A DNA stretch of 64,000 nt from Kiloniellaceae bacterium (GTDB lineage: Bacteria > Pseudomonadota > Alphaproteobacteria > Kiloniellales > J153), in assembly GCA_021776175.1 (NCBI GenBank), contig JAJFGJ010000003.1, positions 144,233 to 208,232 of the forward strand. Direction: 5' to 3'. The translations under genes were made by a program, and so were the position numbers. The notes beneath the pieces are model-generated. The model was not told the origin of the DNA, searched no databases, and saw only the letters and a list, made by a program, of their open reading frames with translations. Shown piece after piece: positions 1 through 64,000 of this stretch (within the stretch, counting starts at the first letter, position 1; the number at the start of each line of letters is the position of its first letter).

Positions 1-1154
1 AGTTCTTTAGCAATTGCCTTCAGTCCGCGGGTGATTTCGGAGACTTCCTGGACCCGGTTCTCGTTACGCATGCCGGCCGGCCCCTGCATGAGTTGAAGGT
101 AGTCGACCACGATCAGACCCAGGTTGTGCTGCCGTTTCAAGCGCCGGGCCCGGGTACGCAAGGCGGGCACACTCAAGGCCGGGGTGTCGTCGATGAACAA
201 GGGCAGTTCATGCAAGTGGCGGCTGGTCTCGAAGATGCGGTCGAATTCGTCGTCGCGAATCTCGCCGCGCCGAATCGAATCCGAACGGACATGAGCTTGT
301 TCGGATATAACACGGGTCGCCAATTGCTCGGCTGACATCTCAAGCGAGAAGAAGGCGACGGTTTCCGTCATCTCGACCGTCTCGCCGTCGGGTCCCTTTT
401 GTTTGCGGCGGGTCGCGGCCGCGTGGTAGGCGACGTTGGTGGCCAAGGATGTTTTTCCCATGGATGGCCGCGCGGCCAAGATGATCAGATCGGAGGGATG
501 CAGACCGCCCAGCAGACGATCCAGGTCCTTGAAGCCGCTGGCGATGCCGGCGACGTGGCTGTCGCGTTTCAGCGCCTGTTCGGCCATGTTGATGGCTTCG
601 ACCACGGCCGACTTAAAGGTCTTTAGGCCGCCTTCGATGGTGCCGGCCTCGGCCAGGTTATAGAGGCGCTGCTCGGCCCCCTCGATCTGGTCCGTCGCGC
701 TGATATCCAGGTCCGGCTGGAAGGCCTCGTTGACCACATCCTCGCCCAGCGCGATCAACTCGCGGCGCAAAAATAGATCGTGGATCGTGCGCCCGTAGTC
801 CGCCGCGTTGATGATGGTCACGAAGTTTTTTTGCAGATCGGCCAGGTAGCGCGCGCCGCCGATGCCGGCCAAGGCTTCGTCGCCGTCGAACAAGTGTTTC
901 AGAGTGACCGCGTTGGCGATCTGTCCGCGCTCGATCAACTTGCCGCAAGCTTCGAAAATGCGGCCATGGGTTTCGTCGGCGAAATGGTCCGGCAGCAGAA
1001 AGTCCGAAACCTTCTCGTAAGCGCGATTGTTGGCCAGGACGGCGCCGATCAAGGCCTGCTCCGCCTCGTAATTGACCGGCGGCTCCCGCAGGGATGCATC
1101 GTCCGGCTCGTCGCGCGGGAATTCAGCGAGATTGTTGGGCGCGTTGCTTTCCAT
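1..1154 (-). CDS. dnaB: Replicative DNA helicase DnaB (N-terminal ~384 codons; 3' end runs off the left edge of the window)
   Basis: Not in the ORF track because there is no stop in the window. My translation from the ATG (complement of 1152-1154) gives MESNAPNNLAEFPRDEPDDASLREPPVNYEAEQALIGAVLANNRAYEKV... The reverse strand near 95-127 encodes GLIVVDYLQLM, a DnaB motif. The dnaB-rplI-rpsR-rpsF order is the conserved synteny. Confidence 0.9.
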   Translation of the reverse strand, partial: MESNAPNNLAEFPRDEPDDASLREPPVNYEAEQALIGAVLANNRAYEKVSDFLLPDHFADETHGRIFEACGKLIERGQIANAVTLKHLFDGDEALAGIGGARYLADLQKNFVTIINAADYGRTIHDLFLRRELIALGEDVVNEAFQPDLDISATDQIEGAEQRLYNLAEAGTIEGGLKTFKSAVVEAINMAEQALKRDSHVAGIASGFKDLDRLLGGLHPSDLIILAARPSMGKTSLATNVAYHAAATRRKQKGPDGETVEMTETVAFFSLEMSAEQLATRVISEQAHVRSDSIRRGEIRDDEFDRIFETSRHLHELPLFIDDTPALSVPALRTRARRLKRQHNLGLIVVDYLQLMQGPAGMRNENRVQEVSEITRGLKAIAKE

Positions 1155-1263
1155 CAGGAGACGGACATTAATTGACGATCCATGACTAAGGGAAAATTTA
1201 TCCCAAATCAAAGCGGGGAACACGGGGATAATGTTGCATGGTGTATGCCGAACGCTGAGATAA

Positions 1264-1306
1264 ACGCGAAACGGCGGCCCCAGGGGACCGCCGCTTGTTT
1301 TCGCGT
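1264..1306 (-). terminator. Long GC-rich hairpin just downstream of the rplI stop; candidate intrinsic terminator
   Basis: The outer arms acgcgaaa (1264-1271) and tttcgcgt (1299-1306) are perfectly complementary. They enclose an inner ggcggcccc/ggggaccgcc stem. U-rich flanks are present on both strands. Confidence 0.4.
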
Positions 1307-1323
1307 AGACTTAGAAGGTGTGC

Positions 1324-1938
1324 TTATGAAGCCGCTTCGGTTTCCTCGTCCGCGTCGACGGCTTCGGCTTCTTCGGCTTCGGCCTCCGCCGCGGCCAGGG
1401 CGGCCTCGGCTTCGGCTTCGGCGGCTTCTTCCGCCGCGAGTTGCTCGCTGGGACTGACCATGCGGCCCGCCTCGGCTTGCGCTTGGGCTTCCGCCTCGGA
1501 GCGGGCGACATTGACCGCGATCGTGACCGTCACTTCCGGATGCAGGCGCACTTGTACCGGATGCAGTCCTAGGGTTTTGATGACCGTGCTCAACCTGATC
1601 TGCGCGCGCGTGACGGTAAAGCCGGCTTCGCTCACCTCGGCCGCGATGTCGCGGGCGTTGGCCGAGCCGTAAAGTTGGCCCGATTCGCCCGCTTGGCGGA
1701 TCAAGGTAACCGTTAGGCCATCAAGTTTCTCGCCGACTTCCTGGGCCTCGCTGCGCCCTTTCAGGTTATCCGCCTCGAGCTGGGCGCGGTGCTGTTCGAA
1801 AAGCGCCAGGTTTTCCTTGGTCGCCCGCCGCGCCTTGCGCTGGGGTAACAAGAAGTTGCGTGCGAAACCCGGCTTGACGGACACGATATCGCCCATCTGG
1901 CCTAGTTTCTCGATACGCTCCAAAAGGATTACTTGCAT
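1324..1938 (-). CDS. rplI: 50S ribosomal protein L9 with an Ala/Glu-rich C-terminal extension
   Basis: N-terminus [36 protein letters not shown] is the canonical L9 start. Synteny with rpsR/rpsF supports the call. Confidence 0.95.
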
Positions 1939-1955
1939 GGTGCCATTCCTCCCCT

Positions 1956-2222
1956 CTAGCTGACGAGGTAGGGAATCAAGGCCAGGAAGCGCGCGCGCTT
2001 GATCGCCTTGGCCAACAAGCGCTGCTTCTTGGTCGAGACTGCGGTAATCCGGCTCGGGACAATCTTGCCTCGCTCCGAGATGAAGCGCAGCAACATGCGG
2101 GTATCCTTATAGTCGATTTTCTGCGCGTTCGGACCCGTGAAGGGGCAGCTTTTCCGACGGCGAAAGAACGGCCGGCGGCCGCCGCCGCCCGCGCCCTGGC
2201 TGACGACTTGAACCTCACTCAT
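1956..2222 (-). CDS. rpsR: 30S ribosomal protein S18
   Basis: RRKSCPFTG...IDYKD...[42 protein letters not shown] is the canonical S18 core. Confidence 0.95.
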
Positions 2223-2695
2223 GCCGGTGTCTCCTGATTTTCGCTTTTGGACTCGAGGGCAGGGGCTTCGGAGGCAGGCTTCTCAGGGCGCGGGCCCCGG
2301 TCGCCCCGGTCGCCGCGCGGGCCGCCGCGGCTAAACCGGCCGCCGTCGCGTCCACCGCGGTCGTCGCGCCGCTCGCGTGCCTGGAGGACGATTGACGGTC
2401 CTTCCTCGTGCTCCTCGACCCGCAGCGTCAGATAGCGGATCACATCCTCGTTTAGGCGCATATTGCGCTCCATCTCGGCCACCGCCTGCGATGGCGCGTC
2501 GAGGTTGAGCAGGGCGTAATGAGCCTTGCGGTTTTTCTTGATGCGGTAGGCAAGCGTCCGCAGGCCCCACATCTCTTTTTTGGCGACCTTGCCGCCGTTG
2601 GCTTCGATGATTTCGGAAAATTGATCGACCAGGCTTTCGGCCTGGCTGGACGAGATGTCTTGGCGCGCCATCAGCACGCACTCATAAAGTGCCAT
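2219..2695 (-). CDS. rpsF: 30S ribosomal protein S6 with an Arg/Gly/Asp-rich C-terminal tail
   Basis: [26 protein letters not shown]...[27 protein letters not shown] is a typical S6. There is a 4-nt overlap with rpsR. Confidence 0.95.
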
Positions 2696-3007
2696 GTTTG
2701 ACTCCTCACGGCTGTTATCGGGCCGGAGCTGGCGGCAGGCTAAGATGCCGGACCGTTCAGCCGATCGGCCCTAGCCGGCCCCGTTCCGGGCATATCGCCC
2801 CAGGTGCCGGCAAGGAGTTGTCTCAATTCGCTTGAGGCGCGCGACTATACACTTAACCCGGCGGCGTGCAAGCCGTTGGAGCGGCGCCAATTGGCCGTCC
2901 ACCGCCCGCGCTTGACAGGCTGGCGGTGGACGGCTTTCTCTGTGCCGCTAAAAGGGGGCGGAGGTCAAGATCCGCCGCCAGGATTCATCCAAGAGGGAAG
3001 GTGAGCA

Positions 3008-3949
3008 ATGAGCCGCGCATTCGTGTTTCCGGGCCAGGGCGCCCAGGCGGTTGGCATGGGTGCCGCCCTGGCCGAGGCGTTTCCCGCCGCGCGCGAGGTT
3101 TTCGAGGAAATCGACGACATTTTATCGCAGCGTCTCTCACGCCTGATGTTCGAGGGCCCGGAGAGCGACCTGACCCTGACCGAGAATGCCCAACCGGCCC
3201 TTCTGGCGGTCAGCATGGCCGTGGTCCGGGTGCTGGAAAAGGAGGGCGGCCTGCGGCTGGCGGAAAAGGGCGATTTCGTGGCCGGGCACTCCCTGGGGGA
3301 ATATTCGGCCCTCGCCGCCGCCGGCGCCTTGTCCCTGTCCGATGCCGCCCGGCTTCTCAAGCGGCGCGGTCAAGCCATGCAGGAGGCGGTGCCGGTCGGC
3401 GAGGGGGCGATGGCGGCCTTGCTCGGGCTCGATCTCGAGGCCGCCCGGGAAGTGGCCGAGTCCGCGGCGCAAGGCGAAGTCTGCGCCCCGGCCAACGACA
3501 ATGCCCCTGGGCAGGTGGTGGTCAGCGGCGCCAAGGCGGCGGTGGAGCGGGCCATCGAACTGGCGAAGGAAAAGGGCGCCCGGCGCGCGATCCTGCTGCC
3601 GGTCAGCGCCCCCTTCCATTGCGTGCTCATGGCGCCGGCCGCCGATGTCATGGCCGCCGCCTTGGCCGAAACCGTGATCTTGCCGCCGCATATGGCCTTG
3701 GTGTCTAACGTGACGGCCGGCGCGGTTGAAAAGCCCGAGGGTATCCGTCCCCTTCTGGTCCAGCAGGTGACCGGGATGGTGCGGTGGCGCGAATCCGTTC
3801 TCTATATGAAGGACCACGGGGTCGATACCCTGGTTGAATTGGGTGTCGGGCAGGTCCTCAGCGGCCTCACCCGGCGCATAGACCGCGAACTCAACAGCCA
3901 CAAGGCAGGCACGCCGGGCGAGATCGAGTCCTTGATCAAAGTGCTTTGA
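3008..3949 (+). CDS. fabD: Malonyl-CoA:ACP transacylase
   Basis: FVFPGQGAQAVGMG and the GHSLGEYSAL active-site motif. It lies within the fab operon. Confidence 0.95.
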   Translation: MSRAFVFPGQGAQAVGMGAALAEAFPAAREVFEEIDDILSQRLSRLMFEGPESDLTLTENAQPALLAVSMAVVRVLEKEGGLRLAEKGDFVAGHSLGEYSALAAAGALSLSDAARLLKRRGQAMQEAVPVGEGAMAALLGLDLEAAREVAESAAQGEVCAPANDNAPGQVVVSGAKAAVERAIELAKEKGARRAILLPVSAPFHCVLMAPAADVMAAALAETVILPPHMALVSNVTAGAVEKPEGIRPLLVQQVTGMVRWRESVLYMKDHGVDTLVELGVGQVLSGLTRRIDRELNSHKAGTPGEIESLIKVL

Positions 3950-4007
3950 GGATCGATTTCTCCGGATACCGGCCGGCCCCGCATACGATTGGGTGGAGGA
4001 AAGCAAG

Positions 4008-4745
4008 ATGTTCGATTTGAGTGGAAAAGGGGCGCTGGTGACGGGGGCTTCCGGCGGTATCGGCGGCGCCATCGCCCGGGCCCTGCATAGCCAGGGCGCA
4101 GCTGTCGTCTTGTCCGGAACCCGGCGCGAGGCGTTGGACACCTTGGCCGGCGAGCTGCGGGAGCGCGTCCACATCCTGCCCTGCGATTTGAGCGATCCGG
4201 CGGCCACGGCGGCCTTGCCGCGCGAGGCCGAGGCCGTCTTGGGGACCCTCGACATCCTGGTCAACAACGCCGGGCTGACGCGCGACAACCTGGCCATGCG
4301 GATGAAGGACGAGGAGTGGGATCAGGTAATAGCCGTCAATCTGAGCGCCGGGTTCCGCCTCGCCCGGGCGTCTCTGCGCGGCATGATGAAGCGCCGGTGG
4401 GGCCGAATCGTGGGCATTACCTCGATCGTGGGGGTGACCGGCAACCCGGGTCAGGCGAACTATGCCGCCTCCAAGGCCGGGATGATCGGCCTGTCGAAGG
4501 CCTTGGCCCAGGAGGTCGCTTCGCGCGGGATCACGGTCAACTGCGTCGCCCCCGGTTTTATCGAAACCGCCATGACCGGCGCCCTGGACGAGGCCCAGCA
4601 GACGAAAATTCTCGGTTCCGTGCCCCAGGGACGCCTGGGCTCGCCGGAGGATATCGCCGCCGCCGTGGTTTACCTGGCAAGTCTGGAGGCCGCTTACGTG
4701 ACCGGCCAAACCTTGCATGTCAACGGTGGAATGGCCATGATATAG
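4008..4745 (+). CDS. fabG: 3-oxoacyl-ACP reductase
   Basis: MFDLSGKGALVTGASGGIG (Rossmann motif), NNAG and YAASKAG motifs. I prefer the ATG at 4008, preceded by the ggaggaaagcaag SD, over the upstream GTG at 3993. Confidence 0.93.
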   Translation: MFDLSGKGALVTGASGGIGGAIARALHSQGAAVVLSGTRREALDTLAGELRERVHILPCDLSDPAATAALPREAEAVLGTLDILVNNAGLTRDNLAMRMKDEEWDQVIAVNLSAGFRLARASLRGMMKRRWGRIVGITSIVGVTGNPGQANYAASKAGMIGLSKALAQEVASRGITVNCVAPGFIETAMTGALDEAQQTKILGSVPQGRLGSPEDIAAAVVYLASLEAAYVTGQTLHVNGGMAMI

Positions 4746-4902
4746 CGGGTTGCCGGAGCTATGTTCCGGCCCCTGAGTCGAGCGTTGGCAAACTCCAAAG
4801 AACTGTGTTAAGAGGCGGCGCCCCGCGTGGCCGGGGAATGAAATGGTAAGCCAACGTCCCAATCTAACCCGATAAACGCTGGCCAATCTGAGGACATAAT
4901 CA

Positions 4903-5139
4903 ATGAGCAATGATACTGCCGAGCGCGTTAAGAAAATTGTCGTTGAGCACTTGGGCGTGGACGAGTCCAAGGTCTCGGAAAACGCCAGCTTCATCGATGA
5001 CCTGGGTGCCGATAGCCTCGATACCGTCGAGCTGGTCATGGCGTTCGAGGAAGAATTCGGATGCGAGATTCCAGATGACGCGGCGGAAAAGATCGTGACC
5101 GTCAAGGATGCTGTCGATTTTATTCAACAGCACGCTTAA
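4903..5139 (+). CDS. acpP: Acyl carrier protein
   Basis: The [21 protein letters not shown] motif carries the phosphopantetheine Ser. 78 aa. Confidence 0.97.
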
Positions 5140-5190
5140 GTTGGCGGCTTCTTGGGGACGTCCTGAACAGTCTTTCGGCGGCTGCGGGTT

Positions 5191-6456
5191 ATGAGACGTA
5201 TTGTCGTTACCGGGCTCGGATTGATTACGCCTTTGGGCTGTGGCGTGCCTCATGTCTGGGAGCATTTGACCGCCGGCCGTTCCGGGCTGCGCGCGATTCA
5301 AAGCTTCGACGTTTCCGACATGCCCTCCAAGGTCGCGGGTCAGTTGCCGCCCGGCGAAACCGCCGAAGGCGGTTTCAATGCCGACGACTACGTGACCCCG
5401 GCCGAGCGGCGCAAGATCGATCCCTTTATCCTTTTCGCCATGGCGGCGGCGCAGGAGGCGGTTGAGGATTCAGGGTGGGTTCCCGCGACCGACGAGGATC
5501 GCGAGAGCACGGGCGTTATGATCGGATCCGGAATCGGGGGGCTGCAGACTATCTACGAGGGGTCCCTTACCGTGCAGAATCGGGGGCCGCGCCGCCTGTC
5601 CCCGTTTTTCATACCGGCCGCGCTGATCAATTTGGCCTCGGGCCAGGTTTCTATCCGCTATGGATTTCGAGGACCGAATCATTCGGTTGTCACGGCGTGC
5701 TCCACCGGCGCACACGCGATCGGCGATGCGGCGCGCTTGATTGCCTTGGAAGATGCCGACGTCATGGTCGCCGGCGGTTCCGAGGCGGCGGTTTGCCGCC
5801 TTGGCATGGCGGGTTTCGCGGCGTCGCGGGCCTTGTCGACCAAGTACAACGACACCCCGGAAAAGGCATCGCGCCCCTGGGACGAAGGCCGGGACGGCTT
5901 TGTCATGGGGGAGGGCGCGGGCGTGGTGGTGCTGGAGGAACTCGAGCACGCCAAGGCGCGCGGCGCGAAGATCTACGCGGAAATCATCGGTTATGGCATG
6001 TCGGGCGATGCCCATCACATCACCTCGCCGGCGGCGGACGGCAACGGCGCCTATCGTGCCATGGCGGCGGCGTTGAAGCGCGCCAAGCTGAACCCCGAGG
6101 AAATCGACTACATAAACGCGCACGGCACCTCGACCCCGGTTGGCGACTTGATAGAACTGGGCGCCGTGAAACGCTTGTTCGGCGCGCACGCTTCCAAGCT
6201 CAGCATGTCTTCGACCAAGTCGGCGATCGGCCATCTACTGGGCGCGGCCGGCGCGACCGAGGCGATATTCTCGATTCTCGCGATTAACGACAATATCGTG
6301 CCGCCGACCCTTAACCTGGATGACCCCGCGCCGGAAAGCGAAGGCGTCGATTTGGTTCCGCACAAGGCCAAAGAGCGCCCAGTACGCACGGTCTTGTCCA
6401 ATTCCTTCGGTTTCGGCGGCACCAACGCTAGTTTGGTGCTTGCCCAGTACGGCTGA
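5191..6456 (+). CDS. fabF: 3-oxoacyl-ACP synthase II
   Basis: MRRIVVTGLGLITPLG, active-site ACSTGAH, INAHGTSTPVGD, and the NSFGFGGTNASLV C-terminus. Confidence 0.95.
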   Translation: MRRIVVTGLGLITPLGCGVPHVWEHLTAGRSGLRAIQSFDVSDMPSKVAGQLPPGETAEGGFNADDYVTPAERRKIDPFILFAMAAAQEAVEDSGWVPATDEDRESTGVMIGSGIGGLQTIYEGSLTVQNRGPRRLSPFFIPAALINLASGQVSIRYGFRGPNHSVVTACSTGAHAIGDAARLIALEDADVMVAGGSEAAVCRLGMAGFAASRALSTKYNDTPEKASRPWDEGRDGFVMGEGAGVVVLEELEHAKARGAKIYAEIIGYGMSGDAHHITSPAADGNGAYRAMAAALKRAKLNPEEIDYINAHGTSTPVGDLIELGAVKRLFGAHASKLSMSSTKSAIGHLLGAAGATEAIFSILAINDNIVPPTLNLDDPAPESEGVDLVPHKAKERPVRTVLSNSFGFGGTNASLVLAQYG

Positions 6457-6461
6457 TCGTC

Positions 6462-7448
6462 ATGATGCGCCGGCTCTCGATTTTTGCCGGCCTCGCGGTG
6501 GCCGTGTTCCTGACATTGGCGGCCCTCGCTCTGGTCGTGATCGACCGCTTCGAAGGCCCCGGCCCCATGCAGGCCGATACCGTCATTTATATCGCGCCCG
6601 GGACCACCATGGGCGATATCGCGCGTAAGCTGGAAGCCGATGGGGTTATAGAGGATTCGCTTGTCTTTCGCGGCGGCGTCCGCTTGAAGCGCGTCTCGCG
6701 CGATTTGAAGGCCGGCGAGTATCTGTTTCCGGCCACGGTTTCCATGCGCGGCGTGGTCGATATCCTGTTGAGCGGGAAGACGGTACTCCGCCGCCTGACT
6801 CTGCCGGAGGGCATTACCAGTGGGGAGGCGGCCGCCCTGATCGAGGCGGCGGAGGCCTTGGAAGGCAGCTTGGATACGATTCCCGCCGAGGGGTCTTTGC
6901 TGCCCGAGACCTACCACTACGGGCGTGGCGACACGCGCGCCGAGTTGGTCGAGCGCATGCAGGCGGCAATGCGCGAGACCCTTGCCGCCTTGTGGGAGAA
7001 ACGCGCCGGCGAAGGGCCCCTGGAATCGCCTGCGGCGGCCCTGATCCTGGCTTCCATCGTCGAGAAGGAAACCGGGTTGGCGGACGAGCGGCCCCTGGTC
7101 GCGTCGGTGTTCATAAACCGCCTTCGAGGCGGCATGCGTTTGCAATCGGACCCGACCGTCACCTACGGCATCACCCATGGCGCGCCCTTGGGCCGGGCCT
7201 TGACGCGAACCGATTTGCAAACGGACAGCGAGTACAACACCTACACCAACGGCGGCTTGCCGGCGGGCCCGATCGCCAATCCGGGCCGCGCGGCCATCGA
7301 AGCGGTGCTAAATCCAGCCCAGAGCGATTTCCTATACTTTGTCGCCGCCGGCAACGGCGGGCACGCCTTCGCCAAGACCCTCGACGAGCACAACGGCAAT
7401 GTCGCGAAGTGGCGCAAGTTGAAGAAACAATCCAAGCAATCGAACTGA
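6462..7448 (+). CDS. mltG: Endolytic murein transglycosylase MltG/YceG
   Basis: N-terminal TM segment. ILASIVEKET, LQSDPTVTYG and YNTYTNGGLPAGPIANPG are YceG-family motifs. The position after fabF is conserved. Confidence 0.9.
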   Translation: MMRRLSIFAGLAVAVFLTLAALALVVIDRFEGPGPMQADTVIYIAPGTTMGDIARKLEADGVIEDSLVFRGGVRLKRVSRDLKAGEYLFPATVSMRGVVDILLSGKTVLRRLTLPEGITSGEAAALIEAAEALEGSLDTIPAEGSLLPETYHYGRGDTRAELVERMQAAMRETLAALWEKRAGEGPLESPAAALILASIVEKETGLADERPLVASVFINRLRGGMRLQSDPTVTYGITHGAPLGRALTRTDLQTDSEYNTYTNGGLPAGPIANPGRAAIEAVLNPAQSDFLYFVAAGNGGHAFAKTLDEHNGNVAKWRKLKKQSKQSN

Positions 7449-7524
7449 CCCGCATGGATGGCGCGTTGCGCTGAATGCGGGACTCGGTTATGAGGGATCA
7501 AAGGGGAAAAGAGGAGGTGGGCGA

Positions 7525-8826
7525 ATGCCCGTTTCCATCGCCGTGATTGGGGCCGGTCCCAGCGGCTTCTACACGGCGGCGGCGCTGATCAAGTCGGTTC
7601 GGGACTGCCAAGTCGATATGGTCGAGGCCTTGCCGACCCCTTTCGGCCTAGTTCGCGGCGGCGTCGCCCCGGATCATCAGAGCACCAAAGCCGTTTCCAA
7701 GGCCTTCGCCAAGACCGCCGCACACGAGCGGGTTGCCTATTTCGGGTGTGTCCGGCTTGGCCAGGATGTTTCCTTGGCTGAGCTACGCGGTATTTACGAT
7801 GCTGTTGTCCTCGCGCTCGGGGCGCCCCTGGACCGGGAGCTGGCGATTCCGGGCGGCGGTAAATTGGGCGTCCACGGTGCCGCCGCCTTTGTCGGCTGGT
7901 ATAATGGGCACCCGGACTTCGCCGATCTGAATCCGGATTTGAACGTTGAGCGTGTCTGCGTCATCGGCAACGGCAACGTGGCCCTGGATGTCGCGCGGGT
8001 TCTGGTCAAGACGGCGGCCGAGATGGCGTCCAGCGACCTGCCCGATCATGCCGCCGGGGCGATCCACGGCGCCCCCATTCAAGAGGTCGCGATTATCGGC
8101 CGCCGGGGTCCGCTACAGGCCAAGTTCGCGAACAAGGAGCTAAGCGAGCTTGGCGGCTTGGCGGATTGCGTACCCCTGGCCGATGCCAAGGACTTACCGG
8201 ACGGGGTAACCGGCCCAATGAGCGAACGGACCCGGCGTTTGGCCGAAAAGAATCTAAAAACCTTCCGCGGTTTCGCGGCCCGGAATCCGGCGGAGCGGCG
8301 CAAACGCTTGCGCTTCCGCTTCTATGCCATGCCGCTCGAGGTTCTGGGCGGGGACCGGGTTGAGGGCCTGCGCCTAGAGCGCACCTGCTTGCGGGAGGGG
8401 CGGGCGATTGGAACCGGCGAGACCATGGACCTTGCCTGCGGTCTTGTCGTCCCAGCGATCGGATACCGCATGGCCCCGGTCGAGGGGGTTCCCATCGATG
8501 CGGAAACGGGGGTGGTGCGTAACCGCAATGGCCGGGTCGAACCCGGGCTATACGTTGCCGGCTGGGCCAAGCGCGGGCCCCTGGGTGTCATCGGCACGAA
8601 CAAGAGCGATGGCGATGACGTGGCGGCCCAGATCGCGCAAGACGCCGGGCAGGGCGGTAAGCCGGGCCGGAGCGCGTTGGAGGCGCTTCTGCGTGGGCGC
8701 GGCATCCGCTGGGTCGCGTTTCGGGACTGGCAGCGCATCGATGCCGCAGAAATCGCCGCCGCTCCGCCCGCCGCGCCGCGCCGAAAGTTTGTCCGCATCA
8801 ATGATATGTTGGAGATTCTGGATTAA
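7525..8826 (+). CDS. FprA/adrenodoxin-reductase-type NADPH:ferredoxin reductase
   Basis: IAVIGAGPSGFYTAAAL, LPTPFGLVRGGVAPDH, FVGWYNGHPDF and VIGNGNVALDVARVL closely track the mycobacterial FprA family pattern as I recall it. Confidence 0.78.
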   Translation: MPVSIAVIGAGPSGFYTAAALIKSVRDCQVDMVEALPTPFGLVRGGVAPDHQSTKAVSKAFAKTAAHERVAYFGCVRLGQDVSLAELRGIYDAVVLALGAPLDRELAIPGGGKLGVHGAAAFVGWYNGHPDFADLNPDLNVERVCVIGNGNVALDVARVLVKTAAEMASSDLPDHAAGAIHGAPIQEVAIIGRRGPLQAKFANKELSELGGLADCVPLADAKDLPDGVTGPMSERTRRLAEKNLKTFRGFAARNPAERRKRLRFRFYAMPLEVLGGDRVEGLRLERTCLREGRAIGTGETMDLACGLVVPAIGYRMAPVEGVPIDAETGVVRNRNGRVEPGLYVAGWAKRGPLGVIGTNKSDGDDVAAQIAQDAGQGGKPGRSALEALLRGRGIRWVAFRDWQRIDAAEIAAAPPAAPRRKFVRINDMLEILD

Positions 8827-9026
8827 AATAATCAAGGGATAACAGGCCCTAGTTGATGTGGAGCCAGAGTGTACACAAATATTCCTGGGATGAGTTCGTT
8901 CGCGCGGCAAGGTAAGAAGTGGAATTGACTTTGCCGTTGAAGCTGCAGACGTATACAAGGCCGATCCGGGTAACGGCTTTCCGATACATTCCGGTAGCCG
9001 GCGGTTGAAAAAAAGGATGCGACACC

Positions 9027-10895
9027 ATGGAAGGATCGGCGGCGCTCGACAACGAGCGCAAGCAACGGCGAGTGCTCGAATCCGCCGTGGTCCGATTTGC
9101 CGGGGATTCCGGCGACGGTATGCAGCTAACCGGCGGGCGCTTCACGGTCGAGACGGCTTTGTCGGGGAATGACCTGGCGACCTTTCCCGATTTCCCCGCC
9201 GAAATCCGGGCTCCGATCGGCACGACCTTTGGCGTGTCCGCGTTTCAGATCAATTTCGGCGGCCGCGCGATCATGACTTCGGGCGACCGGGTGGATGTCT
9301 TGGTGGCCATGAACCCGGCCGCCTTGAAGGTCAATCTGGCCGATGTCGCGGCGACCGGACTGCTGATCGTCGATACCGGCGCTTTTAGCGACAAGAATTT
9401 GCGCAAGGCCGGTTATGAATCCAATCCCTTGGAAGGTGGCGGTCTGGGCGATCGGCGGGTGATAAAGGTCGACATGTCGCAGCGTACGCTAGAGGCGCTC
9501 AAGGAAAGCGGCCTCAACAAAAAGGAATCCCTGCGCTGCAAGAACATGTGGGCCCTGGGTCTGGCCTATTGGATGTTCGATCGGGATCGCGGCTCCACGA
9601 TCAAGTGGCTCGGCGGCAAGTTCGCCAAGCGGCCGGAGTTGGCCCAGGGTGCGATCGCGGCCTTGAACGCTGGGCACGCTTTTGGCGAGACGGCGGAACT
9701 GTCGGGCGAGTTGAGCGCCTACAACGTGCCGGCGGCGAACTTGGCGCCCGGCCTCTACCGCAATGTGACCGGGACCCAGGCCATGGCCTGGGGTTTGATC
9801 GCGGGTACCGCGCTGGCCGGGATTCGGATGGTTTTCTGTTCTTATCCGATCACGCCGGCGTCCGGCATTCTGCACGTGCTGGCGGCGCAAAAAGACCAGG
9901 GCATCGTGACTTTTCAGGCCGAGGACGAGATCGCCGCCGCGTGCAGCGCCATCGGCGCGTCCTATGCGGGGGCCTTGGGCATCACCTCGAGCTCGGGCCC
10001 CGGTGTGGCCCTGAAGACCGAAGCCTTGGGCCTGGCGATCGCGACCGAGCTGCCTTTGGTTTTGATCAATACCCAGCGCGCCGGCCCCTCGACCGGTTTG
10101 CCGACCAAGACCGAGCAATCGGATCTCTATCAGGCCGTGTTCGGGCGCAACGCCGACAGCGAGTTGGTGGTTATCGCCGCACGCTCGCCCTCCGACTGTT
10201 TCGAGTGCGCCATCGAGGCGGTCCGCCTCGCCACCAAATACATGACACCGGTCATTGTTCTATCGGACGGTTATATCGCCAATGCCTCCGAACCCTGGGC
10301 CCTGCCCGACGTCGAGTCGCAGCCGAAATTTCCGGTCAAGTTCCGCCAGGATCCGGAGGGATTCCAACCCTTCGCGCGCGATCCCGAAACTCTGGCCCGG
10401 GATTGGGCTGTGCCCGGCACCCCGGGGCTGGAGCATCGCATCGGCGGGCTGGAGAGGGACGCCGTGAGCGGCAACATTTCCTACGACCCTTCCAACCACC
10501 AGCTGATGACGGATTTGCGCGCGGCCAAGATCGCCGGCGTCGCCAAGGACTTGCCCGAGCAAGACTTCGAGGACACCCCGCGCGAGGGCGGGGTATTGGT
10601 CGTCGGCTGGGGCTCCACCTTCGGCCCGATCAACCGCGCGGTGAGCAACCTTCGCGACGGCGGCTTGGCGGTCTCGCACATACATCTGCGCCATATCTGG
10701 CCCTTGCCCCGCAACCTGGGCGACTTGCTGCGGCGCTACGATCGGATCCTGGTGCCCGAAATGAACCGGGGCCAGCTCGTTACCCTGCTGCGCAGCGAGT
10801 ATCTGGTGCCGGCCGAGAGTTTGAGCAAAGTCAACGGCAAGCCCTTCCTGATCGCCGAGCTGGAAGCCGCGATCCGGGCCCAATTGGAGACCTGA
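9027..10895 (+). CDS. korA: 2-oxoglutarate:ferredoxin oxidoreductase, alpha (fused alpha/gamma-type) subunit
   Basis: 622 aa. VVRFAGDSGDGMQLTG and CSYPITPAS motifs typical of 2-oxoacid:acceptor oxidoreductase alpha subunits. Translationally coupled to the beta subunit. Confidence 0.85.
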   Translation: MEGSAALDNERKQRRVLESAVVRFAGDSGDGMQLTGGRFTVETALSGNDLATFPDFPAEIRAPIGTTFGVSAFQINFGGRAIMTSGDRVDVLVAMNPAALKVNLADVAATGLLIVDTGAFSDKNLRKAGYESNPLEGGGLGDRRVIKVDMSQRTLEALKESGLNKKESLRCKNMWALGLAYWMFDRDRGSTIKWLGGKFAKRPELAQGAIAALNAGHAFGETAELSGELSAYNVPAANLAPGLYRNVTGTQAMAWGLIAGTALAGIRMVFCSYPITPASGILHVLAAQKDQGIVTFQAEDEIAAACSAIGASYAGALGITSSSGPGVALKTEALGLAIATELPLVLINTQRAGPSTGLPTKTEQSDLYQAVFGRNADSELVVIAARSPSDCFECAIEAVRLATKYMTPVIVLSDGYIANASEPWALPDVESQPKFPVKFRQDPEGFQPFARDPETLARDWAVPGTPGLEHRIGGLERDAVSGNISYDPSNHQLMTDLRAAKIAGVAKDLPEQDFEDTPREGGVLVVGWGSTFGPINRAVSNLRDGGLAVSHIHLRHIWPLPRNLGDLLRRYDRILVPEMNRGQLVTLLRSEYLVPAESLSKVNGKPFLIAELEAAIRAQLET

Positions 10896-10896
10896 G

Positions 10897-11937
10897 ATGA
10901 ATATCGCCGTTTCCGCCGATAAGCCGGCACCAAAGGACTATGCCTCGGACCAGGAGATTCGCTGGTGCCCCGGTTGCGGCGACTACGCGATCCTGAAGGC
11001 GGTTCTAAAGACCCTCGCCGAGGTCGAGGCCAAGCCGGAAAATACCGTTTTCGTTTCCGGCATCGGCTGTGCCGCACGATTCCCTTACTACATTTCGACC
11101 TATGGTTTTCATACCATTCATGGCCGCGCGCCGGCCGTGGCGACGGGGGTCAAGCTGGCCAATCCCGATCTCGACGTTTGGGTCGTCTCGGGCGACGGCG
11201 ATGCCTTGTCGATCGGCGGCAATCATCTTCTGCACCTGCTGCGCCGGAACGTGGATTTGCAGTTCTTGCTGTTCAACAATGAGATTTACGGCCTGACCAA
11301 GGGCCAATACTCGCCCACATCGCGCACCGGAACGTTATCTCCCTCCAGTCCCTCAGGCTCCGTGGAATCGCCGGTTTCGGGCACCGCCTTCGCGCTTGGC
11401 GCCGGCGCGCGCTTCGTGGCCCGCGCCATCGATACCGCTCAGGCGCATTTGCTGGGCGTGCTCAAGCAAGCTCACGGCCACCGTGGCGCTTCGTTCGTCG
11501 AAATTTTTCAAAACTGCCTCGTCTATAACGACGGTGTGCACAGCGCTTTCACCGATCGATCGGTCGCGGCGGACATGCAACTGCTGGTCGAGCACGGCAA
11601 GCCGATGCTGTTTGGGAAAGAGCGCGATAAAGGTTTGCGTCTGCGGCCCGAGACGCTCGCGCTCGAAGCGGTCAAGATCGGCGAGGGTGGGGTCGGCGAG
11701 GAAGACATACTGGTTCACGACCAGACCAACCGCGCGCTGGCCGGCATGCTGGCGGCCATGCAGCCACCGGCCATGCCGGTCGCCTTGGGCGTGCTCTACC
11801 GCGATCCGGCGCCCAGCTACGACAGTGCCGTCACGGCGCGGGTCGAGGCCGGCCAGGAGCGGATGCAAAAGGGCGGCATCTCCACCGACCTGAGTGCGAT
11901 CATGCGCGCGGGCAACACCTGGACCGTTAAGGGCTAG
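10897..11937 (+). CDS. korB: 2-oxoglutarate:ferredoxin oxidoreductase, beta (TPP-binding) subunit
   Basis: WCPGCGDYAIL, GIGCAARFP and SGDGDALSIGGNH are TPP-binding motifs. Starts 2 nt after the korA stop. Confidence 0.85.
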   Translation: MNIAVSADKPAPKDYASDQEIRWCPGCGDYAILKAVLKTLAEVEAKPENTVFVSGIGCAARFPYYISTYGFHTIHGRAPAVATGVKLANPDLDVWVVSGDGDALSIGGNHLLHLLRRNVDLQFLLFNNEIYGLTKGQYSPTSRTGTLSPSSPSGSVESPVSGTAFALGAGARFVARAIDTAQAHLLGVLKQAHGHRGASFVEIFQNCLVYNDGVHSAFTDRSVAADMQLLVEHGKPMLFGKERDKGLRLRPETLALEAVKIGEGGVGEEDILVHDQTNRALAGMLAAMQPPAMPVALGVLYRDPAPSYDSAVTARVEAGQERMQKGGISTDLSAIMRAGNTWTVKG

Positions 11938-12473
11938 ACAATCCGCTTCAACAACGCTCGAAAGCTCAACCGTTCTTCGGCGTTTAGCGGTGCTAGGATT
12001 TTGTCGGACATCTCGTCGATTCCGGCGCTAAGCCCGTCGACCAAGGCGACGCCTTCATCCGTCAGGCACAGGCGCATGCGCCGCCGATCCTTTAGGTCCG
12101 GTACCCGGCTGACTAAGCCACGTTGGCCCAGGCGCTTGACGACGCCCTGGATCGTGGCCGGGTCCATGGCCGCCATGCGGCCCAGAAGGTTCTGCGATAC
12201 CTCGCCTTTCTCGCGTAGTCTCATCAGGGCGAAGTATTGAGCCGGCGTCAGGTTGTGGTTCGCCAAGACCGCCATGAAGGTCGCCGAGGCACGTTGATGG
12301 GCCCGCCGGATCAAATGGGCGATATCGTCGTCGAGGCCAACCGCGGTTTCATCGCTTCCGCGCGCCCCCGAATAATCTCCGCCATTCTCACCCGCGTGCA
12401 TCAAGGGTGCGCTAAACGAATTACCACTATCGATAGAATAAGTCCCGGCGGTTGTGTATTCATGCTCTGACAT
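11934..12473 (-). CDS. MarR-family transcriptional regulator
   Basis: Winged-helix segment LTPAQYFALMRLREKGEVSQNLLGRMAAMDPATIQGVVKRLGQRGLVSRVPDLKDRRRMRLCLT. Its 3' end overlaps korB by 4 nt, convergently. Confidence 0.85.
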   Translation of the reverse strand: MSEHEYTTAGTYSIDSGNSFSAPLMHAGENGGDYSGARGSDETAVGLDDDIAHLIRRAHQRASATFMAVLANHNLTPAQYFALMRLREKGEVSQNLLGRMAAMDPATIQGVVKRLGQRGLVSRVPDLKDRRRMRLCLTDEGVALVDGLSAGIDEMSDKILAPLNAEERLSFRALLKRIV

Positions 12474-12584
12474 TTGGGGCCTTTTCTATTGGTATGTTGT
12501 GTGTACCAGCTAGTTAATTTGATATCGCATAATATCCTTTAGCCTATTTGTCGTCCAGACCAAATGAAACTTGGTTTTTAGTCT

Positions 12585-14141
12585 TTATGGGGCCACACAA
12601 GCCAGGATCGAAGTTCCCGCGGTATCGCTTAGCGCTTGGCCGAAATGTCCGGCGGCGACCAATTCGAATACCGCCGCGATATCCGGCGCCATGATGCGGT
12701 CTTGCTCCAGGAAGGCGGCCCGTTCCCGCACCGCCGTCAAGGCCTCGGCCAGGCGCGGGCTGGTGCGCAAGGGGCGGCGCAGGTCTATTCCCTGTGCCGC
12801 GGCCAGCAGTTCTATGGCGACGACGTGGCCGCAGTTCCAGGCGATATCGCTCAAGCGCCGCGCCGCATGGGCGGCCATGGAGACATGGTCTTCTTGATTG
12901 GCCGAGGTCGGCAAGCTGTCGACGGCGGCGGGGTGCGCCAGGATTTTGTTCTCGCTGGCCAAGGCGGCGGCCGTGACCTGCGCGATCATGAAGCCGGAAT
13001 TGAGGCCGGGCTCGGCGACGAGGAAGGCGGGCAGGGCGCTCATGTGCGCGTCGACCAGCAAGGCGGTGCGCCGCTCGGACAAAGAGCCGATTTCCGACAG
13101 GGCCACGGCCAGGGCATCGGCCGCGAAGGCGACCGGTTCGGCGTGGAAATTCCCGCCCGAGAGGACCTCGCCTTGCTCGGGGAATACCAGCGGGTTGTCG
13201 GAAACGGCGTTGGCCTCGCGCAGCAGCGTGATCGCCGCGGTCTCGAGAGTGTCCAGAACGGCGCCCATGACCTGCGGCTGGCAACGCAGGGAATAGGGGT
13301 CTTGAACCCGGTCGCAATCGAGATGGGACGCCCGGATCTCGCTGCCATCGAGCAACTCCCTCATCAGGCGTGCGACGACGATTTGTCCGGGTTGACCGCG
13401 AACCTCGTGAATGCGCGGATCGAAGGGGGTATCGCTGCCCAGCATGGCATCGACGCTCATGGCGCCGGCGGTCAGGGCGGCGGCGAAAACATCCACACCG
13501 GCGAACAATCCCTCCAGGGCCAGGGCGGTCGAAACCTGCGTTCCGTTCAGCAGCGCCAGGCCTTCCTTGGCCGCGAGTTCGATGGGCTCCATCCCGAGTT
13601 TACGCAGAACCTCCTCCGCGGGTTGCCGCACGCCGCCGAGGGTTGCCTCGCCCTCGCCCAGCAAAACGGCGGCAAGGTGGGCGAGCGGCGCCAGATCGCC
13701 GGAGGCGCCGACAGAACCCTTGGCCGGGATGACCGGCAGGGCGTCGGCGTTGAGCAGGGCCAGCAGGGCATCGATCACCTGACGCCGGATCCCGGAATGG
13801 CCGCGCGCCAAGGCGTTGATCTTCAGCAACAGGATCAGGCGCACGACGCGCCCGGACAAGGGCGCGCCGACACCGGCGGCGTGCGACATGACCAGGCGGC
13901 GCTGCAATTCGCTAAGCTGTTTGGCCGCGATTGTTGTGCTCGCCAGGCTACCGAAGCCCGTGTTGACGCCATAAACCGTGCGTCCTTCACGCACGATTTC
14001 CGCCACCACCCTGGCGGCGTCGTCGACCGCCCCGCCGCACGCGGGATCGAGCTCAACGCGGCGCGGCGCCTGCCACAGGGAATGCAGATCGGTCATGTTG
14101 AGTTGGCCGGGGCTTAAGACGAAGGGTGAGGCGTCAGTCAT
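12585..14141 (-). CDS. hutH: Histidine ammonia-lyase
   Basis: [15 protein letters not shown] contains the Ala-Ser-Gly triad that forms the MIO cofactor. 518 aa, the typical HAL length. Confidence 0.93.
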
Positions 14142-14253
14142 GGCTCGCTTTCTATGTCGGGCCCCGGTCGCGGGGCGGGAGCCCGGTAAATAATTTTGAA
14201 CCCTGGGCTCAAAGGCGCCGGCTCGACGCTCTCGTGCCTGCTAGCGCCCGGTT

Positions 14254-15219
14254 CTAACCAACGACGGCGCGGTCCTCGCGCGGTGTGCACTCGAAGTAAT
14301 CGCGGTAACACTTAGAAAAATGCGATGCCGAGACAAAGCCGCAGGCCATGGCCACATCCAATACCGACATCGAGGATTGGGTCAAAAGTCCGCGCGCGCG
14401 CTTTAGCCGCAACTCCAAATAATACCGGGTCGGCGTACGCTTCAAATAACCGCGAAACAGGCGCTCCAATTGGCGGGTCGACAATCCCACGCGGCGGGCC
14501 AATTCGGCGCGCGCCAAGGGGTCCTCCAGATTTTCTTCCATCAGGCCCACCACCGCCAGAAGCTTCGGGTGAGCGGTGCCGAGCCGGCTTCTCAGGTCCA
14601 TGCGCTGCGGTGCCCGCTGATCGCGGATCGGGCCATGGATGAACTGTTCGGCCACGGCGGTCGCGAGATCGCGGCCATGGTCGAGACCGATCAAGCTAAG
14701 CATCATGTCCATGGCCGCCGTCCCGCCCGAACAAGTCATGCGGTCGCGGTCGATTTCGTAAAGTTCCTGAGTCACTTCCAGCCTGGGAAATTCCTCCCGG
14801 AACGAGTCCAGGCTTTCCCAATGGATCGTGCATTTATAGCCGTCAAGGAGGCCGGCCTTCGCCAGGATGTAACTCCCCGTCGAGACCGCGCCTAGACGGC
14901 AGCCACTCCTGGCCAGACGGCGCAAGCGCGCCAGAACGGCCGTTTGCGCGTAGCGGTGCGGCTCCAGGCCCGCGACCACGATCAGGTTGGATACGCGCTC
15001 CAAATCCGCGAACATGCCGTTGGCGATCAGATCCAGGCCGTTGGAGGCGGGGACCCGGATATCGTCCATGGCGTAAGCGTGCCATCGATACAAGGTCCGG
15101 CCGGTCAAGCGGTTGGCGGCGCGCAGAGGATCGCTCGCGGCGCCGAAGTTCAATAGCGAGAACTGCGGTGCCACTAGGAACCCAAATTCCTGCGGGGCCT
15201 CTTCCGGCGGGCCGGTCAT
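14254..15219 (-). CDS. GlxA-family (DJ-1/PfpI domain + AraC HTH) transcriptional regulator, GbdR/SouR-like
   Basis: The N-terminal GATase1-like fold lacks a catalytic context. The C-terminal AraC HTH reads ...VGLSTRQLERLF...ACGFVSASHFSKCYRDYF. Confidence 0.85.
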   Translation of the reverse strand: MTGPPEEAPQEFGFLVAPQFSLLNFGAASDPLRAANRLTGRTLYRWHAYAMDDIRVPASNGLDLIANGMFADLERVSNLIVVAGLEPHRYAQTAVLARLRRLARSGCRLGAVSTGSYILAKAGLLDGYKCTIHWESLDSFREEFPRLEVTQELYEIDRDRMTCSGGTAAMDMMLSLIGLDHGRDLATAVAEQFIHGPIRDQRAPQRMDLRSRLGTAHPKLLAVVGLMEENLEDPLARAELARRVGLSTRQLERLFRGYLKRTPTRYYLELRLKRARGLLTQSSMSVLDVAMACGFVSASHFSKCYRDYFECTPREDRAVVG

Positions 15220-15412
15220 GGTTCCTCCACTTCAACGTTCCAGCGCTCCTCGATATGAATCCCGGAGACCATTGCTGCTGGCAAGCCCATGCGAATGAAC
15301 CCAATCCGCGGTGGCGTCAAGTACTGCCGGTGCCACCGCTTGCCGGGGGCCTTGCGCCAGCGTCCGGTGGGCCCCAGCATGCGGGACTCTTGTCCCCTAA
15401 TGGAGCCTCGCG

Positions 15413-15733
15413 ATGATAGCGGTTATATTCGAAGTTGTACTTAACCCCGATCGGGCGCAACGCTATTTCGATTTGGCGGCCTCCTTGCGGGCCGAGTTGG
15501 CGGCTATCGACGGCTTCATTTCGGTCGAGCGCTTTCAAAGCCTGAGCACAGAAAACAAATATGTTTCGCTCTCGTTCTGGCGCGATCGCGAGGCGGTCGA
15601 GAAATGGTATCGCCATGGCCGCCACGACGCGGCTCAGGCTGAAGGGCGGAAGGGGGTGCTCGAGGATTACCGGATCCGCGTCGCCGAGGTGTTCCGGGAC
15701 TACGATATGGCGGCGGGGCGGCCGGTGCCATAA
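15413..15733 (+). CDS. Antibiotic-biosynthesis-monooxygenase (ABM) domain protein
   Basis: About 100-aa ferredoxin-like ABM pattern: IAVIFEV...GFISVERFQSL...YVSLSFWRDREAVEKW. Confidence 0.7.
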   Translation: MIAVIFEVVLNPDRAQRYFDLAASLRAELAAIDGFISVERFQSLSTENKYVSLSFWRDREAVEKWYRHGRHDAAQAEGRKGVLEDYRIRVAEVFRDYDMAAGRPVP

Positions 15734-15735
15734 CC

Positions 15736-16434
15736 ATGAATTACGCGGATGTCGACGCGGCGCTGGCCCGCCATGGGTTGATCGCGCGCGGTGGGTTTCA
15801 GCCCGAGGCCGGGGACCATGTGCCGTCCTTGCCCGGCGGCCAGCCGGCGCGCGGCTTGATCCTTGCCGGCAATGCCGGGCCCGCCATGTGGCGGTCTTGC
15901 GCGCGGGCGCCCGAGTTCGCGGATGGGGGCCCCGACGCCCTGGACCGATGGAGCGTGCGGATACTCTCGGGCGTGGCGGAAGAGCTTGGGGCCCTGGCCC
16001 TGTTTCCCTTTGGCGGGCCGCCCTATCTGCCTTTCGTGCCCTGGGCCAAGCGGGCGGAGCAAGTCGCCGAATCGCCCCTGGGTATCCTGATACATCCCGA
16101 TTATGGACTATGGCATGCCTATCGCGGGGCCCTGGCCTTCGCCGGGCGGATCGAGCTGCCGCCGCGCGACGAGCGGGCGCGCCCCTGCGATAGCTGTCTG
16201 GACAAGCCCTGCCTGACAGCGTGCCCGGCCGGGGCTTTTTCCGGTGCCGGTTATCATGTCCCGGCCTGCGTTAAGCACATTTCCACGCCTGACGGCGCAG
16301 ACTGCATGGACTTGGGCTGCCGGGCTCGGCGGGCCTGTCCTATCGGGCGCGGCTATGCCCAGGAAAAGGCGCAGACCCGATTCCACATGGAAGCTTTCTT
16401 GAGTGCCCGGCGACACGATAAGGTAGCGCCATGA
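15736..16434 (+). CDS. Conserved protein with a C-terminal 4Fe-4S ferredoxin-type Cys cluster
   Basis: CDSCLDKPCLTACP plus CMDLGCRARRACP cysteine motifs. The function is not recognisable. Confidence 0.55.
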   Translation: MNYADVDAALARHGLIARGGFQPEAGDHVPSLPGGQPARGLILAGNAGPAMWRSCARAPEFADGGPDALDRWSVRILSGVAEELGALALFPFGGPPYLPFVPWAKRAEQVAESPLGILIHPDYGLWHAYRGALAFAGRIELPPRDERARPCDSCLDKPCLTACPAGAFSGAGYHVPACVKHISTPDGADCMDLGCRARRACPIGRGYAQEKAQTRFHMEAFLSARRHDKVAP

Positions 16435-17132
16435 GCCGCAAAATTATTCTGATCGATCACGAGGTCGGCAAGCGCGACGACCGGGCCTCGGCGCGCCTGG
16501 CCGAGTGGGGTTTCGATATTCAATGGACGTGCCCGGCCAAGGGCGAGGCGCTGCCCGATCCTTCCGCCGATTCAGCGGCGGTCATCGTCTACGGCGGCGC
16601 GGAGAGCGCCAACGACGACATCGAGAAACCTTATATACGGAGCGAAATCGATTGGATCGAGGGCTGGCTGGAAACCGGCAAACCCTTCCTCGGCCTGTGC
16701 CTGGGCGCGCAGCTGGTGGCGCGCGTACTCGGCAGCAAGATCGAGGCGCACCCCGAAGGCTTGTTCGAGATTGGCTATGTGCCGGTCGAACCCGTGCCCG
16801 CCACCAACGGATTTTTGGGCGAGGTCAGCCACGTCTATCACTGGCACAAGGAAGGCTTCGAGGTGCCGGATAGTGCCACCAAGCTGGCCCATGGCCCGGT
16901 GTTCCCGGACCAGGCCTTTGTCTACAATGAGAACGTCTACGGCTTGCAGTTTCATCCCGAAGTCACGATCCCGGTCATGACCCGCTGGATGGAAAAAGCC
17001 GCCCACATGCTGGAGAATTCCAACGCCCATCCGCGTGAGCGGCAAGAGGCGGACGCGGCCCGCTACGACGCGCCGCTGTCCGCCTGGCTCGATGGTTTCT
17101 TGAAGGACTGGCTAAAGATTCCAGCCGGGTAA
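16431..17132 (+). CDS. Class I glutamine amidotransferase-like protein
   Basis: PFLGLCLGAQL nucleophile-elbow motif and YGLQFHPE. 4-nt overlap with the upstream gene. Confidence 0.8.
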   Translation: MSRKIILIDHEVGKRDDRASARLAEWGFDIQWTCPAKGEALPDPSADSAAVIVYGGAESANDDIEKPYIRSEIDWIEGWLETGKPFLGLCLGAQLVARVLGSKIEAHPEGLFEIGYVPVEPVPATNGFLGEVSHVYHWHKEGFEVPDSATKLAHGPVFPDQAFVYNENVYGLQFHPEVTIPVMTRWMEKAAHMLENSNAHPRERQEADAARYDAPLSAWLDGFLKDWLKIPAG

Positions 17133-17136
17133 GGAT

Positions 17137-17910
17137 CTAGTTTCGCCCAGCCATGACCCCGCCATCGGCGTCCCAGACCGCGCCGGTCACCCATGCGGCC
17201 CTATCCGACAACAAGAACTCGGCGACCGAGGCAACGTCATCGGCGCGGCCGACCCGGCCCAGGGGATGAAACCCATTGAAACCGGCCAGGGTCTCCTCGA
17301 TCTTTTCCGGCTCGATGAAGGAACCGTAGATCGGCGTGACCACGACCGCGGGCGAGACCGCATTGACCCTTATGCCATGGTCGGCCAATTCCATCGCCAG
17401 GTGCTGGGTCAGGGAATGGAGGCCGGCCTTGGCCATGGAGTAGGCCGAGGACGGAGTCGCCTTGATCGCTTGCTTGGCCCACATGGACCCGACGTTGACG
17501 ATGGCGCCGCCGCCATGGCGCTTCATGTTGCGGGCGACCGCCTGGGTAATGAAGAACAGGCCCCGGTTGAGATCCGCGTAGCCGTCGTAGTCGGCTTCGC
17601 CGTGCTCCAGAAAAGGGACCGGCTTAAAGGTGCCGGCGGCATTCACCAGGTGCTCGATGTGGCGCGGCTCGGTTTCCAAGGTCTCGATCAGATCGCCTAG
17701 TTGGGCCGTATCGGTAAGATCGACGGCCAGGGTATCGACGCGGCCCGTTCCGCTTTCCTTCACCGTCCTCTCGGCCCGATGCAGCTTGGCCCGGTCCCGT
17801 GCCACCAAGATGATGTCCAAGCCCTGTGCGTGCAGCCGTTTCGCCGTTTCCAGGCCCATGCCGCTGGATCCCCCGACGATCAAGGCCACTGAGTTGTTTT
17901 CCGACGCCAT
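17137..17910 (-). CDS. SDR-family oxidoreductase
   Basis: [14 protein letters not shown] (TGxxxGxG-like), NAAG, and YSMAKAG (YxxxK). I prefer the ATG at 17910 over the TTG at 17916. Confidence 0.9.
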
Positions 17911-17927
17911 TTCCAAATGTCTCCTGT

Positions 17928-17997
17928 CTATCTATCAGTAGGTAGAATTTCCATATATGCTTCCAAATACAACCTTCAAGCCCTATCTAACGATAGG
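17928..17997. promoter_or_regulatory. Two CTATC-containing inverted repeats in the SDR/TetR divergent region (candidate TetR operators)
   Basis: ctatcta-tcag-taggtag (17928-17945, 7-bp arms with 1 mismatch) and cctatc-taac-gatagg (17982-17997, perfect 6-bp arms). Confidence 0.4.
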
Positions 17998-18017
17998 TTG
18001 AGAACGGGAGTGAAATC

Positions 18018-18611
18018 ATGGCGGCCTCTAAGGCGGGAACATCCAAGGCGGGAACATCCAAGGCGGACGAGATACTCGATATCGCCGAGAGCCTGGTGCG
18101 GCGTAACGGCTACAACGGTTTCAGCTTCCGCGAAGTCGCGTCGCGGGCGGGGATCAAGAGCGCCAGTGTCCACTATCATTTTCCGGCCAAATCCGATCTG
18201 GGCGTGGCGGTCGCGCGCCGCTACACGGATCGCTTCATGGATGGATTGGGCGACCCCCAGGCTTCGCCGGACCCGTTGACTGCCTATGTCGCCGCTTTTC
18301 GCGCCGGGCTGACCGGGGACGGCCAGATGTGCCTCTGTGGGGTTCTGGGCGCGGAAAGCACGGCGTTGCCGGCGGAGGTCGCGGCGGAGGCCAAGCGATT
18401 CTGCGAACTCAATGCCGCGTGGTTGGAGTGCGCGCTATCGGCGCGCGGCCTGGCATCGGGGGCGCAAGACGCTTCCCTTCGGCGTCAGGCTCTGCTTATT
18501 CTTTCGGTACTGGAAGGCGCCATGATCGTGGCGCGGAATTTAGGCGATCTTACGGTTTTCGATGAGATCGCCGCCGGCCTAACCGAGGCGCGGTACTTGA
18601 GGCGCGCTTAG
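18018..18611 (+). CDS. TetR-family transcriptional regulator
   Basis: N-terminal HTH ILDIAESLVRRNGYNGFSFREVASRAGIKSASVHYHFPAKSDL. Confidence 0.9.
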   Translation: MAASKAGTSKAGTSKADEILDIAESLVRRNGYNGFSFREVASRAGIKSASVHYHFPAKSDLGVAVARRYTDRFMDGLGDPQASPDPLTAYVAAFRAGLTGDGQMCLCGVLGAESTALPAEVAAEAKRFCELNAAWLECALSARGLASGAQDASLRRQALLILSVLEGAMIVARNLGDLTVFDEIAAGLTEARYLRRA

Positions 18612-18630
18612 CTGACAAAGGGAATTCGCG

Positions 18631-19392
18631 ATGACCGTCACCAGTCTGCACGATAGCCGGCGCAACAGCGATCCGTATTGGGATGCGCGGGTCGATCTCG
18701 CTTGCGCCTTTCGCTGGACCGTACGCCTGAACATGCACGAGGGTATCGCCAATCATTTCAGCCTGGCGGTCTCGGACGACGGATCGCGGTTCCTGATGAA
18801 TCCGAACAGCCGCCATTTCTCGCGCATCCGGGCCCGCGATATGCTGCTTCTGGACGCCCATGACCGCGAGACCATGAACCGGCCGGACGCGCCGGACCCG
18901 ACCGCCTGGGACATCCACGGCGCGATCCACCGGCGGGCGCCGCACGCGCGTTGCATCCTGCACGTTCATTCCAAGTATGCCCTGGTTCTGGCCACCCTCA
19001 AGGATCCGGTCATGCCGCCCATCGACCAGAACACCATGCGGTTTTACGACCGGATCGCCTATGACAACGGTTACGACGGCATGGGCCTGGGCGAGGAGGC
19101 GGAGCGCCTGGCGGCCAAGCTGGGCGACAAGACCGTTCTGGTCCTGGGCAATCACGGCGTGCTTTTCGCGAACGCCAGCGTCGCCGCGGCTTTCGACGAG
19201 ATGTACTATTTCGAGCGTGCCTGCGAGACCCTCATAACCGCCTACATGACCGGGCGCGAACTCAGTGTCGCTTCCGATGCCGTGGCACGAAAAACCGCCG
19301 GGCAGTGGTTGGCTTATCCAAGTTTCGCCGGCTCGCATTTCAACGAGCTCAAGGCGATTCTGGACCAAGAGGACCCGGACTACAGGACCTGA
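18631..19392 (+). CDS. Class II aldolase/adducin-family protein
   Basis: ILHVHSKYALVLATL and VLVLGNHGVLF motifs. Typical ~250 aa size. Confidence 0.85.
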   Translation: MTVTSLHDSRRNSDPYWDARVDLACAFRWTVRLNMHEGIANHFSLAVSDDGSRFLMNPNSRHFSRIRARDMLLLDAHDRETMNRPDAPDPTAWDIHGAIHRRAPHARCILHVHSKYALVLATLKDPVMPPIDQNTMRFYDRIAYDNGYDGMGLGEEAERLAAKLGDKTVLVLGNHGVLFANASVAAAFDEMYYFERACETLITAYMTGRELSVASDAVARKTAGQWLAYPSFAGSHFNELKAILDQEDPDYRT

Positions 19393-19415
19393 GGCAGGCC
19401 AGCCCGGCGCCCAAG

Positions 19416-19446
19416 AAAAAAAAGGCCCCGCCTTCCTGGCGGAGCC
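19416..19446 (-). terminator. Intrinsic terminator on the minus strand
   Basis: The minus strand reads ggctccgcc-aggaa-ggcggggcc followed by eight T (complement of 19416-19423). There is no T-run on the plus strand, so it serves a minus-strand transcript. Confidence 0.6.
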
Positions 19447-19761
19447 TCCCCGTGGCCGGATCGTCCGAATACCTTCGAAGACCCGGCGTTCACGGATACT
19501 GAGTGGTTACAAACGTGGCCAGGCGTACCTGCGGCCGTCCGGCACCCCAACCCGCCAGGAACCGAGACCCTCCGTCCGCGCGTCGCGCGTGGCGGGCGAT
19601 CGAACCGCGATAATCGCGGCCGGTCCCATCGTCTTGGCTGGATCGACTTGATGCCGCACGCCGGTAACCTCCCTGTTTCTCGAAGCCGTCACCCGCACCG
19701 GCCATCCTGGCCGGAAGTGGACCGGGTGAGGTCCGAGTAAGCGTCCTATTTCCTTTGGACA
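19416..19761 (-). ncRNA. Candidate ~345-nt structured non-coding (or small-protein) transcript, family unknown
   Basis: Bounded by a CRP-box/-10 promoter architecture upstream and the intrinsic terminator downstream. Several local hairpins are present (ccggcca-gga-tggccgg, ccgcga-tta-tcgcgg). No convincing protein in any frame. No match to tmRNA, RNase P or SRP signature motifs that I can recall. Confidence 0.35.
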
Positions 19762-19767
19762 CCTTTG

Positions 19768-19843
19768 AATTTAGGGATGGTTCGGCGCGGCCAATGTGAC
19801 GGTCATCACTAAACCGTGAAGACCGCGTGTGACGCCTATCACA
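19768..19843 (-). promoter_or_regulatory. Two CRP-type boxes plus a -10 element (class II-like geometry) for a minus-strand promoter
   Basis: TGTGA-cgccta-TCACA at 19828-19843 is perfect. TGTGA-cggtca-TCACT at 19795-19810 has one mismatch. The minus-strand TAAATT hexamer is at 19768-19773. The proximal box centre lies 29.5 nt upstream of the first hexamer base, which places it at -41.5 if the hexamer is -12..-7. Confidence 0.45.
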
Positions 19844-19852
19844 TTTGTGCGC

Positions 19853-20047
19853 TTAAACGCCGGGGAGGTTCGGAATGGAGCTTTTGCCGGCTCGGCGCAC
19901 CACCAGCCACAGGGCGTGAATCACACCAGGCACGAAAAAGAATATGGTCAGAAGGATGTTGAGCCAGAAATGAAGGCCGATGCCGACGGTTAGAAAGGCC
20001 GCCACGGGTGGCAGGAAAATGGCTAAAATAATACGGACGATATTCAT
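19853..20047 (-). CDS. YqaE/Pmp3-family small membrane proteolipid
   Basis: 64 aa with two TM segments. IVRIILAIFLPPVAAFL...NILLTIFFFVPGVIHALW matches the Pmp3/YqaE pattern. Confidence 0.85.
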   Translation of the reverse strand: MNIVRIILAIFLPPVAAFLTVGIGLHFWLNILLTIFFFVPGVIHALWLVVRRAGKSSIPNLPGV

Positions 20048-20120
20048 GCTGTTCTCCCCCAGAACACAGCCGCCGGGTGGCGGACCGATTCGGCGGGCAT
20101 TCTAGCCGCTCTTAGCGCTC

Positions 20121-20151
20121 AACTCCAAGGAAACGGGCTGTTGCCGACCGG
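20121..20151. repeat. Direct repeat copy A (31 bp) flanking the hicAB cassette
   Basis: aactccaaggaaacgggctgttgCcgaccgg is identical to 21083-21113 except for one base. On the minus strand it encodes PVGNSPFPWS-stop, which duplicates the C-terminus of the 21081-22424 gene. Confidence 0.9.
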
Positions 20152-20303
20152 TCGCGGGCGTCTTTTCGGAATGACCGAATCTGCTGTGTCCGGGCGCACA
20201 TGTCGCCGCTCTCGCAGCCGAGCATCGATAACCGCCTCGCGAGACGCCATTCCCACTCATGCCTAGTCCCCGGAGACTCATAGGAAGCTCGCATTGCCCA
20301 GAG

Positions 20304-20358
20304 TATACGCACTTTTGCGAATTTTTTTCTTTGAACTATTCGCAGAAGTGCGTATAAT
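20304..20358 (+). promoter_or_regulatory. hicAB promoter with an embedded 19-bp inverted repeat (candidate HicB operator)
   Basis: TTGAAC (20331-20336), a 16-nt spacer, then TATAAT (20353-20358). The arms tatacgcacttttgcgaat (20304-20322) and attcgcagaagtgcgtata (20338-20356) are reverse complements with 1 mismatch. Confidence 0.55.
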
Positions 20359-20367
20359 AGAGGTCGT

Positions 20368-20577
20368 ATGAAACGCGACCAGTTCTTGTCTCGCCTTCGC
20401 CGTCATGCCCGTAAAAACGGTCTGGCTTTCGGCGTCGTGAAGTCTCGGGGCAAGGGTAGCCACGTCACTGTCACGCTCGGTGCGCGACGCACCATCGTGA
20501 AGGGTGGCGAGCTGAAGCCTGGATATATCGCGTTAATCGTGCGCCAACTCGGTCTGCCGGGCGGCGTTTTAAAATGA
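20368..20577 (+). CDS. hicA: HicA-family toxin (mRNA interferase)
   Basis: 69 aa with a KGSH motif (SRGKGSHVTVTL) and a ...IVRQLGL C-terminal pattern. It sits upstream of a HicB-like gene. Confidence 0.8.
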   Translation: MKRDQFLSRLRRHARKNGLAFGVVKSRGKGSHVTVTLGARRTIVKGGELKPGYIALIVRQLGLPGGVLK

Positions 20578-20632
20578 ACCGTGACTGGCCCTACCCCACT
20601 TAAGGGCCGTGCCGCTCAAGGAGGAGGGCATC

Positions 20633-21073
20633 ATGCGCTTGATATATCCGGTCGATATCGCCGAACACGGCGGCCCACCAGACGAGGCCGGTTTCGCCGT
20701 GACCTTCCCGGATTTGCCCGAGGCAGTGACTTGGGGCGAGACCCTGGCCGAGGCCTTGGCCAATGCCACCGATTGCCTGGAGGAAGCCCTGGCCGCCCGC
20801 ATCCTGGCGCGCGAGGCACTGCCCGCGCCTTCGGCCGCTCGCGGCCGGCCGTGTGTGGCGCCCGGCAGTCTTATCGGCGCAAAGGCCGCGCTCTATCTGG
20901 CGCTGCGCGACTCCGGCACCACCCCGGCGAAGCTCGCCCGGCGCTTGGGCACGCAGCCTTCGGCCGTGACTCGGCTGCTCGACCCCGCGCACGCCAGTAA
21001 GCCGGCGCGGATCGACGACGCGCTGAACGCGCTAGGTAAGCGCCTTGTCGTCGCGCTCGAACCCGCCGCTTAA
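20633..21073 (+). CDS. hicB: HicB-family antitoxin with a C-terminal HTH
   Basis: MRLIYPVDIAEH...GFAVTFPDLPEAVTWGETLAEALANATDCLEEAL is a HicB N-terminal fold pattern. The C-terminal TPAKLARRLGTQPSAVTRLLDP is an HTH. The ATG at 20633 follows an aggagg SD. Confidence 0.8.
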   Translation: MRLIYPVDIAEHGGPPDEAGFAVTFPDLPEAVTWGETLAEALANATDCLEEALAARILAREALPAPSAARGRPCVAPGSLIGAKAALYLALRDSGTTPAKLARRLGTQPSAVTRLLDPAHASKPARIDDALNALGKRLVVALEPAA

Positions 21074-21080
21074 GCGCCAT

Positions 21081-22424
21081 CTAACTCCAAGGAAACGGGC
21101 TGTTGCTGACCGGGTGCAGCTTGCCCTCGGCGAAACGTGAGAAGCGGAACGGAGTGAGCAGGCGGCTTTCCTCGCCCAAGAGTTCATCGGCGATCAGCTT
21201 GCCGACGCCGATCATCTTGTAGCCGTGGTTCGAGTCCGCGATGAAGGTGACGTTCTCGCGGAAGCGGTCGAAGACCGGAAAGGAATCCGGCGTGAAGCAG
21301 CCCAGGCCGCCCGAGGGTTCGTTCTTGTAATACTTGATCTGGCCCTCGAAACGTTTTTGACAGAAGGCCAGGGCCGAACACCACATGTGGGCGAAATTGT
21401 CGTCCACGATGAACTCCGGCGATTCCGGGCCGTAGGGGTCGAGCGCGACCTTATCGACCGGGGTCTCGACCTTGTAGGGCATGGCGCCGCCCTGAATACC
21501 GCCGAAGTTGAAGTCTGGCTTGTAGTAGATGCCCCACATTTCCTCGGTGATGAGCGAGCCGTCGACGTCCGAATACAGCGGCTCGTCGGTATCGACATGG
21601 ATGACCGGCGGCATCTTGCCGTCGTTGGTCTTTTGCAACTCCGGGTCGACGCCCAGGGTCCCTTCCTCCAGGCACCAGTAGCGCCAGGTATCGATCCCTT
21701 CGTGCACTTTGCCGTCGGGGCCCTTGATCGAGACTGTCTTGGGCAGTTCCAGCATGTCCCAGATTTTACTGGCCCAGGGGCCGGCGGCGACCACGACCTG
21801 CTCGCATTCGATGGCGCCCTTATCGGTCTCCACCGCGGTCACGGCGGCGGAGCCATGGCCGGCGCGAAAGCCGGTCACGGTGATACCCGAAAGGATGCGC
21901 ACGCCCAGATTTTCCGCCTTGGTCGCCAGGCCGTAGATGGCCGCCGTGTTGTTGGCGTAGCCGCCTTTCTTTTCATGCAGGACCGAGGTGATGCCCTTGG
22001 CCCGCCAATCGCTGAACAGGCCCTTCATGTAGGCCATGGACTGGGCTTCGCCCTCGATGAAGGCCGACTCGTAGCCGATGTCCTGCTGTTGGGCGTGAAT
22101 GCTGGCGATATCCGCGCGCATGGATTCGGGCGAGATCTGCATATAGCCCACCGGATGATAGCTGAAAGCCTTGGGATCGCTCTCCCAGACCTCGACGCTT
22201 TGCGCCATCAACTCGCGCATGGCCGGTTGGAAATAGTTGTTACGCACCACGCCGCAGGCGATGCCGCTGGCGCCGGCGGCGATGCCGGTCTTGTCGATTA
22301 CCAGAATGTCCCCGCCGCCGCCCTTTCCTTGGGCTTCCAGCTTTTCCGCCAAGTGCCAGGCGGTCGAGAGGCCATGAATGCCGGCCCCGATAATGACGGT
22401 TTTTACGTGGGTCGGCATGGCCAT
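21081..22424 (-). CDS. FAD-dependent oxidoreductase (DAO/sarcosine-oxidase-beta-like family)
   Basis: VKTVIIGAGIHGLSTAWHLA dinucleotide-binding motif. About 447 aa. I prefer the start at MAMPTH (22424), preceded by aggaga. Confidence 0.85.
   Translation of the reverse strand: MAMPTHVKTVIIGAGIHGLSTAWHLAEKLEAQGKGGGGDILVIDKTGIAAGASGIACGVVRNNYFQPAMRELMAQSVEVWESDPKAFSYHPVGYMQISPESMRADIASIHAQQQDIGYESAFIEGEAQSMAYMKGLFSDWRAKGITSVLHEKKGGYANNTAAIYGLATKAENLGVRILSGITVTGFRAGHGSAAVTAVETDKGAIECEQVVVAAGPWASKIWDMLELPKTVSIKGPDGKVHEGIDTWRYWCLEEGTLGVDPELQKTNDGKMPPVIHVDTDEPLYSDVDGSLITEEMWGIYYKPDFNFGGIQGGAMPYKVETPVDKVALDPYGPESPEFIVDDNFAHMWCSALAFCQKRFEGQIKYYKNEPSGGLGCFTPDSFPVFDRFRENVTFIADSNHGYKMIGVGKLIADELLGEESRLLTPFRFSRFAEGKLHPVSNSPFPWS
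21083..21113. repeat. Direct repeat copy B (31 bp); this is the authentic 3' end of the FAD oxidoreductase gene
   Basis: aactccaaggaaacgggctgttgTtgaccgg encodes ...PVSNSPFPWS-stop of the 21081-22424 CDS. Confidence 0.9.
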
Positions 22425-22581
22425 GGTCGGTCTCCTGGAGGCGTGGGGGTGGCGGATACGATAGGGGCGGCGCATGCTCCTTCTTGGCCCCCACCCGACC
22501 CCCTCTGGCGGCGATTCGACAACTCATGGCGGCTGGCGGTACAAAGCGTTTCATCACCCCTGGCGAAGAGGATTAGAGCTC

Positions 22582-22926
22582 ATGCACAAAGATTGGGATC
22601 GCATGGCCAAGGATCTGAGTGGCTTGATGGCCGAGGTCCGCAAGGGCGTGCCCGAGTCCGCCAAGGCGTTCGGCCAGCTCGCGGCGGCGGCCACCGCGCC
22701 CGGCGCGCTCGATATCAAGACCAAGGAACTCATGGCCTTGGCGATCGGTATCGCGGCCCGCTGCGATGGTTGCATCGCGTTCCACGTCAAGGCGGCGGTC
22801 CAACTCGGCGCCAGCCGCGAAGAGCTTCTGGAGACGGTCGCCATGGCCATGTACATGGGCGGCGGCCCGTCATTCATATACGGCGCCCAGGCACTCGAGG
22901 CCTTCGATCAATTCACCGCCCCTTGA
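22582..22926 (+). CDS. Carboxymuconolactone-decarboxylase (AhpD-like) family protein
   Basis: LDIKTKELMALAIGIAARCDGCIAFHV contains the CxxC of the CMD/AhpD family. I prefer the start at MHKDW (22582). Confidence 0.85.
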   Translation: MHKDWDRMAKDLSGLMAEVRKGVPESAKAFGQLAAAATAPGALDIKTKELMALAIGIAARCDGCIAFHVKAAVQLGASREELLETVAMAMYMGGGPSFIYGAQALEAFDQFTAP

Positions 22927-22930
22927 TGCC

Positions 22931-23830
22931 ATGACAGAACGCGACTTCATTGGCCATGGCGCCACGCCGCCCGATCCCCATTGGCCTGGCGGCGCGCGCC
23001 TGGCGCTCAGCTTCGTGGTCAACGTGGAGGAGGGGGCGGAGTATTCGATCCTCGACGGCGACCCGCACGGGGAGACGATCCTCTCAGACCTGGCGGCGGC
23101 GCCCCCGGTGCCGGGCCGCCGCGACCGGCTGATCGAATCTCTCTATGAATACGGCAGCCGGGTCGGCATATGGCGCGTGCTTGAGGTTTTCCAGGCGCGC
23201 GGCGTCGCGCCGACGATCTATGCCGTCGGCTTGGCCCTGGCGCGCAATCCGGCGTTGGGCGAAAAGATCGCGGCCATGAACTGCGATCTCGCCGGCCACG
23301 GCTGGCGCTGGATCGACTACGCCGATATGTCGGAGGACGAGGAACGCGCCGACATCGCACGCACGGTCGAGACCATCGAGCGCCTGACGGGCAAGCCACC
23401 CCTTGGCTGGTATACTGGACGCCCGAGCCTCAACACCCGCCGCCTGCTGATCGAACATGGCGGATTTCTATACGACTGCGACGATCACAACGACGACCTG
23501 CCGTTTTGGACCAGGCTCGAGGGTCATGACCACTTGGTGATTCCCCACAGCCTCGATAACAACGACAGCCGCTTTTCGCGCGCTCAAGGTTTCAATCTGG
23601 CGGACGACTTCTTCACCTACATGAAGGATGGCTTCGACTGGCTCTACCGGGAAGGCGCGGTTTCGCCGCGCCTCATGACCGTCTCCCTGCACCCACGCTT
23701 GATCGGCCGTCCGGGGCGGATCGGCGGCCTGGCGCGGTTTCTGGACTACGCGCTGGAACACGACAAGGTCTGGATTGCCGGGCGCGGCGAAATCGCACAC
23801 CATTGGCGCAAGACCCACCCGCCTTCTTAG
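22931..23830 (+). CDS. Polysaccharide-deacetylase-fold protein, PuuE (allantoinase)-like
   Basis: About 300 aa. DFIGHG...PDPHWPGGARLALSFVVNVEEGAEYSILDGD and WRWIDY resemble the PuuE/urate-catabolism deacetylase family. The start at 22931 lies 5 nt after the upstream stop. Confidence 0.75.
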   Translation: MTERDFIGHGATPPDPHWPGGARLALSFVVNVEEGAEYSILDGDPHGETILSDLAAAPPVPGRRDRLIESLYEYGSRVGIWRVLEVFQARGVAPTIYAVGLALARNPALGEKIAAMNCDLAGHGWRWIDYADMSEDEERADIARTVETIERLTGKPPLGWYTGRPSLNTRRLLIEHGGFLYDCDDHNDDLPFWTRLEGHDHLVIPHSLDNNDSRFSRAQGFNLADDFFTYMKDGFDWLYREGAVSPRLMTVSLHPRLIGRPGRIGGLARFLDYALEHDKVWIAGRGEIAHHWRKTHPPS

Positions 23831-23851
23831 GCGTTGGAAAAGGAGAATTTC

Positions 23852-24856
23852 ATGAAAGCCTACGAAATTCGCGACGCCGGCGGCATCGACGCCTTGCACT
23901 TGGCCGAGCGCCCGACGCCGCGGCCGGGCCCCGGCCAAGTTCTGGTGCGCCTGCGCGCCAACTCGATCAATTACCGCGACCTGCAGATTATTTTGGACCC
24001 GCGGGGGCGGGGAATCGTCTATCCCCGGATTCCAAACTCCGATGGGGCGGGGGAGGTGCTGGAGGTCGGCGCGGGCGTGACCCGTTTCAAGGCCGGCGAC
24101 CGCGTGGCCGGTACCTTCTTCCAGAACTGGGTCTCGGGCGGCATCACGGCCGAGGCCATGGGCAGCGCCCTGGGCGGAGCCGTGGACGGGGTTTTGTGCG
24201 ACCACGCCGTGCTGCAACAAGATGGCTTGGTTCCGATTCCGGCGCACTTGTCATACGAGGAAGCCGCGACCCTGCCGTGCGCGGGCTTGACCGCTTGGCA
24301 CATCGTTGTTGGGTTGGGTCGGATCAAGGCGGGGGATACGGTTTTGATACTGGGCACCGGCGGGGTCTCTATTTTCGCCCTGCAATTCGCCCGCCTGCAC
24401 GGCGCGCGCGCCATCGTGACTTCCAGCAGCGACGAAAAGTTGGCGCGCGCGGCCGAGCTTGGCGCTTGGCGCACGATCAACTACCGCGCCAATCCGGACT
24501 GGGAAAAGGAAGTACTGGAGATCACCGAGGGGCGCGGCGTCGATCTGGTCGCCGAGGTCGGCGGCGCTGGCACCTTGGAGAAATCCATCCAGGCAGTTCG
24601 CGCCGGGGGAACCATCGGTCTGGTCGGCGTTTTGACCGGGGGCAAGATCGATCCGGCCGGCGTGATGCGCAAATCGCTTCGCCTGCAGGGCATCTATGTC
24701 GGCAACAAGACTATGTTCGAGGACATGACCCGTGCCATATCGGCGCACGAAATGCACCCGGTCATCGATTCCCGGTTCGATTTCGAAGAAGCCCCCGGCG
24801 CCTATGGCCGCATGCGGGGCGCGGGCCACTTCGGCAAAATCGTCATCGCGATCTAG
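23852..24856 (+). CDS. Zn-independent medium-chain dehydrogenase / NADPH:quinone reductase family
   Basis: MKAYEI..., GDTVLILGTGGVSIFALQFA nucleotide-binding motif, and a HFGKIVI C-terminus. An aaggag SD precedes 23852. Confidence 0.85.
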   Translation: MKAYEIRDAGGIDALHLAERPTPRPGPGQVLVRLRANSINYRDLQIILDPRGRGIVYPRIPNSDGAGEVLEVGAGVTRFKAGDRVAGTFFQNWVSGGITAEAMGSALGGAVDGVLCDHAVLQQDGLVPIPAHLSYEEAATLPCAGLTAWHIVVGLGRIKAGDTVLILGTGGVSIFALQFARLHGARAIVTSSSDEKLARAAELGAWRTINYRANPDWEKEVLEITEGRGVDLVAEVGGAGTLEKSIQAVRAGGTIGLVGVLTGGKIDPAGVMRKSLRLQGIYVGNKTMFEDMTRAISAHEMHPVIDSRFDFEEAPGAYGRMRGAGHFGKIVIAI

Positions 24857-24940
24857 TGTGGTGGAACTGCATGGGGACAAGTTTTGAAATCAGGCGATAT
24901 GGCCGCGAGGCGGATACCCACGCCATGGCCGGAAAGAGCT

Positions 24941-26494
24941 TTAGCGCGCTACGGCGCGGGGTGAGCAAGAGGCCACCAAGATGACCCGCTCGGCCGGAAA
25001 CGACACGGTCACCGAGGTGCCGACATTGAGCTCGCTCTCGATTTCAAGGGTTCCGCCATGTTGCTCGGCCAGAGCTCGAGTCAGGGGCAGGCCAAGGCCT
25101 GTCCCTTCGTGCTGGCGATTGAGATCGCCGTCGATCTGGCCGAATTTCGACAGAGCCTTCGGAATATCGTCCGGTGCCATTCCGATCCCGGTGTCGGTGA
25201 TCTGGAAGACGAAACCGGTCTCGCGGTGGCACCAAACCTTAAGCGAGACCTCGCTGCCTTCGCCGCTAAATTTGATCGCGTTGGTTAGAAGGTTCATCAG
25301 GATTTGCTTCATCTTGCGCTTGTCGGCACAAAGAATTGGGAGCCTGTCCTGGATATTCAGATTCAGAGTGACGCCATTCTTCATGGCGCGCTGATTGACC
25401 AATCTCGACGACGACTGGATGAGATCTGGAACTTCGATATTCTCTTCGTGTAGCTCGTCCATACCGGATTCGACCTTGGACAGATCCAGGATATCGTTGA
25501 TCAGTTCCAGCAAGTGCTTACCCGAGCCGTGGATATCGCTCACATAGTCCAGGTACTTCTTGTTTTCCATGGGGCCGAATATCTGATTACCGATGACCTC
25601 GGAAAAGCCGATAATCGCATTCAATGGCGTTCGCAGTTCGTGACTCATGGCCGCGAGGAATTCGGACTTGGCCTTGTTCGCCGACTCGGCATCAATTCGC
25701 GCGACGTGAAGCTGCTCGGCCAGGAAAACCAGTTCCGAGCCCTGCTGTTCAAGCGTTTGCTGCACGCCCTCAAGTTCGGCGACACGCTGGCGCATGGCAA
25801 GTTCGCTGATGCGCAGCGTGTTTTCCGTGCGCTTCGATTCGGTGATATCATGCAGTATGACGGTAAGGATTTGTTCCTGGCCCAAATAGAACTTCGATAT
25901 CGAGCCTCTGGCGGGGAACTCGGTTCCATCCTTTCGCAGGCCCAGGATATCCTTACGCACGTTCGCTATGCGGCTGCCCTCCGGCAAGCGCAGAAAATTT
26001 TCCACATGGGCCTTGTGCGTGTTCCGGAACTTCGCTGGGAGGAGTATCTCGACCGGGCGGCCGATCGCCTCGCTTGCCTCGTAGCCGAAAATAACCTCGG
26101 CCCCCTTGTTGAAAAGTTGAATATAGCCATGTCGATCCATCGATATGACCGCGTCGGGGGCGAGTTCAAGAATACCGGACAGCCGACGCTCTGAATTTCG
26201 CGAAGTTTCTTCGGCCAATAGGGATTTGACCACAAAGACAGCCGTGGCCCAGATCGCGAATAGGGCCAAGCCTCGATTGACCAGAGCCATCCATTGCATT
26301 CCCCCGGTCGGGGATAGGGTGAATCCGGTGATCGTCAGCGCGGACACCAGGATCGCGAGCGCATAGACGTCCCTGCGCCGTGCCAGCCATCGACCGGCCA
26401 CGATCACCGCCACATACGGCACGCCACTGGCGACCCCAAGCGGGAGCGAGAGATCGATCAGAAAAATGACGAGCGCCAGGGCGATCGCCAGCAT
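24941..26494 (-). CDS. Membrane PAS sensor histidine kinase (no adjacent response regulator)
   Basis: N-terminal TM bundle, a PAS segment (AVISMDRHGYIQLFNKGAEVIFGY), the H-box [23 protein letters not shown], and the G-boxes DTGIGM and GTGLGL. Confidence 0.9.
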   Translation of the reverse strand: MLAIALALVIFLIDLSLPLGVASGVPYVAVIVAGRWLARRRDVYALAILVSALTITGFTLSPTGGMQWMALVNRGLALFAIWATAVFVVKSLLAEETSRNSERRLSGILELAPDAVISMDRHGYIQLFNKGAEVIFGYEASEAIGRPVEILLPAKFRNTHKAHVENFLRLPEGSRIANVRKDILGLRKDGTEFPARGSISKFYLGQEQILTVILHDITESKRTENTLRISELAMRQRVAELEGVQQTLEQQGSELVFLAEQLHVARIDAESANKAKSEFLAAMSHELRTPLNAIIGFSEVIGNQIFGPMENKKYLDYVSDIHGSGKHLLELINDILDLSKVESGMDELHEENIEVPDLIQSSSRLVNQRAMKNGVTLNLNIQDRLPILCADKRKMKQILMNLLTNAIKFSGEGSEVSLKVWCHRETGFVFQITDTGIGMAPDDIPKALSKFGQIDGDLNRQHEGTGLGLPLTRALAEQHGGTLEIESELNVGTSVTVSFPAERVILVASCSPRAVAR

Positions 26495-27064
26495 GGCGAT
26501 GCAAGTCCTTGTCCATCGGCCGGCGCCGCATCCGCTATTATGCGGCTGCGGTGTGGATGAAATTCCGGCGCCCTGTGCATGGTCAAGAGTATTCAGCGTC
26601 TTACTCCTGGTAACGGCCTATTTTCGGCATTCGCACGGTCGCCAAAAAGAAATCGATCCTGTCGAAACAGAGATGTTCTTGGGGCAAGAATCCGCAGCCG
26701 GTTATTGATTTTTGTATACCGAGATTGTCTTGAGAATCTGAGAGCAAGCCTCTAATTACCATGAAATATTCCAATACAAGATTAAGGTAATTTGCCTGGA
26801 GGCCACCCTGGAATGTTGCCGTGGGAGGGCTTATTGGGAAATCCGCCAATTTTATAGTTGATGAAACGTTAATCGTAATCACACTAATAAAATTTATACG
26901 CAATCTTCCGTTTTCGTGTGCTATCCGGCAAGAGTCCGGGGGCCACGGGGTCGGCATAATCGGCGCGATTTCCAGTAGTCTTGGTAAAGACCGCCGTGCC
27001 ACGGTGGTTTAGCTTCGCCTTCCAGGTTGTTATCTTGCCGCGAACCGACACCGGAGAACCTGCC

Positions 27065-27805
27065 ATGACCAAAGGCGTTACAGACTACAAGGCCCTGACC
27101 TTCGATTGTTACGGTACCCTGATCGATTGGGAGAGCGGTATCTGGGATGCTCTGCAACCGCTATTGATGGAAAACGACCGCGACGGCATAACGCGCGCCG
27201 CTGCCCTGAAGGCCTTCGCGGAGGAAGAAAGCGCGCAAGAGGCGCGAACCCCGGACAAGCTTTATCCAGGCATCCTCGAAGAAGTGCACGCCGCGCTCGC
27301 CCGCCGCCTCAATCTGCGCACAAGCCCAGAACTGAATGCGGCCTTTGGGGCGTCGGTTCCTTACTGGCCGGCGTTTCCCGATACCGCGGACGCGCTTCGC
27401 GTGCTTAAGCGGCACTTCAAGCTGGTCATTCTATCCAACGTGAACCGGGCCGGGTTTATCGCCTCGAACCGCAAGCTGGGGGTCGCCTTCGACGCCGTTT
27501 ACACGGCGCAGGATGTCGGGTCCTACAAGCCGGCGCCGGCGAATTTCGAATACATGCTCAAGCATCTGCCTGGGGATTTGGGGCTTCAGGCCGGCGACAT
27601 CCTGCATACCGCCCAAAGCTTGTTCCACGATCACGTTCCGGCCACCGCCTTCGGTCTCGCGAAAGCCTGGATCGACCGCCAGGGCCTGTCCCAAGGCGGC
27701 GACTGGGGCGCGACCGCGACGGTGCCGGAGCGCCCGGACGTGGACTTCCTGTTTCCGACCATGGCCGCCATGGCCGCCATGGCCGAAGCGGCCCGCAAGG
27801 TTTGA
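27065..27805 (+). CDS. HAD-superfamily hydrolase, haloacid-dehalogenase type II-like
   Basis: LTFDCYGTLIDWE (DxYGT nucleophile motif), ILSNV and YKP motifs. The ATG at 27065 is preferred over the upstream start. Confidence 0.85.
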   Translation: MTKGVTDYKALTFDCYGTLIDWESGIWDALQPLLMENDRDGITRAAALKAFAEEESAQEARTPDKLYPGILEEVHAALARRLNLRTSPELNAAFGASVPYWPAFPDTADALRVLKRHFKLVILSNVNRAGFIASNRKLGVAFDAVYTAQDVGSYKPAPANFEYMLKHLPGDLGLQAGDILHTAQSLFHDHVPATAFGLAKAWIDRQGLSQGGDWGATATVPERPDVDFLFPTMAAMAAMAEAARKV

Positions 27806-28061
27806 ACTCGCACGCACACACGCCATTGCCAGAGCTTGCGGTTAACATTTTATTAGTATTTTCAAAACCTTATGGGCATACCGATAAACGCAGCAATCGC
27901 TGCAGATCAGATGTGCGCTATCAATATATTGTTGAAAAGACGGGCTGAGCTACCAAGCCTAGTATTGACAATTTCGAAGAAATACCCCAAATTCCTGTTG
28001 GAGGCTTTGCGGGTGGAAACGCCTGCATTGCCTTTTTCTATTGAACTTGTTCCTCTTCATT

Positions 28062-28940
28062 TTAAATCATGTCAACGTCTCGCTCTGAGCGGGTACGAAG
28101 GTCATCAATATATGCGAAGCTCCAAATATCGAAATTCGGATTGCCGCCTACATCCCTTGTGGTCTTGTGCCGCAGGCTAGCAACCTGCCGCGCATATGGA
28201 GCAAGCTCAATACGATGAGGCCGCGTCATTTGTCGCATTCTAAAACCCCACGATATAGTGTAGGCAATTAAATCTGCAATTTGAACACCAGTCGTGAGAT
28301 CACTATGAACAAATAATGGCTCTGGAATTATTAAACCTGCTCGAAGTTTCCCGATCGCTGTATTTTTGAAATATTTATGCGCTTGTTCGACCAGAATATG
28401 ACTTCTCGATTTTTCAAGTTCATCAAAAACTATGATTCCACGTTCGTCATATTTCCAATCATCCAAAAAATAGAAAAACCGCTCGAATAGATATCCATAG
28501 TCCTTTCTTAGGCCGCCTGACTCTGTTCGGATAGCATCTCGGTCAACGATGCTAGCTAGCGCCCTACAACGAAAGCGCGCACAAATATCGAAAACATCCT
28601 GTACATAGGCGAGTTTCGCCAATGCCAAGGCTTTAATCCGGGAAACATCCGCTTGCGCACCGTTGTCCAGCGCTTCTTTCGCAAGCTGTGGAATCATATC
28701 ATCTTGAATAGGTACATTAAGATCGGCATGCCTGAAGACTTTTGTTTTTAGTAGCTTCTTTCCTTTTAATTCGGCGCTACCAGCACTGTAACGTCGACCG
28801 AAACGTAATAATTCGGCCGCGTGAATTTCTTTGATAATATTCCAAAGATCACGATCTTGTATGGCAACTCCTGCTAGAACCTCATAAGGAGCTTCTTTGC
28901 GGTCGTGTCCACTTTCATCAATGAATAGCAGCCAAGCCAT
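28062..28940 (-). CDS. DUF3800-like protein (function unknown) in a low-GC islet
   Basis: N-terminal MAWLLFIDESGHD matches the hallmark xxFIDESG start of DUF3800 as I recall it. The later QIADLIAY motif is also typical. Composition is markedly AT-richer than the flanks. Confidence 0.72.
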   Translation of the reverse strand: MAWLLFIDESGHDRKEAPYEVLAGVAIQDRDLWNIIKEIHAAELLRFGRRYSAGSAELKGKKLLKTKVFRHADLNVPIQDDMIPQLAKEALDNGAQADVSRIKALALAKLAYVQDVFDICARFRCRALASIVDRDAIRTESGGLRKDYGYLFERFFYFLDDWKYDERGIIVFDELEKSRSHILVEQAHKYFKNTAIGKLRAGLIIPEPLFVHSDLTTGVQIADLIAYTISWGFRMRQMTRPHRIELAPYARQVASLRHKTTRDVGGNPNFDIWSFAYIDDLRTRSERDVDMI

Positions 28941-29091
28941 GCCTCAAGTATAACTTGTAATCTGTCGTTATGGAACTGAGACATTGCCTCGCCGCCGTCG
29001 ATTTCATTAAATATTCCGGCGCATTCGCGCCAGACGCGGGGCGCCCAACCGGGCAGCACTGGCCCTGGACAACGAAAGATTGGGAGTGGCG

Positions 29092-31506
29092 ATGAAAACG
29101 CAGGTTCGGGTAGCCGTCATCGGCGGCGGTGTGGTTGGGTGCAGCGTTCTCTATCATCTAACCAAGCTCGGCTGGAAGGACGTGGTTCTGATCGAGCGGT
29201 CGGAGCTGACCTCGGGATCGACCTGGCACGCGGCCGGCGGGTTTCACACCCTCAACGCCGATCCCAACATCGCCGCCCTGCAAGGCTACACGATCAAGCT
29301 TTACAAGGAATTGGAGGAGATCAGCGGCCAGTCTTGCGGCTTGCACCATGTCGGCGGTCTGACCATCGCGGACACGCCGGAGCGCATGGATTACCTCAAG
29401 GCCGAGCGCGCCAAGCATCGCCACATGGGCCTGGAGACCGAGATCGTCGGCCCGGAGCAGATCCGTGAGCTGAGCCCTATCACCAATACCGAGGGTCTGC
29501 TGGGCGCGCTCTACGATCCGCTCGACGGTCACCTCGACCCTTCGGGAACCACGCACGCCTATGCCAAGGCGGCGCGGGTGCAGGGTGCCGAGATCGTCTT
29601 GCGTAACCGGGTGTTGGAGTTAAACCCGCGCGCCGACGGGACCTGGGACGTGGTGACGGAGCAAGGCACGATCCACGCAGAGCACGTGGTCAATGCCGGT
29701 GGCCTGTGGGCGCGCGAGGTCGGCGCCATGGCCGGGGTGTTCCTGCCGCTTCATGCCATGGAGCATCAATATCTCGTGACCGGCGACATCCCCGCGGTCT
29801 ATGAGCGCGATCGTGAGTTACCCCATGTGATCGACCCGGGCGGGGAAAATTACCTGCGCCAGGAAGGCCGCGGCCTGGTCATCGGGTTCTACGAGCAGGA
29901 TGCGACGCCCTGGGCCGTCGACAGCACGCGCTGGGATTTTGGGCACGAGCTATTGCCAGACAACCTGGATCGTATCGGCGACGCCATGGAGCATTCATTC
30001 CAGCGCTATCCTTGCCTGGCCGAAGCGGGGATAAAGCGGGTCATCAACGGCCCCTTCACCTTCGCGCCCGACGGCAATCCTCTGGTCGGGCCGGTGCCGG
30101 GCCTGCGCAACTACTGGTCCGCCTGCGCGGTCATGGCCGGGTTCTCCCAAGGAGGCGGCGTCGGCCTGACTCTGGCCGAATGGATGGTCGAGGGCGAACC
30201 GTCGCGCGACGTTTTTGCCATGGATGTCGCGCGCTACGGCGACTACGCGACCCGCACCTTCACCCGCGTCAAGGTGACGGAGAATTATCAGCGCCGATTC
30301 GCGATCTCCTATCCCAATGAGGAACTTCCCGCCGGCCGGCCCTTGGAAACCACACCGGCCTACGGCATCTGGAAATCAAAGCGCGCCGTCTTCGGCTCCG
30401 GCTACGGGCTGGAGCACGTCAACTATTTCGCGCCCGAGGGCGAAGCCCTATTCGAGACGCCGTCGTTCCGGCGCTCCAACGCCTTCGATCCGGTCGGCGC
30501 GGAATGCCGCGCGGTGCGTACCAAGGTCGGCATCAATGAGATTCATAATTTCGGCAAATACGATATCTCCGGGCCCGATGCCGAGGCCTGGCTCAATCGC
30601 ATCATGGCCAACCGCATGCCGCGCGAAGGCCGCTTGAACCTTACCCCCATGCTGGCCGAGAGCGGCCGGCTCATTGGCGACTTCACCGTGGCCAAGTTGG
30701 CGGAAGAACGCTTCCAGGTCACCGCTTCCTATGCCTCCCAGGCCTACCACATGCGCTGGTTCGTGGATCACCTGCCCAAGACCGGGGTCACCCTGCGCAA
30801 TGTCTCGCGCGAGCGGGTCGGCTTTCAGATCGCCGGGCCCAATGCCCGCGCGCTCTTGGAACGGGTCACGCGCGAGGACGTTTCAAACGACGCTTTCCCC
30901 TTCCTCTCGGTCCGCGCCATGGAAGTCGGCCTGGTGCCCGCGATCGTGGGCCGGATCTCCTATACCGGGGATTTGGGCTATGAGATCTATGTCGATCGCC
31001 GCCATCAGGTGGCGCTTTACGTGGCGCTGGAGGAAGCCGGGGGCGACTTGGGACTGACCCCCTTTGGCATGAGGGCCATGATGTCGCTGCGCCTGGAAAA
31101 ATCCTTTGGGTCTTGGATGCGTGAATTCAAACCCGATTATACGCCGGCCGAAACCGGCCTGGATCGCTTTATTTCCTTCAAGAAGAACGATTTCATCGGC
31201 CGCGACGCCGCCGTTGCCGCCCGCGACAATCCTCCGGGGCGGCGTCTGTGCGCCTTTGTCGTCGATGCCCAGGACGCCGACGTGGTGGCGGACGAACCGA
31301 TCTGGAAGGACGGCGAGGTCGTGGGTTTCGTGACCTCTGGCGGTTATGCCCATTTCTCGGGAAAGTCGGTCGCGCTCGGCTTCGTGCCGGTGAGCATGAT
31401 CGCCGAGGGTGCCAGGTTCGAGATCGAGATCCTGGGCGATATGCGCCCGGCCACGCTGATCATGCAACCCTTGCTTGATCCCGAAGGCGCCAGGATGCGG
31501 GGATAA
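29092..31506 (+). CDS. Dimethylglycine/sarcosine-dehydrogenase-family flavoprotein (FAD domain + GcvT folate-binding domain)
   Basis: 804 aa. VAVIGGGVVGCSVLYHL, and a C-terminal aminomethyltransferase-like region (ISYTGDLGYEIYV, LRLEKSF). Confidence 0.88.
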   Translation: MKTQVRVAVIGGGVVGCSVLYHLTKLGWKDVVLIERSELTSGSTWHAAGGFHTLNADPNIAALQGYTIKLYKELEEISGQSCGLHHVGGLTIADTPERMDYLKAERAKHRHMGLETEIVGPEQIRELSPITNTEGLLGALYDPLDGHLDPSGTTHAYAKAARVQGAEIVLRNRVLELNPRADGTWDVVTEQGTIHAEHVVNAGGLWAREVGAMAGVFLPLHAMEHQYLVTGDIPAVYERDRELPHVIDPGGENYLRQEGRGLVIGFYEQDATPWAVDSTRWDFGHELLPDNLDRIGDAMEHSFQRYPCLAEAGIKRVINGPFTFAPDGNPLVGPVPGLRNYWSACAVMAGFSQGGGVGLTLAEWMVEGEPSRDVFAMDVARYGDYATRTFTRVKVTENYQRRFAISYPNEELPAGRPLETTPAYGIWKSKRAVFGSGYGLEHVNYFAPEGEALFETPSFRRSNAFDPVGAECRAVRTKVGINEIHNFGKYDISGPDAEAWLNRIMANRMPREGRLNLTPMLAESGRLIGDFTVAKLAEERFQVTASYASQAYHMRWFVDHLPKTGVTLRNVSRERVGFQIAGPNARALLERVTREDVSNDAFPFLSVRAMEVGLVPAIVGRISYTGDLGYEIYVDRRHQVALYVALEEAGGDLGLTPFGMRAMMSLRLEKSFGSWMREFKPDYTPAETGLDRFISFKKNDFIGRDAAVAARDNPPGRRLCAFVVDAQDADVVADEPIWKDGEVVGFVTSGGYAHFSGKSVALGFVPVSMIAEGARFEIEILGDMRPATLIMQPLLDPEGARMRG

Positions 31507-31525
31507 CCGTGCTGTCGGGAATAAT

Positions 31526-33196
31526 TTAGAACTGGGCGCTGATCGCGAAGAAGAAGCGCAGATCCCGGTCGCCGGTGGTGTCGACCCGGCGATCCAAGGG
31601 TTTGGCGACCTCGAAACTCGCCAAGGCGTTTCCGGATACGCCTATACGAAGACCGCCGCCGGCGGAGGCCAAGGTCTGGCTCCGCGAACCGCTCGCTGTA
31701 TTTCGGTTGCGCAAGGCGCCGCCGTCGACAAAACCATAGGCTTCGTAGCTGGTCACGACTTCGCTGTCCCGGTCCTGGCCAAAGCGTAGCTCGGCGGAGC
31801 CGGCCACACCGTTCTCGCCCGAGATCTCGCCGAAATCGTAACCGCGGCCGAATTGCGACCCGCCTATGAGGAATTCTTCCGACGACAGCAAAGGATCCAA
31901 GGACGCTTGCGCCTGGCCCCCCAGCCGCAGGGAGACGGGGCCCCAGATTTTCTGCAACCTGATGATATCCAGCCGGAACTTGGTGAAGCTCCCCTCGCCG
32001 TCCGGGCGCGACAGGTTTATGTCGCCGGCGTTAGAGGCATTCAGGATGTCCAAGCCCTGGCTGACCTCAAGGGCGGCGTAGCTCGTGCCGCCCAGATCGT
32101 CTTGCAGCGAATAGTCCACCTGCACGCGCGCCACGCTAAGCCGGTCGTCGATGGTAGAGATGGCGAAGCGGTCTTCGCTGACACCGCGGACCTCGAAAGA
32201 GACTTGCAGGTTCATAGCCTGGCGGCGTGAGAGGAGTATGGGATGCCGCAGTTCGGTCTTGGCGGTGTAGCTGCGCGATTCGGTTTCTTCCTGGGCCAGA
32301 CCTTTGCCGGCGTCGATGGCGCTGGCGGCCAGGCTGACGCCGAGCACGGCGCCGCCTGTGCCCAGTGGCTGTTCGTAGCCGAGTTGGCCATAGACGAGTT
32401 CCGATGTCTGGTCCGGCACGGTGGCGATGGAGACCTGGACTCTCTCGCCCAGGCCCATGACCGAGTTGAACGCCACGCTGGTCCAGCCCTGTAGCCGGCC
32501 GACCTCCGGGGTGCCCCGGTTGTCCAGGTTCGCGCCGCCGGAAACGGCGCTATGCGTGGTGGGGATCACGAGCGCATACGCGCCATCGTCATCCACTTTC
32601 GCGACCTGGACATCGCCCACCGCCATGCCGGGCAGATCATTTATCACGAGCAGACCGCGTTCGACGGTGCTTAACCGAGCCGGCCGCTCGCGCGTGAAAT
32701 CGCCACGATATTCGCCCAGAAGGCCATCTTGTGCCGAGTCGCCCCGAAACCTGACCTCGGAAAGATATCCTTCGACAACGCGCACCCGAAGAACGCCGCC
32801 TTGAACTTCCTGCGGCGGAACAACGGCATGGGAGAGAAAATATCCGGCGGTGTTGTACTTGGCCGTGATGCGGAGCGCGATCTCCGCCAGATCGGCCGGT
32901 CCGACTTCGCGGGCCAGAAACTCGGCGTAAAGCGAACCAAACTCAGCCGCGTCGAATACGCTCGCGCCTTGAATACTAACCGCGGCCAGCACAAAAGAGA
33001 TTTCGTCCCCGGTCTCAACCAGTGGCGCCGCCGTCGGTTCCTGGAGTTTCGGCTGCGCCTTGGGGAGCGGTGTGGGGCGCAGTTGCTCTATGCGCCGCTC
33101 GATCTGGCCCGGATCCGCTTCCTGGGCAAGAGACTCTTGCGCCAAGAATCCCCATAGGGCGCATAGCGCCATGGCTGACAAAAACGGATTCCGCAC
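31526..33196 (-). CDS. ShlB/FhaC/HecB-type (TpsB) outer-membrane secretion/activation barrel
   Basis: Signal peptide MRNPFLSAMALCALWGFLAQESLAQE. POTRA-like FVLAAVSIQGASVF...ITAKYNTAGYFLSHAVVPPQEVQGGVLRVRVVEGYL. Also ANLDNRGTPEVG, and a beta-barrel C-terminus ending in F. Confidence 0.85.
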   Translation of the reverse strand: MRNPFLSAMALCALWGFLAQESLAQEADPGQIERRIEQLRPTPLPKAQPKLQEPTAAPLVETGDEISFVLAAVSIQGASVFDAAEFGSLYAEFLAREVGPADLAEIALRITAKYNTAGYFLSHAVVPPQEVQGGVLRVRVVEGYLSEVRFRGDSAQDGLLGEYRGDFTRERPARLSTVERGLLVINDLPGMAVGDVQVAKVDDDGAYALVIPTTHSAVSGGANLDNRGTPEVGRLQGWTSVAFNSVMGLGERVQVSIATVPDQTSELVYGQLGYEQPLGTGGAVLGVSLAASAIDAGKGLAQEETESRSYTAKTELRHPILLSRRQAMNLQVSFEVRGVSEDRFAISTIDDRLSVARVQVDYSLQDDLGGTSYAALEVSQGLDILNASNAGDINLSRPDGEGSFTKFRLDIIRLQKIWGPVSLRLGGQAQASLDPLLSSEEFLIGGSQFGRGYDFGEISGENGVAGSAELRFGQDRDSEVVTSYEAYGFVDGGALRNRNTASGSRSQTLASAGGGLRIGVSGNALASFEVAKPLDRRVDTTGDRDLRFFFAISAQF

Positions 33197-33371
33197 GGCA
33201 AACCCTCTCTTAACTCCCTGTCTTATAAATCAAGAATTCAATTAAAAATATACATAAATCTATTACTTAACAATACTTTGGTCTTGATTTTCATCTTCGG
33301 GTTATGTTACTTTCTGTTTACAAGAATTACTCAAGTTTTATCTATTTATCAAAATACTTCGTGAGGAAATC

Positions 33372-34541
33372 ATGACTCAACTCAAACGAATCTTTCACAC
33401 GACGGCTTTGGCGGCTTTCGCCGCCATGTTGGCCGGCCTGTTGTCCGGGGAAGCACGCGCCGGACAAGAAAGTTCGTGGACCTTGGAGAGCCGGTCCGGT
33501 CAAGTGAACTTGGTGAAAACCGGCATGGTCCCGATCTCTCTCTCGACAGGCGACGTTTTCGCGGACGGCGATTGGATCGAAACGGGCCCGGACGGCCGGG
33601 CCATGTTGAAGCGTGGGGAAGAGACGATTGTTGTCGCGCCCAACAGCCGAATCGGGTTGCCTAAAAGTAACGATGGGCCGTATGCCACGCGCATCTTGCA
33701 AACCCTCGGCACGATCCTGCTCACGGTGGAAAAAAAGGCCGCGCAGCATTTCGAGATCGAGACGCCTTACCTTACCGCCGTTGTGAAGGGCACGACCTTT
33801 ACCGTCGGTATCCAGGACGGCCGCGCGGTGGTTCATGTCGTGGAGGGCTTGGTTGAGGTCAATAACCTGTCCAGCGGCCGCAGCAGCCTGATCCGTCCCG
33901 GACAGACTGGATCCGTCATTCGTGGCGGCAGCGGCAATATCGAGATCGATGTTGGCGGCGCAAACGGCACGCCAGCCAGTGCGGCGGCCACGCAGGCACC
34001 GGGCGCGAGTCAGGCGACGGCCCCAGTCGCGAGCCAGGCCTCGCCGGTCGCCGTCGCGGCGGTATCGAATGGCAAGTCGCGCAAGGTTAGAATCGCGCGG
34101 GCTCTTGGCCCCACGACCCTCGACCTGAGCAAGTCGACCAAGGGCTTGGTGCGTGCCGCCCAAGGGGGGCAAGGCAAGGCTCTGGGTAAGGGGCATTTGG
34201 CCGGCAAGCAAGCCACCGCCTCGGATGTTCGAAGCAACGGTCTAGCTTTAGGCAAGACCGCCGCCGCCTCGGGTGCCCGGGGCAGCGCCGGGAACAACGG
34301 CCTCGCTTTAGGCAAGACCGCCGCCGCCTCTAGAGATCTAAGCAGCGCCGGGAACAACGGCCTCGCTTTAGGCAAGACCGCCGCCGCCTCTAGGGCTCTG
34401 AGAAGCGCCGGGAACAACGGCCTAGCGCATGGCAACAGCGCAATCGCCAAACTGCAGGCCTCCGTGGATCATGGCCACGGTGCGGGCGACAACCCGCGCG
34501 CCAATCCGGTTAAAGGCCATGGCAATGGCAATAGTAACTAA
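33372..34541 (+). CDS. Secreted FecR-domain protein with C-terminal Ala/Gly-rich 20-aa tandem repeats
   Basis: Signal peptide ...LLSGEARAGQ. FecR-type core GDWIETGPDGRAMLKRGEETIVVAPNSRIGL...FEIETPYLTAVVKGTTFTV...VHVVEGLVEV. Repeats follow the pattern NNGLALGKTAAASxxLxSAG. Confidence 0.8.
   Translation: MTQLKRIFHTTALAAFAAMLAGLLSGEARAGQESSWTLESRSGQVNLVKTGMVPISLSTGDVFADGDWIETGPDGRAMLKRGEETIVVAPNSRIGLPKSNDGPYATRILQTLGTILLTVEKKAAQHFEIETPYLTAVVKGTTFTVGIQDGRAVVHVVEGLVEVNNLSSGRSSLIRPGQTGSVIRGGSGNIEIDVGGANGTPASAAATQAPGASQATAPVASQASPVAVAAVSNGKSRKVRIARALGPTTLDLSKSTKGLVRAAQGGQGKALGKGHLAGKQATASDVRSNGLALGKTAAASGARGSAGNNGLALGKTAAASRDLSSAGNNGLALGKTAAASRALRSAGNNGLAHGNSAIAKLQASVDHGHGAGDNPRANPVKGHGNGNSN
34235..34435 (+). 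repeat. 60-bp tandem repeat, about 3.3 copies, in frame within the FecR-domain gene
   Basis: Units at 34235-34294, 34295-34354 and 34355-34414, plus a partial fourth. Units 2 and 3 differ at only about 5 positions. Confidence 0.9.
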
Positions 34542-34956
34542 CGCCAGTAGCGCCGGATAGACGCGCGCCGACACTAACGCCAAGTCTCAATACCGGCGGT
34601 TCAATTCGCTCGTCGTGAAATGAGCCGATCGGTTTGAGGCTTGGTATTTGGGGTTTGGCGAGGGCCGCAGCCGCAGCCGGTATTAACACAATCATAACTA
34701 TCGTTAAGACGTTATTGCCACCATGCCGGGAATGAGGGGGAAATCGATTTCCGGTGCCAAACGATCTAGCAACTTTCCCGGTGTTTAATTGAGCTGTCAA
34801 CGGCACGCCCGCGGGCAAGTCCGGTTCGCGAGGGGTCAGTCCGGGCGGGCTCGGTGGCGGCCGAGACTGATCTCGGGAACGTCCCAGGAATTGATCTGGC
34901 ATGAATTTTCACGTGGCTTTCCTAGTGAATCACCGAATTGGCGGATACAGAGTTAG

Positions 34957-37230
34957 ATGAGAATTATGTCCAGAGTGTCGGCCCGATGGATTGGCGCCTT
35001 GGCCATCCTCACCATGATCGCGGTGCTGGATGTCGCCGGGATTCTGGGGCCGATCGACCGGGCCTTGATGGACACCCGTTTCCGGGTCCTGGACCGGCCG
35101 GCCAGCGGCGATATCGTCATCGTCCAGATCGATCCCTACAGCTTGCGAGAGCTCGACGTATGGCCTTGGCCGCGGCGGTACCACGCCGACTTGATCGATA
35201 AGCTGGTCGCGGCGGACGTTCGTGAGATCGCTATAGACATCGATCTCAGCGCGCGCAGCACCGAGGCTGACGACCTGGCCTTGGCGGCCGCTCTGACGCG
35301 GGCACACAACCGGATCGTCTTGCCGGCGTTTCGCCAGACGGCGGCGCCCGAGGCCAGGGGCAGCCGTATATTCGACACTTTGCCGCGGCCCGAATTCAGT
35401 GAACATGCCCAGGTCGGCAGCATCAACGTTTCACCCGCTCCGGATGGTCTGATTCGGCGCATGTCGGGGGTGCATAGTGTGGGTCCTCGGCCCTTACCTG
35501 CGCTCTTCGCGCTGCTGGCCGGGCCAGCGGCCATCAACGATACCCCCTTCTACATAGATTACGGTATCGATCCGAATACGATCCCGCGAATTTCCTATGT
35601 CGATGTCCTGCGCGGAAATTTCGCCGCCGGGCAACTGGCGGGCAAGACGGTGATTGTCGGCACCACGGCGGCTGAGCTGGGCGATACGCTGCCGGTGCCC
35701 GTATACCGCTCCATGGCCGGGCCGGCGATCCAGGCGTTGGCTTTCGAGTCCGTCCGCCAAGGGCGCGCCATTCAAACCTTCGGCTCCGCTCTCTCGATAC
35801 CTGTCAGCGCCCTTGTGGTGGTTCTCTTTACGATACTGTTCGCGAGGCGGCGTTGGCGCTTGGCGGTATTTTTCTGCTTTACCGCCATGTTCGGAATCGA
35901 AGCGCTCGCCATTGCCGTCCAGGCGATCGCCCCGATTGCTTTGACCACGGCGCCATGGCTGATCGCGGCGCCCTTGTCACTTCTGTTCGCGCTATCGGGA
36001 CAGATCGAAACCCAGGCCCGCCAGATTCTCGAGCAACGAGAGACGATCGCCACGCGCCGCGCCTTGATGGACAGCATGGTCGAGAACAGTTTCGACGGCA
36101 TCGTCATCGCCGACCATGGCGGCAGGATACAGGTGATGAACAAGGCCGCCGAAGCGATCCTGCGATGCTCCGCGGGCGAGGCGATCGGTTTGTCGATCGA
36201 TAAAATCCTGCCTGACGCCGAGGAACTGGCAGCGAAATTCCTGCCCTCTGGGGATGCCGAAACCGGCCAAGACGGCGACGCTAGGATTCCGCGCGAATGC
36301 ACCATGGAACGGCGCGGCGGGGACCGCGTGGCTATTGAATTAACTGTTGGCGCGGTCGATCTGGCGCCGGTTAAGCTTGGCCGGCGGGAGGTCGTGCCCG
36401 AGCGGGTTTACCGCACCCTGACGTTCCGCGACATCTCCGAACGTAAAGCCACCCAGGCCGCCCAGCAACTCGCGGTTAAAGAGGCATTGGCGGCCAACCG
36501 TGCCAAGACAGAGTTTCTGGCCAATATGAGCCACGAACTGCGCACGCCCCTAAACGCCATCATTGGGTTCTCGGATACGATCCGCTGCGAGGTTTTCGGT
36601 CCGGTCAACCCACCGCGTTACGGCCAATACATAGACGATATCCACGACAGCGGTACCCACCTATTGCAAATCATTAGCGATATTCTCGATGTTTCGCGCA
36701 TCGAGCTCGGCCAATTCGAAATTGAGGAGCAAGAGTTCGACCCGGCCGAGGCCTTGGCGAGCTGTGCCAAGATCGCGGCCGGATGGCCTGGCATCGGCGA
36801 GCGGCGCGATTACTCGGTCGAGCTTCCGGCCGGTTTGCCCTTCGTTAGGGGCGATGAAAGAGTCATCAAGCAGGTTGTGATAAATCTGCTGTCGAACGCC
36901 TTCAAATACAGCCGCGACGGCGACCGGATCGTGCTTTCCGCCAAGCTGGAAGAGCAAGGAACCCTGGCGATCGTCGTCAAGGACACGGGAATTGGGATCG
37001 CGCCACAAAACATGCCCGACCTGACGACGGCTTTCTACCAAGTGGAAGGGGCCTTCGCGCGCGAAGGCGAGGGCGTCGGCCTCGGCCTGTTCCTGTGCTC
37101 CAGCTATGTCAAGCTGCACGGTGGCGAATTCTCGATCGACAGCGAGTTGGATGCCGGTACCACGGTGACGGTACGCTTGCCGGCGGAACGGCTTAGCCTG
37201 TCTTCATCCGGTGCCGCGGTGAGCGCCTGA
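34957..37230 (+). CDS. CHASE2-domain sensor histidine kinase (CHASE2-3TM-PAS-HisKA-HATPase; no receiver domain)
   Basis: N-terminal TM, then a ~270-aa periplasmic region with CHASE2-like motifs (IVIVQIDPYSL...WPWPRRYHADLIDKL, VIVGTTAAELGD). Three TM segments follow, then a PAS segment, the H-box [23 protein letters not shown], and DTGIGI/GVGLGL. Confidence 0.85.
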   Translation: MRIMSRVSARWIGALAILTMIAVLDVAGILGPIDRALMDTRFRVLDRPASGDIVIVQIDPYSLRELDVWPWPRRYHADLIDKLVAADVREIAIDIDLSARSTEADDLALAAALTRAHNRIVLPAFRQTAAPEARGSRIFDTLPRPEFSEHAQVGSINVSPAPDGLIRRMSGVHSVGPRPLPALFALLAGPAAINDTPFYIDYGIDPNTIPRISYVDVLRGNFAAGQLAGKTVIVGTTAAELGDTLPVPVYRSMAGPAIQALAFESVRQGRAIQTFGSALSIPVSALVVVLFTILFARRRWRLAVFFCFTAMFGIEALAIAVQAIAPIALTTAPWLIAAPLSLLFALSGQIETQARQILEQRETIATRRALMDSMVENSFDGIVIADHGGRIQVMNKAAEAILRCSAGEAIGLSIDKILPDAEELAAKFLPSGDAETGQDGDARIPRECTMERRGGDRVAIELTVGAVDLAPVKLGRREVVPERVYRTLTFRDISERKATQAAQQLAVKEALAANRAKTEFLANMSHELRTPLNAIIGFSDTIRCEVFGPVNPPRYGQYIDDIHDSGTHLLQIISDILDVSRIELGQFEIEEQEFDPAEALASCAKIAAGWPGIGERRDYSVELPAGLPFVRGDERVIKQVVINLLSNAFKYSRDGDRIVLSAKLEEQGTLAIVVKDTGIGIAPQNMPDLTTAFYQVEGAFAREGEGVGLGLFLCSSYVKLHGGEFSIDSELDAGTTVTVRLPAERLSLSSSGAAVSA

Positions 37231-37327
37231 CCGGAAGTCAGCTAGATTCTCTCTTGACGCGATCAAGCCGGAAGGTGTCGAGTGCCGGACAGCCGCCCGC
37301 TTCGCTCCCCTTACCTTTCATAGCGTC

Positions 37328-38566
37328 ATGCCCCTGGGATTACTAAAATACGGCTTTAGCCGCCGCTATCCGGCGCGCCAGGACATTCCACCGCGAAAGG
37401 ACCTGAAGGCGTCCTATGACGTGGTGATTGTCGGCGGCGGCGGGCACGGCTTGGCGACCGCTTACTACCTGGCCAAGACCTGGGGTATCCGCAACGTCGC
37501 GGTGCTGGAAAAGGGCTACCTGGGCGGCGGCAATACGGCCCGCAACACCGCTGTCATTCGTTCCAACTACATCACCCCGGAATCGGTCCGTTTTTATAAG
37601 GAAGCGGTCGAGCTTTATACCGGCCTGGCGCACGAGCTGGACTACAACATGATGTTCAGCCGGCGCGGGCAACTCACCCTGGCCCATACCGATGCGACGG
37701 TGCGCACCTTCCGCCTGCGCGCCGAGGTTGGCAAGCATTGCGGCACCGGTATCGAAATGATCGACCGCGCGCAGGTCCGCGAGCTCGTGCCGAGCTTGAA
37801 CATGACCCACGAGCGCTATCCCATTCAAGCCGGCTTGTGGCACCCCGATGCCGGCACCGGGCGGCACGATTCGGTCGCCTGGGGTTACGCCGCGCGGGCC
37901 GCCGGGATGGGCGTCGAGCTGCATCAGCGTACCGAGGTGACGGGCTTCCAGCGCGACGGCGAGACTATTACAGCGGTCGAAACCAACCGGGGCACGGTCA
38001 AGTGCGGCCAGGTGGTCCAGGCGGTCGCCGGCATGTCGTCGGTGGTCGCCAAGATGGCGGGCCTGCGCCTGCCGATTAGGACCTTTCCCTTGCAGGCCAT
38101 GGTGACGCAACCGCTCAAACCCTTTCTCGATCCCATGGTTTCTTCGACCGCGCTGCATTGCTATGTGTCGCAAACCGCGCGCGGTGAAATCGTTATCGGC
38201 GGCGGGTCGGACCCTTATGAGCTTTACTCGACGCGCTCGACCCTGGATCTCAAGGAAAGCCTGATCGGGCACGCGGTGGAGATGTTTCCCTTCCTCTCCG
38301 AGGTCCGGCTCATGCGCCAGTGGGCGGGCATGACCGACATGACCCCCGATTACAGCCCGGTCATGGGCGCCAGCCCGCTCAAGAACTACTGGCTGGATGC
38401 CGGCTGGGGCACCTGGGGGTTCAAGGCCACGCCCGTGTCCGGCAAATACATGGCCGAAACCGTGGCCAAGCAGAAAGCCCCCGCCATGATTCAGCCCTTC
38501 AGGCTGGACCGTTTCGCGACCTTCGATCTCGCCAACGAGATGGGCGCGACGGCGGCGAGCCATTAG
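37328..38566 (+). CDS. soxB: Heterotetrameric sarcosine oxidase, beta subunit
   Basis: YDVVIVGGGGHGLATAYYLA; 412 aa; followed by the delta, alpha and gamma subunits in the canonical soxBDAG order. Confidence 0.9.
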   Translation: MPLGLLKYGFSRRYPARQDIPPRKDLKASYDVVIVGGGGHGLATAYYLAKTWGIRNVAVLEKGYLGGGNTARNTAVIRSNYITPESVRFYKEAVELYTGLAHELDYNMMFSRRGQLTLAHTDATVRTFRLRAEVGKHCGTGIEMIDRAQVRELVPSLNMTHERYPIQAGLWHPDAGTGRHDSVAWGYAARAAGMGVELHQRTEVTGFQRDGETITAVETNRGTVKCGQVVQAVAGMSSVVAKMAGLRLPIRTFPLQAMVTQPLKPFLDPMVSSTALHCYVSQTARGEIVIGGGSDPYELYSTRSTLDLKESLIGHAVEMFPFLSEVRLMRQWAGMTDMTPDYSPVMGASPLKNYWLDAGWGTWGFKATPVSGKYMAETVAKQKAPAMIQPFRLDRFATFDLANEMGATAASH

Positions 38567-38581
38567 CGGGATGGTGAAACA

Positions 38582-38884
38582 ATGAAGATCATGCCCTGCC
38601 CGCTTAACGGCCCGCGTAACATTTCGGAATTCGCCTGCCTGGGCGAGGTCTCGGCCATGCCCGATCCCAACACCGCCGATGATCGCGCCTGGGCGGAGTA
38701 TGTCTGGTTCTCCAACAACACGGCGGGTGTGGTGCGCGAGTGGTGGTGCCACGTGCCGACCAGTTATTGGTTCATCGCCGAGCGCGACACCGTGAGCGAC
38801 GAGATCCTGCGGACCTACCCCAGCGGCGAGGTTTTCAAGGCGCGTGTGGATTTCAAGGCCAAGGACGGGGACTCGGACACGTGA
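38582..38884 (+). CDS. soxD: Sarcosine oxidase, delta subunit
   Basis: 100 aa. MKIMPCPLNGPRNISEF...YVWFSNNTAGVVREWWCH is typical of SoxD. Confidence 0.88.
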   Translation: MKIMPCPLNGPRNISEFACLGEVSAMPDPNTADDRAWAEYVWFSNNTAGVVREWWCHVPTSYWFIAERDTVSDEILRTYPSGEVFKARVDFKAKDGDSDT

Positions 38885-41796
38885 GCGGCAATTCCCATCG
38901 GCTGCTCGGGGACGCGGGCCTCCTGATCGACCGCGCCAAGCCCATCGGCTTCAGTTTCGAGGGCCGGACCTACGGCGGCTTCGAGGGCGATACCATCGCC
39001 AGCGCCCTGGCCGCGAACGGCGTGAAGGTCTTGTCCCGTTCGTTCAAGTACCACCGGCCGCGCGGCATCCTGACCATGGCCGGGCAGGATGCCAACACCC
39101 TAGTCCAGCTTCCGCGTGAACCCAACATTTTGGCCGACCGGCACCCGGTCGCCGAGGGTCTGGAGGTCGTGGGCCAGAACTACAGCGGCAGCCTGATGCA
39201 TGACCGGAACGCCGTTATGGCGTGCTTGGCGCGCTTCATGCCGGTGGGGTTCTATTATCGCTCCCTATTCCGGCCAGGACGCATCTGGGAGCGATTCTGG
39301 GAACCCTTGGTGCGTAAGTCGGCGGGGCTTGGAAAGATACGCCTCGACACGCCGCACGGCTATTACGACAAGTCCTACGGGTTCAGCGATGTCGCCGTGG
39401 TTGGCGGCGGACCGGCGGGCATGGCGGCGGCCCTAAGCGCGGCCGGAGCGGGGGCGAAGGTCTGGCTGATCGAGGAAAATCCGGTTCTGGGCGGGGCTTT
39501 GAGCTATGCCCGTTTCGATCCTGAAGGCACGCGCGGCGAAGCGGTGCGCGCCGAGTTAGCCGCCGCTGTCGAGGCCGAGGACAACATCGAGGTCATGACC
39601 AACGCGGTCTGCAACGGCTGGTTCGCCGATAACTGGCTACCGGTGATTCAAGGCAAGCGTCTCCACAAACTCCGCGCCAAGGAAATGGTGCTGGCGGCGG
39701 GGTGCATGGAGCAACCGGCGCAGTTCCGTAACAACGATTTGCCCGGTGTCATGATGGGTTCGGCCGTGCAACGCCTGATCCGCCTCTACGGGGTGCGGCC
39801 CGGCCGCCGCGCGGTGGTCATGGCCGGCAACCGCCATGGCGCCCAGGTCGCGCTCGATCTTCTGGATGCCGGGGTCGAGGTGGCGGCGGTGGTCGATCTA
39901 CGCGCCGCGCCGGACCAGGACCCGGCCTTGGCCAGGCTTCTGGAGCGGGGCGTGCGGCTCTTGAGCGGGCACACCGTGACCGAGGCCTGTGGCGGCAAGG
40001 GGAACCGCTCCATAACCGGCGTGGTCATCGACAGTATCGTCGCTCCCGGCAAGGCCGCGGGCCAGCCGGAGCGGATCGATTGCGATGTTCTGGCCATGTC
40101 CGTCGGCTATACGCCAACGTATCAACTGGCGCTCCAGGCGGGCGCCAAGCTGGGTTACGACGATGAGGCCGCCATTTTCTCCATAACAGGACAGCCGGCC
40201 CACATGCACCTGGCCGGGTCCGTAGACGGCGCCCATGACCTGGACGCCGTGGTGGCCGAGGGCCGCCGCGCCGGCTGGCGGGCGGCACAGGCTTGCGGCT
40301 TGGATTCCGGGCCGGAGCCCAAAACACCGGTCGAGCGGGGCGCGGCTGGAATCAATTTCCCCTGGCCGGTTTTCCCGCACCCCAAGGGCAAGGAATTCGT
40401 CGATTTCGACGAGGACTTGCAGATCAAGGATATTCAGAACGCGGTTGCCGACGGCTATGCCGAGCTGGAACTGGTCAAGCGTTTCTCCACCGTCGGCATG
40501 GGGCCCAGTCAGGGTCGGCACTCGGCGCTGGCGACGGCGCGTTTGCTCGCCGAGGCCACCGGGCGTAGCGTGGCCGAGACCGGCGTGACCACATCGCGCC
40601 CGCCCTTTAGCGGCGAGACACTGGGCGTTCTGACCGGGCGCAGTTTTGAGCCGGAACGCCTGACCGCCATGCATCACCGCCACCTGGAGGCGGGAGCGCG
40701 GATGATGACGGCGGGCCTTTGGTGGCGCCCGGCCTTCTATGGCCCGAAGGAGCGGCGCGAAGCCGTTATCGCCGAAGAGGTCATGGCGGTGCGCCAGAAC
40801 CTCGGCTTGATCGACGTCTCGACCCTGGGCGGTCTGGAAGTACGCGGCCCCGACGCGGCCGAGTTCTTGAACCGGGTCTATACTTTCGCCTATGCCAAGC
40901 AGCCGCTCGGCCGCTCGCGCTATGTCCTCATGACCAACGAGGCCGGCACGGTCATCGACGATGGCGTTGCTTGCCGCCTGCGCGAAGATCATTTCTACGT
41001 CACCGCGACCACCGGCGGCGTCGATCGAATTTACCGCAGTATGCTGTGGTGGAACGCGCAGTGGCGCCTTGACGTGGATATCTCGAACGTCACCGCCGCT
41101 TACGCCGGCGTCAATATCGCCGGCCCCAAGTCGCGCGAGGTCATGGCCGCGCTGAGCGAAGGCGTCGATGTCTCGGCCGGGGCTTTCCCCTACATGGGCG
41201 TGCGCGAGGGCCGGGTCGCCGGAATTCCAGCGCGTATTCTGCGGGTCGGTTTCGTCGGCGAGCTAGGCTACGAAGTTCATGTGCCGGCCAGCCACGGCGA
41301 GGCCCTTTGGGATGCCATGATGGCGGCGGGCAAGTCCGCCGGCATTCGTCCCTTCGGGGTCGAGGCCCAGCGTATCCTGCGTCTGGAAAAAGGTCACATC
41401 ATCATCGGACAAGACACGGATGCCATGACCTTTCCCCACGAGGTCGATATGGTCTGGGCTATATCCAGGAAAAAGCCGTTCTTCGTCGGCGGCCGCTCGA
41501 TCGAGTTGCGGGCGCGCCAGCCCATTACCCGTAAGCTGGCCGGCTTCAAGGTCGAGGACGGTGCGGCGCCCAGCGAATCGAACCTGGTGCTGCGGGATGG
41601 CGAGATGGTCGGCTTCGTCACCTCGGTCGCGCATTCACCGGCGCTCGGCCACACCATCGGCATGGCTTACGTTCATCCCGAGGATGCCGAACCCGACCAG
41701 TCATTTAAGATCAAGCTCGACAACGGAAACATGATCGATGCCCAGGTCGTGCCGCTGCCGTTCTTCGATCCAAAGAACGCGCGCCAGGAGATGTGA
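38881..41796 (+). CDS. soxA: Sarcosine oxidase, alpha subunit
   Basis: The GTG start overlaps the soxD stop (GTGA). SFEGRTYGGFEGDTIASALAANGV, VAVVGGGPAGMAAA, and a C-terminal GcvT-like domain. The upstream part of the 38740 ORF is out of context (inside soxD). Confidence 0.9.
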   Translation: MSGNSHRLLGDAGLLIDRAKPIGFSFEGRTYGGFEGDTIASALAANGVKVLSRSFKYHRPRGILTMAGQDANTLVQLPREPNILADRHPVAEGLEVVGQNYSGSLMHDRNAVMACLARFMPVGFYYRSLFRPGRIWERFWEPLVRKSAGLGKIRLDTPHGYYDKSYGFSDVAVVGGGPAGMAAALSAAGAGAKVWLIEENPVLGGALSYARFDPEGTRGEAVRAELAAAVEAEDNIEVMTNAVCNGWFADNWLPVIQGKRLHKLRAKEMVLAAGCMEQPAQFRNNDLPGVMMGSAVQRLIRLYGVRPGRRAVVMAGNRHGAQVALDLLDAGVEVAAVVDLRAAPDQDPALARLLERGVRLLSGHTVTEACGGKGNRSITGVVIDSIVAPGKAAGQPERIDCDVLAMSVGYTPTYQLALQAGAKLGYDDEAAIFSITGQPAHMHLAGSVDGAHDLDAVVAEGRRAGWRAAQACGLDSGPEPKTPVERGAAGINFPWPVFPHPKGKEFVDFDEDLQIKDIQNAVADGYAELELVKRFSTVGMGPSQGRHSALATARLLAEATGRSVAETGVTTSRPPFSGETLGVLTGRSFEPERLTAMHHRHLEAGARMMTAGLWWRPAFYGPKERREAVIAEEVMAVRQNLGLIDVSTLGGLEVRGPDAAEFLNRVYTFAYAKQPLGRSRYVLMTNEAGTVIDDGVACRLREDHFYVTATTGGVDRIYRSMLWWNAQWRLDVDISNVTAAYAGVNIAGPKSREVMAALSEGVDVSAGAFPYMGVREGRVAGIPARILRVGFVGELGYEVHVPASHGEALWDAMMAAGKSAGIRPFGVEAQRILRLEKGHIIIGQDTDAMTFPHEVDMVWAISRKKPFFVGGRSIELRARQPITRKLAGFKVEDGAAPSESNLVLRDGEMVGFVTSVAHSPALGHTIGMAYVHPEDAEPDQSFKIKLDNGNMIDAQVVPLPFFDPKNARQEM

Positions 41797-41799
41797 TCC

Positions 41800-42519
41800 A
41801 TGAGCGCCGAGCAAGCAATCCAACCCGAGAATTTCAAGCGCCGGGGCTTCCATTACCGGACTCTGGTAAAGGCCGGCGCGCGCTTCGTCGAACTCCAGGG
41901 CGCGGCGGTGGCCGCCGACTTCGGCGCGCCGGAGGAGGAAGCGCGAACCGCGCGGCACCTGGGGCTGATGGATCTGTCGCCCTTGCCGCGCACCGGTTTC
42001 AAGGGCCCCGGCACGGCGGAATGGCTGAGCGCGCAAGGCGTCGATGTGCCGGGCGAAAGCAACCGCGCCGTGCGTCAAGGCGATGGCGCGCTGGCCCTGC
42101 GACTGGCACCGAGCGAGGTCATGATCCTGGGGGATTTGGCCGTTCAGGGCGGGCTGCCCGCCAAGCTGAACCAGGCCTGGGACAGCGAGACGACGCCGCC
42201 GGCCATGCCGCGCGGCTTTCCCTTGCCGCGCGATGAGACCCATGCCTGGTTTCTGGTCACGGGGGCGCGAGCTTCGGCCATGTTCGCCAAGATTTGCGCC
42301 GTCGACTTACGCCCTCAATTCTTTCCTGACGGGCATATCGCGCAAACCTCGCTCGCCAAGATGACGGGTACTATCGTGCGTGACGACAAGGGCGAGGTTC
42401 CCGCCTTTCACGTCCTGGCCGACAGCGCCTCGGCGGAATACCTCTGGGGCTGCCTGATCGACGCCATGGCCGAATTCGAGGGCGGCCCGGTCGGCCTGAG
42501 CGCGGTATCCGGGATCTAG
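41800..42519 (+). CDS. soxG: Sarcosine oxidase, gamma subunit
   Basis: Position after soxA. The GFKGPGTAEWL motif is typical of SoxG. Confidence 0.8.
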   Translation: MSAEQAIQPENFKRRGFHYRTLVKAGARFVELQGAAVAADFGAPEEEARTARHLGLMDLSPLPRTGFKGPGTAEWLSAQGVDVPGESNRAVRQGDGALALRLAPSEVMILGDLAVQGGLPAKLNQAWDSETTPPAMPRGFPLPRDETHAWFLVTGARASAMFAKICAVDLRPQFFPDGHIAQTSLAKMTGTIVRDDKGEVPAFHVLADSASAEYLWGCLIDAMAEFEGGPVGLSAVSGI

Positions 42520-42708
42520 TAACTCATCCCGCGCGATAAACTTAGACACTAAATTCACACAGAGATCGAATAAGTCCGAACGCCGCTATTGCCGCGCGTT
42601 TGCGTTCTATTGGGTTATTAGTTTGGATTCGATGTATATTTCACCGCTTGTAAAGAGACCCCTGTGCATAGTACCAATGTCTTCAACAATAAAAGAGGGG
42701 CTTGTGCG

Positions 42709-43164
42709 ATGATGCGGGTACTGAGAGTCTCCCTGAGCGCCGCCGCCGGTCTTGCTTTCCTGATGCTGGCGGCCCCGTCGCAGGCCGGGCAGGCGGGAGC
42801 CTTCGGCTTCACCACCTCGTCCGCCGAGAAGTCCGGCTATACTGTGCGGAATCCCCGTCTGGTTCAGATAGCGAGCCATTTGAATTCCCAGACCGCGAAT
42901 GTGCCGGTTGGGACCATCCGCCTGCGCGTGATCCCGGAGATTGGCGGCAAGGCGATGCGCGATCCAATTCACTGGCGCGTCATGACTTACGGCAAGGATT
43001 CGAATGGCAAGCGCCATCAGGTCGCCGAGGTCACCGACTCCACGCCGGAAATCTCCCTGCCTGCGGGATGGTATGTCGTCCACGCGAAAGTGCGGGGCAA
43101 GACCATCAAGCATCCGGTGGAAGTGACCGCCGGCAAGACCTTCAAGTACACCCTGGTCAAGTAG
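42709..43164 (+). CDS. Small secreted protein of unknown function
   Basis: Signal peptide MMRVLRVSLSAAAGLAFLMLAAPSQAGQ. An agagggg SD precedes it. The mature part is predicted beta-rich and has no recognisable family. Confidence 0.6.
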   Translation: MMRVLRVSLSAAAGLAFLMLAAPSQAGQAGAFGFTTSSAEKSGYTVRNPRLVQIASHLNSQTANVPVGTIRLRVIPEIGGKAMRDPIHWRVMTYGKDSNGKRHQVAEVTDSTPEISLPAGWYVVHAKVRGKTIKHPVEVTAGKTFKYTLVK

Positions 43165-43190
43165 TAGAGCCGGGCTCGCCCGGAACGAAA

Positions 43191-43220
43191 GAGGGCCGTG
43201 CCTTAAAGGGCGCGGCCCTC
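43191..43220. terminator. Bidirectional intrinsic terminator between convergent genes
   Basis: gagggccgtgcc-ttaaag-ggcgcggccctc is a 12-bp stem with one G-U pair. T-rich tracts flank it on both strands (tttcgatt on plus, tttcgttcc on minus). Confidence 0.6.
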
Positions 43221-43227
43221 TTTCGAT

Positions 43228-44913
43228 TCATGTCCCGATCATGGGCAGGTTCAAGCCCTGCTTGCGGGCGCAGTCCATGGCGATGTCGTAGCCGGCGTCG
43301 GCGTGGCGCATGACGCCGGTGGCCGGGTCGTTGTGCAGGACCCGCTCCAGGCGCCGCGCGGCGTCTTGGGTGCCGTCGGCGACGATGACCATGCCGGCGT
43401 GCTGCGAGAAACCCATGCCCACACCGCCGCCGTGGTGCAGCGAGACCCAGGTCGCGCCGCTGGCGGTATTCAAGAGCGCGTTCAATAACGGCCAGTCGGA
43501 GACCGCGTCGGAGCCGTCCATCATGCCCTCGGTCTCCCGGTTGGGGCTGGCGACCGAACCCGAGTCCAAGTGGTCGCGGCCGATCACGATGGGGGCCGAG
43601 ACCTCGCCGCTGGCGACCATCTCGTTGAAAGCGAGGCCCAGGCGCGCCCGCTCGCCCAGGCCGACCCAGCAGATCCGCGACGGCAGGCCCTGGAATTGAA
43701 TACGCTCGCGCGCCATGTCGAGCCAGTTGTGAAGATGCGGATTATCGGGAATGAGCTCCTTGACCTTGGCGTCGGTTTTGTAGATGTCCTCCGGATCGCC
43801 GGAGAGCGCGACCCACCGGAACGGCCCGACCCCGCGGCAAAACAGCGGCCGGATGTAGGCGGGAACGAAGCCCGGGAAATCGAAGGCGTTCTCGACCCCG
43901 ACGCCGAGCGCCTCCTGGCGGATGTTGTTGCCGTAGTCGAAAGTCGGCACGCCCATGTTCTGGAAATCGAGCATGGCCCGAACCTGGACCGCCATGGACT
44001 CCCGGGCCGCCTTGACCACGGCTTCGGGATCGCTCGCCTGAAGACGCTCCCACTTGTCCAGGTCCCAGCCCAGGGGCAGATAGCCGTGCAGCGGATCGTG
44101 CGCGCTGGTCTGGTCGGTCGCCATGTCGGGTTTGACGCCGCGCCTGACCAGTTCGGGGAAGACATCGGCGGCATTGCCTAGTAGGCCGACCGAAACCGCC
44201 TTGCCGGATTTCTTGGCCTCATGAAGAATCGTCAGGGCTTGGTCCAAGGTATCCGCCTTGCGGTCGAGGTAGCCGGTCTCCAACCGCCGCTCGATCCGGC
44301 TTGGCCGGCACTCGACAGCCAGCATGGAGGCGCCGGCCATGGTCGCGGCCAGGGGTTGCGCGCCGCCCATGCCGCCTAGGCCGCCGGTCAGGACCCACTT
44401 GCCGGCCAAGTCGCCGCCATAGTGCTGGCGCCCCGCCTCGACGAAGGTCTCGTAGGTGCCCTGCACGATGCCCTGGCTGCCGATGTAGATCCAGGATCCG
44501 GCGGTCATCTGGCCGTACATCATCAGGCCGGCCTTATCGAGCTTGTTGAAATGCTCCCAGGTCGCCCAGTGCGGCACCAGATTGGAGTTGGCGATCAGCA
44601 CCCGCGGCGCGTCCGCGTGGGTCTTGAACACGCCGGCCGGTTTTCCCGATTGCACCAGCAGGGTTTCGTCGTCCTCCAATTGTTTCAGGCTCTCCACGAT
44701 CGCGTCGAAGCAACGCCAATCGCGCGCCGCGCGGCCAATGCCGCCGTAGACGACCAGCTCATGCGGGTTTTCCGCGACCTCGGCGTCCAGGTTGTTCATG
44801 ATCATGCGCAAGGGCGCCTCGGTCAGCCATGTCTTGGCTGTCAGCGCAGTGCCGCGCGGCGCGCGGATATCGCGCGTGTTGTCCAGGCGGGGATTACCCG
44901 AGGTTCCGGCCAT
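43228..44913 (-). CDS. hutU: Urocanate hydratase
   Basis: [30 protein letters not shown] and [13 protein letters not shown] are canonical urocanase motifs. The start at MAGTSG (44913) gives 561 aa. Confidence 0.93.
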
Positions 44914-45050
44914 GGCCCTTGCTCCTAGTGCGGTGGTTTGAGTGAGTCGCGGCCCAACTCCAACGGAATCCACATATCCGCCGGACCGAATCGCCTCGCA
45001 TCTATATAGGGAATTTGGCGGTTTGCCGCCAGAGGACAGTCTAGGCCAGG

Positions 45051-47078
45051 CTAGGCCAGGCTAGACACGGAATCCGCGAAGCCGCCTAAGCGCTCGCTCG
45101 GGAGCTGGACGGTCACGGCGGTTCCCACGCCGGTCTCGCTTTCTATATCCAGGGTGCCGCCATGCATTTCCACCAGCGCCTTGGTCAGAGGCAGCCCAAG
45201 TCCCGTGCCTTCGTAGGCGCGGCTAAGAGTGCTGTCCACCTGAGCGAAAGGCGCGATAACTTTCGATAGATTTTCCTTGGCGATTCCTATTCCGTTATCG
45301 CTTACCCGCATCGTCAGGCCGTGTTCGGGAGTCGCGCTCACTGTCAGTTCGATGGTGCCGCCGGGCTGGGTAAACTTGACCGCGTTGGAAAGGAGGTTGA
45401 GCAGGATCTGCTTCAATTTAAGCCCATCGGCATAAAGCGTCGGTAGGTTGTGCGGCACCTTGGAAACTACCTTCAGGTTGCCCGAATCCGCCCGCTCCTT
45501 GATTATGGTCATGCTGGAGAGAACCACCTCGTCCAAATCCACGAATGACTCATAGAGATCGAGCTTGCCGGCCTCGATCTTCGACAAATCGAGTATGTCG
45601 TTTATCAGTTGCAGCAGGTGATGGCCGGAATCGTTTATGTCTTTCGCATAGTCGATGTATTTTTCGTCTCCGACTGGGCCGAAGGCTTGGTTTTGGGTAA
45701 GCTCCGAGAATCCAATGATGGCGTTGAGGGGCGTGCGAAGCTCGTGGCTCATGTTGGCCAGGAATTCGGACTTCGACCGGTTCGACAACTCGGCCTCCTC
45801 TTTAGCTTCGCGCAGTCTCCTTTTGCTGAGTTGAATCTCTACCACCTTTTTCTTGAGGGCATCGCGCGCATGGCGAAGTTCGTCCTCGCGCTGTTCGATG
45901 GTCGAGATGAAACCCTTCAGGGCCTCGGCCATGCGCGTGATTTCATCGTTTCCGCCGGAGGGGATTTTATGGGTCCCTCCCGAGGCGTGAATGGCCATGC
46001 TCCGTTGCAGCGCAACCAACCTGCCACCGATGTCGCGGCCGATATAAAGAGCCAAGCCAACCGCGCCCAGAACACAAAACGCGGCAATGGCGGCTAATAT
46101 CCATCCGTAGAGCTTCAGGTTCTCCCGCGATTCTTGCGTGGCCGTTTCGATTTCGTCCTGTGCCGCTTGGATCAACACGTTCGCGGCAAATACCAGGGAT
46201 TTGCCGTTCTGGTTGTACGCATAGACCATGCGTTCCGCCGCCGCGGCCGCTTTCAGTTCCCGCTCACGTAGATTGAACATGTTTTCGTCGCCGGATCCAA
46301 ACCGCTTTAAATCCTGAAATGGCTTGGATATACGCGCGGCCGCTTTCCCGGGCAGTTCGGAAATTTCGGCTTCGGCTCTTTTCGCGATGACCTGAAACTC
46401 GTTTCTTAGATTTTTCAGGCCAAAAGGCGTAGGGGCGTTGGCTGCCGCTAGCAGGTTGGTTTGGATGGCTTTGCCTAAAACCCGCGCCATGGGCGCGATT
46501 TGAGCGATATGCGCGTCATGTAATTTGTGCCCGGGTGTGAGGCGGTGCTCAATTATACCGGGTGCGGCTTGACCGCTTGCGAACTCGGCGCCCGCTTCAT
46601 TGGTCGCGTCTTGAAAGGCGTGGAATGAGACAGTAAGTGCATGAATTGCCTCTTGCTTCTCGATCTTGGCGGCAATTCGCGCTTGAACCATTTTGTCGAG
46701 CGACTTGAAGGTAGCGAAGAGCTGATCTCTCTTGCGCACGATGCCTGCCACCGCCTCGACTTCGCTCCCCTCGAGGCGCGCGATCAACTCACCAAGCCAA
46801 TTCATCTGATCCGCGATCCTATTTGCTGCGGTTAGACGCTGGGTCTGGGCTCTCGAGGTCAGAAGGGTGGGCGCCGTTGCAGCGATGGCTTCGGTTTGCT
46901 GGGCGATTTGGTAGGCCGTGGCCGCCACGGGCAGGTGAGACTGAGTGATATGGTCCAGCGCGGCCCAGCTTTGGACGAATGCGAAGATACCCAAGGCGCT
47001 AGCCAACACCGTGGCCGCGGCGGCGCCGCCGAAGCTGAGTATGAGGCGGTTCTTAACGCTGAGCGATACTAGGACCAT
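45051..47078 (-). CDS. Periplasmic-sensor/HAMP histidine kinase (no adjacent response regulator)
   Basis: N-terminal TM, a ~300-aa periplasmic helical region, a second TM, a HAMP-like segment, a coiled coil, the H-box [23 protein letters not shown], and DNGIGI/GTGLGL. Confidence 0.88.
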
Positions 47079-47324
47079 CTTAAAGAGCGATATCCGTTGC
47101 CTCCACCAGGAGGAGCTGGTTTCTCTCTTGGCCTGCTATCAACGAGGTGACAAGCGAGCTAGCCGGAGACGACAGGACTCTTTTTTGCTGGCTTTGAATA
47201 TCGGCATTTATCGTTAACATTTGAATAATCGTCATTGTCCATAATGATGCCGAGGATCGCAGATAATGCTCCTAGGGACGGCTTGCCAGGGGAGCGTTAG
47301 CGGCGAGCTAAGCACCGCTAAAAT

Positions 47325-48362
47325 ATGGGTATCGCCATGAGAGTCTTCTTTCTCCTCGCCCTTACCGCCGCTTACTTTTTGGCCGCCGTGGCCCCAGTAA
47401 GCGCCGGTCCGACTCTCGCGGCCGTTCAGGAGCGGGGTTTTATCAAATGCGGTGTGAACACCGGCTTGCTGGGATTCTCGGCCATCGATCAGAAGGGCGA
47501 GTGGTCGGGGTTGGATGTGGACTTTTGCCGGGCTTTCGCCGCCGCCGTCTTAGGCGACAGCAACGCCGTCGAACTCATCCCCTTGGGCACCAAGGTTCGC
47601 TTTACCGCCTTGCAACAGAATGAGGTCGATATCCTGTCCCGGAACACGACTTGGACTTTCAAGCGCGAAACCTCCTTGGGATTGGATTTCACGGAAGTCA
47701 CCTATTACGACGGCCAAGGATTTCTGGCACGAAAATCCCTTGGCGCGAAAAGGCTGAGCGACTTGAAACCGGGCGTGCGTATATGCGTCGCTTCCTTCAC
47801 GACCACGGAAACAAATCTAACCGCCTATACCAAGGCTCATAACCTTGATTACGAGATGGTTCGCCACGGCTCCATGGAAGAAGCCAAGGCTGGGCTGTTT
47901 CTTGGGCGTTGCGAACTGTTCACTACCGACCGTGGGGGTTTGGCCTCGATCCGTGCGACCGAGGCCCCGAATCCGGATGATTTCATCATTCTGGACGACG
48001 TCATCTCGAAGGAGCCCCTGGGCCCCTTTGTCCGTGACGACGATCCGCAGTGGCGCAATATCGTGCGCTGGGTGGTTCTCGCGACGATAGAGGCCGAAGA
48101 AGCCGGCATTAGCTCGGCCAATGTGGACGCCGTCAGGGCAGGGGCCGATCCGGTGCTGAAAACCATGTTGGGCGGCGAACCCGGCGTTGGTGAAAGCCTT
48201 GGATTGAAAGACGATTGGGTATACCAAGTGATCCGCCAAGTTGGGAATTACGGCGAGATTTTCGCCCGTAACCTGGGACCCGGCACCCCCGTTTCGCTGG
48301 AGCGCGGTCTTAACGCCTTGTGGAGCGATGGCGGTCTTATGTATGCGCCGCCCTTGAGGTAG
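47325..48362 (+). CDS. Amino-acid ABC transporter periplasmic binding protein (AapJ/BztA-like), orphan
   Basis: Signal peptide, then GPTLAAVQERGFIKCGVNTGLLGFS... is typical of general L-amino-acid binding proteins. No permease or ATPase genes are adjacent. Confidence 0.85.
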   Translation: MGIAMRVFFLLALTAAYFLAAVAPVSAGPTLAAVQERGFIKCGVNTGLLGFSAIDQKGEWSGLDVDFCRAFAAAVLGDSNAVELIPLGTKVRFTALQQNEVDILSRNTTWTFKRETSLGLDFTEVTYYDGQGFLARKSLGAKRLSDLKPGVRICVASFTTTETNLTAYTKAHNLDYEMVRHGSMEEAKAGLFLGRCELFTTDRGGLASIRATEAPNPDDFIILDDVISKEPLGPFVRDDDPQWRNIVRWVVLATIEAEEAGISSANVDAVRAGADPVLKTMLGGEPGVGESLGLKDDWVYQVIRQVGNYGEIFARNLGPGTPVSLERGLNALWSDGGLMYAPPLR

Positions 48363-48447
48363 GCCGGGCCGGGCGGCGCTATTGCCGTTGCCGCCGGGTC
48401 ATGCCCGGATTATCTTACCGCTCGAGTTTCCGGAGCGCCTGCCCAGT

Positions 48448-48792
48448 ATGATTCCCAAATTCGCGGCTATATTTTCCTACGTTTTGCTTGCCTCGCCGGC
48501 TCTGGCGCACGAGGGCCACGACTCCGAGACCTGCCTCTCTGGAGTGGTGTGCGGTCAGGCGGCGGAGATGGGTGCCTGGGGGTTGATTGCCCTGGGGCTG
48601 CTGTCGTGGCTGGTCGCGTTGATCCCCCCCCGTGCCCGGGATGAGGCGGAAGAAGGTAAGGGGTCTTCGTTTCTAAGCGGACTCCAGGCCCGGATCGAAA
48701 TGGAGACGACGGGGTGGCGCCGCTTCCAATGGCCGTTGCTGGGCCTGATATCGATCGGCCTGGGCTCCTCGGTTTTGCTAGGCTGGCTGTAG
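48448..48792 (+). CDS. Small membrane protein, unknown function
   Basis: Signal/TM start MIPKFAAIFSYVLLASPALAHEGHD, then two further hydrophobic segments. The start is chosen at the first Met before the hydrophobic segment. Confidence 0.45.
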   Translation: MIPKFAAIFSYVLLASPALAHEGHDSETCLSGVVCGQAAEMGAWGLIALGLLSWLVALIPPRARDEAEEGKGSSFLSGLQARIEMETTGWRRFQWPLLGLISIGLGSSVLLGWL

Positions 48793-48826
48793 GGGGCCTC
48801 GCGATGTTTGCGATCGCAAGGCGCGT

Positions 48827-49633
48827 ATGAGCGAAACCTATCGCTTCACCGCCGGCGCGGCGCCCATGTTGGTCTCCATCCCGCATGTCGGAACCGGTGT
48901 GCCGGACGATATCGCCAAGCGCTTCACTGAGGCGGCCAAGACCCTGCCGGATACCGATTGGCATGTCGACCGGCTATACGATTTCCTCGGTGATCTTGAC
49001 GTATCCGTTATCGCGGCGACGCAATCGCGCTATGTCGTCGATCTCAACCGGCCGGCGGATGGCCGGCCGCTATACTCCGGCGCCAACAACACCGGTCTGT
49101 GCCCGACGTCGACCTTCGGCGAGGCGGCGATTTACCGTGACGGCGCGGCGCCGGACGCGGATGAGATCGCGGCACGGCGCGGGTCGTTCTGGCAACCGTA
49201 TCACGCGCGTTTACAGGCGGAACTCGCGGCCATCCACGCCCGCCACGGCATCGCCGTGCTGTGGGACGCGCACTCGATCCGCAGCCAGGTCCCGCGTTTT
49301 TTCGAGGGCCGCCTGCCGGACCTGAATTTTGGCACCGGCGGTGGAACCAGCGCCGATCCGGCGCTGTTATCGCGGCTCGAAGACGTGGGGCGCGCCGCGA
49401 AGGGATACACCGCGGCCAGCAACGGCCGCTTCAAGGGCGGCGCGATCACCCGCACCTACGGCGACCCGGCGGCGGGCCGCCACGCGGTCCAGCTAGAACT
49501 TAGCCAAATCACCTACATGGATGAAGATCCCCTCTACGGCTTTCGCGAGGATCTGGCAGCCGGTATTCGTCCCACCTTGCGCCGCTTGCTTGAAACCGCC
49601 CTAGGCTGGGCGAAAGAAAGTGTGGGCACTTAG
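48827..49633 (+). CDS. hutG: N-formylglutamate amidohydrolase
   Basis: LVSIPHVGTGVPDD, DTDWHVDRLY and VDLNRP motifs of the FGase family. 268 aa. Confidence 0.88.
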   Translation: MSETYRFTAGAAPMLVSIPHVGTGVPDDIAKRFTEAAKTLPDTDWHVDRLYDFLGDLDVSVIAATQSRYVVDLNRPADGRPLYSGANNTGLCPTSTFGEAAIYRDGAAPDADEIAARRGSFWQPYHARLQAELAAIHARHGIAVLWDAHSIRSQVPRFFEGRLPDLNFGTGGGTSADPALLSRLEDVGRAAKGYTAASNGRFKGGAITRTYGDPAAGRHAVQLELSQITYMDEDPLYGFREDLAAGIRPTLRRLLETALGWAKESVGT

Positions 49634-49643
49634 AAAGGCGCGG

Positions 49644-51281
49644 ATGCGGTTCGTACACGGGCTTAGATTCGATAATTTGCGCGGCGATATCTATGGCGGC
49701 ATCACGGCGGCGGTGGTGGCCTTGCCGCTTGCGCTCGCTTTTGGAGTCGCCTCGGGCGCGGGGCCGATCGCCGGCCTTTACGGCGCGGTTCTGGTCGGTT
49801 TCTTCGCCTCGGTCTTTGGCGGCACTCCGGCGCAGGTTTCCGGTCCGACCGGCCCCATGACCGTGGTCATGGCCGGCGTCATCACGCAATTCTCCCACGA
49901 TCCGGCCTTGGCCTTCACGGTCGTGATGATGGCCGGTTTGTTCCAGATCCTCTTCGGTGTCATGAAGATCGGCCGCTACATCAGCCTGATGCCTTTTCCC
50001 GTCGTATCGGGGTTCATGACCGGCATTGGCTGCATCATCATTATTTTGCAGCTTGGCCCTCTTCTCGGCCATCCCACGCCCGCCGGCGGGACCATCGCGG
50101 CGCTCATCGCCCTGCCCGGCCTGTTGGCGGCGCCGAACGCCGACGCGGCGATTATCGGCCTGCTGGCCCTGGCGGCGGTCTATCTGGTGCCCGCGCAAAT
50201 CGACCGCATAGTACCGCGTCCATTGATCGCCTTGGTCGGCGGCAGCCTGATCGTCGCCTTCCTGCTCACCGGCGCCCCGGTTCTTGGGGATATCCCCACC
50301 GGCCTGCCGGCGCCGCACTTGCCGCGATTCGAGGTCGAGGCGGTGCCGCAAATGGTGCAGTCCGCCTTGGTGCTGGCCCTGCTGGGTTCGATCGACAGCC
50401 TGCTGACATCGCTCATCGCCGACAATGTGACCCAGACCGCGCACGATTCCGACCGGGAATTGATCGGGCAGGGTATCGGCAATACCATCGCCGGGCTGTT
50501 CGGTGCCATTCCAGGCGCGGGCGCGACCATGCGCACGGTGGTTAATGTGCGGACCGGCGGGCGCACACCGATCTCCGGTGCCCTGCATTCCTTGATTTTG
50601 CTTGCCGTCGTCCTTGGCATTGGCGGCTTGGCGGAGCGTATTCCCCATGCGGTGCTGGCCGGCATCTTGATCAAGGTCGGGATAGACATTATCGACTGGG
50701 GATACCTGCGCCGCCTGCGCGAAGCGCCGCGCGCGGGCATTCTGTTCATGGTCGTGGTGCTTCTCCTGACCGTCTTCGTCGATCTGATCACGGCGGTCGC
50801 GGTCGGTATCGTTTTGGCGAGCTTACTGTTCGTGAAGCGCATGTCCGATCTTCAGCTCGCGAACATCACGACAATCACCCACGATGGCGATCAGTCCTCG
50901 CTTAGCGGCGACGAGACGGCTGTTTTGGCGCAGGCGGGCGGGCGTATCGTACTCTACCACTTGACCGGACCCTTCAGCTTTGGCGCCGCCAAGGGCATGG
51001 CGCGTCAACTGGCCGCGGCTGACCAATTTGACGCGCTGGTCCTGGATCTGACCGATGTGCCCTTTCTCGACAGTAGCGCGTCCCTGGCCCTTGAGGATTC
51101 GATCCTGCAGGCTCAGGAGCGCCAAAAGCACGTTTTCCTGGTTGGCGCGCGCGATGAGGTGGAAGAAACGCTCAAGCGGCTCGGGGTCACCGAACTTCTG
51201 CCCGAGGGGCACCATCACATCAAGCGGATTGATGCGCTGCGTCAGGCCGCGGCCTTGATAGTGGGAGAGACAGCACCATGA
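49644..51281 (+). CDS. SulP-family anion transporter with a C-terminal STAS domain
   Basis: RGDIYGGITAAVVALPLALAFGVASG, and a STAS end (LDLTDVPFLDSSASLALED). The start could also be 49620. Confidence 0.9.
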   Translation: MRFVHGLRFDNLRGDIYGGITAAVVALPLALAFGVASGAGPIAGLYGAVLVGFFASVFGGTPAQVSGPTGPMTVVMAGVITQFSHDPALAFTVVMMAGLFQILFGVMKIGRYISLMPFPVVSGFMTGIGCIIIILQLGPLLGHPTPAGGTIAALIALPGLLAAPNADAAIIGLLALAAVYLVPAQIDRIVPRPLIALVGGSLIVAFLLTGAPVLGDIPTGLPAPHLPRFEVEAVPQMVQSALVLALLGSIDSLLTSLIADNVTQTAHDSDRELIGQGIGNTIAGLFGAIPGAGATMRTVVNVRTGGRTPISGALHSLILLAVVLGIGGLAERIPHAVLAGILIKVGIDIIDWGYLRRLREAPRAGILFMVVVLLLTVFVDLITAVAVGIVLASLLFVKRMSDLQLANITTITHDGDQSSLSGDETAVLAQAGGRIVLYHLTGPFSFGAAKGMARQLAAADQFDALVLDLTDVPFLDSSASLALEDSILQAQERQKHVFLVGARDEVEETLKRLGVTELLPEGHHHIKRIDALRQAAALIVGETAP

Positions 51282-51580
51282 TTTTGGAATCGGCCCTTTT
51301 GAACGTGAAGCCCGGCCGGGAGACGGAATTCGAGACCGCCATGCGCGCGGCGCGGCCTCTAATCGCGGCAACTCCGGGTTTTCAAGGCATCGAGGTGCGG
51401 CGTTGCCTAGAGACGCCGAACCGCTACCTCCTGCTCGTCCGGTGGGCCCGGTTGGAGGATCACACGCAAGGATTTCGCGGTTCGGACCGGTATCAAGAAT
51501 GGCGCGCGAGGCTCCACGATTTCTACGATCCCTTTCCCACGGTGGAGCACTTCGGCGCGCCGATCCACGATGAGGCATGA
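51278..51580 (+). CDS. ABM-domain (antibiotic biosynthesis monooxygenase-like) protein
   Basis: 100 aa. LNVKPGRETEFETAMRAARPLIAATPGFQGIEVRRCLE...YLLLVRWARLEDH. 4-nt overlap with the SulP gene. Confidence 0.75.
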   Translation: MILESALLNVKPGRETEFETAMRAARPLIAATPGFQGIEVRRCLETPNRYLLLVRWARLEDHTQGFRGSDRYQEWRARLHDFYDPFPTVEHFGAPIHDEA

Positions 51581-51608
51581 CGATGCTTGGGCGCGTAAGC
51601 CGCCGGGA

Positions 51609-52358
51609 TCATAGAAAGGCTCTGGCGGCGATATAAAGCCCCAATACGAACAGGAAGCAAAAGAACACCTTGCGGAACGTGGCTTCGGGCAGACGGCGGC
51701 GAATACGTTGCCCCGCGGCCATGCCAAGAGTGGCCGGAACGACCGCCGCGGCCGACAAGGCGCCGAGTTCGCGGGGCAGCAAGCCGTGATTCGACAAGGA
51801 AATCCCCAGTGCCAGGGTTAGGGCCACGAATACCACGCCCATGGCCTGAACCAGGGTATCGCGTGCCAACCCCAAGGCTTGAAGATACAAGACTCCGGGG
51901 ACCACAAACGATCCGGTCAGGCCGGTAATCGCCCCCCCGGTAAGCCCGATGGCGGGGGACAGCCAGGATTCGTGCCGGCCGGGCGGGCGTACCTGCGGCC
52001 TGGCCAGGCTGTAGCCCGTGTAGACGCATAGCAGCACGCCGAGCAGGCCAGCCACGAGCGCGGCGTCGGCCCGGGCCAAGAGGGCGCTTCCGAACCAGGT
52101 TCCCATGCACGCGGCGGCTATCAGGCTCCATAACCGCCGCACGATGGCCTTCAACTCGCTTCCGCTCAGGGCCTGCCACAAATTAGCGGCAAGCGATGGC
52201 ACTATCATTAAAGCGATCGCCTGCTTCACATCCATGGCCGCGGTCAGAAGGGCAAGTGAGACTGTCGGCAAACCCAAGCCGATGACACCCTTTATCAGGC
52301 CAGCGGCCAAGAATGCCGCCCCGGTCAGGGCCACAACTTCAAGAGGTATGTTTGACAT
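51609..52358 (-). CDS. TauE/SafE-family sulfite/anion exporter
   Basis: Polytopic membrane protein with GLIKGVIGLGLP and GGAITGLTG motifs. The start at MSNIPLE (52358) is preferred. Confidence 0.88.
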   Translation of the reverse strand: MSNIPLEVVALTGAAFLAAGLIKGVIGLGLPTVSLALLTAAMDVKQAIALMIVPSLAANLWQALSGSELKAIVRRLWSLIAAACMGTWFGSALLARADAALVAGLLGVLLCVYTGYSLARPQVRPPGRHESWLSPAIGLTGGAITGLTGSFVVPGVLYLQALGLARDTLVQAMGVVFVALTLALGISLSNHGLLPRELGALSAAAVVPATLGMAAGQRIRRRLPEATFRKVFFCFLFVLGLYIAARAFL

Positions 52359-52597
52359 GGGTCTCCGGGCGGCGGGGGTCTCTTGGATACAGGCGTCACC
52401 CAGGCATAACACAGAATGAGCATTGCCGCCGAGCCATGGTACCTGGGCCGGCGCATGGCGGGGGTCATATTCGGGATTTTGCCAAGGGCCGCATTAACGA
52501 TCTATTTCCCGTATTTCGCCAAGATGAGCGGCGCGCCGCCGGGCGCTGGGAATATGAGTATTGGGCCGAAGCCAAGGTCGCCGGTATCGAGGACGCC

Positions 52598-54610
52598 ATG
52601 ACTAAACAATCGAGCGACCCGGGAACAGCTCCGACCCTGGCCGGGCGCTACCTGATTCACCCCGACAAACCCTTGCCGGCCCGCGATCACGCGGCTGCAT
52701 TCGCTGTCGAAGCCACGGATAAGCGCGCCCCCGCACGGGGTCTGATCGCCATGGTTTGCCGGCCGGGACTGGTTCCGCGTCTCGATATCATTCCGCAGTT
52801 GTCGCGCCTGATGCGGCTGCCCATGATTACGCCGATCGAATCCGGCCCGGTCGTCTGGCCGGAATCGGGCGGCCGCCGCTTCGTTGTTCTGTTCGAGCAC
52901 TCATTGGACCGGGCGTTGGCCGGAAATCTAGGCACGGCATTCGAGGCGCTGCGCGGAGATCAGATAATTTATCATGTCGTTAAACCGATTCTCCCGGCCC
53001 TCAAGGAACTGAGCGGACGATCGATCAAGCACCGGGCGATTCGCGCGGACAATGTCTTTTATAGCGACAGTACTTGTCAGAGCACCGTGCTCGGCGAATG
53101 CGTGAGTGGCCCAACGGGTATGTCGCAGCCTAAGCTTTACGAACCGATCGACCTCGCGATGGCCAACGATTCCGGCCGGGGTCAAGGGACGCTCGCCGAT
53201 GACATGTATGCCATGGGCATCATGATCGCGGTCCTGTTGAACGGCGGCAATCCAACCGAAGGTATGAGCGATGAAGAAATCGTCGCCGATAAAATCAGGC
53301 ATGGCAGTTACTCAGCCGTGACTAAGAATTTAAATATATCGCTGCGCATGATAGAACCCTTGCGCGGCCTCCTTTGCGACGATCCATCCGACCGCTGGAC
53401 TATCGACGAATTGGAATTGTGGGCCAGCGGGCGTCAGCTTAGTCCCAAGCAACCCATGTTGCCGGCCAAGGCGAGCCGCGCCATTGTCTTCGGTGAAACC
53501 GAGCACATGACAAGGCCGGGCCTGTCCTACGCCATGGGATGCCGTTGGGAGCAGGCGGCAAAGCTCGTGACCAGCGGTGAACTGGCGAATTGGTTGCGGC
53601 GGTCTTTCGGCGACGAAGATAGCGCGGATGCGATCGATGACCTGATCGGCAGTACAGGCGAGGGGAAGAAAGCCGAGGATCGGTTGATCTCCAGCGCCTT
53701 AATGGTGCTTGAGCCAAATCATCCGTTACGTTACCGGCAGATATCGGCCCGGATTGATGGTCTCGCGGCCACGCTTGCCATCAATTACCGAGACGAGGAA
53801 TTCCGAAACACCTTCATCGAGATGATGCAGGGCAACCTGCCCCAAATCTATTTGAAATCCTCAGGCGGGGACGGGCGGTCCGAGCGTGCCGTCCTGACTA
53901 AAACATTCGACATGTTCTCCTACTTCCTAGCCCGTCAGCAGCCCGGAAATGGCCTGGAGCGAGCCCTCTACGAAGGAAATCGCGGATGGCCGTGCCAGAG
54001 TCCCCTCATCGCCGACGATTACGTGTGCGAACTGGTTGATCTATTGCCGGTGCTTGAGGGCAGGGCGCGGCAGGCCTCGGCCAACGAGCAGCTCATCGAC
54101 CGCCACCTCGCGGGGTTTTGCGCGGCGCGATCGAAAACACTTGCCGAGTGCGTTCCGAAATTTCTCTCGCCAACAGTCGACGAGGTCAAAGAACGTTTGG
54201 GAGCTCTATCCGTCTATGCCGAGGTGCATCGGATATCCGGGCCGTCGGAACGCTATCCGGCTTTGACGGCGTTGCTCGCCGCCATGGTGGCACCGGTCTA
54301 CGAAAGTTATCGCAATCGGGCGCTGCGCGAGCAAAAGCGCAAGGCTGTCGAACGGATTGGCGGTAAGGGCAACCTGACGGAGTTGTCCATGGCGCTCAAC
54401 GATGCGTCGGCAAGGAGAGCCGATGCCGATGGCTTTGCCGACGCGCGCAAGGAATACGGGCGCTTGGAAAATAATATAAACTGGTTGACCGGGGGCGGCC
54501 TCTCGGCGCCGGGTCACGTGCAGGGAAAAGGCCGGCAGGCCGCGACGTTTTTGTCCGCCATGATCTCCAGCATCGCCGTGCTGGCCCTGTCGATCATTTT
54601 CGTTACTTGA
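52598..54610 (+). CDS. Tail-anchored Hanks-type kinase-like protein with degenerate catalytic motifs (predicted pseudokinase) plus a ~370-aa helical domain
   Basis: C-lobe pattern HRAIRADNVFY ... VLGECVSG ... LYEPID ... DMYAMGIMIAVLLNG ... LLCDDPSDRWTIDEL. The N-lobe has IAMV in place of VAIK and no Gly-rich loop. A single C-terminal TM reads AATFLSAMISSIAVLALSIIFVT. The ATG at 52598 follows a gagga SD. The upstream part of the ORF overlaps the tauE gene on the other strand. Confidence 0.7.
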   Translation: MTKQSSDPGTAPTLAGRYLIHPDKPLPARDHAAAFAVEATDKRAPARGLIAMVCRPGLVPRLDIIPQLSRLMRLPMITPIESGPVVWPESGGRRFVVLFEHSLDRALAGNLGTAFEALRGDQIIYHVVKPILPALKELSGRSIKHRAIRADNVFYSDSTCQSTVLGECVSGPTGMSQPKLYEPIDLAMANDSGRGQGTLADDMYAMGIMIAVLLNGGNPTEGMSDEEIVADKIRHGSYSAVTKNLNISLRMIEPLRGLLCDDPSDRWTIDELELWASGRQLSPKQPMLPAKASRAIVFGETEHMTRPGLSYAMGCRWEQAAKLVTSGELANWLRRSFGDEDSADAIDDLIGSTGEGKKAEDRLISSALMVLEPNHPLRYRQISARIDGLAATLAINYRDEEFRNTFIEMMQGNLPQIYLKSSGGDGRSERAVLTKTFDMFSYFLARQQPGNGLERALYEGNRGWPCQSPLIADDYVCELVDLLPVLEGRARQASANEQLIDRHLAGFCAARSKTLAECVPKFLSPTVDEVKERLGALSVYAEVHRISGPSERYPALTALLAAMVAPVYESYRNRALREQKRKAVERIGGKGNLTELSMALNDASARRADADGFADARKEYGRLENNINWLTGGGLSAPGHVQGKGRQAATFLSAMISSIAVLALSIIFVT

Positions 54611-54629
54611 TATAGCAAGAGCCGCAGCC

Positions 54630-55127
54630 ATGCAAAAACAGGTGAGCCAAGAACAAGCACAGGATCAACCGCGCAAGGCGCGCGGCGGGCGGTCGATCGT
54701 GACTGGAATTCTTCTCTTGCCGGTCATCGCGGTTCTTTTTCCCTCCTGCATGGTGCTGCTTGCCGGCATGGTGCCCAGCATTGTCGCCTACATGGTGGAC
54801 CGGACCGGCGGTAAGTACTTGTCCATCACGGTCGCGCTTCTAAATTTCTGCGGAACCTTGCCTGGATTAACGAGGCTGTGGCAGGAGGGTCAGGCCTTTG
54901 ATGCCGGCATGTACATAGCCGCCGATCCGTTTCATTGGTTGGTGTCTTACGGCGCCGCCGCGGGCGGCTGGATTATCTACCTCTCGGTACCGCTCATTCT
55001 GTCTATGTATTACACGAGTATCTCGAAAAATAGGATCGGCGCCTTGAAGCGCAAGCAGGCTCAATTAATCGAGACCTGGGGGCCCGAGGTCGTGCCCGGA
55101 AACATGCAGGATTCGTCCGAAGGATAG
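54630..55127 (+). CDS. Small polytopic membrane protein, unknown function (likely co-transcribed with 52598-54610)
   Basis: 165 aa. A basic N-terminus, then about 4 hydrophobic segments (IVTGILLLPVIAVLF..., MVPSIVAYMV, YLSITVALLNFCG, GWIIYLSVPLILSMYY). Starts 19 nt after the upstream stop. Confidence 0.6.
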   Translation: MQKQVSQEQAQDQPRKARGGRSIVTGILLLPVIAVLFPSCMVLLAGMVPSIVAYMVDRTGGKYLSITVALLNFCGTLPGLTRLWQEGQAFDAGMYIAADPFHWLVSYGAAAGGWIIYLSVPLILSMYYTSISKNRIGALKRKQAQLIETWGPEVVPGNMQDSSEG

Positions 55128-55168
55128 TTCGCGCCCCGGTGGCGGTCTCGATAATCTTATAACCGCCG

Positions 55169-56053
55169 TCAGTCGCCGGCGAGGCGTTGCTCGATCGCCG
55201 CGTTCCGGATTGCTTTTTGAAGTTTTTCGAAGGCGCGCACTTCTATCTGGCGAACCCGCTCGCGGCTGATGCCGTATTCCTGGGAAAGTTCCTCAAGGGT
55301 GGTCGGGTTTTCGCTCAGACGGCGCATCTCGAGTATGTGCCGCTCGCGCTTATTGAGGGATGTCATCGCCGATTGCAGCAGGGCCCGGCGTTGCGTCATC
55401 TCTTCCGACTCGGCCAGCAGTGTTTCCTGGTCCTCCCCCTCGTCGACCAGCCAGTCTTGCCACTCGCCTTCGCCGTCTATGCGCAAGGGCGCGTTGAGCG
55501 AGTGATCCGGCGCCGACAGGCGGCGGTTCATGCTGACCACGTCGGCTTCGGGCACGTTCAGGGCATCGGCGATCTTGGTGACGTGTTCGGGGTGCAGGTC
55601 GCCTTCCTCGATCGCCTTGATCTGCCCCTTCAATTTACGCAGATTGAAGAACAGTTTTTTCTGGGCCGCCGTCGTGCCCATCTTCACCAAGGACCACGAA
55701 TGCAGGATGTATTCCTGTATCGCGGCACGAATCCACCACATGGCATAGGTCGCGAGGCGGAAGCCGCGCTCGGGATCGAAGCGCTTGACCGCCTGCATCA
55801 TGCCGACGTTGCCCTCGGAGATCAGCTCCGCCACCGGCAGGCCATAGCCGCGGTAGCCCATGGCAATCTTGGCGACCAGGCGCAGATGCGAAGTGACAAG
55901 CTTGTGCGCCGAATCCAGGTCCTCATGCTCGCGCCAGGACTTGGCCAGCATGTATTCCTGATCGTACTCAAGCATGGGAAATTTGCGGATATCCTGCAGA
56001 TAGCTGCTCAGGTTCCCCTCGGGAACCATTACCGGCAATTTCCGTGCTGCCAT
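55169..56053 (-). CDS. rpoH: RNA polymerase sigma-32 (heat-shock sigma factor)
   Basis: SYLQDIRKFPMLEYDQEYMLA, and the RpoB-box-like QKKLFFNLRKLK, which is diagnostic of RpoH. The region 4 HTH is TLEELSQEYGISRERVRQIE. The start at 56053 follows a gggagag SD. Confidence 0.93.
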   Translation of the reverse strand: MAARKLPVMVPEGNLSSYLQDIRKFPMLEYDQEYMLAKSWREHEDLDSAHKLVTSHLRLVAKIAMGYRGYGLPVAELISEGNVGMMQAVKRFDPERGFRLATYAMWWIRAAIQEYILHSWSLVKMGTTAAQKKLFFNLRKLKGQIKAIEEGDLHPEHVTKIADALNVPEADVVSMNRRLSAPDHSLNAPLRIDGEGEWQDWLVDEGEDQETLLAESEEMTQRRALLQSAMTSLNKRERHILEMRRLSENPTTLEELSQEYGISRERVRQIEVRAFEKLQKAIRNAAIEQRLAGD

Positions 56054-56177
56054 ACCTAGCTCTCCCTTAAGTCCAGGCGGTTCCACCGCCAGGCTGTAAT
56101 TAAGTGAACGCTGATATACCTATATCAGACCCGTACCCCGTCAACAAGGAAACCCGACTTATTTGGTCATGTTTCCT

Positions 56178-57158
56178 CTATAGGGTTTCTAATATGGTTA
56201 TCAAATCCTTCATGTCACCGGGTAATACGCTATCAAATCTAGCAACATCCCCATTGACGGGGTGTCGAAACCCCAGGGTCTTGGCGTGAAGCGCCTGACG
56301 GCCCAGGGCCTTTATCGCGGCTTGCGCGGCCTGTGGTAGGGCGCGCGTGCGTGAATCGCCGCCTCGGCCATAGAGGGGGTCGCCGAGCAAGGGGTGCCCC
56401 AAAGAGGCCATATGGACGCGGATTTGGTGGGTCCGGCCCGACAGCAAGCGGCATTCGACGAGGCTCGCGCGGCCACCGGCCAGCTCGTGCAGGACCCGGT
56501 AGCGCGTGACCGCCGGCTTGCCGCCATGGCGCAGGACCGCCATTTTCTTGCGATTGCGCGGACTGCGGCCGATGTTGCCGGAAATCTCGCCGCCTTTGGG
56601 CTGTGGTACGCCCCAAGCGATCGCCCAGTAGGCGCGCTCGACCTCGCGGGCCGCGAATTGGGGGGCCAGGCCCGCGTAGGCTTCGGCGGTCTTGGCCACG
56701 ACCATGAGGCCGCTGGTGCCCTTATCCAGGCGGTGCACGATGCCCGGGCGGCGCACGCCGCCGATGCCGGTGAAATCAGGGCCGCAGTGGGCGATCAGGG
56801 CATTGACCAAAGTCCGGTCCGGGTTGCCCGGCGCCGGATGGACGACCAGGCCGGCGGGCTTGTCGAGCACGATCAAATGGGAATCCTCGGTGACGATATC
56901 GAGCGCCATGGCCTGCGCTTGGGGAATGGCGGGTGTAGGGTCGGGCACGATGATGGCGAAATTTTGACCGGGTTTGACCCGGTATGCAGGCTCGACTATC
57001 GTCGCGCCGGCCGACGACAGACACCCTTGTTCGATCAAGGCTTTCAGGCGGCTGCGTGACAGTTTCGGCAGGTGGGCGGCCAGAACTTGATCGACCCGGC
57101 GGCCGGTATCGGCGGGGTCCGTTTTGATTATTTCGCTGGGTCCAATAGGCTTACTCAT
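56178..57158 (-). CDS. rluD: 23S rRNA pseudouridine synthase, RluD family
   Basis: S4 domain (RVDQVLAAHLPKLSRSRLKALIEQG), and the catalytic HRLDKGTSGLMVVAK and SGRTHQIRVH motifs. Confidence 0.9.
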   Translation of the reverse strand: MSKPIGPSEIIKTDPADTGRRVDQVLAAHLPKLSRSRLKALIEQGCLSSAGATIVEPAYRVKPGQNFAIIVPDPTPAIPQAQAMALDIVTEDSHLIVLDKPAGLVVHPAPGNPDRTLVNALIAHCGPDFTGIGGVRRPGIVHRLDKGTSGLMVVAKTAEAYAGLAPQFAAREVERAYWAIAWGVPQPKGGEISGNIGRSPRNRKKMAVLRHGGKPAVTRYRVLHELAGGRASLVECRLLSGRTHQIRVHMASLGHPLLGDPLYGRGGDSRTRALPQAAQAAIKALGRQALHAKTLGFRHPVNGDVARFDSVLPGDMKDLITILETL

Positions 57159-57223
57159 GGCCGGACGATGGCACAGAAGACCGGCGCGGTGAAGGTCGGT
57201 GTGGCAAGGGGAGATTGTAGAAC

Positions 57224-57505
57224 ATGCAGGCACTCAAGATCCTCGTGATCGGGATGGGAGTTCTCATTGCGCTCGGCCTGGCGCTGGTTGTCTACGGCTT
57301 TGCCAGAGGTAAATCCGAGGACGTGAAGGGGATCGGCGACGTCGAGCTGAACCTTCCGCCCGGATGCGTTATCGCCGCCGCCGAAGGCCTCGACGGCCGC
57401 CTGATCGTGCGCACGGAGGGACCCATGGAGCGCGGGTGCCAGCAAGTGATTTTGATCGACATGGCGACCGGCGGGATACTAGGGCGGGTTCTTGGTTCCA
57501 ACTAA
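57224..57505 (+). CDS. Small N-terminally anchored protein, unknown function
   Basis: 93 aa. TM segment MQALKILVIGMGVLIALGLALVVYGF followed by a short soluble domain. Divergent from rluD. Confidence 0.5.
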   Translation: MQALKILVIGMGVLIALGLALVVYGFARGKSEDVKGIGDVELNLPPGCVIAAAEGLDGRLIVRTEGPMERGCQQVILIDMATGGILGRVLGSN

Positions 57506-57519
57506 TTCGAGGCTGGGCG

Positions 57520-58542
57520 ATGGTTAATTTTTGTTCCGATAACGCCACCGGCGCGGCCCCGGAAATTCTGCGCGCGCTTGAGATGGCCAATGCCGGAAAC
57601 GCCATGCCTTACGGCAATGACGATCTGACCCGCGATCTGCAGGCGAAGTTCAGCGAGCTCTTCGAGACCGAGGTCGCGGTGTTTCCAGTCATGACCGGCA
57701 CGGCGGCCAATGTTCTGGCGCTTTCGGTCATGGCGCCACCTTACGGCGTGATCTATTGCCACGAGAACGCCCACATCAATGTCGATGAGTGCGGCGGCGC
57801 TGAGTTCTATACCGGCGGCGCCAAGCTTCACGCCTTGCCCGGCCCGCACGGCAAGTTTTCTCCCGCCATCCTCAAGGATGCCATTACCGGCTTTGGCGTG
57901 CCGCACCACGCGCAGCCGGCGGCGGTCAGCCTGACCCAAACCAGCGAATCCGGGACGGTTTATTGCCTGGACGAGATCGCCGCGGTCGCCGAAGCCGCGC
58001 GCGGCCACGGCCTGAACCTACACATGGATGGGGCGCGCTTCGCCAACGCCGTGGTTTCGCTGGACTGCAGCCCGGCCGAGGCGACCTGGAAGGCGGGTGT
58101 CGATGCCCTGTCCTTCGGGGCGACCAAGAACGGCGCCCTGGGGGCGGAGGCGGTAGTCTTTTTCAAGCGCGACTTGGCCGAGAATTTCAAGTACCGGCGT
58201 ATGCGCGGCGGGCATCTGGTTTCCAAGATGCGCTTTCTCTCGGCCCAGCTTCACGCCTATCTCGAAGACGGCCTGTGGCTGCGCCACGCGCGCCACGCGA
58301 ACGCCATGGCTGCGCGCCTGGCCGATGGACTGGCGGCGCTAGACGGCGTTTCGATCCTGCACCCGGTTCAGGCGAACGAGATCTTCGCCCGCTTGCCTCG
58401 GGCCATGATCCAAAGGTTCCTCGACCGGGATTTCCAGTTTTATCGCTGGGGGGATGAGGCCGGGGGCGAGATACGCCTGGTGACCGCCTTCAATACCCCG
58501 CCGGGCGACGTCGATACCCTTCTGGACGCCGCGCGGGCCTAG
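57520..58542 (+). CDS. ltaE: Low-specificity L-threonine aldolase
   Basis: MVNFCSDNATGAAPEIL, TGTAANVLAL, and FGATKNGA (the PLP Lys) are typical beta-eliminating lyase/threonine aldolase motifs. Confidence 0.88.
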   Translation: MVNFCSDNATGAAPEILRALEMANAGNAMPYGNDDLTRDLQAKFSELFETEVAVFPVMTGTAANVLALSVMAPPYGVIYCHENAHINVDECGGAEFYTGGAKLHALPGPHGKFSPAILKDAITGFGVPHHAQPAAVSLTQTSESGTVYCLDEIAAVAEAARGHGLNLHMDGARFANAVVSLDCSPAEATWKAGVDALSFGATKNGALGAEAVVFFKRDLAENFKYRRMRGGHLVSKMRFLSAQLHAYLEDGLWLRHARHANAMAARLADGLAALDGVSILHPVQANEIFARLPRAMIQRFLDRDFQFYRWGDEAGGEIRLVTAFNTPPGDVDTLLDAARA

Positions 58543-58627
58543 GCTGGATCGGCGGGTAATAACTCAAGCAACCCTTGTCAGACGATCCGCCATTCGCTAT
58601 GTGAATGGCGCTCTGGCTATCTAGCTT

Positions 58628-58703
58628 GTCCCCTTCGTCTAGTGGCCTAGGACGCTGGCCTCTCACGCCGGAAACAGGGGTTCGACTCCCCTAGGGGACG
58701 CCA
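58628..58703 (+). tRNA. tRNA-Glu (anticodon CUC), CCA encoded
   Basis: Hand-folded cloverleaf. Acceptor GTCCCCT/AGGGGAC; anticodon stem CTGGC/GCCGG with loop CT-CTC-AC; T arm GGGG-TTCGACT-CCCC; 76 nt. Confidence 0.93.
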
Positions 58704-58723
58704 AATTTGCCGCGTCGCGCCGC

Positions 58724-59533
58724 TTATCCCGCTTGGCGGCGCCGCAACAAGTTATCGAGCCCGCCGCCAAGCAGGGCGTCGAGCAGGCGCAGGGAATCCA
58801 GGGCGCCGTGGGCGTCGCCTTTTTCAAAATCCACTTCCGTGACCGCCATGGTGTTGGTCACATGGGCAAAGCACAGAACCGGCAGCGCTTTCGCCGCCGC
58901 GAAGGCGTAGAGGGCGGCGGACTCCATTTCAATCGCGGCCAGGCCCAGGGCGCGGCCTTCGTCCAATACGGCCTGGGTTTCGCGGTAAGGGGCGTCGGTG
59001 GTCCAGGTGCGGCCCTTATGGACGCTTAGACCGCTTGCCGCCAAGGCGGCCCAGGCGGCGTCGATCAATTGTGGATCGGCGGCGGCGAAATCTGCGGGCG
59101 GCAGGTAGTGATAGCTGGTCCCCTCGTCGCGCAAGGCCTGTTCGGCCAGCACGTAGTAGGGCGTCTCGCCCAGGGGCTTGAGCTGCCCCGAGGAGGTGAT
59201 GCTGATCAACAAGCGGCACCCGCTGGCGAACATCTGCTCGGCCAGAAGCACGGCATAGGGCGCGCCGACCGCGTTGCCGACAATTCCGACCCGCTGTCCC
59301 ATGCGCTCGAATTCGAACATCTCGGAGTGGTAACAGGCCCAGGCCGCCACGGGTTTCGCCTGGCCGGAGTCACGCAGGTAGCGGAGGATATCGCCGTCGG
59401 GGTCGAGCAGATTGATCTCCGGCACCTCGGCGGTGGCGAGGCCCTTCTGGCGCCGTGCCTCGCGCAACAGGTTCTCGGCTTGAAATACCGAGGGCGCGCC
59501 GTGATGCTTGGTGCGCAGTATGGGCGGCGGCAT
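58724..59533 (-). CDS. Nucleoside phosphorylase-family (PNP/UDP type 1) protein
   Basis: The C-terminal 269 aa of the 539-aa track ORF: GIVGNAVGAPYAVLLAEQM...LISITSSG...AIEMESAALYAFA. The upstream part of that ORF is antisense to the response regulator gene. Confidence 0.8.
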   Translation of the reverse strand: MPPPILRTKHHGAPSVFQAENLLREARRQKGLATAEVPEINLLDPDGDILRYLRDSGQAKPVAAWACYHSEMFEFERMGQRVGIVGNAVGAPYAVLLAEQMFASGCRLLISITSSGQLKPLGETPYYVLAEQALRDEGTSYHYLPPADFAAADPQLIDAAWAALAASGLSVHKGRTWTTDAPYRETQAVLDEGRALGLAAIEMESAALYAFAAAKALPVLCFAHVTNTMAVTEVDFEKGDAHGALDSLRLLDALLGGGLDNLLRRRQAG

Positions 59534-59567
59534 AGTTGGTTCCCCCGAGGCTATCGGCCCCTGACGT

Positions 59568-59589
59568 GTGATGGTTTCGTGATAGTCTG
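59568..59589 (+). promoter_or_regulatory. Tandem 11-bp direct repeat upstream of the response regulator gene (candidate OmpR-type box)
   Basis: gtgatggtttc followed by gtgatagtctg (8/11 identical, one helical turn apart), about 45 nt upstream of the ATG at 59633. Confidence 0.3.
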
Positions 59590-59632
59590 CGGCTATATCA
59601 TGCACGGGCCGGGGATTGGAGTCGTGAAGGGC

Positions 59633-60340
59633 ATGAGACACAAGATCCTGGTGATTGAGGACAGCGTGGATATCGCCGATCTGGTGGCCTTGCACCTGGG
59701 CGATATGGGGTGCGAGGTCAAGACGGCGGGCGATGGTTCCACCGGCCTGCAACTGGCGCGCGCCGGGGGCTACGATCTCATCGTCCTGGATCTCATGTTG
59801 CCCGGCCTCGATGGCTTGGAGGTGTGCCGGCGCCTGCGCGGGCAAGCCGATACCACGCCGATTCTGATGCTGACCGCCAAGTCCTCCGAGCTCGACCGGG
59901 TCCACGGTCTGGAGATCGGGGCCGACGACTATCTCACCAAGCCGTTCAGCATCCGCGAATTGGTCGCGCGAGTGAAAGCGATGCTGCGCCGCACCGAGAT
60001 GCTGGCAAGGGATCCGCCCAAGGAAGACCCGCGGATCGCCGTGGGTGACTTGGAAATCGATGTCGCGCGCCACGATGTGAGCGTGGCCGGCCGTCCGGTC
60101 GAACTCACGGCCAAGGAGTTCGATCTTCTGGTGCGGTTCGCGCGCAACCCCGGCCGGGTCTATTCGCGCCAGCACCTGCTCGATTTGGTTTGGGGGAGCG
60201 GGCATCTCGGTTACGAGCATACGGTCAATTCGCATATCAACCGGCTGCGCGGCAAGATCGAGGCGGACCCCGCCAATCCGCGCTTTGTCCTGACCGTCTG
60301 GGGCGTGGGCTACAAGTTCAACGACAGGCTCGCGCCATGA
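59633..60340 (+). CDS. OmpR/PhoB-family response regulator
   Basis: KILVIEDSVDIADLV...YDLIVLDLMLPGLDG...LTAKS (receiver domain), then the winged helix LTAKEFDLLVRFARNPGRVYSRQHLLD...VWGVGYKF. Confidence 0.92.
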   Translation: MRHKILVIEDSVDIADLVALHLGDMGCEVKTAGDGSTGLQLARAGGYDLIVLDLMLPGLDGLEVCRRLRGQADTTPILMLTAKSSELDRVHGLEIGADDYLTKPFSIRELVARVKAMLRRTEMLARDPPKEDPRIAVGDLEIDVARHDVSVAGRPVELTAKEFDLLVRFARNPGRVYSRQHLLDLVWGSGHLGYEHTVNSHINRLRGKIEADPANPRFVLTVWGVGYKFNDRLAP

Positions 60341-61821
60341 CACTCGTGCCGCGCAGCCTGCACGGTAAGCTGGTCGCCGCCCTGGTCGTGCTCATCGGCG
60401 CGATCGGGTTGTCGTATGTGGTCTTGGCCCTGGGCACGACCCGGCTTTACCTGGAAGAGGTAAATCAAAAACTCCACCGCTCCCTGGCCGCGAATCTGGT
60501 GGCCGAGAACAAACTGGTGAGCGGCGAGACCATAAACCATGCGGCCTTGAAGCAGGCGTTTCACAATCTGATGATCGTCAATCCGGCGATCGAGGTGTAC
60601 CTGCTGGACGCCGAGGGCCGGATCCTGACGTTTTCGGCGCCGCCGGGAAAAGTCCTGCGGAAGCGCATCGATCTTGACCCGGTCGCCGCGTTTCTGGCCG
60701 GTGGCGAGGCCTTTCCCATTCGCGGCGAAGATCCGCGCGATAGCGAGGGATACAAGGTATTTTCGGCCGCCCCGGTCATGGATGGCGGCCGCTTGGCCGG
60801 TTATCTCTATGTGGTCCTGGGGGGCGAAGCCTACGATTCGGTGGTCCGTGTTTTTCAGAGCAGCTATATCCTGCGTCTCGCCGCCGGTGTGGCGGCGGCG
60901 GGCTTGATCCTGGCTCTGGTTGCCGGGGCTTTGTCCTTTATCTGGCTGACCCGGCGTCCCCGGCGTTTGTCGGCCGCGGTCGAGGCCTTCAAGCGGAGCG
61001 ATTTCCAGGAGCCCCTCAGGCTGAAGGGCTGGCGCCCAAACCCGCGCGGCGACGAGATCGATCATCTGGGCCTGACCGTCGAGAGCATGTCGCGGCGCAT
61101 GGTGCGGCAGATCGGGCTGCTGCGCCGGGCGGATACCGCGCGGCGCGACATGGTCGCCAACATATCTCACGATCTGCGCACGCCCTTGACCTCGCTCCAA
61201 GGCTACTTGGATACCGTTTTAATGAAGGGCGGGGACCTCACGCGGGAGGATCAGAGGCGATATGTCGAGCTGGCCTTGAAGCACTGCCATCGCCTCGGCC
61301 AGCTAACCGATGAATTGTTCGAACTGGCCAAGCTGGAGAGCGACAAGCCTCCAATTCAGATCGAATCCTTTTCCCTGGCGGAGCTGGCGCAGGATGTGGC
61401 GCAGAAGTTCCGCCTGGAGGCTGAAAAGCGCCGCATATCGCTGGATACCGAAATTCCGCGCGATGTCTTGGCGGTGACCGGGGATATCGCGCTCATCGAA
61501 AGGGTGCTGGAAAATCTGATCGAGAATGCCCTGCGCTACACACCCATCGGGGGCCGCGTGTGCCTGTCGTTGGTGCACGATGCCGGGCGCATCGTGGCGC
61601 GAATCAGCGATACCGGACGCGGTATTTCGCGCGAGGAGCTGCCACATATTTTCGAGCGCTTCTACAGGGTGGAGAAGGCGCGCGGCGACGCGTCCGCTGG
61701 CGCCGGGCTGGGCCTGGCCATCGTGAAACGCATCCTACAGCTTCACGACAGCGCCATAGAAGTCGAGAGCGAACCGGGAGTGGGGACAAGTTTCCGCTTC
61801 GCCCTTCCAGTCACCGGCTGA
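60337..61821 (+). CDS. Sensor histidine kinase partner of the OmpR-family regulator
   Basis: The ATG overlaps the regulator stop (ATGA). Two TM segments flank a periplasmic domain. H-box ANISHDLRTPLTSLQGY, N-box ENLIENALRYT, and DTGRGI/GLGLAI. Confidence 0.9.
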   Translation: MTLVPRSLHGKLVAALVVLIGAIGLSYVVLALGTTRLYLEEVNQKLHRSLAANLVAENKLVSGETINHAALKQAFHNLMIVNPAIEVYLLDAEGRILTFSAPPGKVLRKRIDLDPVAAFLAGGEAFPIRGEDPRDSEGYKVFSAAPVMDGGRLAGYLYVVLGGEAYDSVVRVFQSSYILRLAAGVAAAGLILALVAGALSFIWLTRRPRRLSAAVEAFKRSDFQEPLRLKGWRPNPRGDEIDHLGLTVESMSRRMVRQIGLLRRADTARRDMVANISHDLRTPLTSLQGYLDTVLMKGGDLTREDQRRYVELALKHCHRLGQLTDELFELAKLESDKPPIQIESFSLAELAQDVAQKFRLEAEKRRISLDTEIPRDVLAVTGDIALIERVLENLIENALRYTPIGGRVCLSLVHDAGRIVARISDTGRGISREELPHIFERFYRVEKARGDASAGAGLGLAIVKRILQLHDSAIEVESEPGVGTSFRFALPVTG

Positions 61822-61970
61822 GCCAAGACTCACGGTAACGTGTTCCAAAAAAACCCGGCGCGATCCTTTCGTGAGAAACGCGGGAGGAAAGCGTGAGCTT
61901 TCCCGGTCACCTTCTCCCCCGGTGTCGCGGGCTAATCCCGCGCCAATCGGCAATCGGGAGGAATATTCAT

Positions 61971-62327
61971 ATGATCGAGAAATCAGTGCTCGGCGCCATG
62001 CTCGGCGCTTTTGCCTTGGCCGCCGCTTCGGCAGGCTTGCCGTCCGCCGCTCAGGCTCGGGGCGGTGTGGAAGGTCCCGTCGTTTACGTGACCAGCCAGG
62101 GGCTATTCTTCGATTCCATCGTCACCACGATGCTGCCTCAGAAGGGCCCCTTCCAGAAGCTCGAGATGACCGGTCCCTCGGGCCTGCAGACCGAATTCGG
62201 CCCCGGCGATCAGGCTTACGTTGGCGGCCGTTGGTGGGTCGACGTGAATGGCAACGAAAAGATGGATGGGGCCGATCTGTATTTCTCGTGCCCGTTGCTT
62301 GGTCCCGGCCGGTTTACCGTCGAGTAA
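61971..62327 (+). CDS. Small secreted protein, unknown function
   Basis: Signal peptide MIEKSVLGAMLGAFALAAASAGLPSAAQA. A gggagga SD precedes it. 118 aa. Confidence 0.6.
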   Translation: MIEKSVLGAMLGAFALAAASAGLPSAAQARGGVEGPVVYVTSQGLFFDSIVTTMLPQKGPFQKLEMTGPSGLQTEFGPGDQAYVGGRWWVDVNGNEKMDGADLYFSCPLLGPGRFTVE

Positions 62328-62391
62328 TTCGGCCCGGCGCCGGGCAAGCGTTTTACCGCTTGGAAGAACACCGCTAGGGAGAGCGGAGGCG

Positions 62392-62438
62392 GGAACGCGG
62401 GGGCGGCGGACAAGCCGTCGTCTCCGCGTTCCTTTATT
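62392..62438 (+). terminator. Intrinsic terminator after the small secreted protein gene
   Basis: ggaacgcgg (62392-62400) pairs perfectly with ccgcgttcc (62424-62432) and is followed by tttatt. Confidence 0.55.
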
Positions 62439-62519
62439 CGATCCGGCGGCGGAGATCGGCCCTGTCTTGGGTGGCGCGATCCCATGGCGCCGCGGCGGCG
62501 GCCGTGGTCATGTGCCTGC

Positions 62520-62744
62520 TCACCCCGTCATTTTCATGGTTTCAAGCACCTGATCCCGATATTCCGGGTCCCAGACGACCCTTTCCAGGTCGATCCGCGG
62601 CTCCGCGCCGGCGGTCATGGGCGCGTCTTGCCGCCGGGCGCTCGAATCCTCGCCAGCCGTATCGATTTCCCGCCGCGCGCTCATCGTCTTCCTTGGCTCC
62701 AACACATCGGTTCCTTTTTCGGTCCCTGGCAGATTGAGAGCCAA
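62520..62744 (-). CDS. Possible small hypothetical protein (weak call)
   Basis: Open frame with plausible GC3 bias. The internal Met (MSARREID...) may be the true start. No recognisable family. Confidence 0.3.
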   Translation of the reverse strand: MALNLPGTEKGTDVLEPRKTMSARREIDTAGEDSSARRQDAPMTAGAEPRIDLERVVWDPEYRDQVLETMKMTG

Positions 62745-62918
62745 ACCCGGCGGAAAAAGGGCGGATGAAGATTATACTTTGGGCAATTCCGAGGCGTTTT
62801 TAAGGCACATGCGCGCCTGAGCGGCGGCCCAGCGGCCATCGCGGGGGTGGTATGCGCGGGCTCGTCTTGCCGGGCCCCGGTGCGGCGTGTACACCGATAA
62901 GCTAGGAGATAGCTTGTC

Positions 62919-64000
62919 ATGCAGCAAAATTCGGCGCGCTTGCCGCTCGCGTTTTCGTGCCTCGGGCACGCCTACATGCATATGTTCACGGCATTCTATT
63001 TCGTGATAGTCCTATCCCTTGAAGACGTATGGCAGCGGCCGTATCACGAACTGATTGAGCTTTGGACGCTGGGCGCTCTCCTGGTCGGCCTGGCCGCGTT
63101 GCCCGCCGGCTGGCTGGGCGACCGCCTTGGTTCCGCCAACATGATGGTCGTGTTCTTTGTCGGACTGGGCCTCGCGGGGATCGCCTGCGGCTTGGTCGAC
63201 GGCCCCGGCGCGCTCTTCCTCGGCCTGACGGCGATCGGCGTGTTCAGCGCGATCTACCATCCGGTCGGAATCGCCTGGGTCGTGCGCAGCGCCAAGTCGC
63301 GCGGCAAGGCTCTGGGCGTCAACGGCGTATTCGGGAGCATCGGCATCGCCAGCGCGGGTATCGCCGCCGGCGGCTTGATCGACGCCTTCGGCTGGCGCGC
63401 GGCCTTTATCGTGCCGGGCGCGGTCTGCCTCCTCACCGGCGTGGCGCTATGGATTTGCGTGCGCCTGGGCCTTGCCAGCGACGGCGTGCGGGCCAAGCGC
63501 GACGCCAAGCCTGAAAGCCGGAGCGACATGCTGCGCGCGGTGGCGATCCTGCTCTTGACCATGGTGATCATGGGGGTCTTGTTCCAGGCGTCCCAGGCCG
63601 CGATTCCCAAGCTCTTCGATTTGCGCCTGCGCGATATCGCCGGGGAGGGCACCTTCGGCATAGGCCTGATCGTTGCCGGCGTCTATACGGTCGGCGGTAT
63701 CACACAACTTGCCGGCGGTTATTTGGCCGACAAGTTCCCCCTCAAGCCGGTCTATCTGCTGTCGTTCCTGTTACAGTCCCTGGCCATGGCCGCCGTTGCC
63801 TATCTCGCCAGCCTGCCCTTGATCGCCATGACCGCGGCCATCGTGCTGCTCAGCGTCGTGGCCCTGCCGGCGGAGAACATGATGTTGGCCCGCTATACAC
63901 CGGAGCGTCACCATAGTTTGGTCTATGGGGTGAAATTCGTCCTCGCCTTCGGTAGCGCGCCGCTCTCGATCATGCTGGTTTCTCACATTCAAGAACGAAC
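62919..64000 (+). CDS. MFS transporter (5' ~360 codons; runs off the right edge)
   Basis: Not in the track because there is no stop. My translation from the ATG at 62919 (aggaga SD) gives MQQNSARLPLAFSCLGHAYMHMFTAFYFVIVLSLE...WLGDRLG...GVFSAIYHPVG...GKALGVNGVFGSIG, with multiple TM segments. Confidence 0.85.
   Translation, partial: MQQNSARLPLAFSCLGHAYMHMFTAFYFVIVLSLEDVWQRPYHELIELWTLGALLVGLAALPAGWLGDRLGSANMMVVFFVGLGLAGIACGLVDGPGALFLGLTAIGVFSAIYHPVGIAWVVRSAKSRGKALGVNGVFGSIGIASAGIAAGGLIDAFGWRAAFIVPGAVCLLTGVALWICVRLGLASDGVRAKRDAKPESRSDMLRAVAILLLTMVIMGVLFQASQAAIPKLFDLRLRDIAGEGTFGIGLIVAGVYTVGGITQLAGGYLADKFPLKPVYLLSFLLQSLAMAAVAYLASLPLIAMTAAIVLLSVVALPAENMMLARYTPERHHSLVYGVKFVLAFGSAPLSIMLVSHIQER

Follow-up and report, generated by a model that had tools for sequence, protein, structure and literature searches.

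The gap between the aldolase gene and the Pmp3 gene in this Kiloniellaceae bacterium measures 460 nt, from the aldolase stop at 19392 to the Pmp3 stop at 19853, and it raises the question of whether a gene of its own lies there and what such a gene would make. The source lineage, Kiloniellaceae-like Rhodospirillales, is marine, mostly uncultured and often host-associated. A preliminary description of the window (the whole 64,000-nt stretch of DNA that was analysed) had read this gap as an orphan non-coding transcription unit on the minus strand, rich in hairpins, with twin CRP-type boxes, a TAAATT -10 hexamer and an intrinsic terminator, and had matched it to no known RNA. The comparative data gathered in the current study support this reading. 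The best explanation, and in our judgement a probable one, is a stand-alone minus-strand gene for a structured non-coding RNA of approximately 350 nt, predicted to be controlled by a CRP-type activator. The features of the gene are collected in Table 1.

Table 1 Predicted features of the RNA gene and its promoter; positions are those of the window.
Feature	Position	Strand	Remarks
Distal CRP-type box TGTGA-N6-TCACA	19828..19843	-	centre at about -74.5; half-sites conserved and spacer variable in 8 loci
CTTCACG / CATCACG element between the boxes	19815..19821	-	alignment A3; present in 7 long-form loci, absent in L103
Proximal CRP-type box AGTGATGACCGTCACA	19795..19810	-	centre at about -41.5, overlapping the place of a -35 element
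-10 element TAAATT	19768..19773	-	homologs have TAACTA, TACCTT or TATGTA; no match to a -35 element
Predicted RNA	19416..19764	-	length about 346-349 nt if it starts at 19761-19764 and finishes with U8; predicted from fold, homologs and covariation
P1, 5' hairpin GUCCAA[AGGAAA]UAGGAC	19743..19760	-	most conserved RNA element; 97.6% paired
P2, long three-part hairpin	19679..19737	-	pairing of 91-100% in helices 2-4, with double changes at 6 pairs
5' strand of the long-range helix P3+P3b	19650..19673	-	includes GGGAGG (SD-like) and the GUG of the putative frame
Central-domain hairpins P4 (19602-19626) and P5 (19576-19592)	19576..19626	-	variable, partly dispensable region
3' strands of P3b (19540-19546) and P3 (19501-19516)	19501..19546	-	enclose P7
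P7 hairpin, loop AGGUAC	19517-19536	-	between the 3' strands of P3b and P3
P8 hairpin	19451..19494	-	AAGGUAUU as apical loop, replaced by CAGGUAG in the distant clade
Intrinsic terminator	19416..19450	-	G+C-rich stem of 13-14 bp, loop AGGAA, then U8

Distribution and novelty of the predicted RNA

Eight further loci from related Kiloniellaceae-like alphaproteobacteria, two of them partial, carry the unit of boxes, -10 element, P1, RNA and terminator (RNA homologs in L003, L004, L085, L086, L089/L090, L092, L087/L088 and L091). The order in the homologs is boxes, -10 element, 5' hairpin, an RNA of 280-370 nt and a hairpin with a U-tract. Pmp3 adjoins the unit in six of nine loci and is absent from L086 and L092, where the boxes, the -10 element and the structure are all intact. 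In L103 the unit lies on the other side of Pmp3, as a short form of 165 nt located approximately 100 nt upstream of Pmp3, in which mainly the purine-rich apical loops are retained. In L085 degenerate boxes occur together with a large internal deletion of the RNA, i.e. the predicted promoter boxes and the RNA decay jointly in this locus.

The searches for known families agreed with the preliminary description. Rfam 15 at the gathering threshold returned only a tRNA elsewhere in the window, and the best score of a permissive Rfam search of the window, 23.7 bits against a threshold of 44.2, was driven by the terminator and indicated no family. The six homologous loci that were searched against Rfam gave no family either, and ARAGORN found no tRNA or tmRNA in the region. 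A second copy of the RNA was found in the window neither by blastn nor by nhmmer, and a blastn search of 72,556 plasmids was negative. In viral contigs, none of the 8 matches to the P1 hairpin pattern fitted the RNA profile and the box pattern had 0 matches, while a metagenome scan with the 20-mer GGGAGGTTACCGGCGTGCGG gave 2 matches, both in unrelated sequence and at chance level. The RNAs of Alphaproteobacteria known to Rfam (AbcR/alpha-r15, alpha-r14, alpha-r7/9/35/45, suhB, 6S, two-piece tmRNA and RNase P) share the phylogenetic class with the predicted RNA, and the sRNAs among them are likewise stand-alone, intergenic and terminated in a rho-independent manner. However, none of these families gave a covariance-model match, gathering or permissive, in seven loci, and whereas those sRNAs display CU-rich anti-SD loops, the loops here are purine-rich and the RNA is two to three times longer. 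The simplest reading is that the candidate belongs to an undescribed, clade-restricted RNA family, absent from Rfam 15, whose predicted carriers are confined to a few uncultured, Kiloniellaceae-like bacteria from the sea.

Architecture of the predicted RNA

The minus strand between 19412 and 19765 folds at -182.5 kcal/mol, with a z-score of -6.3 against dinucleotide shuffles compared with -2.9 for the plus strand of the same region, and this stable fold bears out the hairpin-rich character noted previously. The proposed structure has 14 helices, and independent minimum-energy folds of the window and of L086 share one architecture. The structure test was carried out on an alignment (A4) of 8 distinct long sequences, all drawn from a single narrow clade with two sub-clades. 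The 96 proposed base pairs are 94.6% paired in this alignment, and compensatory double changes occur in 29 pairs compared with 3-8 in register-shifted controls; since many of the counts are 4:4, as at pair 250:265 of A4 (CG in four sequences, UA in four), part of this apparent covariation reflects the split between the sub-clades. The observed values of pairing and covariation were reached by 0 of 500 shuffles. Invariant G-U pairs, e.g. 100:282 in all eight sequences, place the predicted transcript on the minus strand. In addition, the identity of the RNA to close relatives (81-86%) exceeds that at aldolase third codon positions (64-66%), which points to purifying selection.

P1 is retained even in the short L103 form, as GUCCGAAGGUGAUCGGAC. 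The long-range helix is made up of P3, with 14 pairs that are 96% paired and 4 of which covary, and P3b, with 7 pairs that are 98% paired and 3 of which covary; P3b replaced the helix P6 of RNAalifold (columns 226-231 with 240-245), which is 87.5% paired. In the central domain, P4 (21 nt) is missing in L004, approximately 80 columns are missing in L085, and the 12-nt tip of P5, GCGGGGAGC, is absent from the window and from L004. In P8, helices 12 and 13 together have double changes at 6 pairs. The terminator described previously was recovered in a scan as a 14-pair stem on the minus strand (19451-19419), followed by T8 at 19423-19416. Across the homologs its stem is 98% paired and its loop is AGGAN in seven of eight sequences; the U-tracts are weak in L089 and L092. 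The predicted 3' end of the RNA, i.e. hairpin plus U8, lies 24 nt beyond the aldolase stop, that gene running convergently.

Predicted promoter and its putative regulator

Both boxes of the preliminary description were found in place: the distal box, TGTGA-CGCCTA-TCACA, is a perfect palindrome, the proximal box, TGTGA-CGGTCA-TCACT, matches at nine of ten positions, and their centres are 33 bp apart. These are the only matches with one mismatch or fewer in the 64-kb window, where shuffles expect 0.8, and the perfect TGTGA-N6-TCACA is present there as a single copy. Among the 106 loci examined, the TGTGAY-N4-RTCACA pattern occurs solely upstream of the RNA. Across the loci two such boxes are 31-33 bp apart with freely varying spacers, and the proximal box is a perfect TGTGAY-N4-RTCACA in L086, L089 and L092. 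The TAAATT hexamer was also confirmed on the minus strand (19773-19768); across the loci the -10 element has the form TAnnTn, of extended length, 21 nt after the proximal box, a distance that is identical in the window and in L103. With the transcription start taken from the -10 element alone, and assuming a start 7 nt after TAAATT (approximately 19761), the two boxes would be centred on -41.5 and -74.5. All eight loci that include the promoter keep the boxes, the -10 element and the spacing between box and RNA, and boxes and -10 element stand at a fixed distance from P1 throughout, regardless of the side of Pmp3 on which the unit lies. A sigma-70 scan requiring both hexamers found no promoter, which is consistent with activator dependence. 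We therefore infer an activator-dependent promoter of class II with an upstream site, built on tandem predicted CRP-type sites, in which the CTTCACG / CATCACG element is possibly an extra half-site. A sigma-54 promoter was rejected as the conserved GG-N10-GC is not present, and PpsR/CrtJ (TGT-N12-ACA), RirA (TGA-N9-TCA), LacI/GalR-type and GacA-type operators were rejected because of a misfit in spacing or centre.

The layout resembles that of the class II and tandem-site CAP promoters of E. coli and of the CgrA promoter, with which it shares the 16-bp TGTGA-N6-TCACA with Y at 6 and R at 11, the predicted placing of the proximal site at approximately -41.5 over the missing -35 element and that of the second site three helical turns upstream, at approximately -74.5. 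Unlike those promoters, it would serve a large structured RNA instead of a catabolic operon, and its sites are predicted from sequence. The putative regulator would be a cyclic-nucleotide-responsive activator of the CRP family, similar to CgrA or CAP. The preliminary description had regarded a stand-alone RNA under CRP-family control as unusual in an alphaproteobacterium; as far as the CRP-type site is concerned this has to be qualified, since there is a precedent in CgrA of Rhodospirillum centenum, a cGMP-responsive CRP homologue from the same order as the carriers of the RNA, which protects TGTGA-N6-TCACA (PMC4681086; PMC10187061). No gene for CRP, CsrA or Hfq turned up when the E. coli proteins were compared by tblastn with the 64-kb window and its fetched flanks. 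As the predicted site matches the E. coli consensus, CRP dependence is cheaply testable in E. coli.

Alternative readings and a possible function

Chance G+C-rich intergenic sequence, or a decaying remnant whose folding merely follows base composition, could also account for the region; stable folds and open frames are common in a G+C-rich genome, the family is confined to a narrow clade, and the metagenome scan yielded nothing beyond its chance matches. The fold z-score, the 29 covarying pairs, the palindromes with variable spacers, which form a clear footprint, and the conservation above synonymous sites make this extremely improbable. The conservation could also stem from coding. The GTG frame pointed out in the preliminary description does exist, inside a minus-strand ORF at 19507-19698, and the region could encode a small protein of approximately 50-54 codons starting from this GTG behind GGGAGG, or a dual-function RNA. 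The SD-like GGGAGG is 8 nt ahead of the GUG, ACAGGGAGGTTACCGGCGTGCGG is invariant in the close clade, the window as well as L003, L004 and L087 keep the frame uninterrupted and in phase, the larger indels in it, two in number, measure 12 and 21 nt, and there is a mild third-position excess against distant homologs (e.g. 16/12/24 for L087). However, L086, L089 and L092 have 1-nt indels that throw the frame out of register, L085 has lost the start together with the first codons, and the segment is entirely missing from the short L103 form. Three-base periodicity is absent against close relatives (10/8/8, 10/12/14), where invariant runs of 20-23 nt show no wobble variation even though the aldolase third positions have diverged as given above. 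The SD sequence and GUG are buried in the covarying 21-bp P3/P3b helix, a Pfam search of the frame gave no match, and no gene was called there by any source gene caller. We consider such a small protein or dual-function RNA very unlikely.

The proximity to Pmp3 allows the region to be read as a structured 3' UTR or terminator of Pmp3 (or its leader in L103), with boxes that regulate something else. Pmp3 is the neighbour in most of the loci and follows the short form in L103, and in the arrangement of the window read-through could produce the RNA as a 3' UTR; such read-through is likely, as there is no terminator between the Pmp3 stop (19853) and the RNA. Nevertheless, the promoter and structure persist where Pmp3 is absent, the boxes and -10 element keep a constant distance to P1 on either side of Pmp3, and boxes and RNA degenerate together in L085, all of which leaves this reading with little probability. 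A type I toxin-antitoxin pair, with Pmp3 as toxin and the RNA as antitoxin, was rejected because the RNA occurs without Pmp3 in L086 and L092, its position relative to Pmp3 varies and antisense overlap is not seen. Antisense regulation of the aldolase gene was rejected because the two do not overlap and Pmp3 stands between the RNA and the aldolase gene in L103. For a stand-alone RNA gene, a possible though doubtful identity is that of a classical sRNA that base-pairs in trans, either with Hfq or independently of it; the seed would be the invariant P1 loop or another conserved single-stranded stretch and the rest scaffold. The predicted promoter of its own and the intrinsic terminator with a U-tract fit this idea, as do the position of the most conserved element at the 5' end, as in many sRNAs with a 5' seed, and the variable central part, which is partly deletable (L004, L085, L103). 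CyaR, McaS and Spot 42 of E. coli are CRP-controlled base-pairing sRNAs and likewise have stand-alone genes with CRP sites in the promoter and intrinsic terminators. In contrast to the predicted RNA of approximately 350 nt and 14 helices, they are Hfq-dependent, seed-pairing RNAs of 85-110 nt, belong to a different bacterial class and show no sequence or Rfam similarity to it. Covarying helices over a full length of 350 nt are atypical of the seed type, and the conserved loops are purine-rich and SD-like and therefore cannot pair with SD regions. Duplex energies computed for 51 translation-initiation regions in the window had no interpretable outcome, the G+C-rich sequence making target prediction uninformative.

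In the best explanation, a CRP-family activator would bind the two 16-bp sites and recruit RNA polymerase to a promoter with a -10 element but without a -35 element, and transcription would end at the hairpin plus U8. The RNA is predicted to fold into P1, P2, a domain closed by P3/P3b that hides GGGAGG and GUG, P8 and the terminator. As a tentative guess, we propose that it serves as a trans-acting decoy, with a rigid scaffold presenting conserved purine-rich, SD-like apical loops (AAGGAAA, AGGUAC, AAGGUA/CAGGUAG, AGGAN, GGGGA). By means of these loops it would sequester a factor with affinity for SD-like sequences, either a CsrA/RsmA-like protein or the CU-rich seeds of sRNAs. The preliminary description had stressed the many GGA motifs, and this needs to be narrowed: GGA as such is not enriched (12 against 9.9 +/- 2.2 in dinucleotide shuffles, and not significant in most homologs), whereas AGG[A/T] is, with 8 against 2.4 expected and 0 of 300 shuffles reaching 8. 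The AGG(A/U) motifs are located in conserved apical loops, with AGGA itself occurring 2-4 times per RNA. In the loops, GGA is conserved in P1 (AGGAAA) and the terminator (AGGAN), is found in P5 as GGGGA in six of eight sequences, a tip missing from the window sequence itself, and in P2 as AGGAU in the clade of the window only; the P7 and P8 loops carry AGGU rather than GGA.

CsrB/CsrC and RsmX/Y/Z are sponges for CsrA/RsmA, and CrcZ is a sponge for Hfq/Crc. The predicted RNA is similar to these in its size, which is near that of CsrB and CrcZ (approximately 400 nt), in several predicted hairpin loops with A(N)GGA-like motifs (CC[AGGAU]GG, GA[AGGAAA]U, ACAGGGAG), in its predicted control by a carbon or second-messenger regulator, and in a modular build whereby the loops are kept when the RNA is shortened (L103). 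CsrB, however, has approximately 20 motifs, and the upstream box of CsrB/RsmZ is of the GacA/UvrY type, TGTAAG-N6-CTTACA, whereas the box here, TGTGAY-N4-RTCACA, has the form TGT-N10-ACA and is 2 bp shorter. The GGA density is not that of a CsrB/RsmZ-type sponge, a GacA/UvrY box is lacking and csrA was found in neither the window nor the flanks. The sole match of a tblastn search with UvrY was a receiver-domain gene near 59.7 kb, and a literature search on how widely CsrA occurs among Alphaproteobacteria or Rhodospirillales yielded no usable information. That the RNA is an alphaproteobacterial counterpart, in function, to CsrB or CrcZ, i.e. a CRP(CgrA)-controlled sponge for a global translational repressor or for CU-rich anti-SD sRNAs, is in our view unlikely; if true, cAMP or cGMP signalling would be tied directly to post-transcriptional control, and to our knowledge no circuit leading from a cyclic nucleotide to a sponge is known in the source lineage.

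Our results add a well-supported candidate RNA family, whose predicted member is unusually large and elaborately folded among bacterial sRNAs, to a poorly studied and mostly uncultured marine lineage. The near-textbook tandem CRP site would imply that a cyclic-nucleotide regulator of the CAP/CgrA type operates in the clade, and the promoter of the RNA is the strongest predicted target of such a regulator within the sequences examined. Should the decoy proposal be correct, no RNA sponge of this kind would have been described from an alphaproteobacterium before; even if it fails, the locus would represent a clean case of an sRNA gene that is recognisable from sequence alone.

A predicted small RNA gene with a CRP-type promoter

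The 460-nt gap between the aldolase and Pmp3 genes holds a predicted minus-strand transcript of about 350 nt (the RNA). The preliminary description had proposed an orphan GC-rich transcription unit here, with twin CRP-type boxes and an intrinsic terminator; its observation is confirmed, as both boxes, the TAAATT element and the hairpin with its T8 are present, and its interpretation is supported. The locus is a predicted small RNA gene, running from promoter to terminator, with a CRP-type activator site.

Features of the RNA locus in the window, with exposed loops as found across the aligned sequences
Feature	Positions	Strand	Details	Exposed loop across sequences
Class II aldolase/adducin-family gene	18631-19392	plus	convergent with Pmp3/YqaE-family gene	
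Pmp3/YqaE-family gene	19853-20047	minus	64 aa; other flank of the gap	
Distal box	19828-19843	minus-strand unit	TGTGA-CGCCTA-TCACA, read in sequence	
Proximal box	19795-19810	minus-strand unit	TGTGA-CGGTCA-TCACT, read in sequence	
-10 element	19773-19768	minus	TAAATT, read in sequence	
P1	19760-19743	minus	loop AGGAAA	GAAGGAAAU, conserved
P2	19737-19679	minus	three segments	
P3/P3b	19673-19650 with 19546-19501	minus	21-bp long-range helix	
P4	19626-19602	minus	within P3 domain	
P5	19592-19576	minus	within P3 domain	GGGGA, 6/8 sequences
P7	19536-19517	minus	loop AGGUAC	AGGUAC, conserved
P8	19494-19451	minus	loop AAGGUAUU	AAGGUA or CAGGUAG, conserved
Terminator (model)	19450-19420	minus	loop AGGAA, then U8	CC[AGGAN]GG, conserved
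Terminator hairpin	19451-19419	minus	14 pairs, G+C-rich; T8 at 19423-19416	

The boxes are the sole matches with at most one mismatch in 64 kb (0.8 expected), and the promoter arrangement is shared by all eight loci whose sequence reaches upstream of the RNA. Each of these promoters carries two 16-bp boxes of consensus TGTGAY-N4-RTCACA, with centres 31-33 bp apart; the half-sites are kept and the four central bases vary in almost every sequence. A -10-like TAnnTn lies 3' of the proximal box, at 21 nt in the window and in L103 (a more distant locus with a short RNA form), and across the seven long-form loci for which it was measured, the distance between the proximal box and P1 stays at 53-54 nt. 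No -35 hexamer was found, a two-hexamer sigma-70 scan returning no promoter, and the proximal box occupies the -35 position. At E. coli CAP promoters, class II geometry with a second upstream site is well established. If transcription starts 7 nt downstream of the -10 element, as inferred, the box centres fall at -41.5 and -74.5, equal to that geometry, which is summarised in PMC10187061. CRP-type sites have a precedent in the Rhodospirillales, the order to which the NCBI taxonomy assigns the Kiloniellaceae: the cGMP-responsive CRP homologue CgrA of Rhodospirillum centenum protects a palindrome, TGTGA-N6-TCACA, that matches the E. coli consensus exactly (PMC4681086; PMC10187061). Neither the window nor the retrieved flanking sequences contained a CRP-family gene.

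The strict box pattern is absent elsewhere in the 106 fetched loci (~600 kb). The boxes are kept with the RNA where Pmp3 is missing (L086, L092), and also in L103, where the RNA unit lies upstream, not downstream, of Pmp3; judging from the loci compared, the boxes travel together with the RNA. Between the boxes, C(T/A)TCACG (window 19815-19821), which looks like a possible third TCAC half-site, is kept in all long-form loci and absent in L103.

Covarying structure and the small-protein alternative

The minus strand folds at -182.5 kcal/mol (z = -6.3 against shuffles; plus strand z = -2.9). RNAalifold on the eight-sequence alignment gave 95 pairs, 93.9% paired, with both-side changes at 28 pairs; controls in which the 3' partners were shifted by 1-3 columns had 3-8. 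One weak helix was swapped for P3b (columns 116-122 with 238-244), which is 98% paired and whose pair 119:241 is seen as UA, CG and AU. The final model comprises 96 pairs (94.6% paired), 29 of them with double changes, values that none of 500 shuffles reached; the sequences form two sub-clades, and many double changes are 4:4 splits, each of which may be a single event. Single-sequence folds of the window and the distant L086, done independently, agree in architecture. The promoter, the U-tract and invariant G-U pairs (e.g. 35:89, 100:282) agree in placing the transcript on the minus strand.

It is very unlikely that the region instead encodes a small protein, from a GTG frame behind GGGAGG that stays open in the window and in three relatives (L003, L004, L087). 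This frame is broken by 1-nt indels in L086, L089 and L092, loses its start in L085, has no three-base periodicity against close relatives (10/8/8 and 10/12/14), and has its SD-like sequence and GUG inside the covarying P3/P3b helix. The predicted peptides had no Pfam match and the source collections' gene callers called no gene at the frame, all of which counts against coding. As for known RNAs, Rfam 15 yielded no match to the RNA under gathering and permissive thresholds alike, whether for the window or for six homologs; the top permissive scores stemmed from the terminator hairpin. ARAGORN found no tRNA or tmRNA there. The sole Rfam match in the window is a tRNA gene (58628-58700, plus strand, 57.7 bits).

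Range, variants and genomic neighbourhood

When a genome collection was scanned with the aldolase protein, two Kiloniellaceae MAGs proved the closest relatives (85% and 80% amino-acid identity), both with the homologous intergenic region (83% and 78.5% nucleotide identity). Aldolase homologs in a large protein collection, and the contigs encoding them, added RNA loci L085, L086, L089/L090 and L092 and partial copies in L087, L088, L091 and L093; nhmmer found no copy in L094, L104-L106 and ~75 other alphaproteobacterial loci (aldolase at most 73% identical, or a different context). The RNA family is therefore real but narrow. The RNA was not found in viral contigs or by plasmid search, and a metagenome scan with a 20-mer, not the best probe, gave just two matches, at chance level. 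Because RNA identity to close relatives (81-86%) exceeds that at aldolase third codon positions (64-66%), the comparison indicates purifying selection on the RNA.

The short form (L103:1205-1445, minus, ~165 nt) has in common with the long form the twin-box promoter, P1 (loop AAGGUGAU) and the terminator loop CAGGAU, with chiefly SD-like purine-rich motifs (UCAGGUAG, GCGGGGAG, GCAGGAAG) between P1 and terminator. In L085 (3775-4160, minus), ~80 central columns are deleted, taking part of P3, P3b and P4, and both boxes are degenerate (TGCGA..., AACGAC...GTCACG; TGCGATAGGCATCACA and AACGACGACCGTCACG, separated by 31 bp); the promoter may be in decay along with the RNA. L004 is without the entire P4 hairpin (21 nt). 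Loss of central hairpins is thus possible, as in L004 and L085. The window and L004 also lack a 12-nt GCGACGCGGGGA-like segment, near window 19576-19592, which forms the GGGGA-looped P5 tip in the other six homologs.

The aldolase adjoins the RNA convergently in long-form loci and not in L103, where aldolase and Pmp3 are just 52 nt apart, and Pmp3 adjoins it in 6/9 loci; the association with neighbouring genes seems to be a matter of history, not of mechanism. A HicA/HicB toxin-antitoxin pair (window 20368-21073), between Pmp3 and an FAD oxidoreductase gene, is present in L085 and missing from L003 and L089, and is thus a small mobile insertion. A GATase-like gene is separated from the aldolase by an SDR gene on the minus strand and a TetR-family gene on the plus strand (window 17137-18611); GATase-like gene and aldolase are immediate neighbours in L085, and another gene without Pfam match fills the spot in L086, L087 and L089. 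Apart from this variable slot, the cluster (AraC/DJ-1, ABM, unknown, GATase, aldolase) is syntenic. A PAS histidine-kinase gene (window 24941-26494) lies ~5 kb from the RNA, and a histidine-kinase gene (L103:1547-2323) lies directly upstream of the short unit. Weak tblastn similarity to the E. coli UvrY receiver domain (window 59717-60013; 25%, 102 aa, E = 5e-9) indicates a putative response-regulator gene, with nothing tying it to the RNA.

Possible function and significance

The conserved exposed elements of the RNA are SD-like purine-rich loops; ACAGGGAGG is also invariant but paired. The loops may act as a decoy that titrates a partner, a reading we advance tentatively and favour by a narrow margin over classical seed pairing because of the modularity, size and rigid scaffold of the RNA. 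A CsrB/Rsm analogy fails on two points: the "many GGA motifs" of the preliminary description do not exceed expectation (12 observed, 9.9 +/- 2.2 expected), AGG[A/T] being the enriched motif (8 vs 2.4), and the upstream palindrome does not match GacA-box geometry. The phylogenetic range of the RNA is small, and it stands out by its size and the quality of its structural support; its promoter implies CAP/CgrA-type signalling within an uncultured marine clade.

Follow-up and report, generated by a model that had tools for sequence, protein, structure and literature searches.

Few prokaryotic genes are as mobile horizontally as toxin-antitoxin pairs, and the comparative literature consulted here records this mobility and gives no mechanism for it. 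Among small elements that are flanked by att sites and have no integrase of their own, the cis-mobilisable elements derived from ICEs reside in the 3' end of a gene, for example fda in Streptococcus thermophilus. Their repeats are att sites for the cognate integrase, with one core across the family. Another kind of insertion has been described for restriction-modification units, which enter genomes with long target duplications of variable length and without a mobile element (Furuta, Abe and Kobayashi 2010, PMC2853133). In H. influenzae, the repeat measures 46 bp and shares 15 or 2 bp with the 3' end of a gene; tandem amplification of restriction-modification units through their flanking repeats has been documented, and DNA breakage has been suggested as the common property behind the insertions with target duplication (PMC2853133). 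A toxin-antitoxin pair in a comparable setting is the ParE/ParD-like module of Microcystis aeruginosa PCC 7806, which lies between two identical 152-bp direct repeats (PMC7935541).

Here we describe a hicAB toxin-antitoxin cassette bracketed by two copies of the 3' end of an oxidoreductase gene, found in a 64-kb window (the whole stretch of DNA analysed). The locus shares several properties with the restriction-modification insertions: it is a small addiction-type unit with no mobility gene, its direct repeats are specific to the locus, exceed transposon duplications and vary in length by case, the repeat is single in a related genome without the insert, and tandem amplification through the repeats is seen, here at the related locus L077. 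It differs from them in its cargo, a type II toxin-antitoxin pair to which self-inflicted DNA breakage cannot apply, in its age, since the published cases are strain polymorphisms whereas the hicAB insertion is old and partly decayed, and in its repeat (31 bp), which lies at the lower limit of the criterion used for those units. Like the ICE-derived cis-mobilisable elements, the locus consists of a small recombinase-less element bracketed by direct repeats that include a gene 3' end; unlike theirs, the repeats differ at every hicAB locus, and neither an integrase nor a related island was found. The Microcystis module (PMC7935541) is likewise a type II toxin-antitoxin pair beside a host-gene stop codon and fenced by long direct repeats, but it belongs to a different toxin-antitoxin family, its repeats contain internal inverted repeats, and neither an empty site nor an origin of the repeats is established for it.

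The repeat and the cassette it encloses

The direct repeat, AACTCCAAGGAAACGGGCTGTTGC(C/T)GACCGG, occurs at 20121-20151 and again at 21083-21113, with 30 of 31 bases identical. The features of the region are as follows.

19853-20047, minus strand: gene for a small membrane protein of the Pmp3/YqaE family, natively located next to the oxidoreductase gene on its downstream side
20099-20128, minus strand: putative Pmp3 promoter, TTGGAG-N18-TAGAAT, proposed from an alignment and below the threshold of a consensus scan
20105-20120, no strand: native oxidoreductase-downstream DNA beside copy A, resembling the hicB stop region (13/14 with one gap)
20121-20151, minus strand: copy A, an orphan that duplicates the 3' end of the oxidoreductase gene (PVGNSPFPWS), stop TGA at 20119-20121
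20152-20303, no strand: spacer of 152 nt between copy A and the hicAB operator, missing from the orthologous cassettes of L004 and L007
20304-20358, plus strand: hicAB promoter/operator region, sigma-70-like, -35 TTGAAC at 20331-20336, -10 TATAAT at 20353-20358, 16-nt spacing
20368-20577, plus strand: hicA, predicted toxin gene, 69 aa, with an RGKGSH motif
20633-21073, plus strand: hicB, predicted antitoxin gene, 146 aa, Pfam HicB_lk_antitox
21074-21080, no strand: tail of 7 nt that separates the hicB stop (21071-21073) from the oxidoreductase stop
21083-21113, minus strand: copy B, the genuine final 10 codons (PVSNSPFPWS) of the FAD oxidoreductase gene, stop TAG at 21081-21083
21081-22424, minus strand: FAD-dependent (DAO family) oxidoreductase gene, 447 aa, the target, whose 3' end is duplicated

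A pattern search allowing up to three mismatches found only these two sites for the 31-mer in the window, where 100 shuffles gave an expectation of zero, in agreement with an earlier note that had reported the 30-of-31 match. The repeat is also the sole dispersed exact repeat of at least 20 bases within the 64 kb. An independent Logan assembly is 100% identical across 18516-21492; a 914-bp Logan contig (20210-21123) has ends that fall elsewhere than at the repeats and are uninformative on excision.

The earlier note had taken copy B for the true end of the oxidoreductase gene and copy A for an orphan with no similarity upstream, and both assignments hold. The oxidoreductase open reading frame spans 21081-22475 on the minus strand and ends ...PVSNSPFPWS-TAG; its start is probably at 22424, because homologues are 447 aa long, and the C-terminus encoded by copy B is kept in L004, L005 and L007, the three syntenic genomes compared below. 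An orphan reading frame of 45 aa terminates in copy A (...PVGNSPFPWS-TGA), 73 nt upstream of the Pmp3 start codon, and no oxidoreductase-like sequence that might represent a longer, decayed duplication was detected upstream of copy A (local alignment score 18 against a shuffle mean of 17.6). The extra similarity that the note had seen immediately outside the repeats is also real: 20105-20120 pairs with 21065-21082, and a gapped alignment across the repeat and this outside similarity matches in 44 of 50 columns. The likeness of 20105-20120 to the hicB stop region amounts to microhomology between the cassette end and the target. A target origin of the hicB stop region itself was considered and rejected, since the ...E-x-A-A-stop end of HicB is conserved throughout the family.

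The insert between the repeats measures 931 bp, and hicA and hicB are the sole genes inside it, with no mobility gene. The description of a self-contained promoter-hicA-hicB unit was confirmed by locating TTGAAC-16-TATAAT and both genes. A 19-nt inverted repeat (20304-20322 / 20338-20356) overlaps the promoter, and because each of its arms carries a CGCA-N4-TGCG palindrome, the arms are presumed to be HicB operators. This promoter/operator DNA is kept in L004, L007 and L015, and a similar palindrome lies upstream of hicA in L008; Rfam models returned only operator hairpin artefacts over the region. The layout is that of a HicAB module, with two small, adjacent, co-oriented genes, the predicted toxin first, under one promoter with predicted operators. 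In this it is like HicAB of E. coli (PDB 6hpb) and other chromosomal HicAB systems, with which it shares the hicA-hicB order, the histidine motif GSH in HicA, a promoter under palindromic, predicted operators, and a HicB that is homologous over nearly its full length (6hpb_B, E=3.5e-16, residues 15-140). Unlike E. coli HicAB, it has low identity to characterised members. HicA falls just under the Pfam cut-off for HicA_toxin (PF07927; E=1.4e-5, 25.6 bits against 27 bits) and has no NCBIfam hit; a profile of its family has HicA 5yrz_B as the top PDB match (E=0.023), and the RGKGSH motif is invariant in 13 HicA homologues. HicB scores 29.6 bits against PF15919 (HicB_lk_antitox, cut-off 27), and PF15970 is precomputed for the same protein. 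Values of dN/dS are 0.11 for hicA and 0.09-0.18 for hicB. The resemblance to the E. coli system concerns the identity of the cargo, not its route of arrival. As for the 152-nt spacer, searches for its origin gave no match in about 190 fetched loci and none in plasmids, and its longest reading frame had a single, spurious hit among 1.8 billion proteins.

No integrase or transposase was found among about 55 large open reading frames scanned or read from synteny across the 64-kb window, which bears out the absence reported earlier; the syntenic parts of L004, L005 and L007 contain no integrase, and there is no tRNA at the insertion site. The cassette lacks the marks of a DNA transposon or MITE, having no terminal inverted repeats (the best inverted end match, 9 nt, is reached by 10% of shuffles) and a duplication of at least 31 bp that varies in length between loci. 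It also lacks those of an integron gene cassette, since only 7 nt separate the hicB and oxidoreductase stops and there is no intI, and those of an att-flanked integrative element, there being no recombinase gene nearby or in a related element at the site. Related hicAB cassettes elsewhere have no conserved termini, and their flanking repeats are unrelated in sequence and length, so that the suggestion of a cassette-end or att structure is not supported. No close relative of the cassette was found on phages, plasmids or viral contigs, where the nearest HicB has less than 48% identity.

Empty site, age of the insertion and identity of the copies

In L005, a syntenic genome without hicAB, the repeat is present in one copy and 71 bp separate the oxidoreductase and Pmp3 genes, which is the arrangement that the earlier note had proposed to look for in relatives. 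A single copy is likewise present at each of 81 further oxidoreductase loci without hicAB, and no second copy lies within 2.5 kb at any of the 82 other oxidoreductase loci. Thus, the repeat is an insertion-linked target duplication and not a REP element: relatives that lack hicAB and still carry both copies were never seen (L005 and 81 loci), and a widespread REP-like element does not fit two copies in 64 kb. The earlier idea of a footprint left at a gene terminus by site-specific or target-duplicating insertion is accordingly upheld in its target-duplicating part by the empty site with its one copy, and is not supported in its site-specific part, given the unrelated repeats at other loci. The window is collinear with the L005 empty site, with no indels, over the whole stretch that begins with copy A and ends at the Pmp3 start codon; ccgctcttagcgc is therefore native intergenic DNA and not a remnant of hicB, and the former tandem array once suspected at the locus is not supported. 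L005, the outgroup, is the only genome to combine the empty site with conserved synteny, and it may have lost the insert secondarily by way of the repeats. All sequences compared are MAGs or metagenomes.

The definition applied to restriction-modification units (Furuta et al. 2010) combines an insert of less than 20 kb that holds a gene unit and no mobility gene with a direct repeat of more than 30 bp that aligns once with an insert-free related genome and represents neither a multi-copy family nor a tRNA nor an att site. Here, the insert is 931 bp long, the repeat aligns once with L005, and it occurs twice in 64 kb and once in each of 82 loci. Its length agrees marginally (31 bp ungapped, against 21 in L004 and 11 in L007), at the lower limit of the published threshold and also of efficient RecA recombination.

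The same cassette occupies the same site in L004 and L007, which represent two other Kiloniellaceae-like lineages. Given this sharing, the similarity of hicB dS (0.43-0.57) to that of the oxidoreductase gene (0.48-0.57), and the state of hicA in L004, where it is a pseudogene, the insertion is ancient and vertically inherited rather than fresh. Decay has left orthologous repeats of 21 bp in L004 and 11 bp in L007. The idea that each of the three lineages acquired the cassette independently was rejected, because junctions are shared and hicB dS equals that of host genes. The A-side junction is common to L004 and L007 and the B-side junction to the window and L007, a crossed pattern that requires later indels or recombination between occupied alleles. 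A metagenome scan for close relatives of the site gave none above 81% identity among the matches listed, and L007 is not among them.

With an insertion of this age, the near-identity of the copies itself calls for an explanation. At an expected divergence of about 0.2-0.25 per site, the probability of at most one difference in 31 is 0.0015-0.009 (about 0.001-0.009), and identity above neutral decay implies gene conversion or constraint. A TTT codon specific to the window is found in both of its copies, and in L004 both copies have TCT-TAG codons, again a match within the genome. A simple old duplication is therefore insufficient for 30/31 identity, and gene conversion enters our account as a second assumption.

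The sequence just outside copy B behaves differently. AGTTAGATGGCGC, which comprises the B-side tail and the stop region, matches the native sequence of L005 at 11/13 positions and the window's own copy-A side at 5/13. In the 13 nt after CCTTGG, the B side agrees with the native sequence of other genomes at 10-11/13 and with its own A side at only 4-5/13. Taken with the stop region, the tail at 21074-21080 resembles the native DNA that follows the oxidoreductase gene in another allele, an argument made on 13-nt tails in two genomes.

Flanking repeats across the HicAB family

Flanking repeats scoring at least 21 occur at 10 of 48 HicAB clusters and at 2 of 614 geometry-matched controls (Fisher p=9e-11); the footprint is still visible at roughly one in five (about 20%) of the loci of the family. 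At unrelated loci, the lengths of the repeats span 21 to at least 239 bp. The upper figure is that of L008, where the 3' end of a homoserine dehydrogenase gene is duplicated over at least 239 bp and the orphan copy has a 139-bp internal deletion; L173 and L174, relatives of L008, are empty at this site. The duplication at L056 spans about 120 bp, and at L077, where hicB-hicA-hicB form a tandem array, the repeat measures at least 235 bp. A conservative count sets aside six loci as not being clean target duplications: L077, the tandem array; L052 and L043, whose flanking repeats are local short-repeat families; L026, a repeat-rich spacer; and L028 and L039, which have a second HicB-like gene upstream. 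The HicB homologue L011 adjoins a phage-type integrase.

Origin of the insertion

The best explanation as a whole, its mechanism included, is in our view that hicAB was inserted with a long target duplication, and we put its probability at about 0.55. An addiction cassette of 0.93 kb would have entered between the oxidoreductase stop codon and the Pmp3 gene in an ancestor shared by three or more Kiloniellaceae-like lineages, through host recombination rather than an integrase or transposase encoded by the element or nearby. The duplicated target would comprise at least the last 31 bp of the oxidoreductase gene and a few bases past its stop, the gene-side copy B keeping the reading frame intact and the orphan copy A retaining the sequence that previously preceded Pmp3, probably with the -35 box of its promoter. 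The donor may have been a fragment from a relative that already bore hicAB beside its oxidoreductase 3' end. Recombination through short, one-sided homology, either as a single crossover of Campbell type or as a homologous join at one end and an illegitimate join at the other, would necessarily duplicate the homologous stretch. Afterwards, purifying selection, for addiction or for function, would have retained the cassette, the orphan copy would have been trimmed in the sister lineages, and gene conversion or unequal exchange may have held the two copies of the window nearly identical. We regard recombinase-free insertion with target duplication as likely, and the odds on one-sided homology as its specific mechanism as somewhat short of even.

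It is possible, if unlikely, that the target was instead duplicated in situ, by a staggered break or a template switch, with hicAB captured through microhomology end joining and fill-in duplicating the recipient sequence. Variable repeat lengths, cassettes without conserved ends and the 13/14 microhomology that the hicB end shows with the native sequence beside copy A would all fit such an event, as would the breakage proposed to underlie the comparable restriction-modification insertions. However, the at least 239 bp duplicated at L008 and the roughly 120 bp at L056 are long stretches for staggered nicks, and post-stop tails that differ within one genome (4-5/13) yet resemble the native tails of others are unexpected from one molecule. 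Moreover, toxins of the HicA family are of the RNase type, and HicA would thus supply no DNA break.

Integrases frequently target gene 3' ends and restore them, and L011 shows that a HicB homologue can adjoin a phage-type integrase. The repeats could accordingly be read as attL and attR, used by an integrase acting in trans or since lost, with hicAB as a CIME-like remnant of a larger island at the oxidoreductase 3' end. We consider this improbable, given the lack of an integrase in the 64-kb window and in syntenic L004, L005 and L007, the unrelated repeats (21 to at least 239 bp) at other hicAB loci, cassettes without conserved termini, the absence of a second copy within 2.5 kb at all 82 other oxidoreductase loci, and the absence of close cassette relatives on phages, plasmids and viral contigs. 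Still less probable is that a tandem amplification collapsed, or a larger insert was cut down by deletions, to leave the present locus, and that the repeat reflects amplification. The array at L077, the documented amplification of restriction-modification units through flanking repeats, and the 152-nt spacer, which could be left from a larger insert, speak for it. On the other hand, no hicA or hicB fragment lies outside the cassette, the collinear stretch between copy A and Pmp3 shows no indel relative to the empty site, and amplification needs pre-existing repeats, the origin of which would stay unexplained. The sequences are derived from metagenomes, but the chances that the repeat is a coincidental similarity or an assembly artefact are negligible, since no chance match is expected, the independent assembly is identical, L004 has orthologous repeats and one copy is the coding end of a gene.

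[quoted passage not shown] That such a cassette bears the same footprint argues for a route independent of DNA cleavage by the cargo. It is tempting to go further and to propose that HicAB, and perhaps type II toxin-antitoxin pairs generally, are recombinase-free mobile units that settle behind the stop codons of housekeeping genes with host-mediated target duplication, have their repeats homogenised by conversion or unequal exchange, and can amplify, loop out and re-insert. We hold this broader proposal to be doubtful as it stands; if true, the virus-like life cycle so far postulated only for restriction-modification systems would reach HicAB. The practical value of the locus is modest, as a well-defined substrate on which models of one-sided homology and of end joining can be set against each other.

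The locus also illustrates how an insertion can be harmless: owing to the duplication, the upstream gene keeps its end and the downstream gene keeps the region in front of it. For the latter, Rfam, tRNA and RNA folding analyses of the stretch from copy A to Pmp3 returned nothing (fold z-score -0.19), and a scan for the sigma-70 consensus gave no call for the Pmp3 promoter proposed here. In the alignment, the TTG...TAnnnT elements of this candidate and their spacing are kept in all four genomes, and its -35 box lies inside copy A, which in the empty site corresponds to the inside of the last oxidoreductase codons.

The hicAB cassette and its flanking repeats

We find that a hicAB toxin-antitoxin cassette separates a FAD oxidoreductase gene from a Pmp3/YqaE gene and is bracketed by a 31-bp direct repeat, AACTCCAAGGAAACGGGCTGTTGC(C/T)GACCGG, with 30 of 31 positions identical. 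Between the two host genes, the order on the plus strand is copy A (the orphan copy on the Pmp3 side), spacer, promoter with its inverted repeat, hicA and hicB.

Features of the hicAB locus
19853-20047, minus strand: Pmp3/YqaE gene, 64 aa
20121-20151: copy A, ending an orphan 45-aa ORF
20152-20303: 152-nt spacer, separating copy A from the hicAB operator
20304-20322 and 20338-20356: 19-nt inverted repeat overlying the promoter, CGCA-N4-TGCG in each arm
20331-20358, plus strand: hicAB promoter, TTGAAC-16-TATAAT
after the promoter, plus strand: hicA, 69 aa
after hicA, plus strand: hicB, 146 aa
21083-21113: copy B, the gene-side copy
21081-22424, minus strand: FAD oxidoreductase gene, DAO family (Pfam DAO, E=5e-35), ending in copy B

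HicB is clearly homologous to its E. coli counterpart (6hpb_B, E=3.5e-16). HicA scores 25.6 bits in Pfam against a cut-off of 27, it contains the invariant RGKGSH motif, and the best PDB match of a family profile is a HicA. The 152-nt spacer has no homologue in any collection searched and no counterpart in the orthologous cassettes.

Allowing up to three mismatches, the 31-mer occurs at only two sites in the 64-kb window, with none expected from shuffled sequence, so the alternative raised in the earlier note, a widespread REP-like element unrelated to insertion, was not borne out. It is also the only dispersed exact repeat of at least 20 bases within these 64 kb. Gapped similarity between the copies extends on one side only (20105-20120 against 21065-21082; 44 of 50 columns match in the full alignment), and it ends abruptly on the other, where the 160 nt adjoining copy A are no more similar to the oxidoreductase gene than shuffled sequence is. 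The interval 18516-21492 is identical in an independent Logan assembly; all sequences in the comparison are metagenome-derived.

Empty and occupied sites in relatives

Searches for near homologues of the oxidoreductase and HicB yielded three informative contigs. L005 (GCA_021776095.1), whose oxidoreductase is 86% identical and whose neighbours on both sides are those of the window, lacks hicAB, has a single repeat copy and places the oxidoreductase 71 bp from Pmp3; it is the one syntenic empty site, and an outgroup. L004, a Kiloniellaceae MAG (90%), and L007, a JGI metagenome contig (91%), carry an orthologous cassette at the same site. From copy A as far as the start codon of Pmp3, the four genomes align without indels, which identifies copy A and the DNA that follows it as the native gene end and intergenic DNA. 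Among the matches listed, L006 and at least 80 further oxidoreductase loci (69-81% identical) have neither hicAB nor a second gene-end copy within 2.5 kb. A relative with both copies and no hicAB, which the earlier note had named as evidence against insertion, was found neither in L005 nor among these loci.

The window, L004 and L007 are about equally distant from one another. Among these occupied genomes, dS is 0.43-0.57 for hicB, 0.48-0.57 for the oxidoreductase gene and 0.27-0.59 for Pmp3; since hicB dS is close to that of the host genes, the cassette dates back to the split of the three lineages. It is kept under purifying selection, with dN/dS of hicA and hicB at 0.09-0.18. In L004, hicA is a pseudogene (L004:7790-8030; the Lys codon of RGKGSH is TAG) and hicB is intact, so the antitoxin survives after loss of the toxin.

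The repeat itself is younger than the cassette: the window has 31 bp of it, L004 has 21 bp (21/21) and L007 only 11 bp. Orphan copies of different lineages are 67-76% identical, a divergence at the intergenic rate, yet lineage-specific variants are shared by both copies within a genome (a TTT codon in the window, TCT-TAG in L004). With an expected inter-copy divergence of about 0.2-0.25 per site, at most one difference in 31 has P=0.0015-0.009, and zero in 21 in L004 has a similar P. Hence, in two of the three lineages, gene conversion or unequal exchange has made the copies uniform, or they have been regenerated. For L004, homogenisation seems to have run from A to B: the oxidoreductase gene ends in TCT-TAG, like the L004 and L007 orphan copies, and its stop overlaps that of hicB, leaving the protein end ..PFPWS unaltered. 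On the promoter side of the cassette, the window and L004/L007 cease to be homologous near 20308 and match again from 20137, an interval of about 170 nt in the window versus 15 in L004. This is most simply read as a deletion in L004/L007 that reached into their orphan copy and took its first 10-14 nt as well.

Two blocks at fixed spacing, CGTT(T/C)CCTTGG and TAG(A/T)(A/C)TGCC, separated by 20 variable nt, are conserved in all three orphan copies and in the empty site. Read as TTGGAG-N18-TAGAAT, they look like a candidate Pmp3 promoter with its -35 box within the last oxidoreductase codons; a sigma-70 consensus scan did not call it. If this reading is true, duplicating the gene end would be the sole harmless way to insert here, sparing both genes, and the promoter could be why copy A has been kept.

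Flanking repeats at other HicAB loci

A HicB alignment scan of GTDB species representatives gave 80 loci. Where hicA lay upstream, the locus was scored by the best direct repeat, without gaps, shared by two regions: the 400 nt preceding hicA and positions -25 to +200 around the hicB stop. Scores of at least 21 were reached in 10 of 48 sequence clusters and in 2 of 614 same-geometry controls (Fisher p=9e-11); some of the other repeat-scoring cases are ambiguous, and a conservative count gives 7/46 (p=1.7e-7). These repeats are mutually unrelated in sequence, and the cassettes have no common termini.

The best second case is L008/L009, where hicAB follows a homoserine dehydrogenase gene. The orphan gene end after hicB matches positions -231 to -200 at 31/32 and the last 70 nt at 67/70; the duplication therefore spanned at least 239 bp originally and later underwent a 139-bp internal deletion. 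The relatives L173 and L174 have a single copy and no cassette. Immediately after the homoserine dehydrogenase stop codon, one lineage has the repeat-flanked hicAB (L008:4663-5561), a sister lineage has another kind of hicA-type gene that possesses a palindromic operator of its own (L172:3793-4084), and two others are empty; this place looks like a hot spot where toxin-antitoxin cassettes insert. In L056 the duplicated stretch is about 120 bp of the intergenic DNA between two UDP-glucose dehydrogenase genes. A Dehalococcoidia MAG (L077:3083-4660) carries a tandem hicB-hicA-hicB array whose repeat, at least 235 bp long, begins within the hicB 3' end, possibly the product of amplification via flanking repeats.

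One further arrangement was observed. In L028 (3303-4465) and L039 (3262-4477), hicAB is immediately preceded by another, different HicB-like gene, and 29-45 bp from the 3' part of that gene recur right after the hicB stop.

Route of insertion and known parallels

Target duplication is tied to cassette insertion, which lies no more than about 10 nt from a stop codon. The duplications are variable in length and sometimes very long, cassette ends are unconserved and recombinase genes are absent; later homogenisation and trimming followed, with amplification at other loci. A Pfam scan covering some 55 large ORFs from across the 64-kb window detected no integrase or transposase, the scanned ORFs being ordinary chromosomal genes (for example rpsF, rplI, beta-ketoacyl synthase, YceG, sarcosine-oxidase-like genes, urocanase, histidine kinases and a sigma factor), and none was found in the syntenic parts of L004, L005 and L007. 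The cassette ends carry no inverted repeats, the sole tRNA lies 37 kb away, and the convergent hicB and oxidoreductase stops are only 7 nt apart, too close for an attC-like site to fit. Of the explanations considered, an integrase supplied in trans has the least support.

We infer that host recombination made the join, and we favour a route in which an incoming fragment, on which hicAB already adjoined a copy of the gene end, would join through a single crossover or a one-ended homologous event. The comparison of the 13 nt following CCTTGG bears on this route.

Matches between 13-nt tails
Window B side AGTTAGATGGCGC and L005 native AGTTAGACGGCAC: 11/13
L007 B side AGTTGAGCGGTCT and window A side (native) AGTTGAGCGCTAA: 10/13
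Window B side and window A side: 5/13
L007 B side and L007 A side: 4/13

Assuming identity in the clade ancestor, P is 0.018 and 0.004 for the within-genome pairs, in a small sample whose signal recombination between occupied alleles could blur. These tails hint that the gene-side copy is continued by downstream DNA that looks native but belongs to a different allele, as expected if a fragment from a related donor crossed over once within the shared coding stretch. Capture by a staggered break or template switch is possible, and would be consistent with the 13/14 microhomology that the hicB end shows to the native DNA adjoining copy A. One-sided homology is preferred because staggered nicks do not readily yield duplications of 120 to at least 239 bp, because the gene-side tail looks allelic, and because the duplicated stretch always takes in the end of an intact gene.

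The closest described kind of event is the "insertion with long target duplication" of small restriction-modification units without mobility genes (PMC2853133; review PMC3874152). Their repeats exceed 30 bp, vary in length, are single in the empty-site genome and, in H. influenzae, overlap the 3' end of a gene (PMC2853133); the mechanism is not known, and repeat-mediated amplification is documented (PMC2853133; review PMC3874152). The hicAB locus agrees with these insertions on four of four operational criteria, on length barely, whereas its cargo cannot cut DNA. In the literature searched we found no systematic report of such insertion for type II toxin-antitoxin pairs; one descriptive case concerns a ParE/ParD-like pair flanked by 152-bp repeats (PMC7935541), and a large comparative toxin-antitoxin study stresses mobility, leaving repeats, integrases and transposases unmentioned (PMC2701414).

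Elsewhere in the window, a DUF3800 ORF (28062-28940, minus strand), with an orthologue in L004, is probably foreign in origin, because its GC3 of 0.37 is below the approximately 0.75-0.8 of its neighbours. The 460-nt gene-free gap between the convergent aldolase and Pmp3 genes (19393-19852) has a sub-threshold Rfam DUF3800-I RNA as its sole match (23.7 bits versus 44.2, E=0.9). A perfect 15-bp tandem repeat of 2.5 copies (18030-18066) repeats AGTSK at the N-terminus of a TetR-like ORF (18018-18611), and a 60-bp tandem repeat of 3.2 copies (34235-34423, 89% match) lies within a FecR-domain ORF (33372-34541).

Follow-up and report, generated by a model that had tools for sequence, protein, structure and literature searches.

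Three adjacent genes of a Kiloniellaceae bacterium, for a TpsB-type outer-membrane barrel, a FecR-domain protein and a CHASE2 sensor histidine kinase (Table 1), probably encode one envelope-spanning sensory module, in which the FecR protein would bridge the barrel and the CHASE2 receptor; we put the probability of this reading at about 0.55. The near-obligate core is the pair of FecR and CHASE2 genes, of which the barrel-bearing trio is one version, and the trio recurs in many alphaproteobacterial genomes far beyond chance. The window, meaning the whole 64,000-nucleotide stretch analysed, had earlier been interpreted without database searches; the three ORFs lie where that sequence-only reading put them, and Pfam agrees with its CHASE2, FecR and ShlB/POTRA assignments.

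Table 1. Features of the locus, in window coordinates.
Feature	Coordinates	Strand	Details
DMGDH-type flanking gene	29080..31506		DAO+FAO_M+GCV_T domains
TpsB-type barrel gene	31526..33196	-	556 aa
Divergent intergenic (promoter) region between barrel and FecR genes	33197..33371	.	AT-rich; alignment, GC dip
FecR-domain protein gene	33372..34541	+	389 aa
Gly140-Thr141, candidate self-cleavage site	33789..33794	+	motif VVKGTTFTV; alignment
Conserved short motif in disordered half, ALGPTTLDLSKSTKGLVRAA	34098..34157	+	residues 243-262
Tandem repeat	34235..34423	+	60-nt period, 3.2 copies; TRF
Non-coding gap, FecR gene to kinase gene	34542..34956	.	415 bp
CHASE2 sensor histidine kinase gene	34957..37230	+	757 aa
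soxB	37328..38566		then soxD, soxA, soxG

The three genes and their products

The barrel is a type Vb TpsB of the ShlB/FhaC/CdiB family, with Pfam matches to ShlB (2.3e-26), POTRA_2 (1e-15) and Omp85 (1.2e-10), a signal peptide, an LDNRG motif at residue 224 and a C-terminal ...AISAQF. Its profile matches the PDB sequences of CdiB (6WIM, 1.5e-36) and FhaC (7e-16), each at full length, and Foldseek pairs its AF2 model (pLDDT 87, pTM 0.81) with CdiB (TM 0.75/0.78) and also with FhaC. An H1-like helix spans residues 29-39 and is accompanied by two POTRA domains and a barrel of 16 strands; the lid-lock motifs are GRGY (450-453) and FVDGG (489-493), and R451, D491, F489 and Y487 are invariant among 52 homologues. 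Judged by alignment and model, the barrel retains the hallmarks of a working translocator (the H1 helix, both POTRA domains, Arg451 and Asp491), and for that reason some polypeptide client is to be expected. The FecR protein, its sole conserved secreted neighbour, is the likely client, although it has no TPS domain and no TpsB is known to recognize anything else. As had already been remarked, the window encodes no TpsA: its longest ORF does not exceed 1018 aa, and those of large size encode metabolic enzymes or kinases.

The FecR protein (Pfam FecR 2.1e-12, residues 69-162) consists of an N-terminal signal-peptide-like segment (about 1-30), an all-beta FecR domain (about 35-193), and a disordered half rich in Ala, Gly, Ser and Asn (196-389); AF2 models the domain confidently and the disordered half with pLDDT <50. 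A true FecR fold is predicted, the best Foldseek matches of the domain being 4M0N (BDI_1681, 4.5e-7) and the PupR CCSSD (6OVK, 3e-6). Partner proteins from other loci have the same architecture. Gly140-Thr141, invariant in our alignment of FecR proteins (A3), aligns with G181-T182 of E. coli FecR, the reported self-cleavage site (PMC8144685, PMC11637429), and the Gly-Thr motif occurs in 75 of 84 FecR ORFs from the census described below. In the disordered half, ALGPTTLDLSKSTKGLVRAA is also found in the partner proteins of six other loci (L007, L008, L009, L012, L002 and L010) and may be a segment that binds POTRA or a partner. Farther along, the tandem repeat encodes 20-aa NGLALGKTAAAS....SAGN units, with four NGLA[LH]G[KN].A.A motifs at residues 289, 309, 329 and 349, and the protein ends in ...GHGNGNSN. 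The tail is Ala-rich and modestly Gly/Asn-rich (G+N about 24%); homologues have N-G-x-A-[LF]-G motifs together with (GNGN)n tails that reach about 150 aa. Pfam finds no LysM domain in the window.

The kinase matches CHASE2 (1.2e-37), PAS, HisKA (1.7e-19) and HATPase_c (5.3e-26) in Pfam. By Pfam and hydropathy, its N-terminal part holds TM1 (about 6-34), the periplasmic CHASE2 domain (19-279) and a three-helix transmembrane cluster (271-346); the C-terminal part holds PAS (370-495), HisKA (516-584, with the H-box HELRTP at His526) and HATPase_c (632-744). NCBIfam matches are confined to the kinase core and fall below family cut-offs, and a sequence search for a solved relative of the CHASE2 domain returned none. 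The earlier observation that the kinase has neither a receiver domain nor an adjacent regulator holds: domain searches find no receiver in the protein, and the sole REC domain of the 64 kb belongs to an OmpR-type regulator (59069-60340) that pairs with its own dCache kinase (60190-61821), >21 kb from the trio. Neither an ECF sigma factor nor a TonB-dependent transducer is found among the ORFs of the locus with Pfam.

The region between the divergent barrel and FecR genes aligns with those of three related loci (L015, L006 and L007) at a mean column identity of 71%; its conserved blocks include an invariant TTAAC, GC content dips to about 0.56, and no sigma-70 consensus was matched in it. Where the window has its gap before the kinase gene, the closest relative, L015, has a second FecR paralogue (its FecR genes, at 7272-8465 and 8752-9903, both precede the kinase and match the single window gene); the gap itself gave no Rfam family and no convincing terminator.

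Recurrence of the pair and of the barrel

A census anchored on CHASE2 covered 80 species-level genomes that encode a related CHASE2 domain and counted neighbours within 6 kb. A FecR-domain gene lies within that distance at 62 of 63 assessable loci, immediately upstream and on the same strand at 56 of the 63, while a ShlB/TpsB-type barrel is present at 33 of 56 (about 59%), divergent from the FecR gene as in the window in all but one case (32/33). No TPS domain was matched at these loci by local HMMs, which were built from this clade and have limited sensitivity for divergent TPS, REC and FecR domains. The barrel is missing from 23 of the 56 loci (about 41%) and thus is not essential to FecR-CHASE2 function; at such loci it could be encoded elsewhere in the genome. 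The three-component device that the sequence-only reading envisaged accordingly keeps its FecR-CHASE2 core and loses the barrel as a fixed part.

The outputs fused to CHASE2 are exchangeable (48 histidine kinases and 31 GGDEF-EAL proteins in the census). The trio arrangement is repeated at barrel identities from 57 down to 33% with a histidine kinase, GGDEF-EAL or cyclase output; since the arrangement is shared and the outputs differ, the conserved unit is the input side. Conservation beyond close relatives, on which the earlier proposal depended, is borne out by trios in wholly unrelated neighbourhoods at barrel identities of 47% or below. That three unrelated genes lie together by chance is practically inconceivable and is refuted by repetition of the arrangement in dozens of species-level genomes and in metagenomic contigs, with unrelated flanks.

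The same neighbourhoods bear on whether the trio serves specifically to regulate the adjoining genes of dimethylglycine/sarcosine (betaine, DMSP) catabolism by sensing these substrates or related osmolytes. The trio does sit between the DMGDH gene and soxBDAG, as had been pointed out, and this insertion is kept in L015 (82% CHASE2 and 81% barrel identity) and L007 (57% barrel identity); a DMSP-lyase gene adjoins the kinase of L007, and the ORF list of the DMGDH/sox cluster shows no regulator inside it other than the trio. Such a role is nevertheless very unlikely, given the unrelated flanks of the more distant trios, outputs that include c-di-GMP and cAMP enzymes, a kinase with no linked regulator, and small-molecule substrates that need no outer-membrane protein transporter. 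The position is lineage-specific synteny, most simply explained by family-level inheritance, with no general functional link.

A reciprocal census anchored on the barrel found no TpsA-like neighbour beside any FecR-linked barrel and no FecR gene beside any TpsA-linked barrel, so that both censuses uphold the earlier expectation that orthologous loci would lack a classical TpsA. One clade of a rough NJ tree holds 52 of 58 signalling-linked barrels (the other six fall outside this main clade) and none of 40 TpsA-linked ones; FecR-linked barrels thus appear, on tree and neighbours, to be a dedicated TpsB subfamily without TpsA. The FecR tails differ with the barrel as well: Gly/Asn-rich tails occur at 23 of 33 barrel loci versus 6 of 22 barrel-less loci (Fisher p=0.003, with kinship ignored), and a regex form of ALGPTTLDLSKSTKGLVRAA is matched at 10/33 versus 1/22.

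These patterns weigh against the idea that FecR and CHASE2 are the whole sensor and the barrel, an orphan TpsB whose cargo comes from another locus or a pore for a signal molecule, shares only a divergent promoter with them. Barrel-less loci in the census and the FecR-CHASE2 operons of Burkholderia and Pseudomonas that have no barrel (PMC5192318) would fit it, as would an Azospirillum locus in which a barrel adjoins a CHASE2 cyclase and a small protein unlike FecR. We consider it decidedly improbable in view of the dedicated clade, the stereotyped divergent arrangement and the co-variation of tail features with the barrel; a pore, moreover, needs neither POTRA domains nor lid-lock motifs.

Non-canonical two-partner secretion, in which the barrel exports the whole FecR protein to the surface or medium as an adhesin or binding protein and the CHASE2 kinase regulates or monitors secretion instead of having the FecR domain as periplasmic ligand, is unlikely. 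It draws on the canonical barrel with intact lid-lock motifs, on a FecR domain that directly follows the signal peptide, where TpsA has its TPS domain, on the nearest NCBIfam matches of the FecR protein (the Leptospira surface proteins Lsa33 and LipL45, both far below cut-offs), and on a repetitive disordered tail resembling the stalks of surface proteins. However, the FecR-CHASE2 pairing persists at the barrel-less loci and in other lineages (PMC5192318), and the FecR protein must therefore do something that does not depend on secretion. Where the barrel is absent, a C-terminal hydrophobic helix often anchors the FecR protein (5/22 versus 1/33 at barrel loci); the window protein lacks a TPS domain and has, by Foldseek, a FecR-type fold with no beta-helix; and in NsrA, a relative compared below, the FecR domain is assigned to the periplasmic side (PMC7529298).

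A possible signalling route

In the bridging arrangement that we favour, the folded FecR domain would most likely engage the CHASE2 domain in the periplasm, as its protein partner or ligand, while the POTRA domains and pore of the barrel may hold the Gly/Asn/Ala-rich tail of about 195 residues or thread it to the surface. The earlier suggestion of the FecR protein as substrate of, or connector to, the barrel is indirectly supported by the correlation of tail and barrel and by the dedicated barrel clade. The window tail itself, Ala-rich with a modest share of Gly and Asn, counts against this arrangement. An event at the surface or in the outer membrane would alter the FecR-CHASE2 contact, possibly through self-cleavage at Gly140-Thr141 and regulated proteolysis of the kind that operates in FecR-type cell-surface signalling; the altered contact would switch autophosphorylation of His526, and the orphan kinase would then pass the phosphoryl group to a regulator encoded elsewhere.

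Comparison with known systems

Full-length homology, the H1 helix, POTRA pair and 16 strands, and the lid-lock relate the window barrel to FhaC/FHA, ShlB/ShlA and CdiB/CdiA; the differences from classical two-partner secretion are that neither the window nor any FecR-linked locus encodes a TpsA/TPS-domain protein and that FecR-linked barrels stand in their own clade. In RcsF of the Rcs envelope-stress system, a disordered segment threads the OmpA/C/F barrel and the folded periplasmic domain contacts the inner-membrane protein IgaA. RcsF, a lipoprotein that BamA assembles, belongs to a family unrelated to the window proteins, and threading through a barrel is for the FecR protein a hypothesis by analogy.

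The Fec, Fox and Pup systems (FecA-FecR-FecI and its counterparts) likewise run from an outer-membrane protein through a periplasmic FecR domain to an inner-membrane output, and share with the window protein the FecR-domain fold (PupR 6OVK, BDI_1681) and the Gly-Thr site. The window FecR protein differs in having no cytoplasmic anti-sigma domain, transmembrane anchor or STN-like C-terminal subdomain, with a TpsB as outer-membrane partner and a CHASE2 kinase as output.

Operons of FecR and CHASE2 genes have been described in Burkholderia and Campylobacterota (PMC5192318, PMC9239204). The Burkholderia 'BiofilmReg' operon encodes a CreB-type regulator, a LysM/FecR protein, a CHASE2 histidine kinase and a DUF4136 protein; like the P. 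aeruginosa PA4035-type pairs, it places a secreted FecR-domain gene directly upstream of a CHASE2-PAS-HisKA-HATPase kinase, but these systems have a response regulator and LysM and no barrel (PMC5192318), whereas the window has a TpsB barrel and neither LysM nor a linked regulator.

The sequence-only reading was aware of no characterized example, yet NsrA-CyaK (and CyaD1/D2) of Sinorhizobium meliloti is a relative: NsrA, in the outer membrane, bears a FecR domain at its N terminus; its gene lies just upstream of that for the CHASE2 cyclase CyaK, and perception of an extracellular protein signal genetically requires it (PMC7529298, PMC13001267). Our analysis confirms the adjacent genes and places their FecR and CHASE2 domains above Pfam thresholds; the two systems share the gene order, the R/K-G-T-x-[FW] motif of the FecR domain, with its Gly-Thr, and an outer-membrane beta-barrel on the input side. 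NsrA differs in that a single polypeptide unites FecR domain, TPR region and a barrel of about 600 aa, while in the window the barrel is separate and has POTRA domains, and the FecR protein carries a disordered repeat tail instead of TPR. The NsrA barrel has no Pfam match and is unrelated to TpsB (BLASTP; hhalign probability 0.06%), and the window output is a histidine kinase, not a cyclase, with 31% identity between the CHASE2 domains. The FecR-CHASE2 concept thus has precedent, and what is new is a separate canonical TpsB barrel with a tailed FecR partner; the trio points to a partner protein as what the CHASE2 domain, long unexplained, senses.

Three gene products and their domains

The three genes of the locus lie exactly where the sequence-only reading had placed them, and its FecR and CHASE2 domain assignments are upheld by Pfam (see table). 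The outer-membrane component is a canonical TpsB. It carries the LDNRG motif (residue 224) and the C-terminal Phe recognized earlier, and a profile of 52 barrel homologues, compared with PDB sequences, matches CdiB (6WIM, 1.5e-36) and FhaC (7e-16) over their full length. A confident AlphaFold (AF2) model (pLDDT 87, pTM 0.81) contains an N-terminal H1 helix (residues 29-39), two POTRA domains built as beta-alpha-alpha-beta-beta units, and a 16-strand C-terminal barrel; its top structural matches in Foldseek are CdiB (TM 0.75/0.78) and FhaC. Lid-lock motifs are found at residues 450-453 (GRGY, of the L6 (V/I)RG(Y/F) type) and 489-493 (FVDGG, of the beta13 (F/G)xDxG type), and R451, F489, and D491 are invariant in the 52 homologues. 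The protein thus has the H1 helix, the two POTRA domains, the 16 strands, and the lid lock of TpsB proteins within the Omp85 superfamily. Because fold and signature motifs are intact and the key residues invariant, the barrel looks, in sequence and model, like a working translocator rather than a degenerate relic.

Features of the locus and of other parts of the window
Feature	Position	Strand	Evidence
Further sensor ORF	24941-26494	-	
DUF3800 gene	28062-28940	-	Pfam 1.3e-18
DMGDH-type gene	29080..31506		
TpsB-type barrel, 556 aa	31526..33196	-	Pfam ShlB 2.3e-26, POTRA_2 1e-15, Omp85 1.2e-10
Divergent barrel/FecR intergenic region	33197-33371		
FecR-domain protein, 389 aa	33372..34541	+	sole Pfam domain FecR, 2.1e-12, residues 69-162
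Tandem repeat in FecR gene	34235-34423		TRF, 60-nt period, 3.2 copies
Non-coding gap, 415 bp	34542-34956		
CHASE2 histidine kinase, 757 aa	34957..37230	+	Pfam CHASE2 1.2e-37, PAS, HisKA, HATPase_c
Further sensor ORF	45051-47078	-	
Further sensor ORF	52313-54610	+	
OmpR-type regulator	59069-60340		REC

In its AF2 model the FecR-domain protein has a confidently predicted all-beta domain (about residues 35-193) and then some 195 residues predicted to be disordered. In Foldseek the domain matches FecR-type structures, namely BDI_1681 (4M0N) and the cell-surface-signaling domain of PupR (6OVK, chain R). Within an invariant K-G-T-x-F motif, G140-T141 lines up precisely with Gly181-Thr182 of E. coli FecR, the point of FecR/FoxR self-cleavage (PMC8144685, PMC11637429). 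A motif of this type occurs in 75 of the 84 FecR ORFs of related loci and also in NsrA, an outer-membrane FecR-domain protein of S. meliloti. The only hydrophobic segment of the window protein, residues 7-25, is N-terminal and signal-like. The terminal tandem repeats described from the sequence are also recovered, and encode four NGLA[LH]G motifs.

Across independent loci the partner proteins are built alike: signal peptide, FecR domain, low-complexity linker, a short conserved motif (residues 243-262 in the window protein, ALGPTTLDLSKSTKGLVRAA), and a repeat tail, which carries N-G-x-A-[LF]-G motifs and (GNGN)n stretches as long as about 150 residues. Of the loci with a barrel, 23 of 33 have a Gly/Asn-rich tail, versus 6 of 22 without one (Fisher p=0.003, phylogeny ignored), while FecR proteins ending in a hydrophobic helix occur at 5/22 barrel-less loci versus 1/33 barrel loci; in the window the tail is Ala-rich and its Gly/Asn enrichment modest. 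This covariation of tail and barrel is the main indirect evidence for the FecR protein as the client of the barrel. Secretion of the whole FecR protein as a non-canonical TpsA is judged unlikely; the FecR domain has no Foldseek match to the TPS beta-helix fold.

In the closest relative, L015 (Kiloniellaceae MAG OFTM28), the kinase gene is preceded by two FecR paralogues in tandem, the second at 8752-9903; in neither is the tail clearly Gly/Asn-rich (G+N 24% and 28% over the final 80 residues). A single FecR gene is present in the window, and the 415-bp gap sits where the second copy would be. At another locus, L009, one of two FecR proteins (5220-5954 and 6318-7421, both minus strand) has a (GNGN)n tail and adjoins the barrel, and the other (244 aa) has a C-terminal transmembrane helix and lies 3 bp upstream of a CHASE2-GGDEF-EAL gene, a possible sign that the two FecR proteins act as a relay. 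In a marine Rhodospirillaceae MAG (L010/L011, 6843-7831, minus strand) the FecR gene is split into ORFs of 149 and 180 aa. A natural split at the Gly-Thr site was ruled out: the alternate frame continues unbroken (…KTPFLAAAVKGTTFTV), which indicates a frameshift in a homopolymer run, and the split gene is a pseudogene or an assembly error.

The CHASE2 domain of the kinase scores 130 bits against a Pfam cut-off of 26.3. Hydropathy agrees with the topology first proposed, with one hydrophobic segment (6-34) before CHASE2 and a transmembrane cluster (271-346) after it, so that the protein has the layout of a CHASE2 transmembrane receptor: transmembrane helix, CHASE2, transmembrane cluster, and cytoplasmic PAS-HisKA-HATPase_c output. 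A sequence search detected no CHASE2 relative of solved structure. The reported absence of an adjacent response regulator also stands; five receiver-domain queries, run against all six frames, identified only one REC domain in the window, far from the kinase gene, in an OmpR-type regulator paired with its own dCache kinase, and the CHASE2 kinase is therefore an orphan. None of 80 related loci in the CHASE2-anchored census described below has a REC domain within 1.5 kb. Classical two-component systems differ in that the cognate regulator is encoded with the kinase.

At three Parvibaculaceae-type loci with kinase outputs (L044, L073, and L081) a REC gene lies just past the barrel gene, that of L073 together with its own kinase; these may be cognate regulators in those lineages or coincidental neighbors. 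The three further ORFs listed for the window encode two more orphan histidine kinases (one of PAS type and one with a TorS-like sensor) and a 765-aa protein with a sub-threshold protein-kinase match, and this region is rich in unpaired sensors.

Conservation of the locus and its neighbors

Barrel homologues were followed to their contigs in order of falling identity to the window barrel. At 57% identity (the related locus L007) the complete order of DMGDH gene, barrel, FecR, CHASE2 kinase, and soxBDA persists. Barrels at 47%, 43%, 41%, and 37% have unrelated flanks, yet each faces a FecR gene and then a CHASE2 receptor gene, with a kinase or GGDEF-EAL output. Among annotated replicons, Bosea sp. 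Tri-49 (33%) has barrel, FecR, and CHASE2-PAS-GGDEF-EAL genes, and in Azospirillum ramasamyi (37%) a CHASE2 cyclase gene adjoins the barrel gene; a 241-aa Azospirillum protein encoded upstream of the cyclase was rejected as a divergent FecR protein (no Pfam match; hhalign probability 0.2%). At 32-26% the neighbors are filamentous-haemagglutinin or other giant cargo, or other genes. The sequence-only reading had allowed that the trio might be confined to very close relatives; the arrangement persists at 47-33% barrel identity, and chance adjacency is a practically negligible explanation.

The trio is flanked by the DMGDH-type gene and soxB/D/A/G. Its proposed position between these catabolic genes is seen in the window, L007, and L015, and is lost where the barrel is less than 57% identical to that of the window. 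The same pattern bears on the trio as a dedicated regulator of the flanking dimethylglycine/sarcosine genes: synteny with DMGDH/sox at 57% barrel identity and above speaks for this role but its loss at lower identity speaks against it, leaving it very improbable. In L007 a DMSP-lyase/cupin gene (3461-4090, plus strand) lies between the CHASE2 kinase gene and soxB, consistent with the module lying within a marine catabolic island for methylated osmolytes. The DUF3800 gene of the window occupies a low-GC patch (0.45 vs about 0.63) between a HAD-hydrolase gene and the DMGDH-type gene; since the latter two are adjacent in L015 and in a further related locus, L006, it looks like an insertion particular to this strain.

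No convincing candidate for a regulatory RNA, terminator, or promoter emerged from the 415-bp gap or the divergent barrel/FecR region. The divergent region is AT-rich, with conserved blocks, including an invariant TTAAC, among relatives with barrels 57-81% identical. An Rfam match to the Rhizobiales sRNA Atu_At1 within the kinase gene (35833-35925, plus strand; E=0.09, 30.5 bits, gathering score 60) is most likely due to chance.

A CHASE2-anchored census, taking one genome for each species, gave at least 514 relatives, of which the best 80 were analyzed with locally built HMMs. The FecR, CHASE2, and barrel HMMs derive from this clade, and the locus scan used the narrower alignments A2 (CHASE2) and A6 (barrel), the first ones (A1 and A4) being too divergent; this census and the barrel-anchored one below therefore cover relatives of the CHASE2 or barrel clade of the window rather than all CHASE2 proteins. 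Of the 63 loci whose upstream sequence is long enough, 62 have a FecR gene within 6 kb, and at 56 it directly precedes the CHASE2 gene on the same strand. A barrel gene lies within 6 kb at 33/56 loci, divergent-upstream at 32 of the 33. Outputs among the best 80 are 48 kinases and 31 GGDEF/EAL enzymes. The genomes are mostly alphaproteobacterial (Kiloniellales, Rhodospirillales, Hyphomicrobiales, Parvibaculaceae, Bradyrhizobium, Sneathiella, Tepidicaulis), with a few MAGs labeled as other phyla; the closest CHASE2 relative, at 82% identity, is from a Kiloniellaceae MAG, and cultured carriers of a related locus include Tepidicaulis marinus, Bradyrhizobium sp. Ghvi, Bosea sp. Tri-49, Desertibaculum subflavum, and Sneathiella litorea.

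In two-partner secretion a cognate TpsA with an N-terminal TPS domain is encoded beside the TpsB; in the window there is none. As first read from the sequence, no ORF is TpsA-like, the largest encoding SoxA, the DMGDH-type protein, kinases, and metabolic enzymes. Nor do orthologous loci carry a classical TpsA: the 80 CHASE2-anchored loci gave no match to a TPS HMM, which was built from a single sequence and still recovered Comamonas and metagenomic TpsA proteins in control loci. In a reciprocal barrel-anchored census of 80 metagenomic contigs, a TPS domain or giant ORF was never found near FecR-linked barrels, and FecR was never present at the approximately 40 loci with TpsA-like cargo. A rough neighbor-joining tree of 120 barrels places 52 of 58 signaling-linked barrels, and none of 40 TpsA-linked barrels, in one clade. 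Both this clade and the 33/56 count bear on whether the barrel is functionally separate from the sensor, a possibility regarded as quite improbable.

Four classical TPS loci (L174-L177) have a CHASE2 cyclase at a distance of 5 kb; they fall outside the signaling clade, and the proximity was judged coincidental. On the Ralstonia solanacearum megaplasmid (L098; 3774-4835, minus; 5309-6688, plus; 6986-8659, plus) Gly/Ser/Thr-rich lipoproteins with a 'collagen-like' annotation, in place of a TpsA, flank a more distant TpsB-like barrel (26.5% identity), and a GGDEF/EAL gene lies 1.6 kb downstream; TpsB barrels may more generally be paired with disordered Gly-rich proteins.

Proposed trans-envelope sensory module

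The input side of these loci (barrel, FecR protein, and CHASE2) is conserved while outputs are freely swapped, as expected of a single sensory module. The favored reading, with a probability of about 0.55, is that the trio forms one such module, in which the FecR protein contacts CHASE2 and its tail is bound by the barrel. The folded FecR domain would be the periplasmic partner of CHASE2, and the disordered tail would be bound or threaded by the TpsB barrel, allowing the FecR protein to reach from the outer membrane to the receptor. Events at the surface or outer membrane would then alter the FecR-CHASE2 contact, perhaps with Gly-Thr self-cleavage and regulated proteolysis as in Fec/Fox signaling, and the altered contact would switch the kinase. 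The analysis demonstrates gene linkage, the domain identities, the clade structure of the barrels, and the covariation of tail and barrel; the contacts, tail export, cleavage, and the signal itself are inferred.

A wider proposal is held only tentatively: a type Vb (TpsB) subfamily may have been repurposed from export of TpsA toxins and adhesins to signaling, engaging or exporting the tail of a self-cleaving FecR protein as a trans-envelope tether, with CHASE2 as a protein-partner sensor that reads the state of FecR, and the same input could drive kinase, c-di-GMP, and cAMP outputs in hundreds of species. A TpsB clade without TpsA would extend the roles of type V secretion components to signal transduction.

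Kinases, cyclases, and c-di-GMP enzymes widely carry CHASE2 as a sensor domain. The factors it recognizes are not known according to the Pfam description quoted in PMC5192318. The FecR partner gene at 62/63 loci of this clade, together with the genetics of NsrA and its CHASE2 adenylate cyclase CyaK, argues that CHASE2 reads a partner protein rather than a small ligand, which makes its input directly testable.

Comparison with known systems

The sequence-only reading was aware of no characterized example, but one exists in NsrA-CyaK. In S. meliloti, perception of a plant (protein) signal by the CHASE2 cyclases CyaK and CyaD1/D2 depends on outer-membrane NsrA (PMC7529298, PMC13001267), and smc02177, which adjoins cyaD1, also encodes a FecR domain (PMC5498481). 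FecR-CHASE2 coupling and outer-membrane-to-CHASE2 signaling are thus already known. A FecR gene directly upstream of the CHASE2 receptor gene is common to the window, S. meliloti, and the 56/63 related loci. As derived from its sequence, NsrA (1197 aa), encoded directly upstream of cyaK, differs in fusing FecR (residues 66-160), TPR, and a C-terminal barrel without Pfam match, and its system has a cyclase output, whereas the window has a separate barrel gene of another family and a histidine kinase. For the barrel, NsrA as a fusion of the two window proteins was ruled out: BLASTP finds nothing, hhalign gives a probability of 0.06%, and NsrA has no ShlB or POTRA domain in Pfam. HMMs of the NsrA TPR region and barrel have no match in the 80 CHASE2-anchored loci, and the window FecR protein has no second Pfam domain; the two systems share only the pairing of FecR domain and CHASE2. 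Two elements are new. One is the clade of separate, canonical TpsB barrels, without TpsA, that is dedicated to such loci, and the other is the FecR partner with its tail. Full-text literature searches yielded no account of the trio, and the best-ranked literature does not mention CHASE2 jointly with TpsB-type transporters.

FecR-type cell-surface signaling shares with the window protein the periplasmic FecR fold and the conserved Gly-Thr site. It differs in having an N-terminal cytoplasmic anti-sigma domain with transmembrane helix and a C-terminal STN-like subdomain, which the window protein lacks, and an adjacent ECF sigma factor and TonB-dependent transducer, where the window has the DMGDH-type gene, barrel, kinase, and sox genes. 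Burkholderia and relatives have operons for a regulator, a LysM-FecR protein, and a CHASE2 kinase (PMC5192318). In such BiofilmReg-type operons a CreB-type regulator lies upstream of the LysM+FecR gene and DUF4136 downstream, whereas the window genes are flanked by barrel and soxB, and the window FecR protein has no LysM match in Pfam.

In Caulobacter NA1000, CCNA_00635-00639 encode a CHASE2 receptor, a hypothetical protein, a TPR protein, and two 'heme:hemopexin-binding protein' genes; they are co-regulated, and all are down-regulated by the sRNA AbnZ (PMC11724286). Barrel homologues in Sphingobium plasmid records bear the same label, which can accordingly be read in Caulobacter as a possible TpsB-type (HxuB/TpsB) label. 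CCNA_00635-00639, considered here from annotation alone, probably represent a related module in an organism amenable to genetics.
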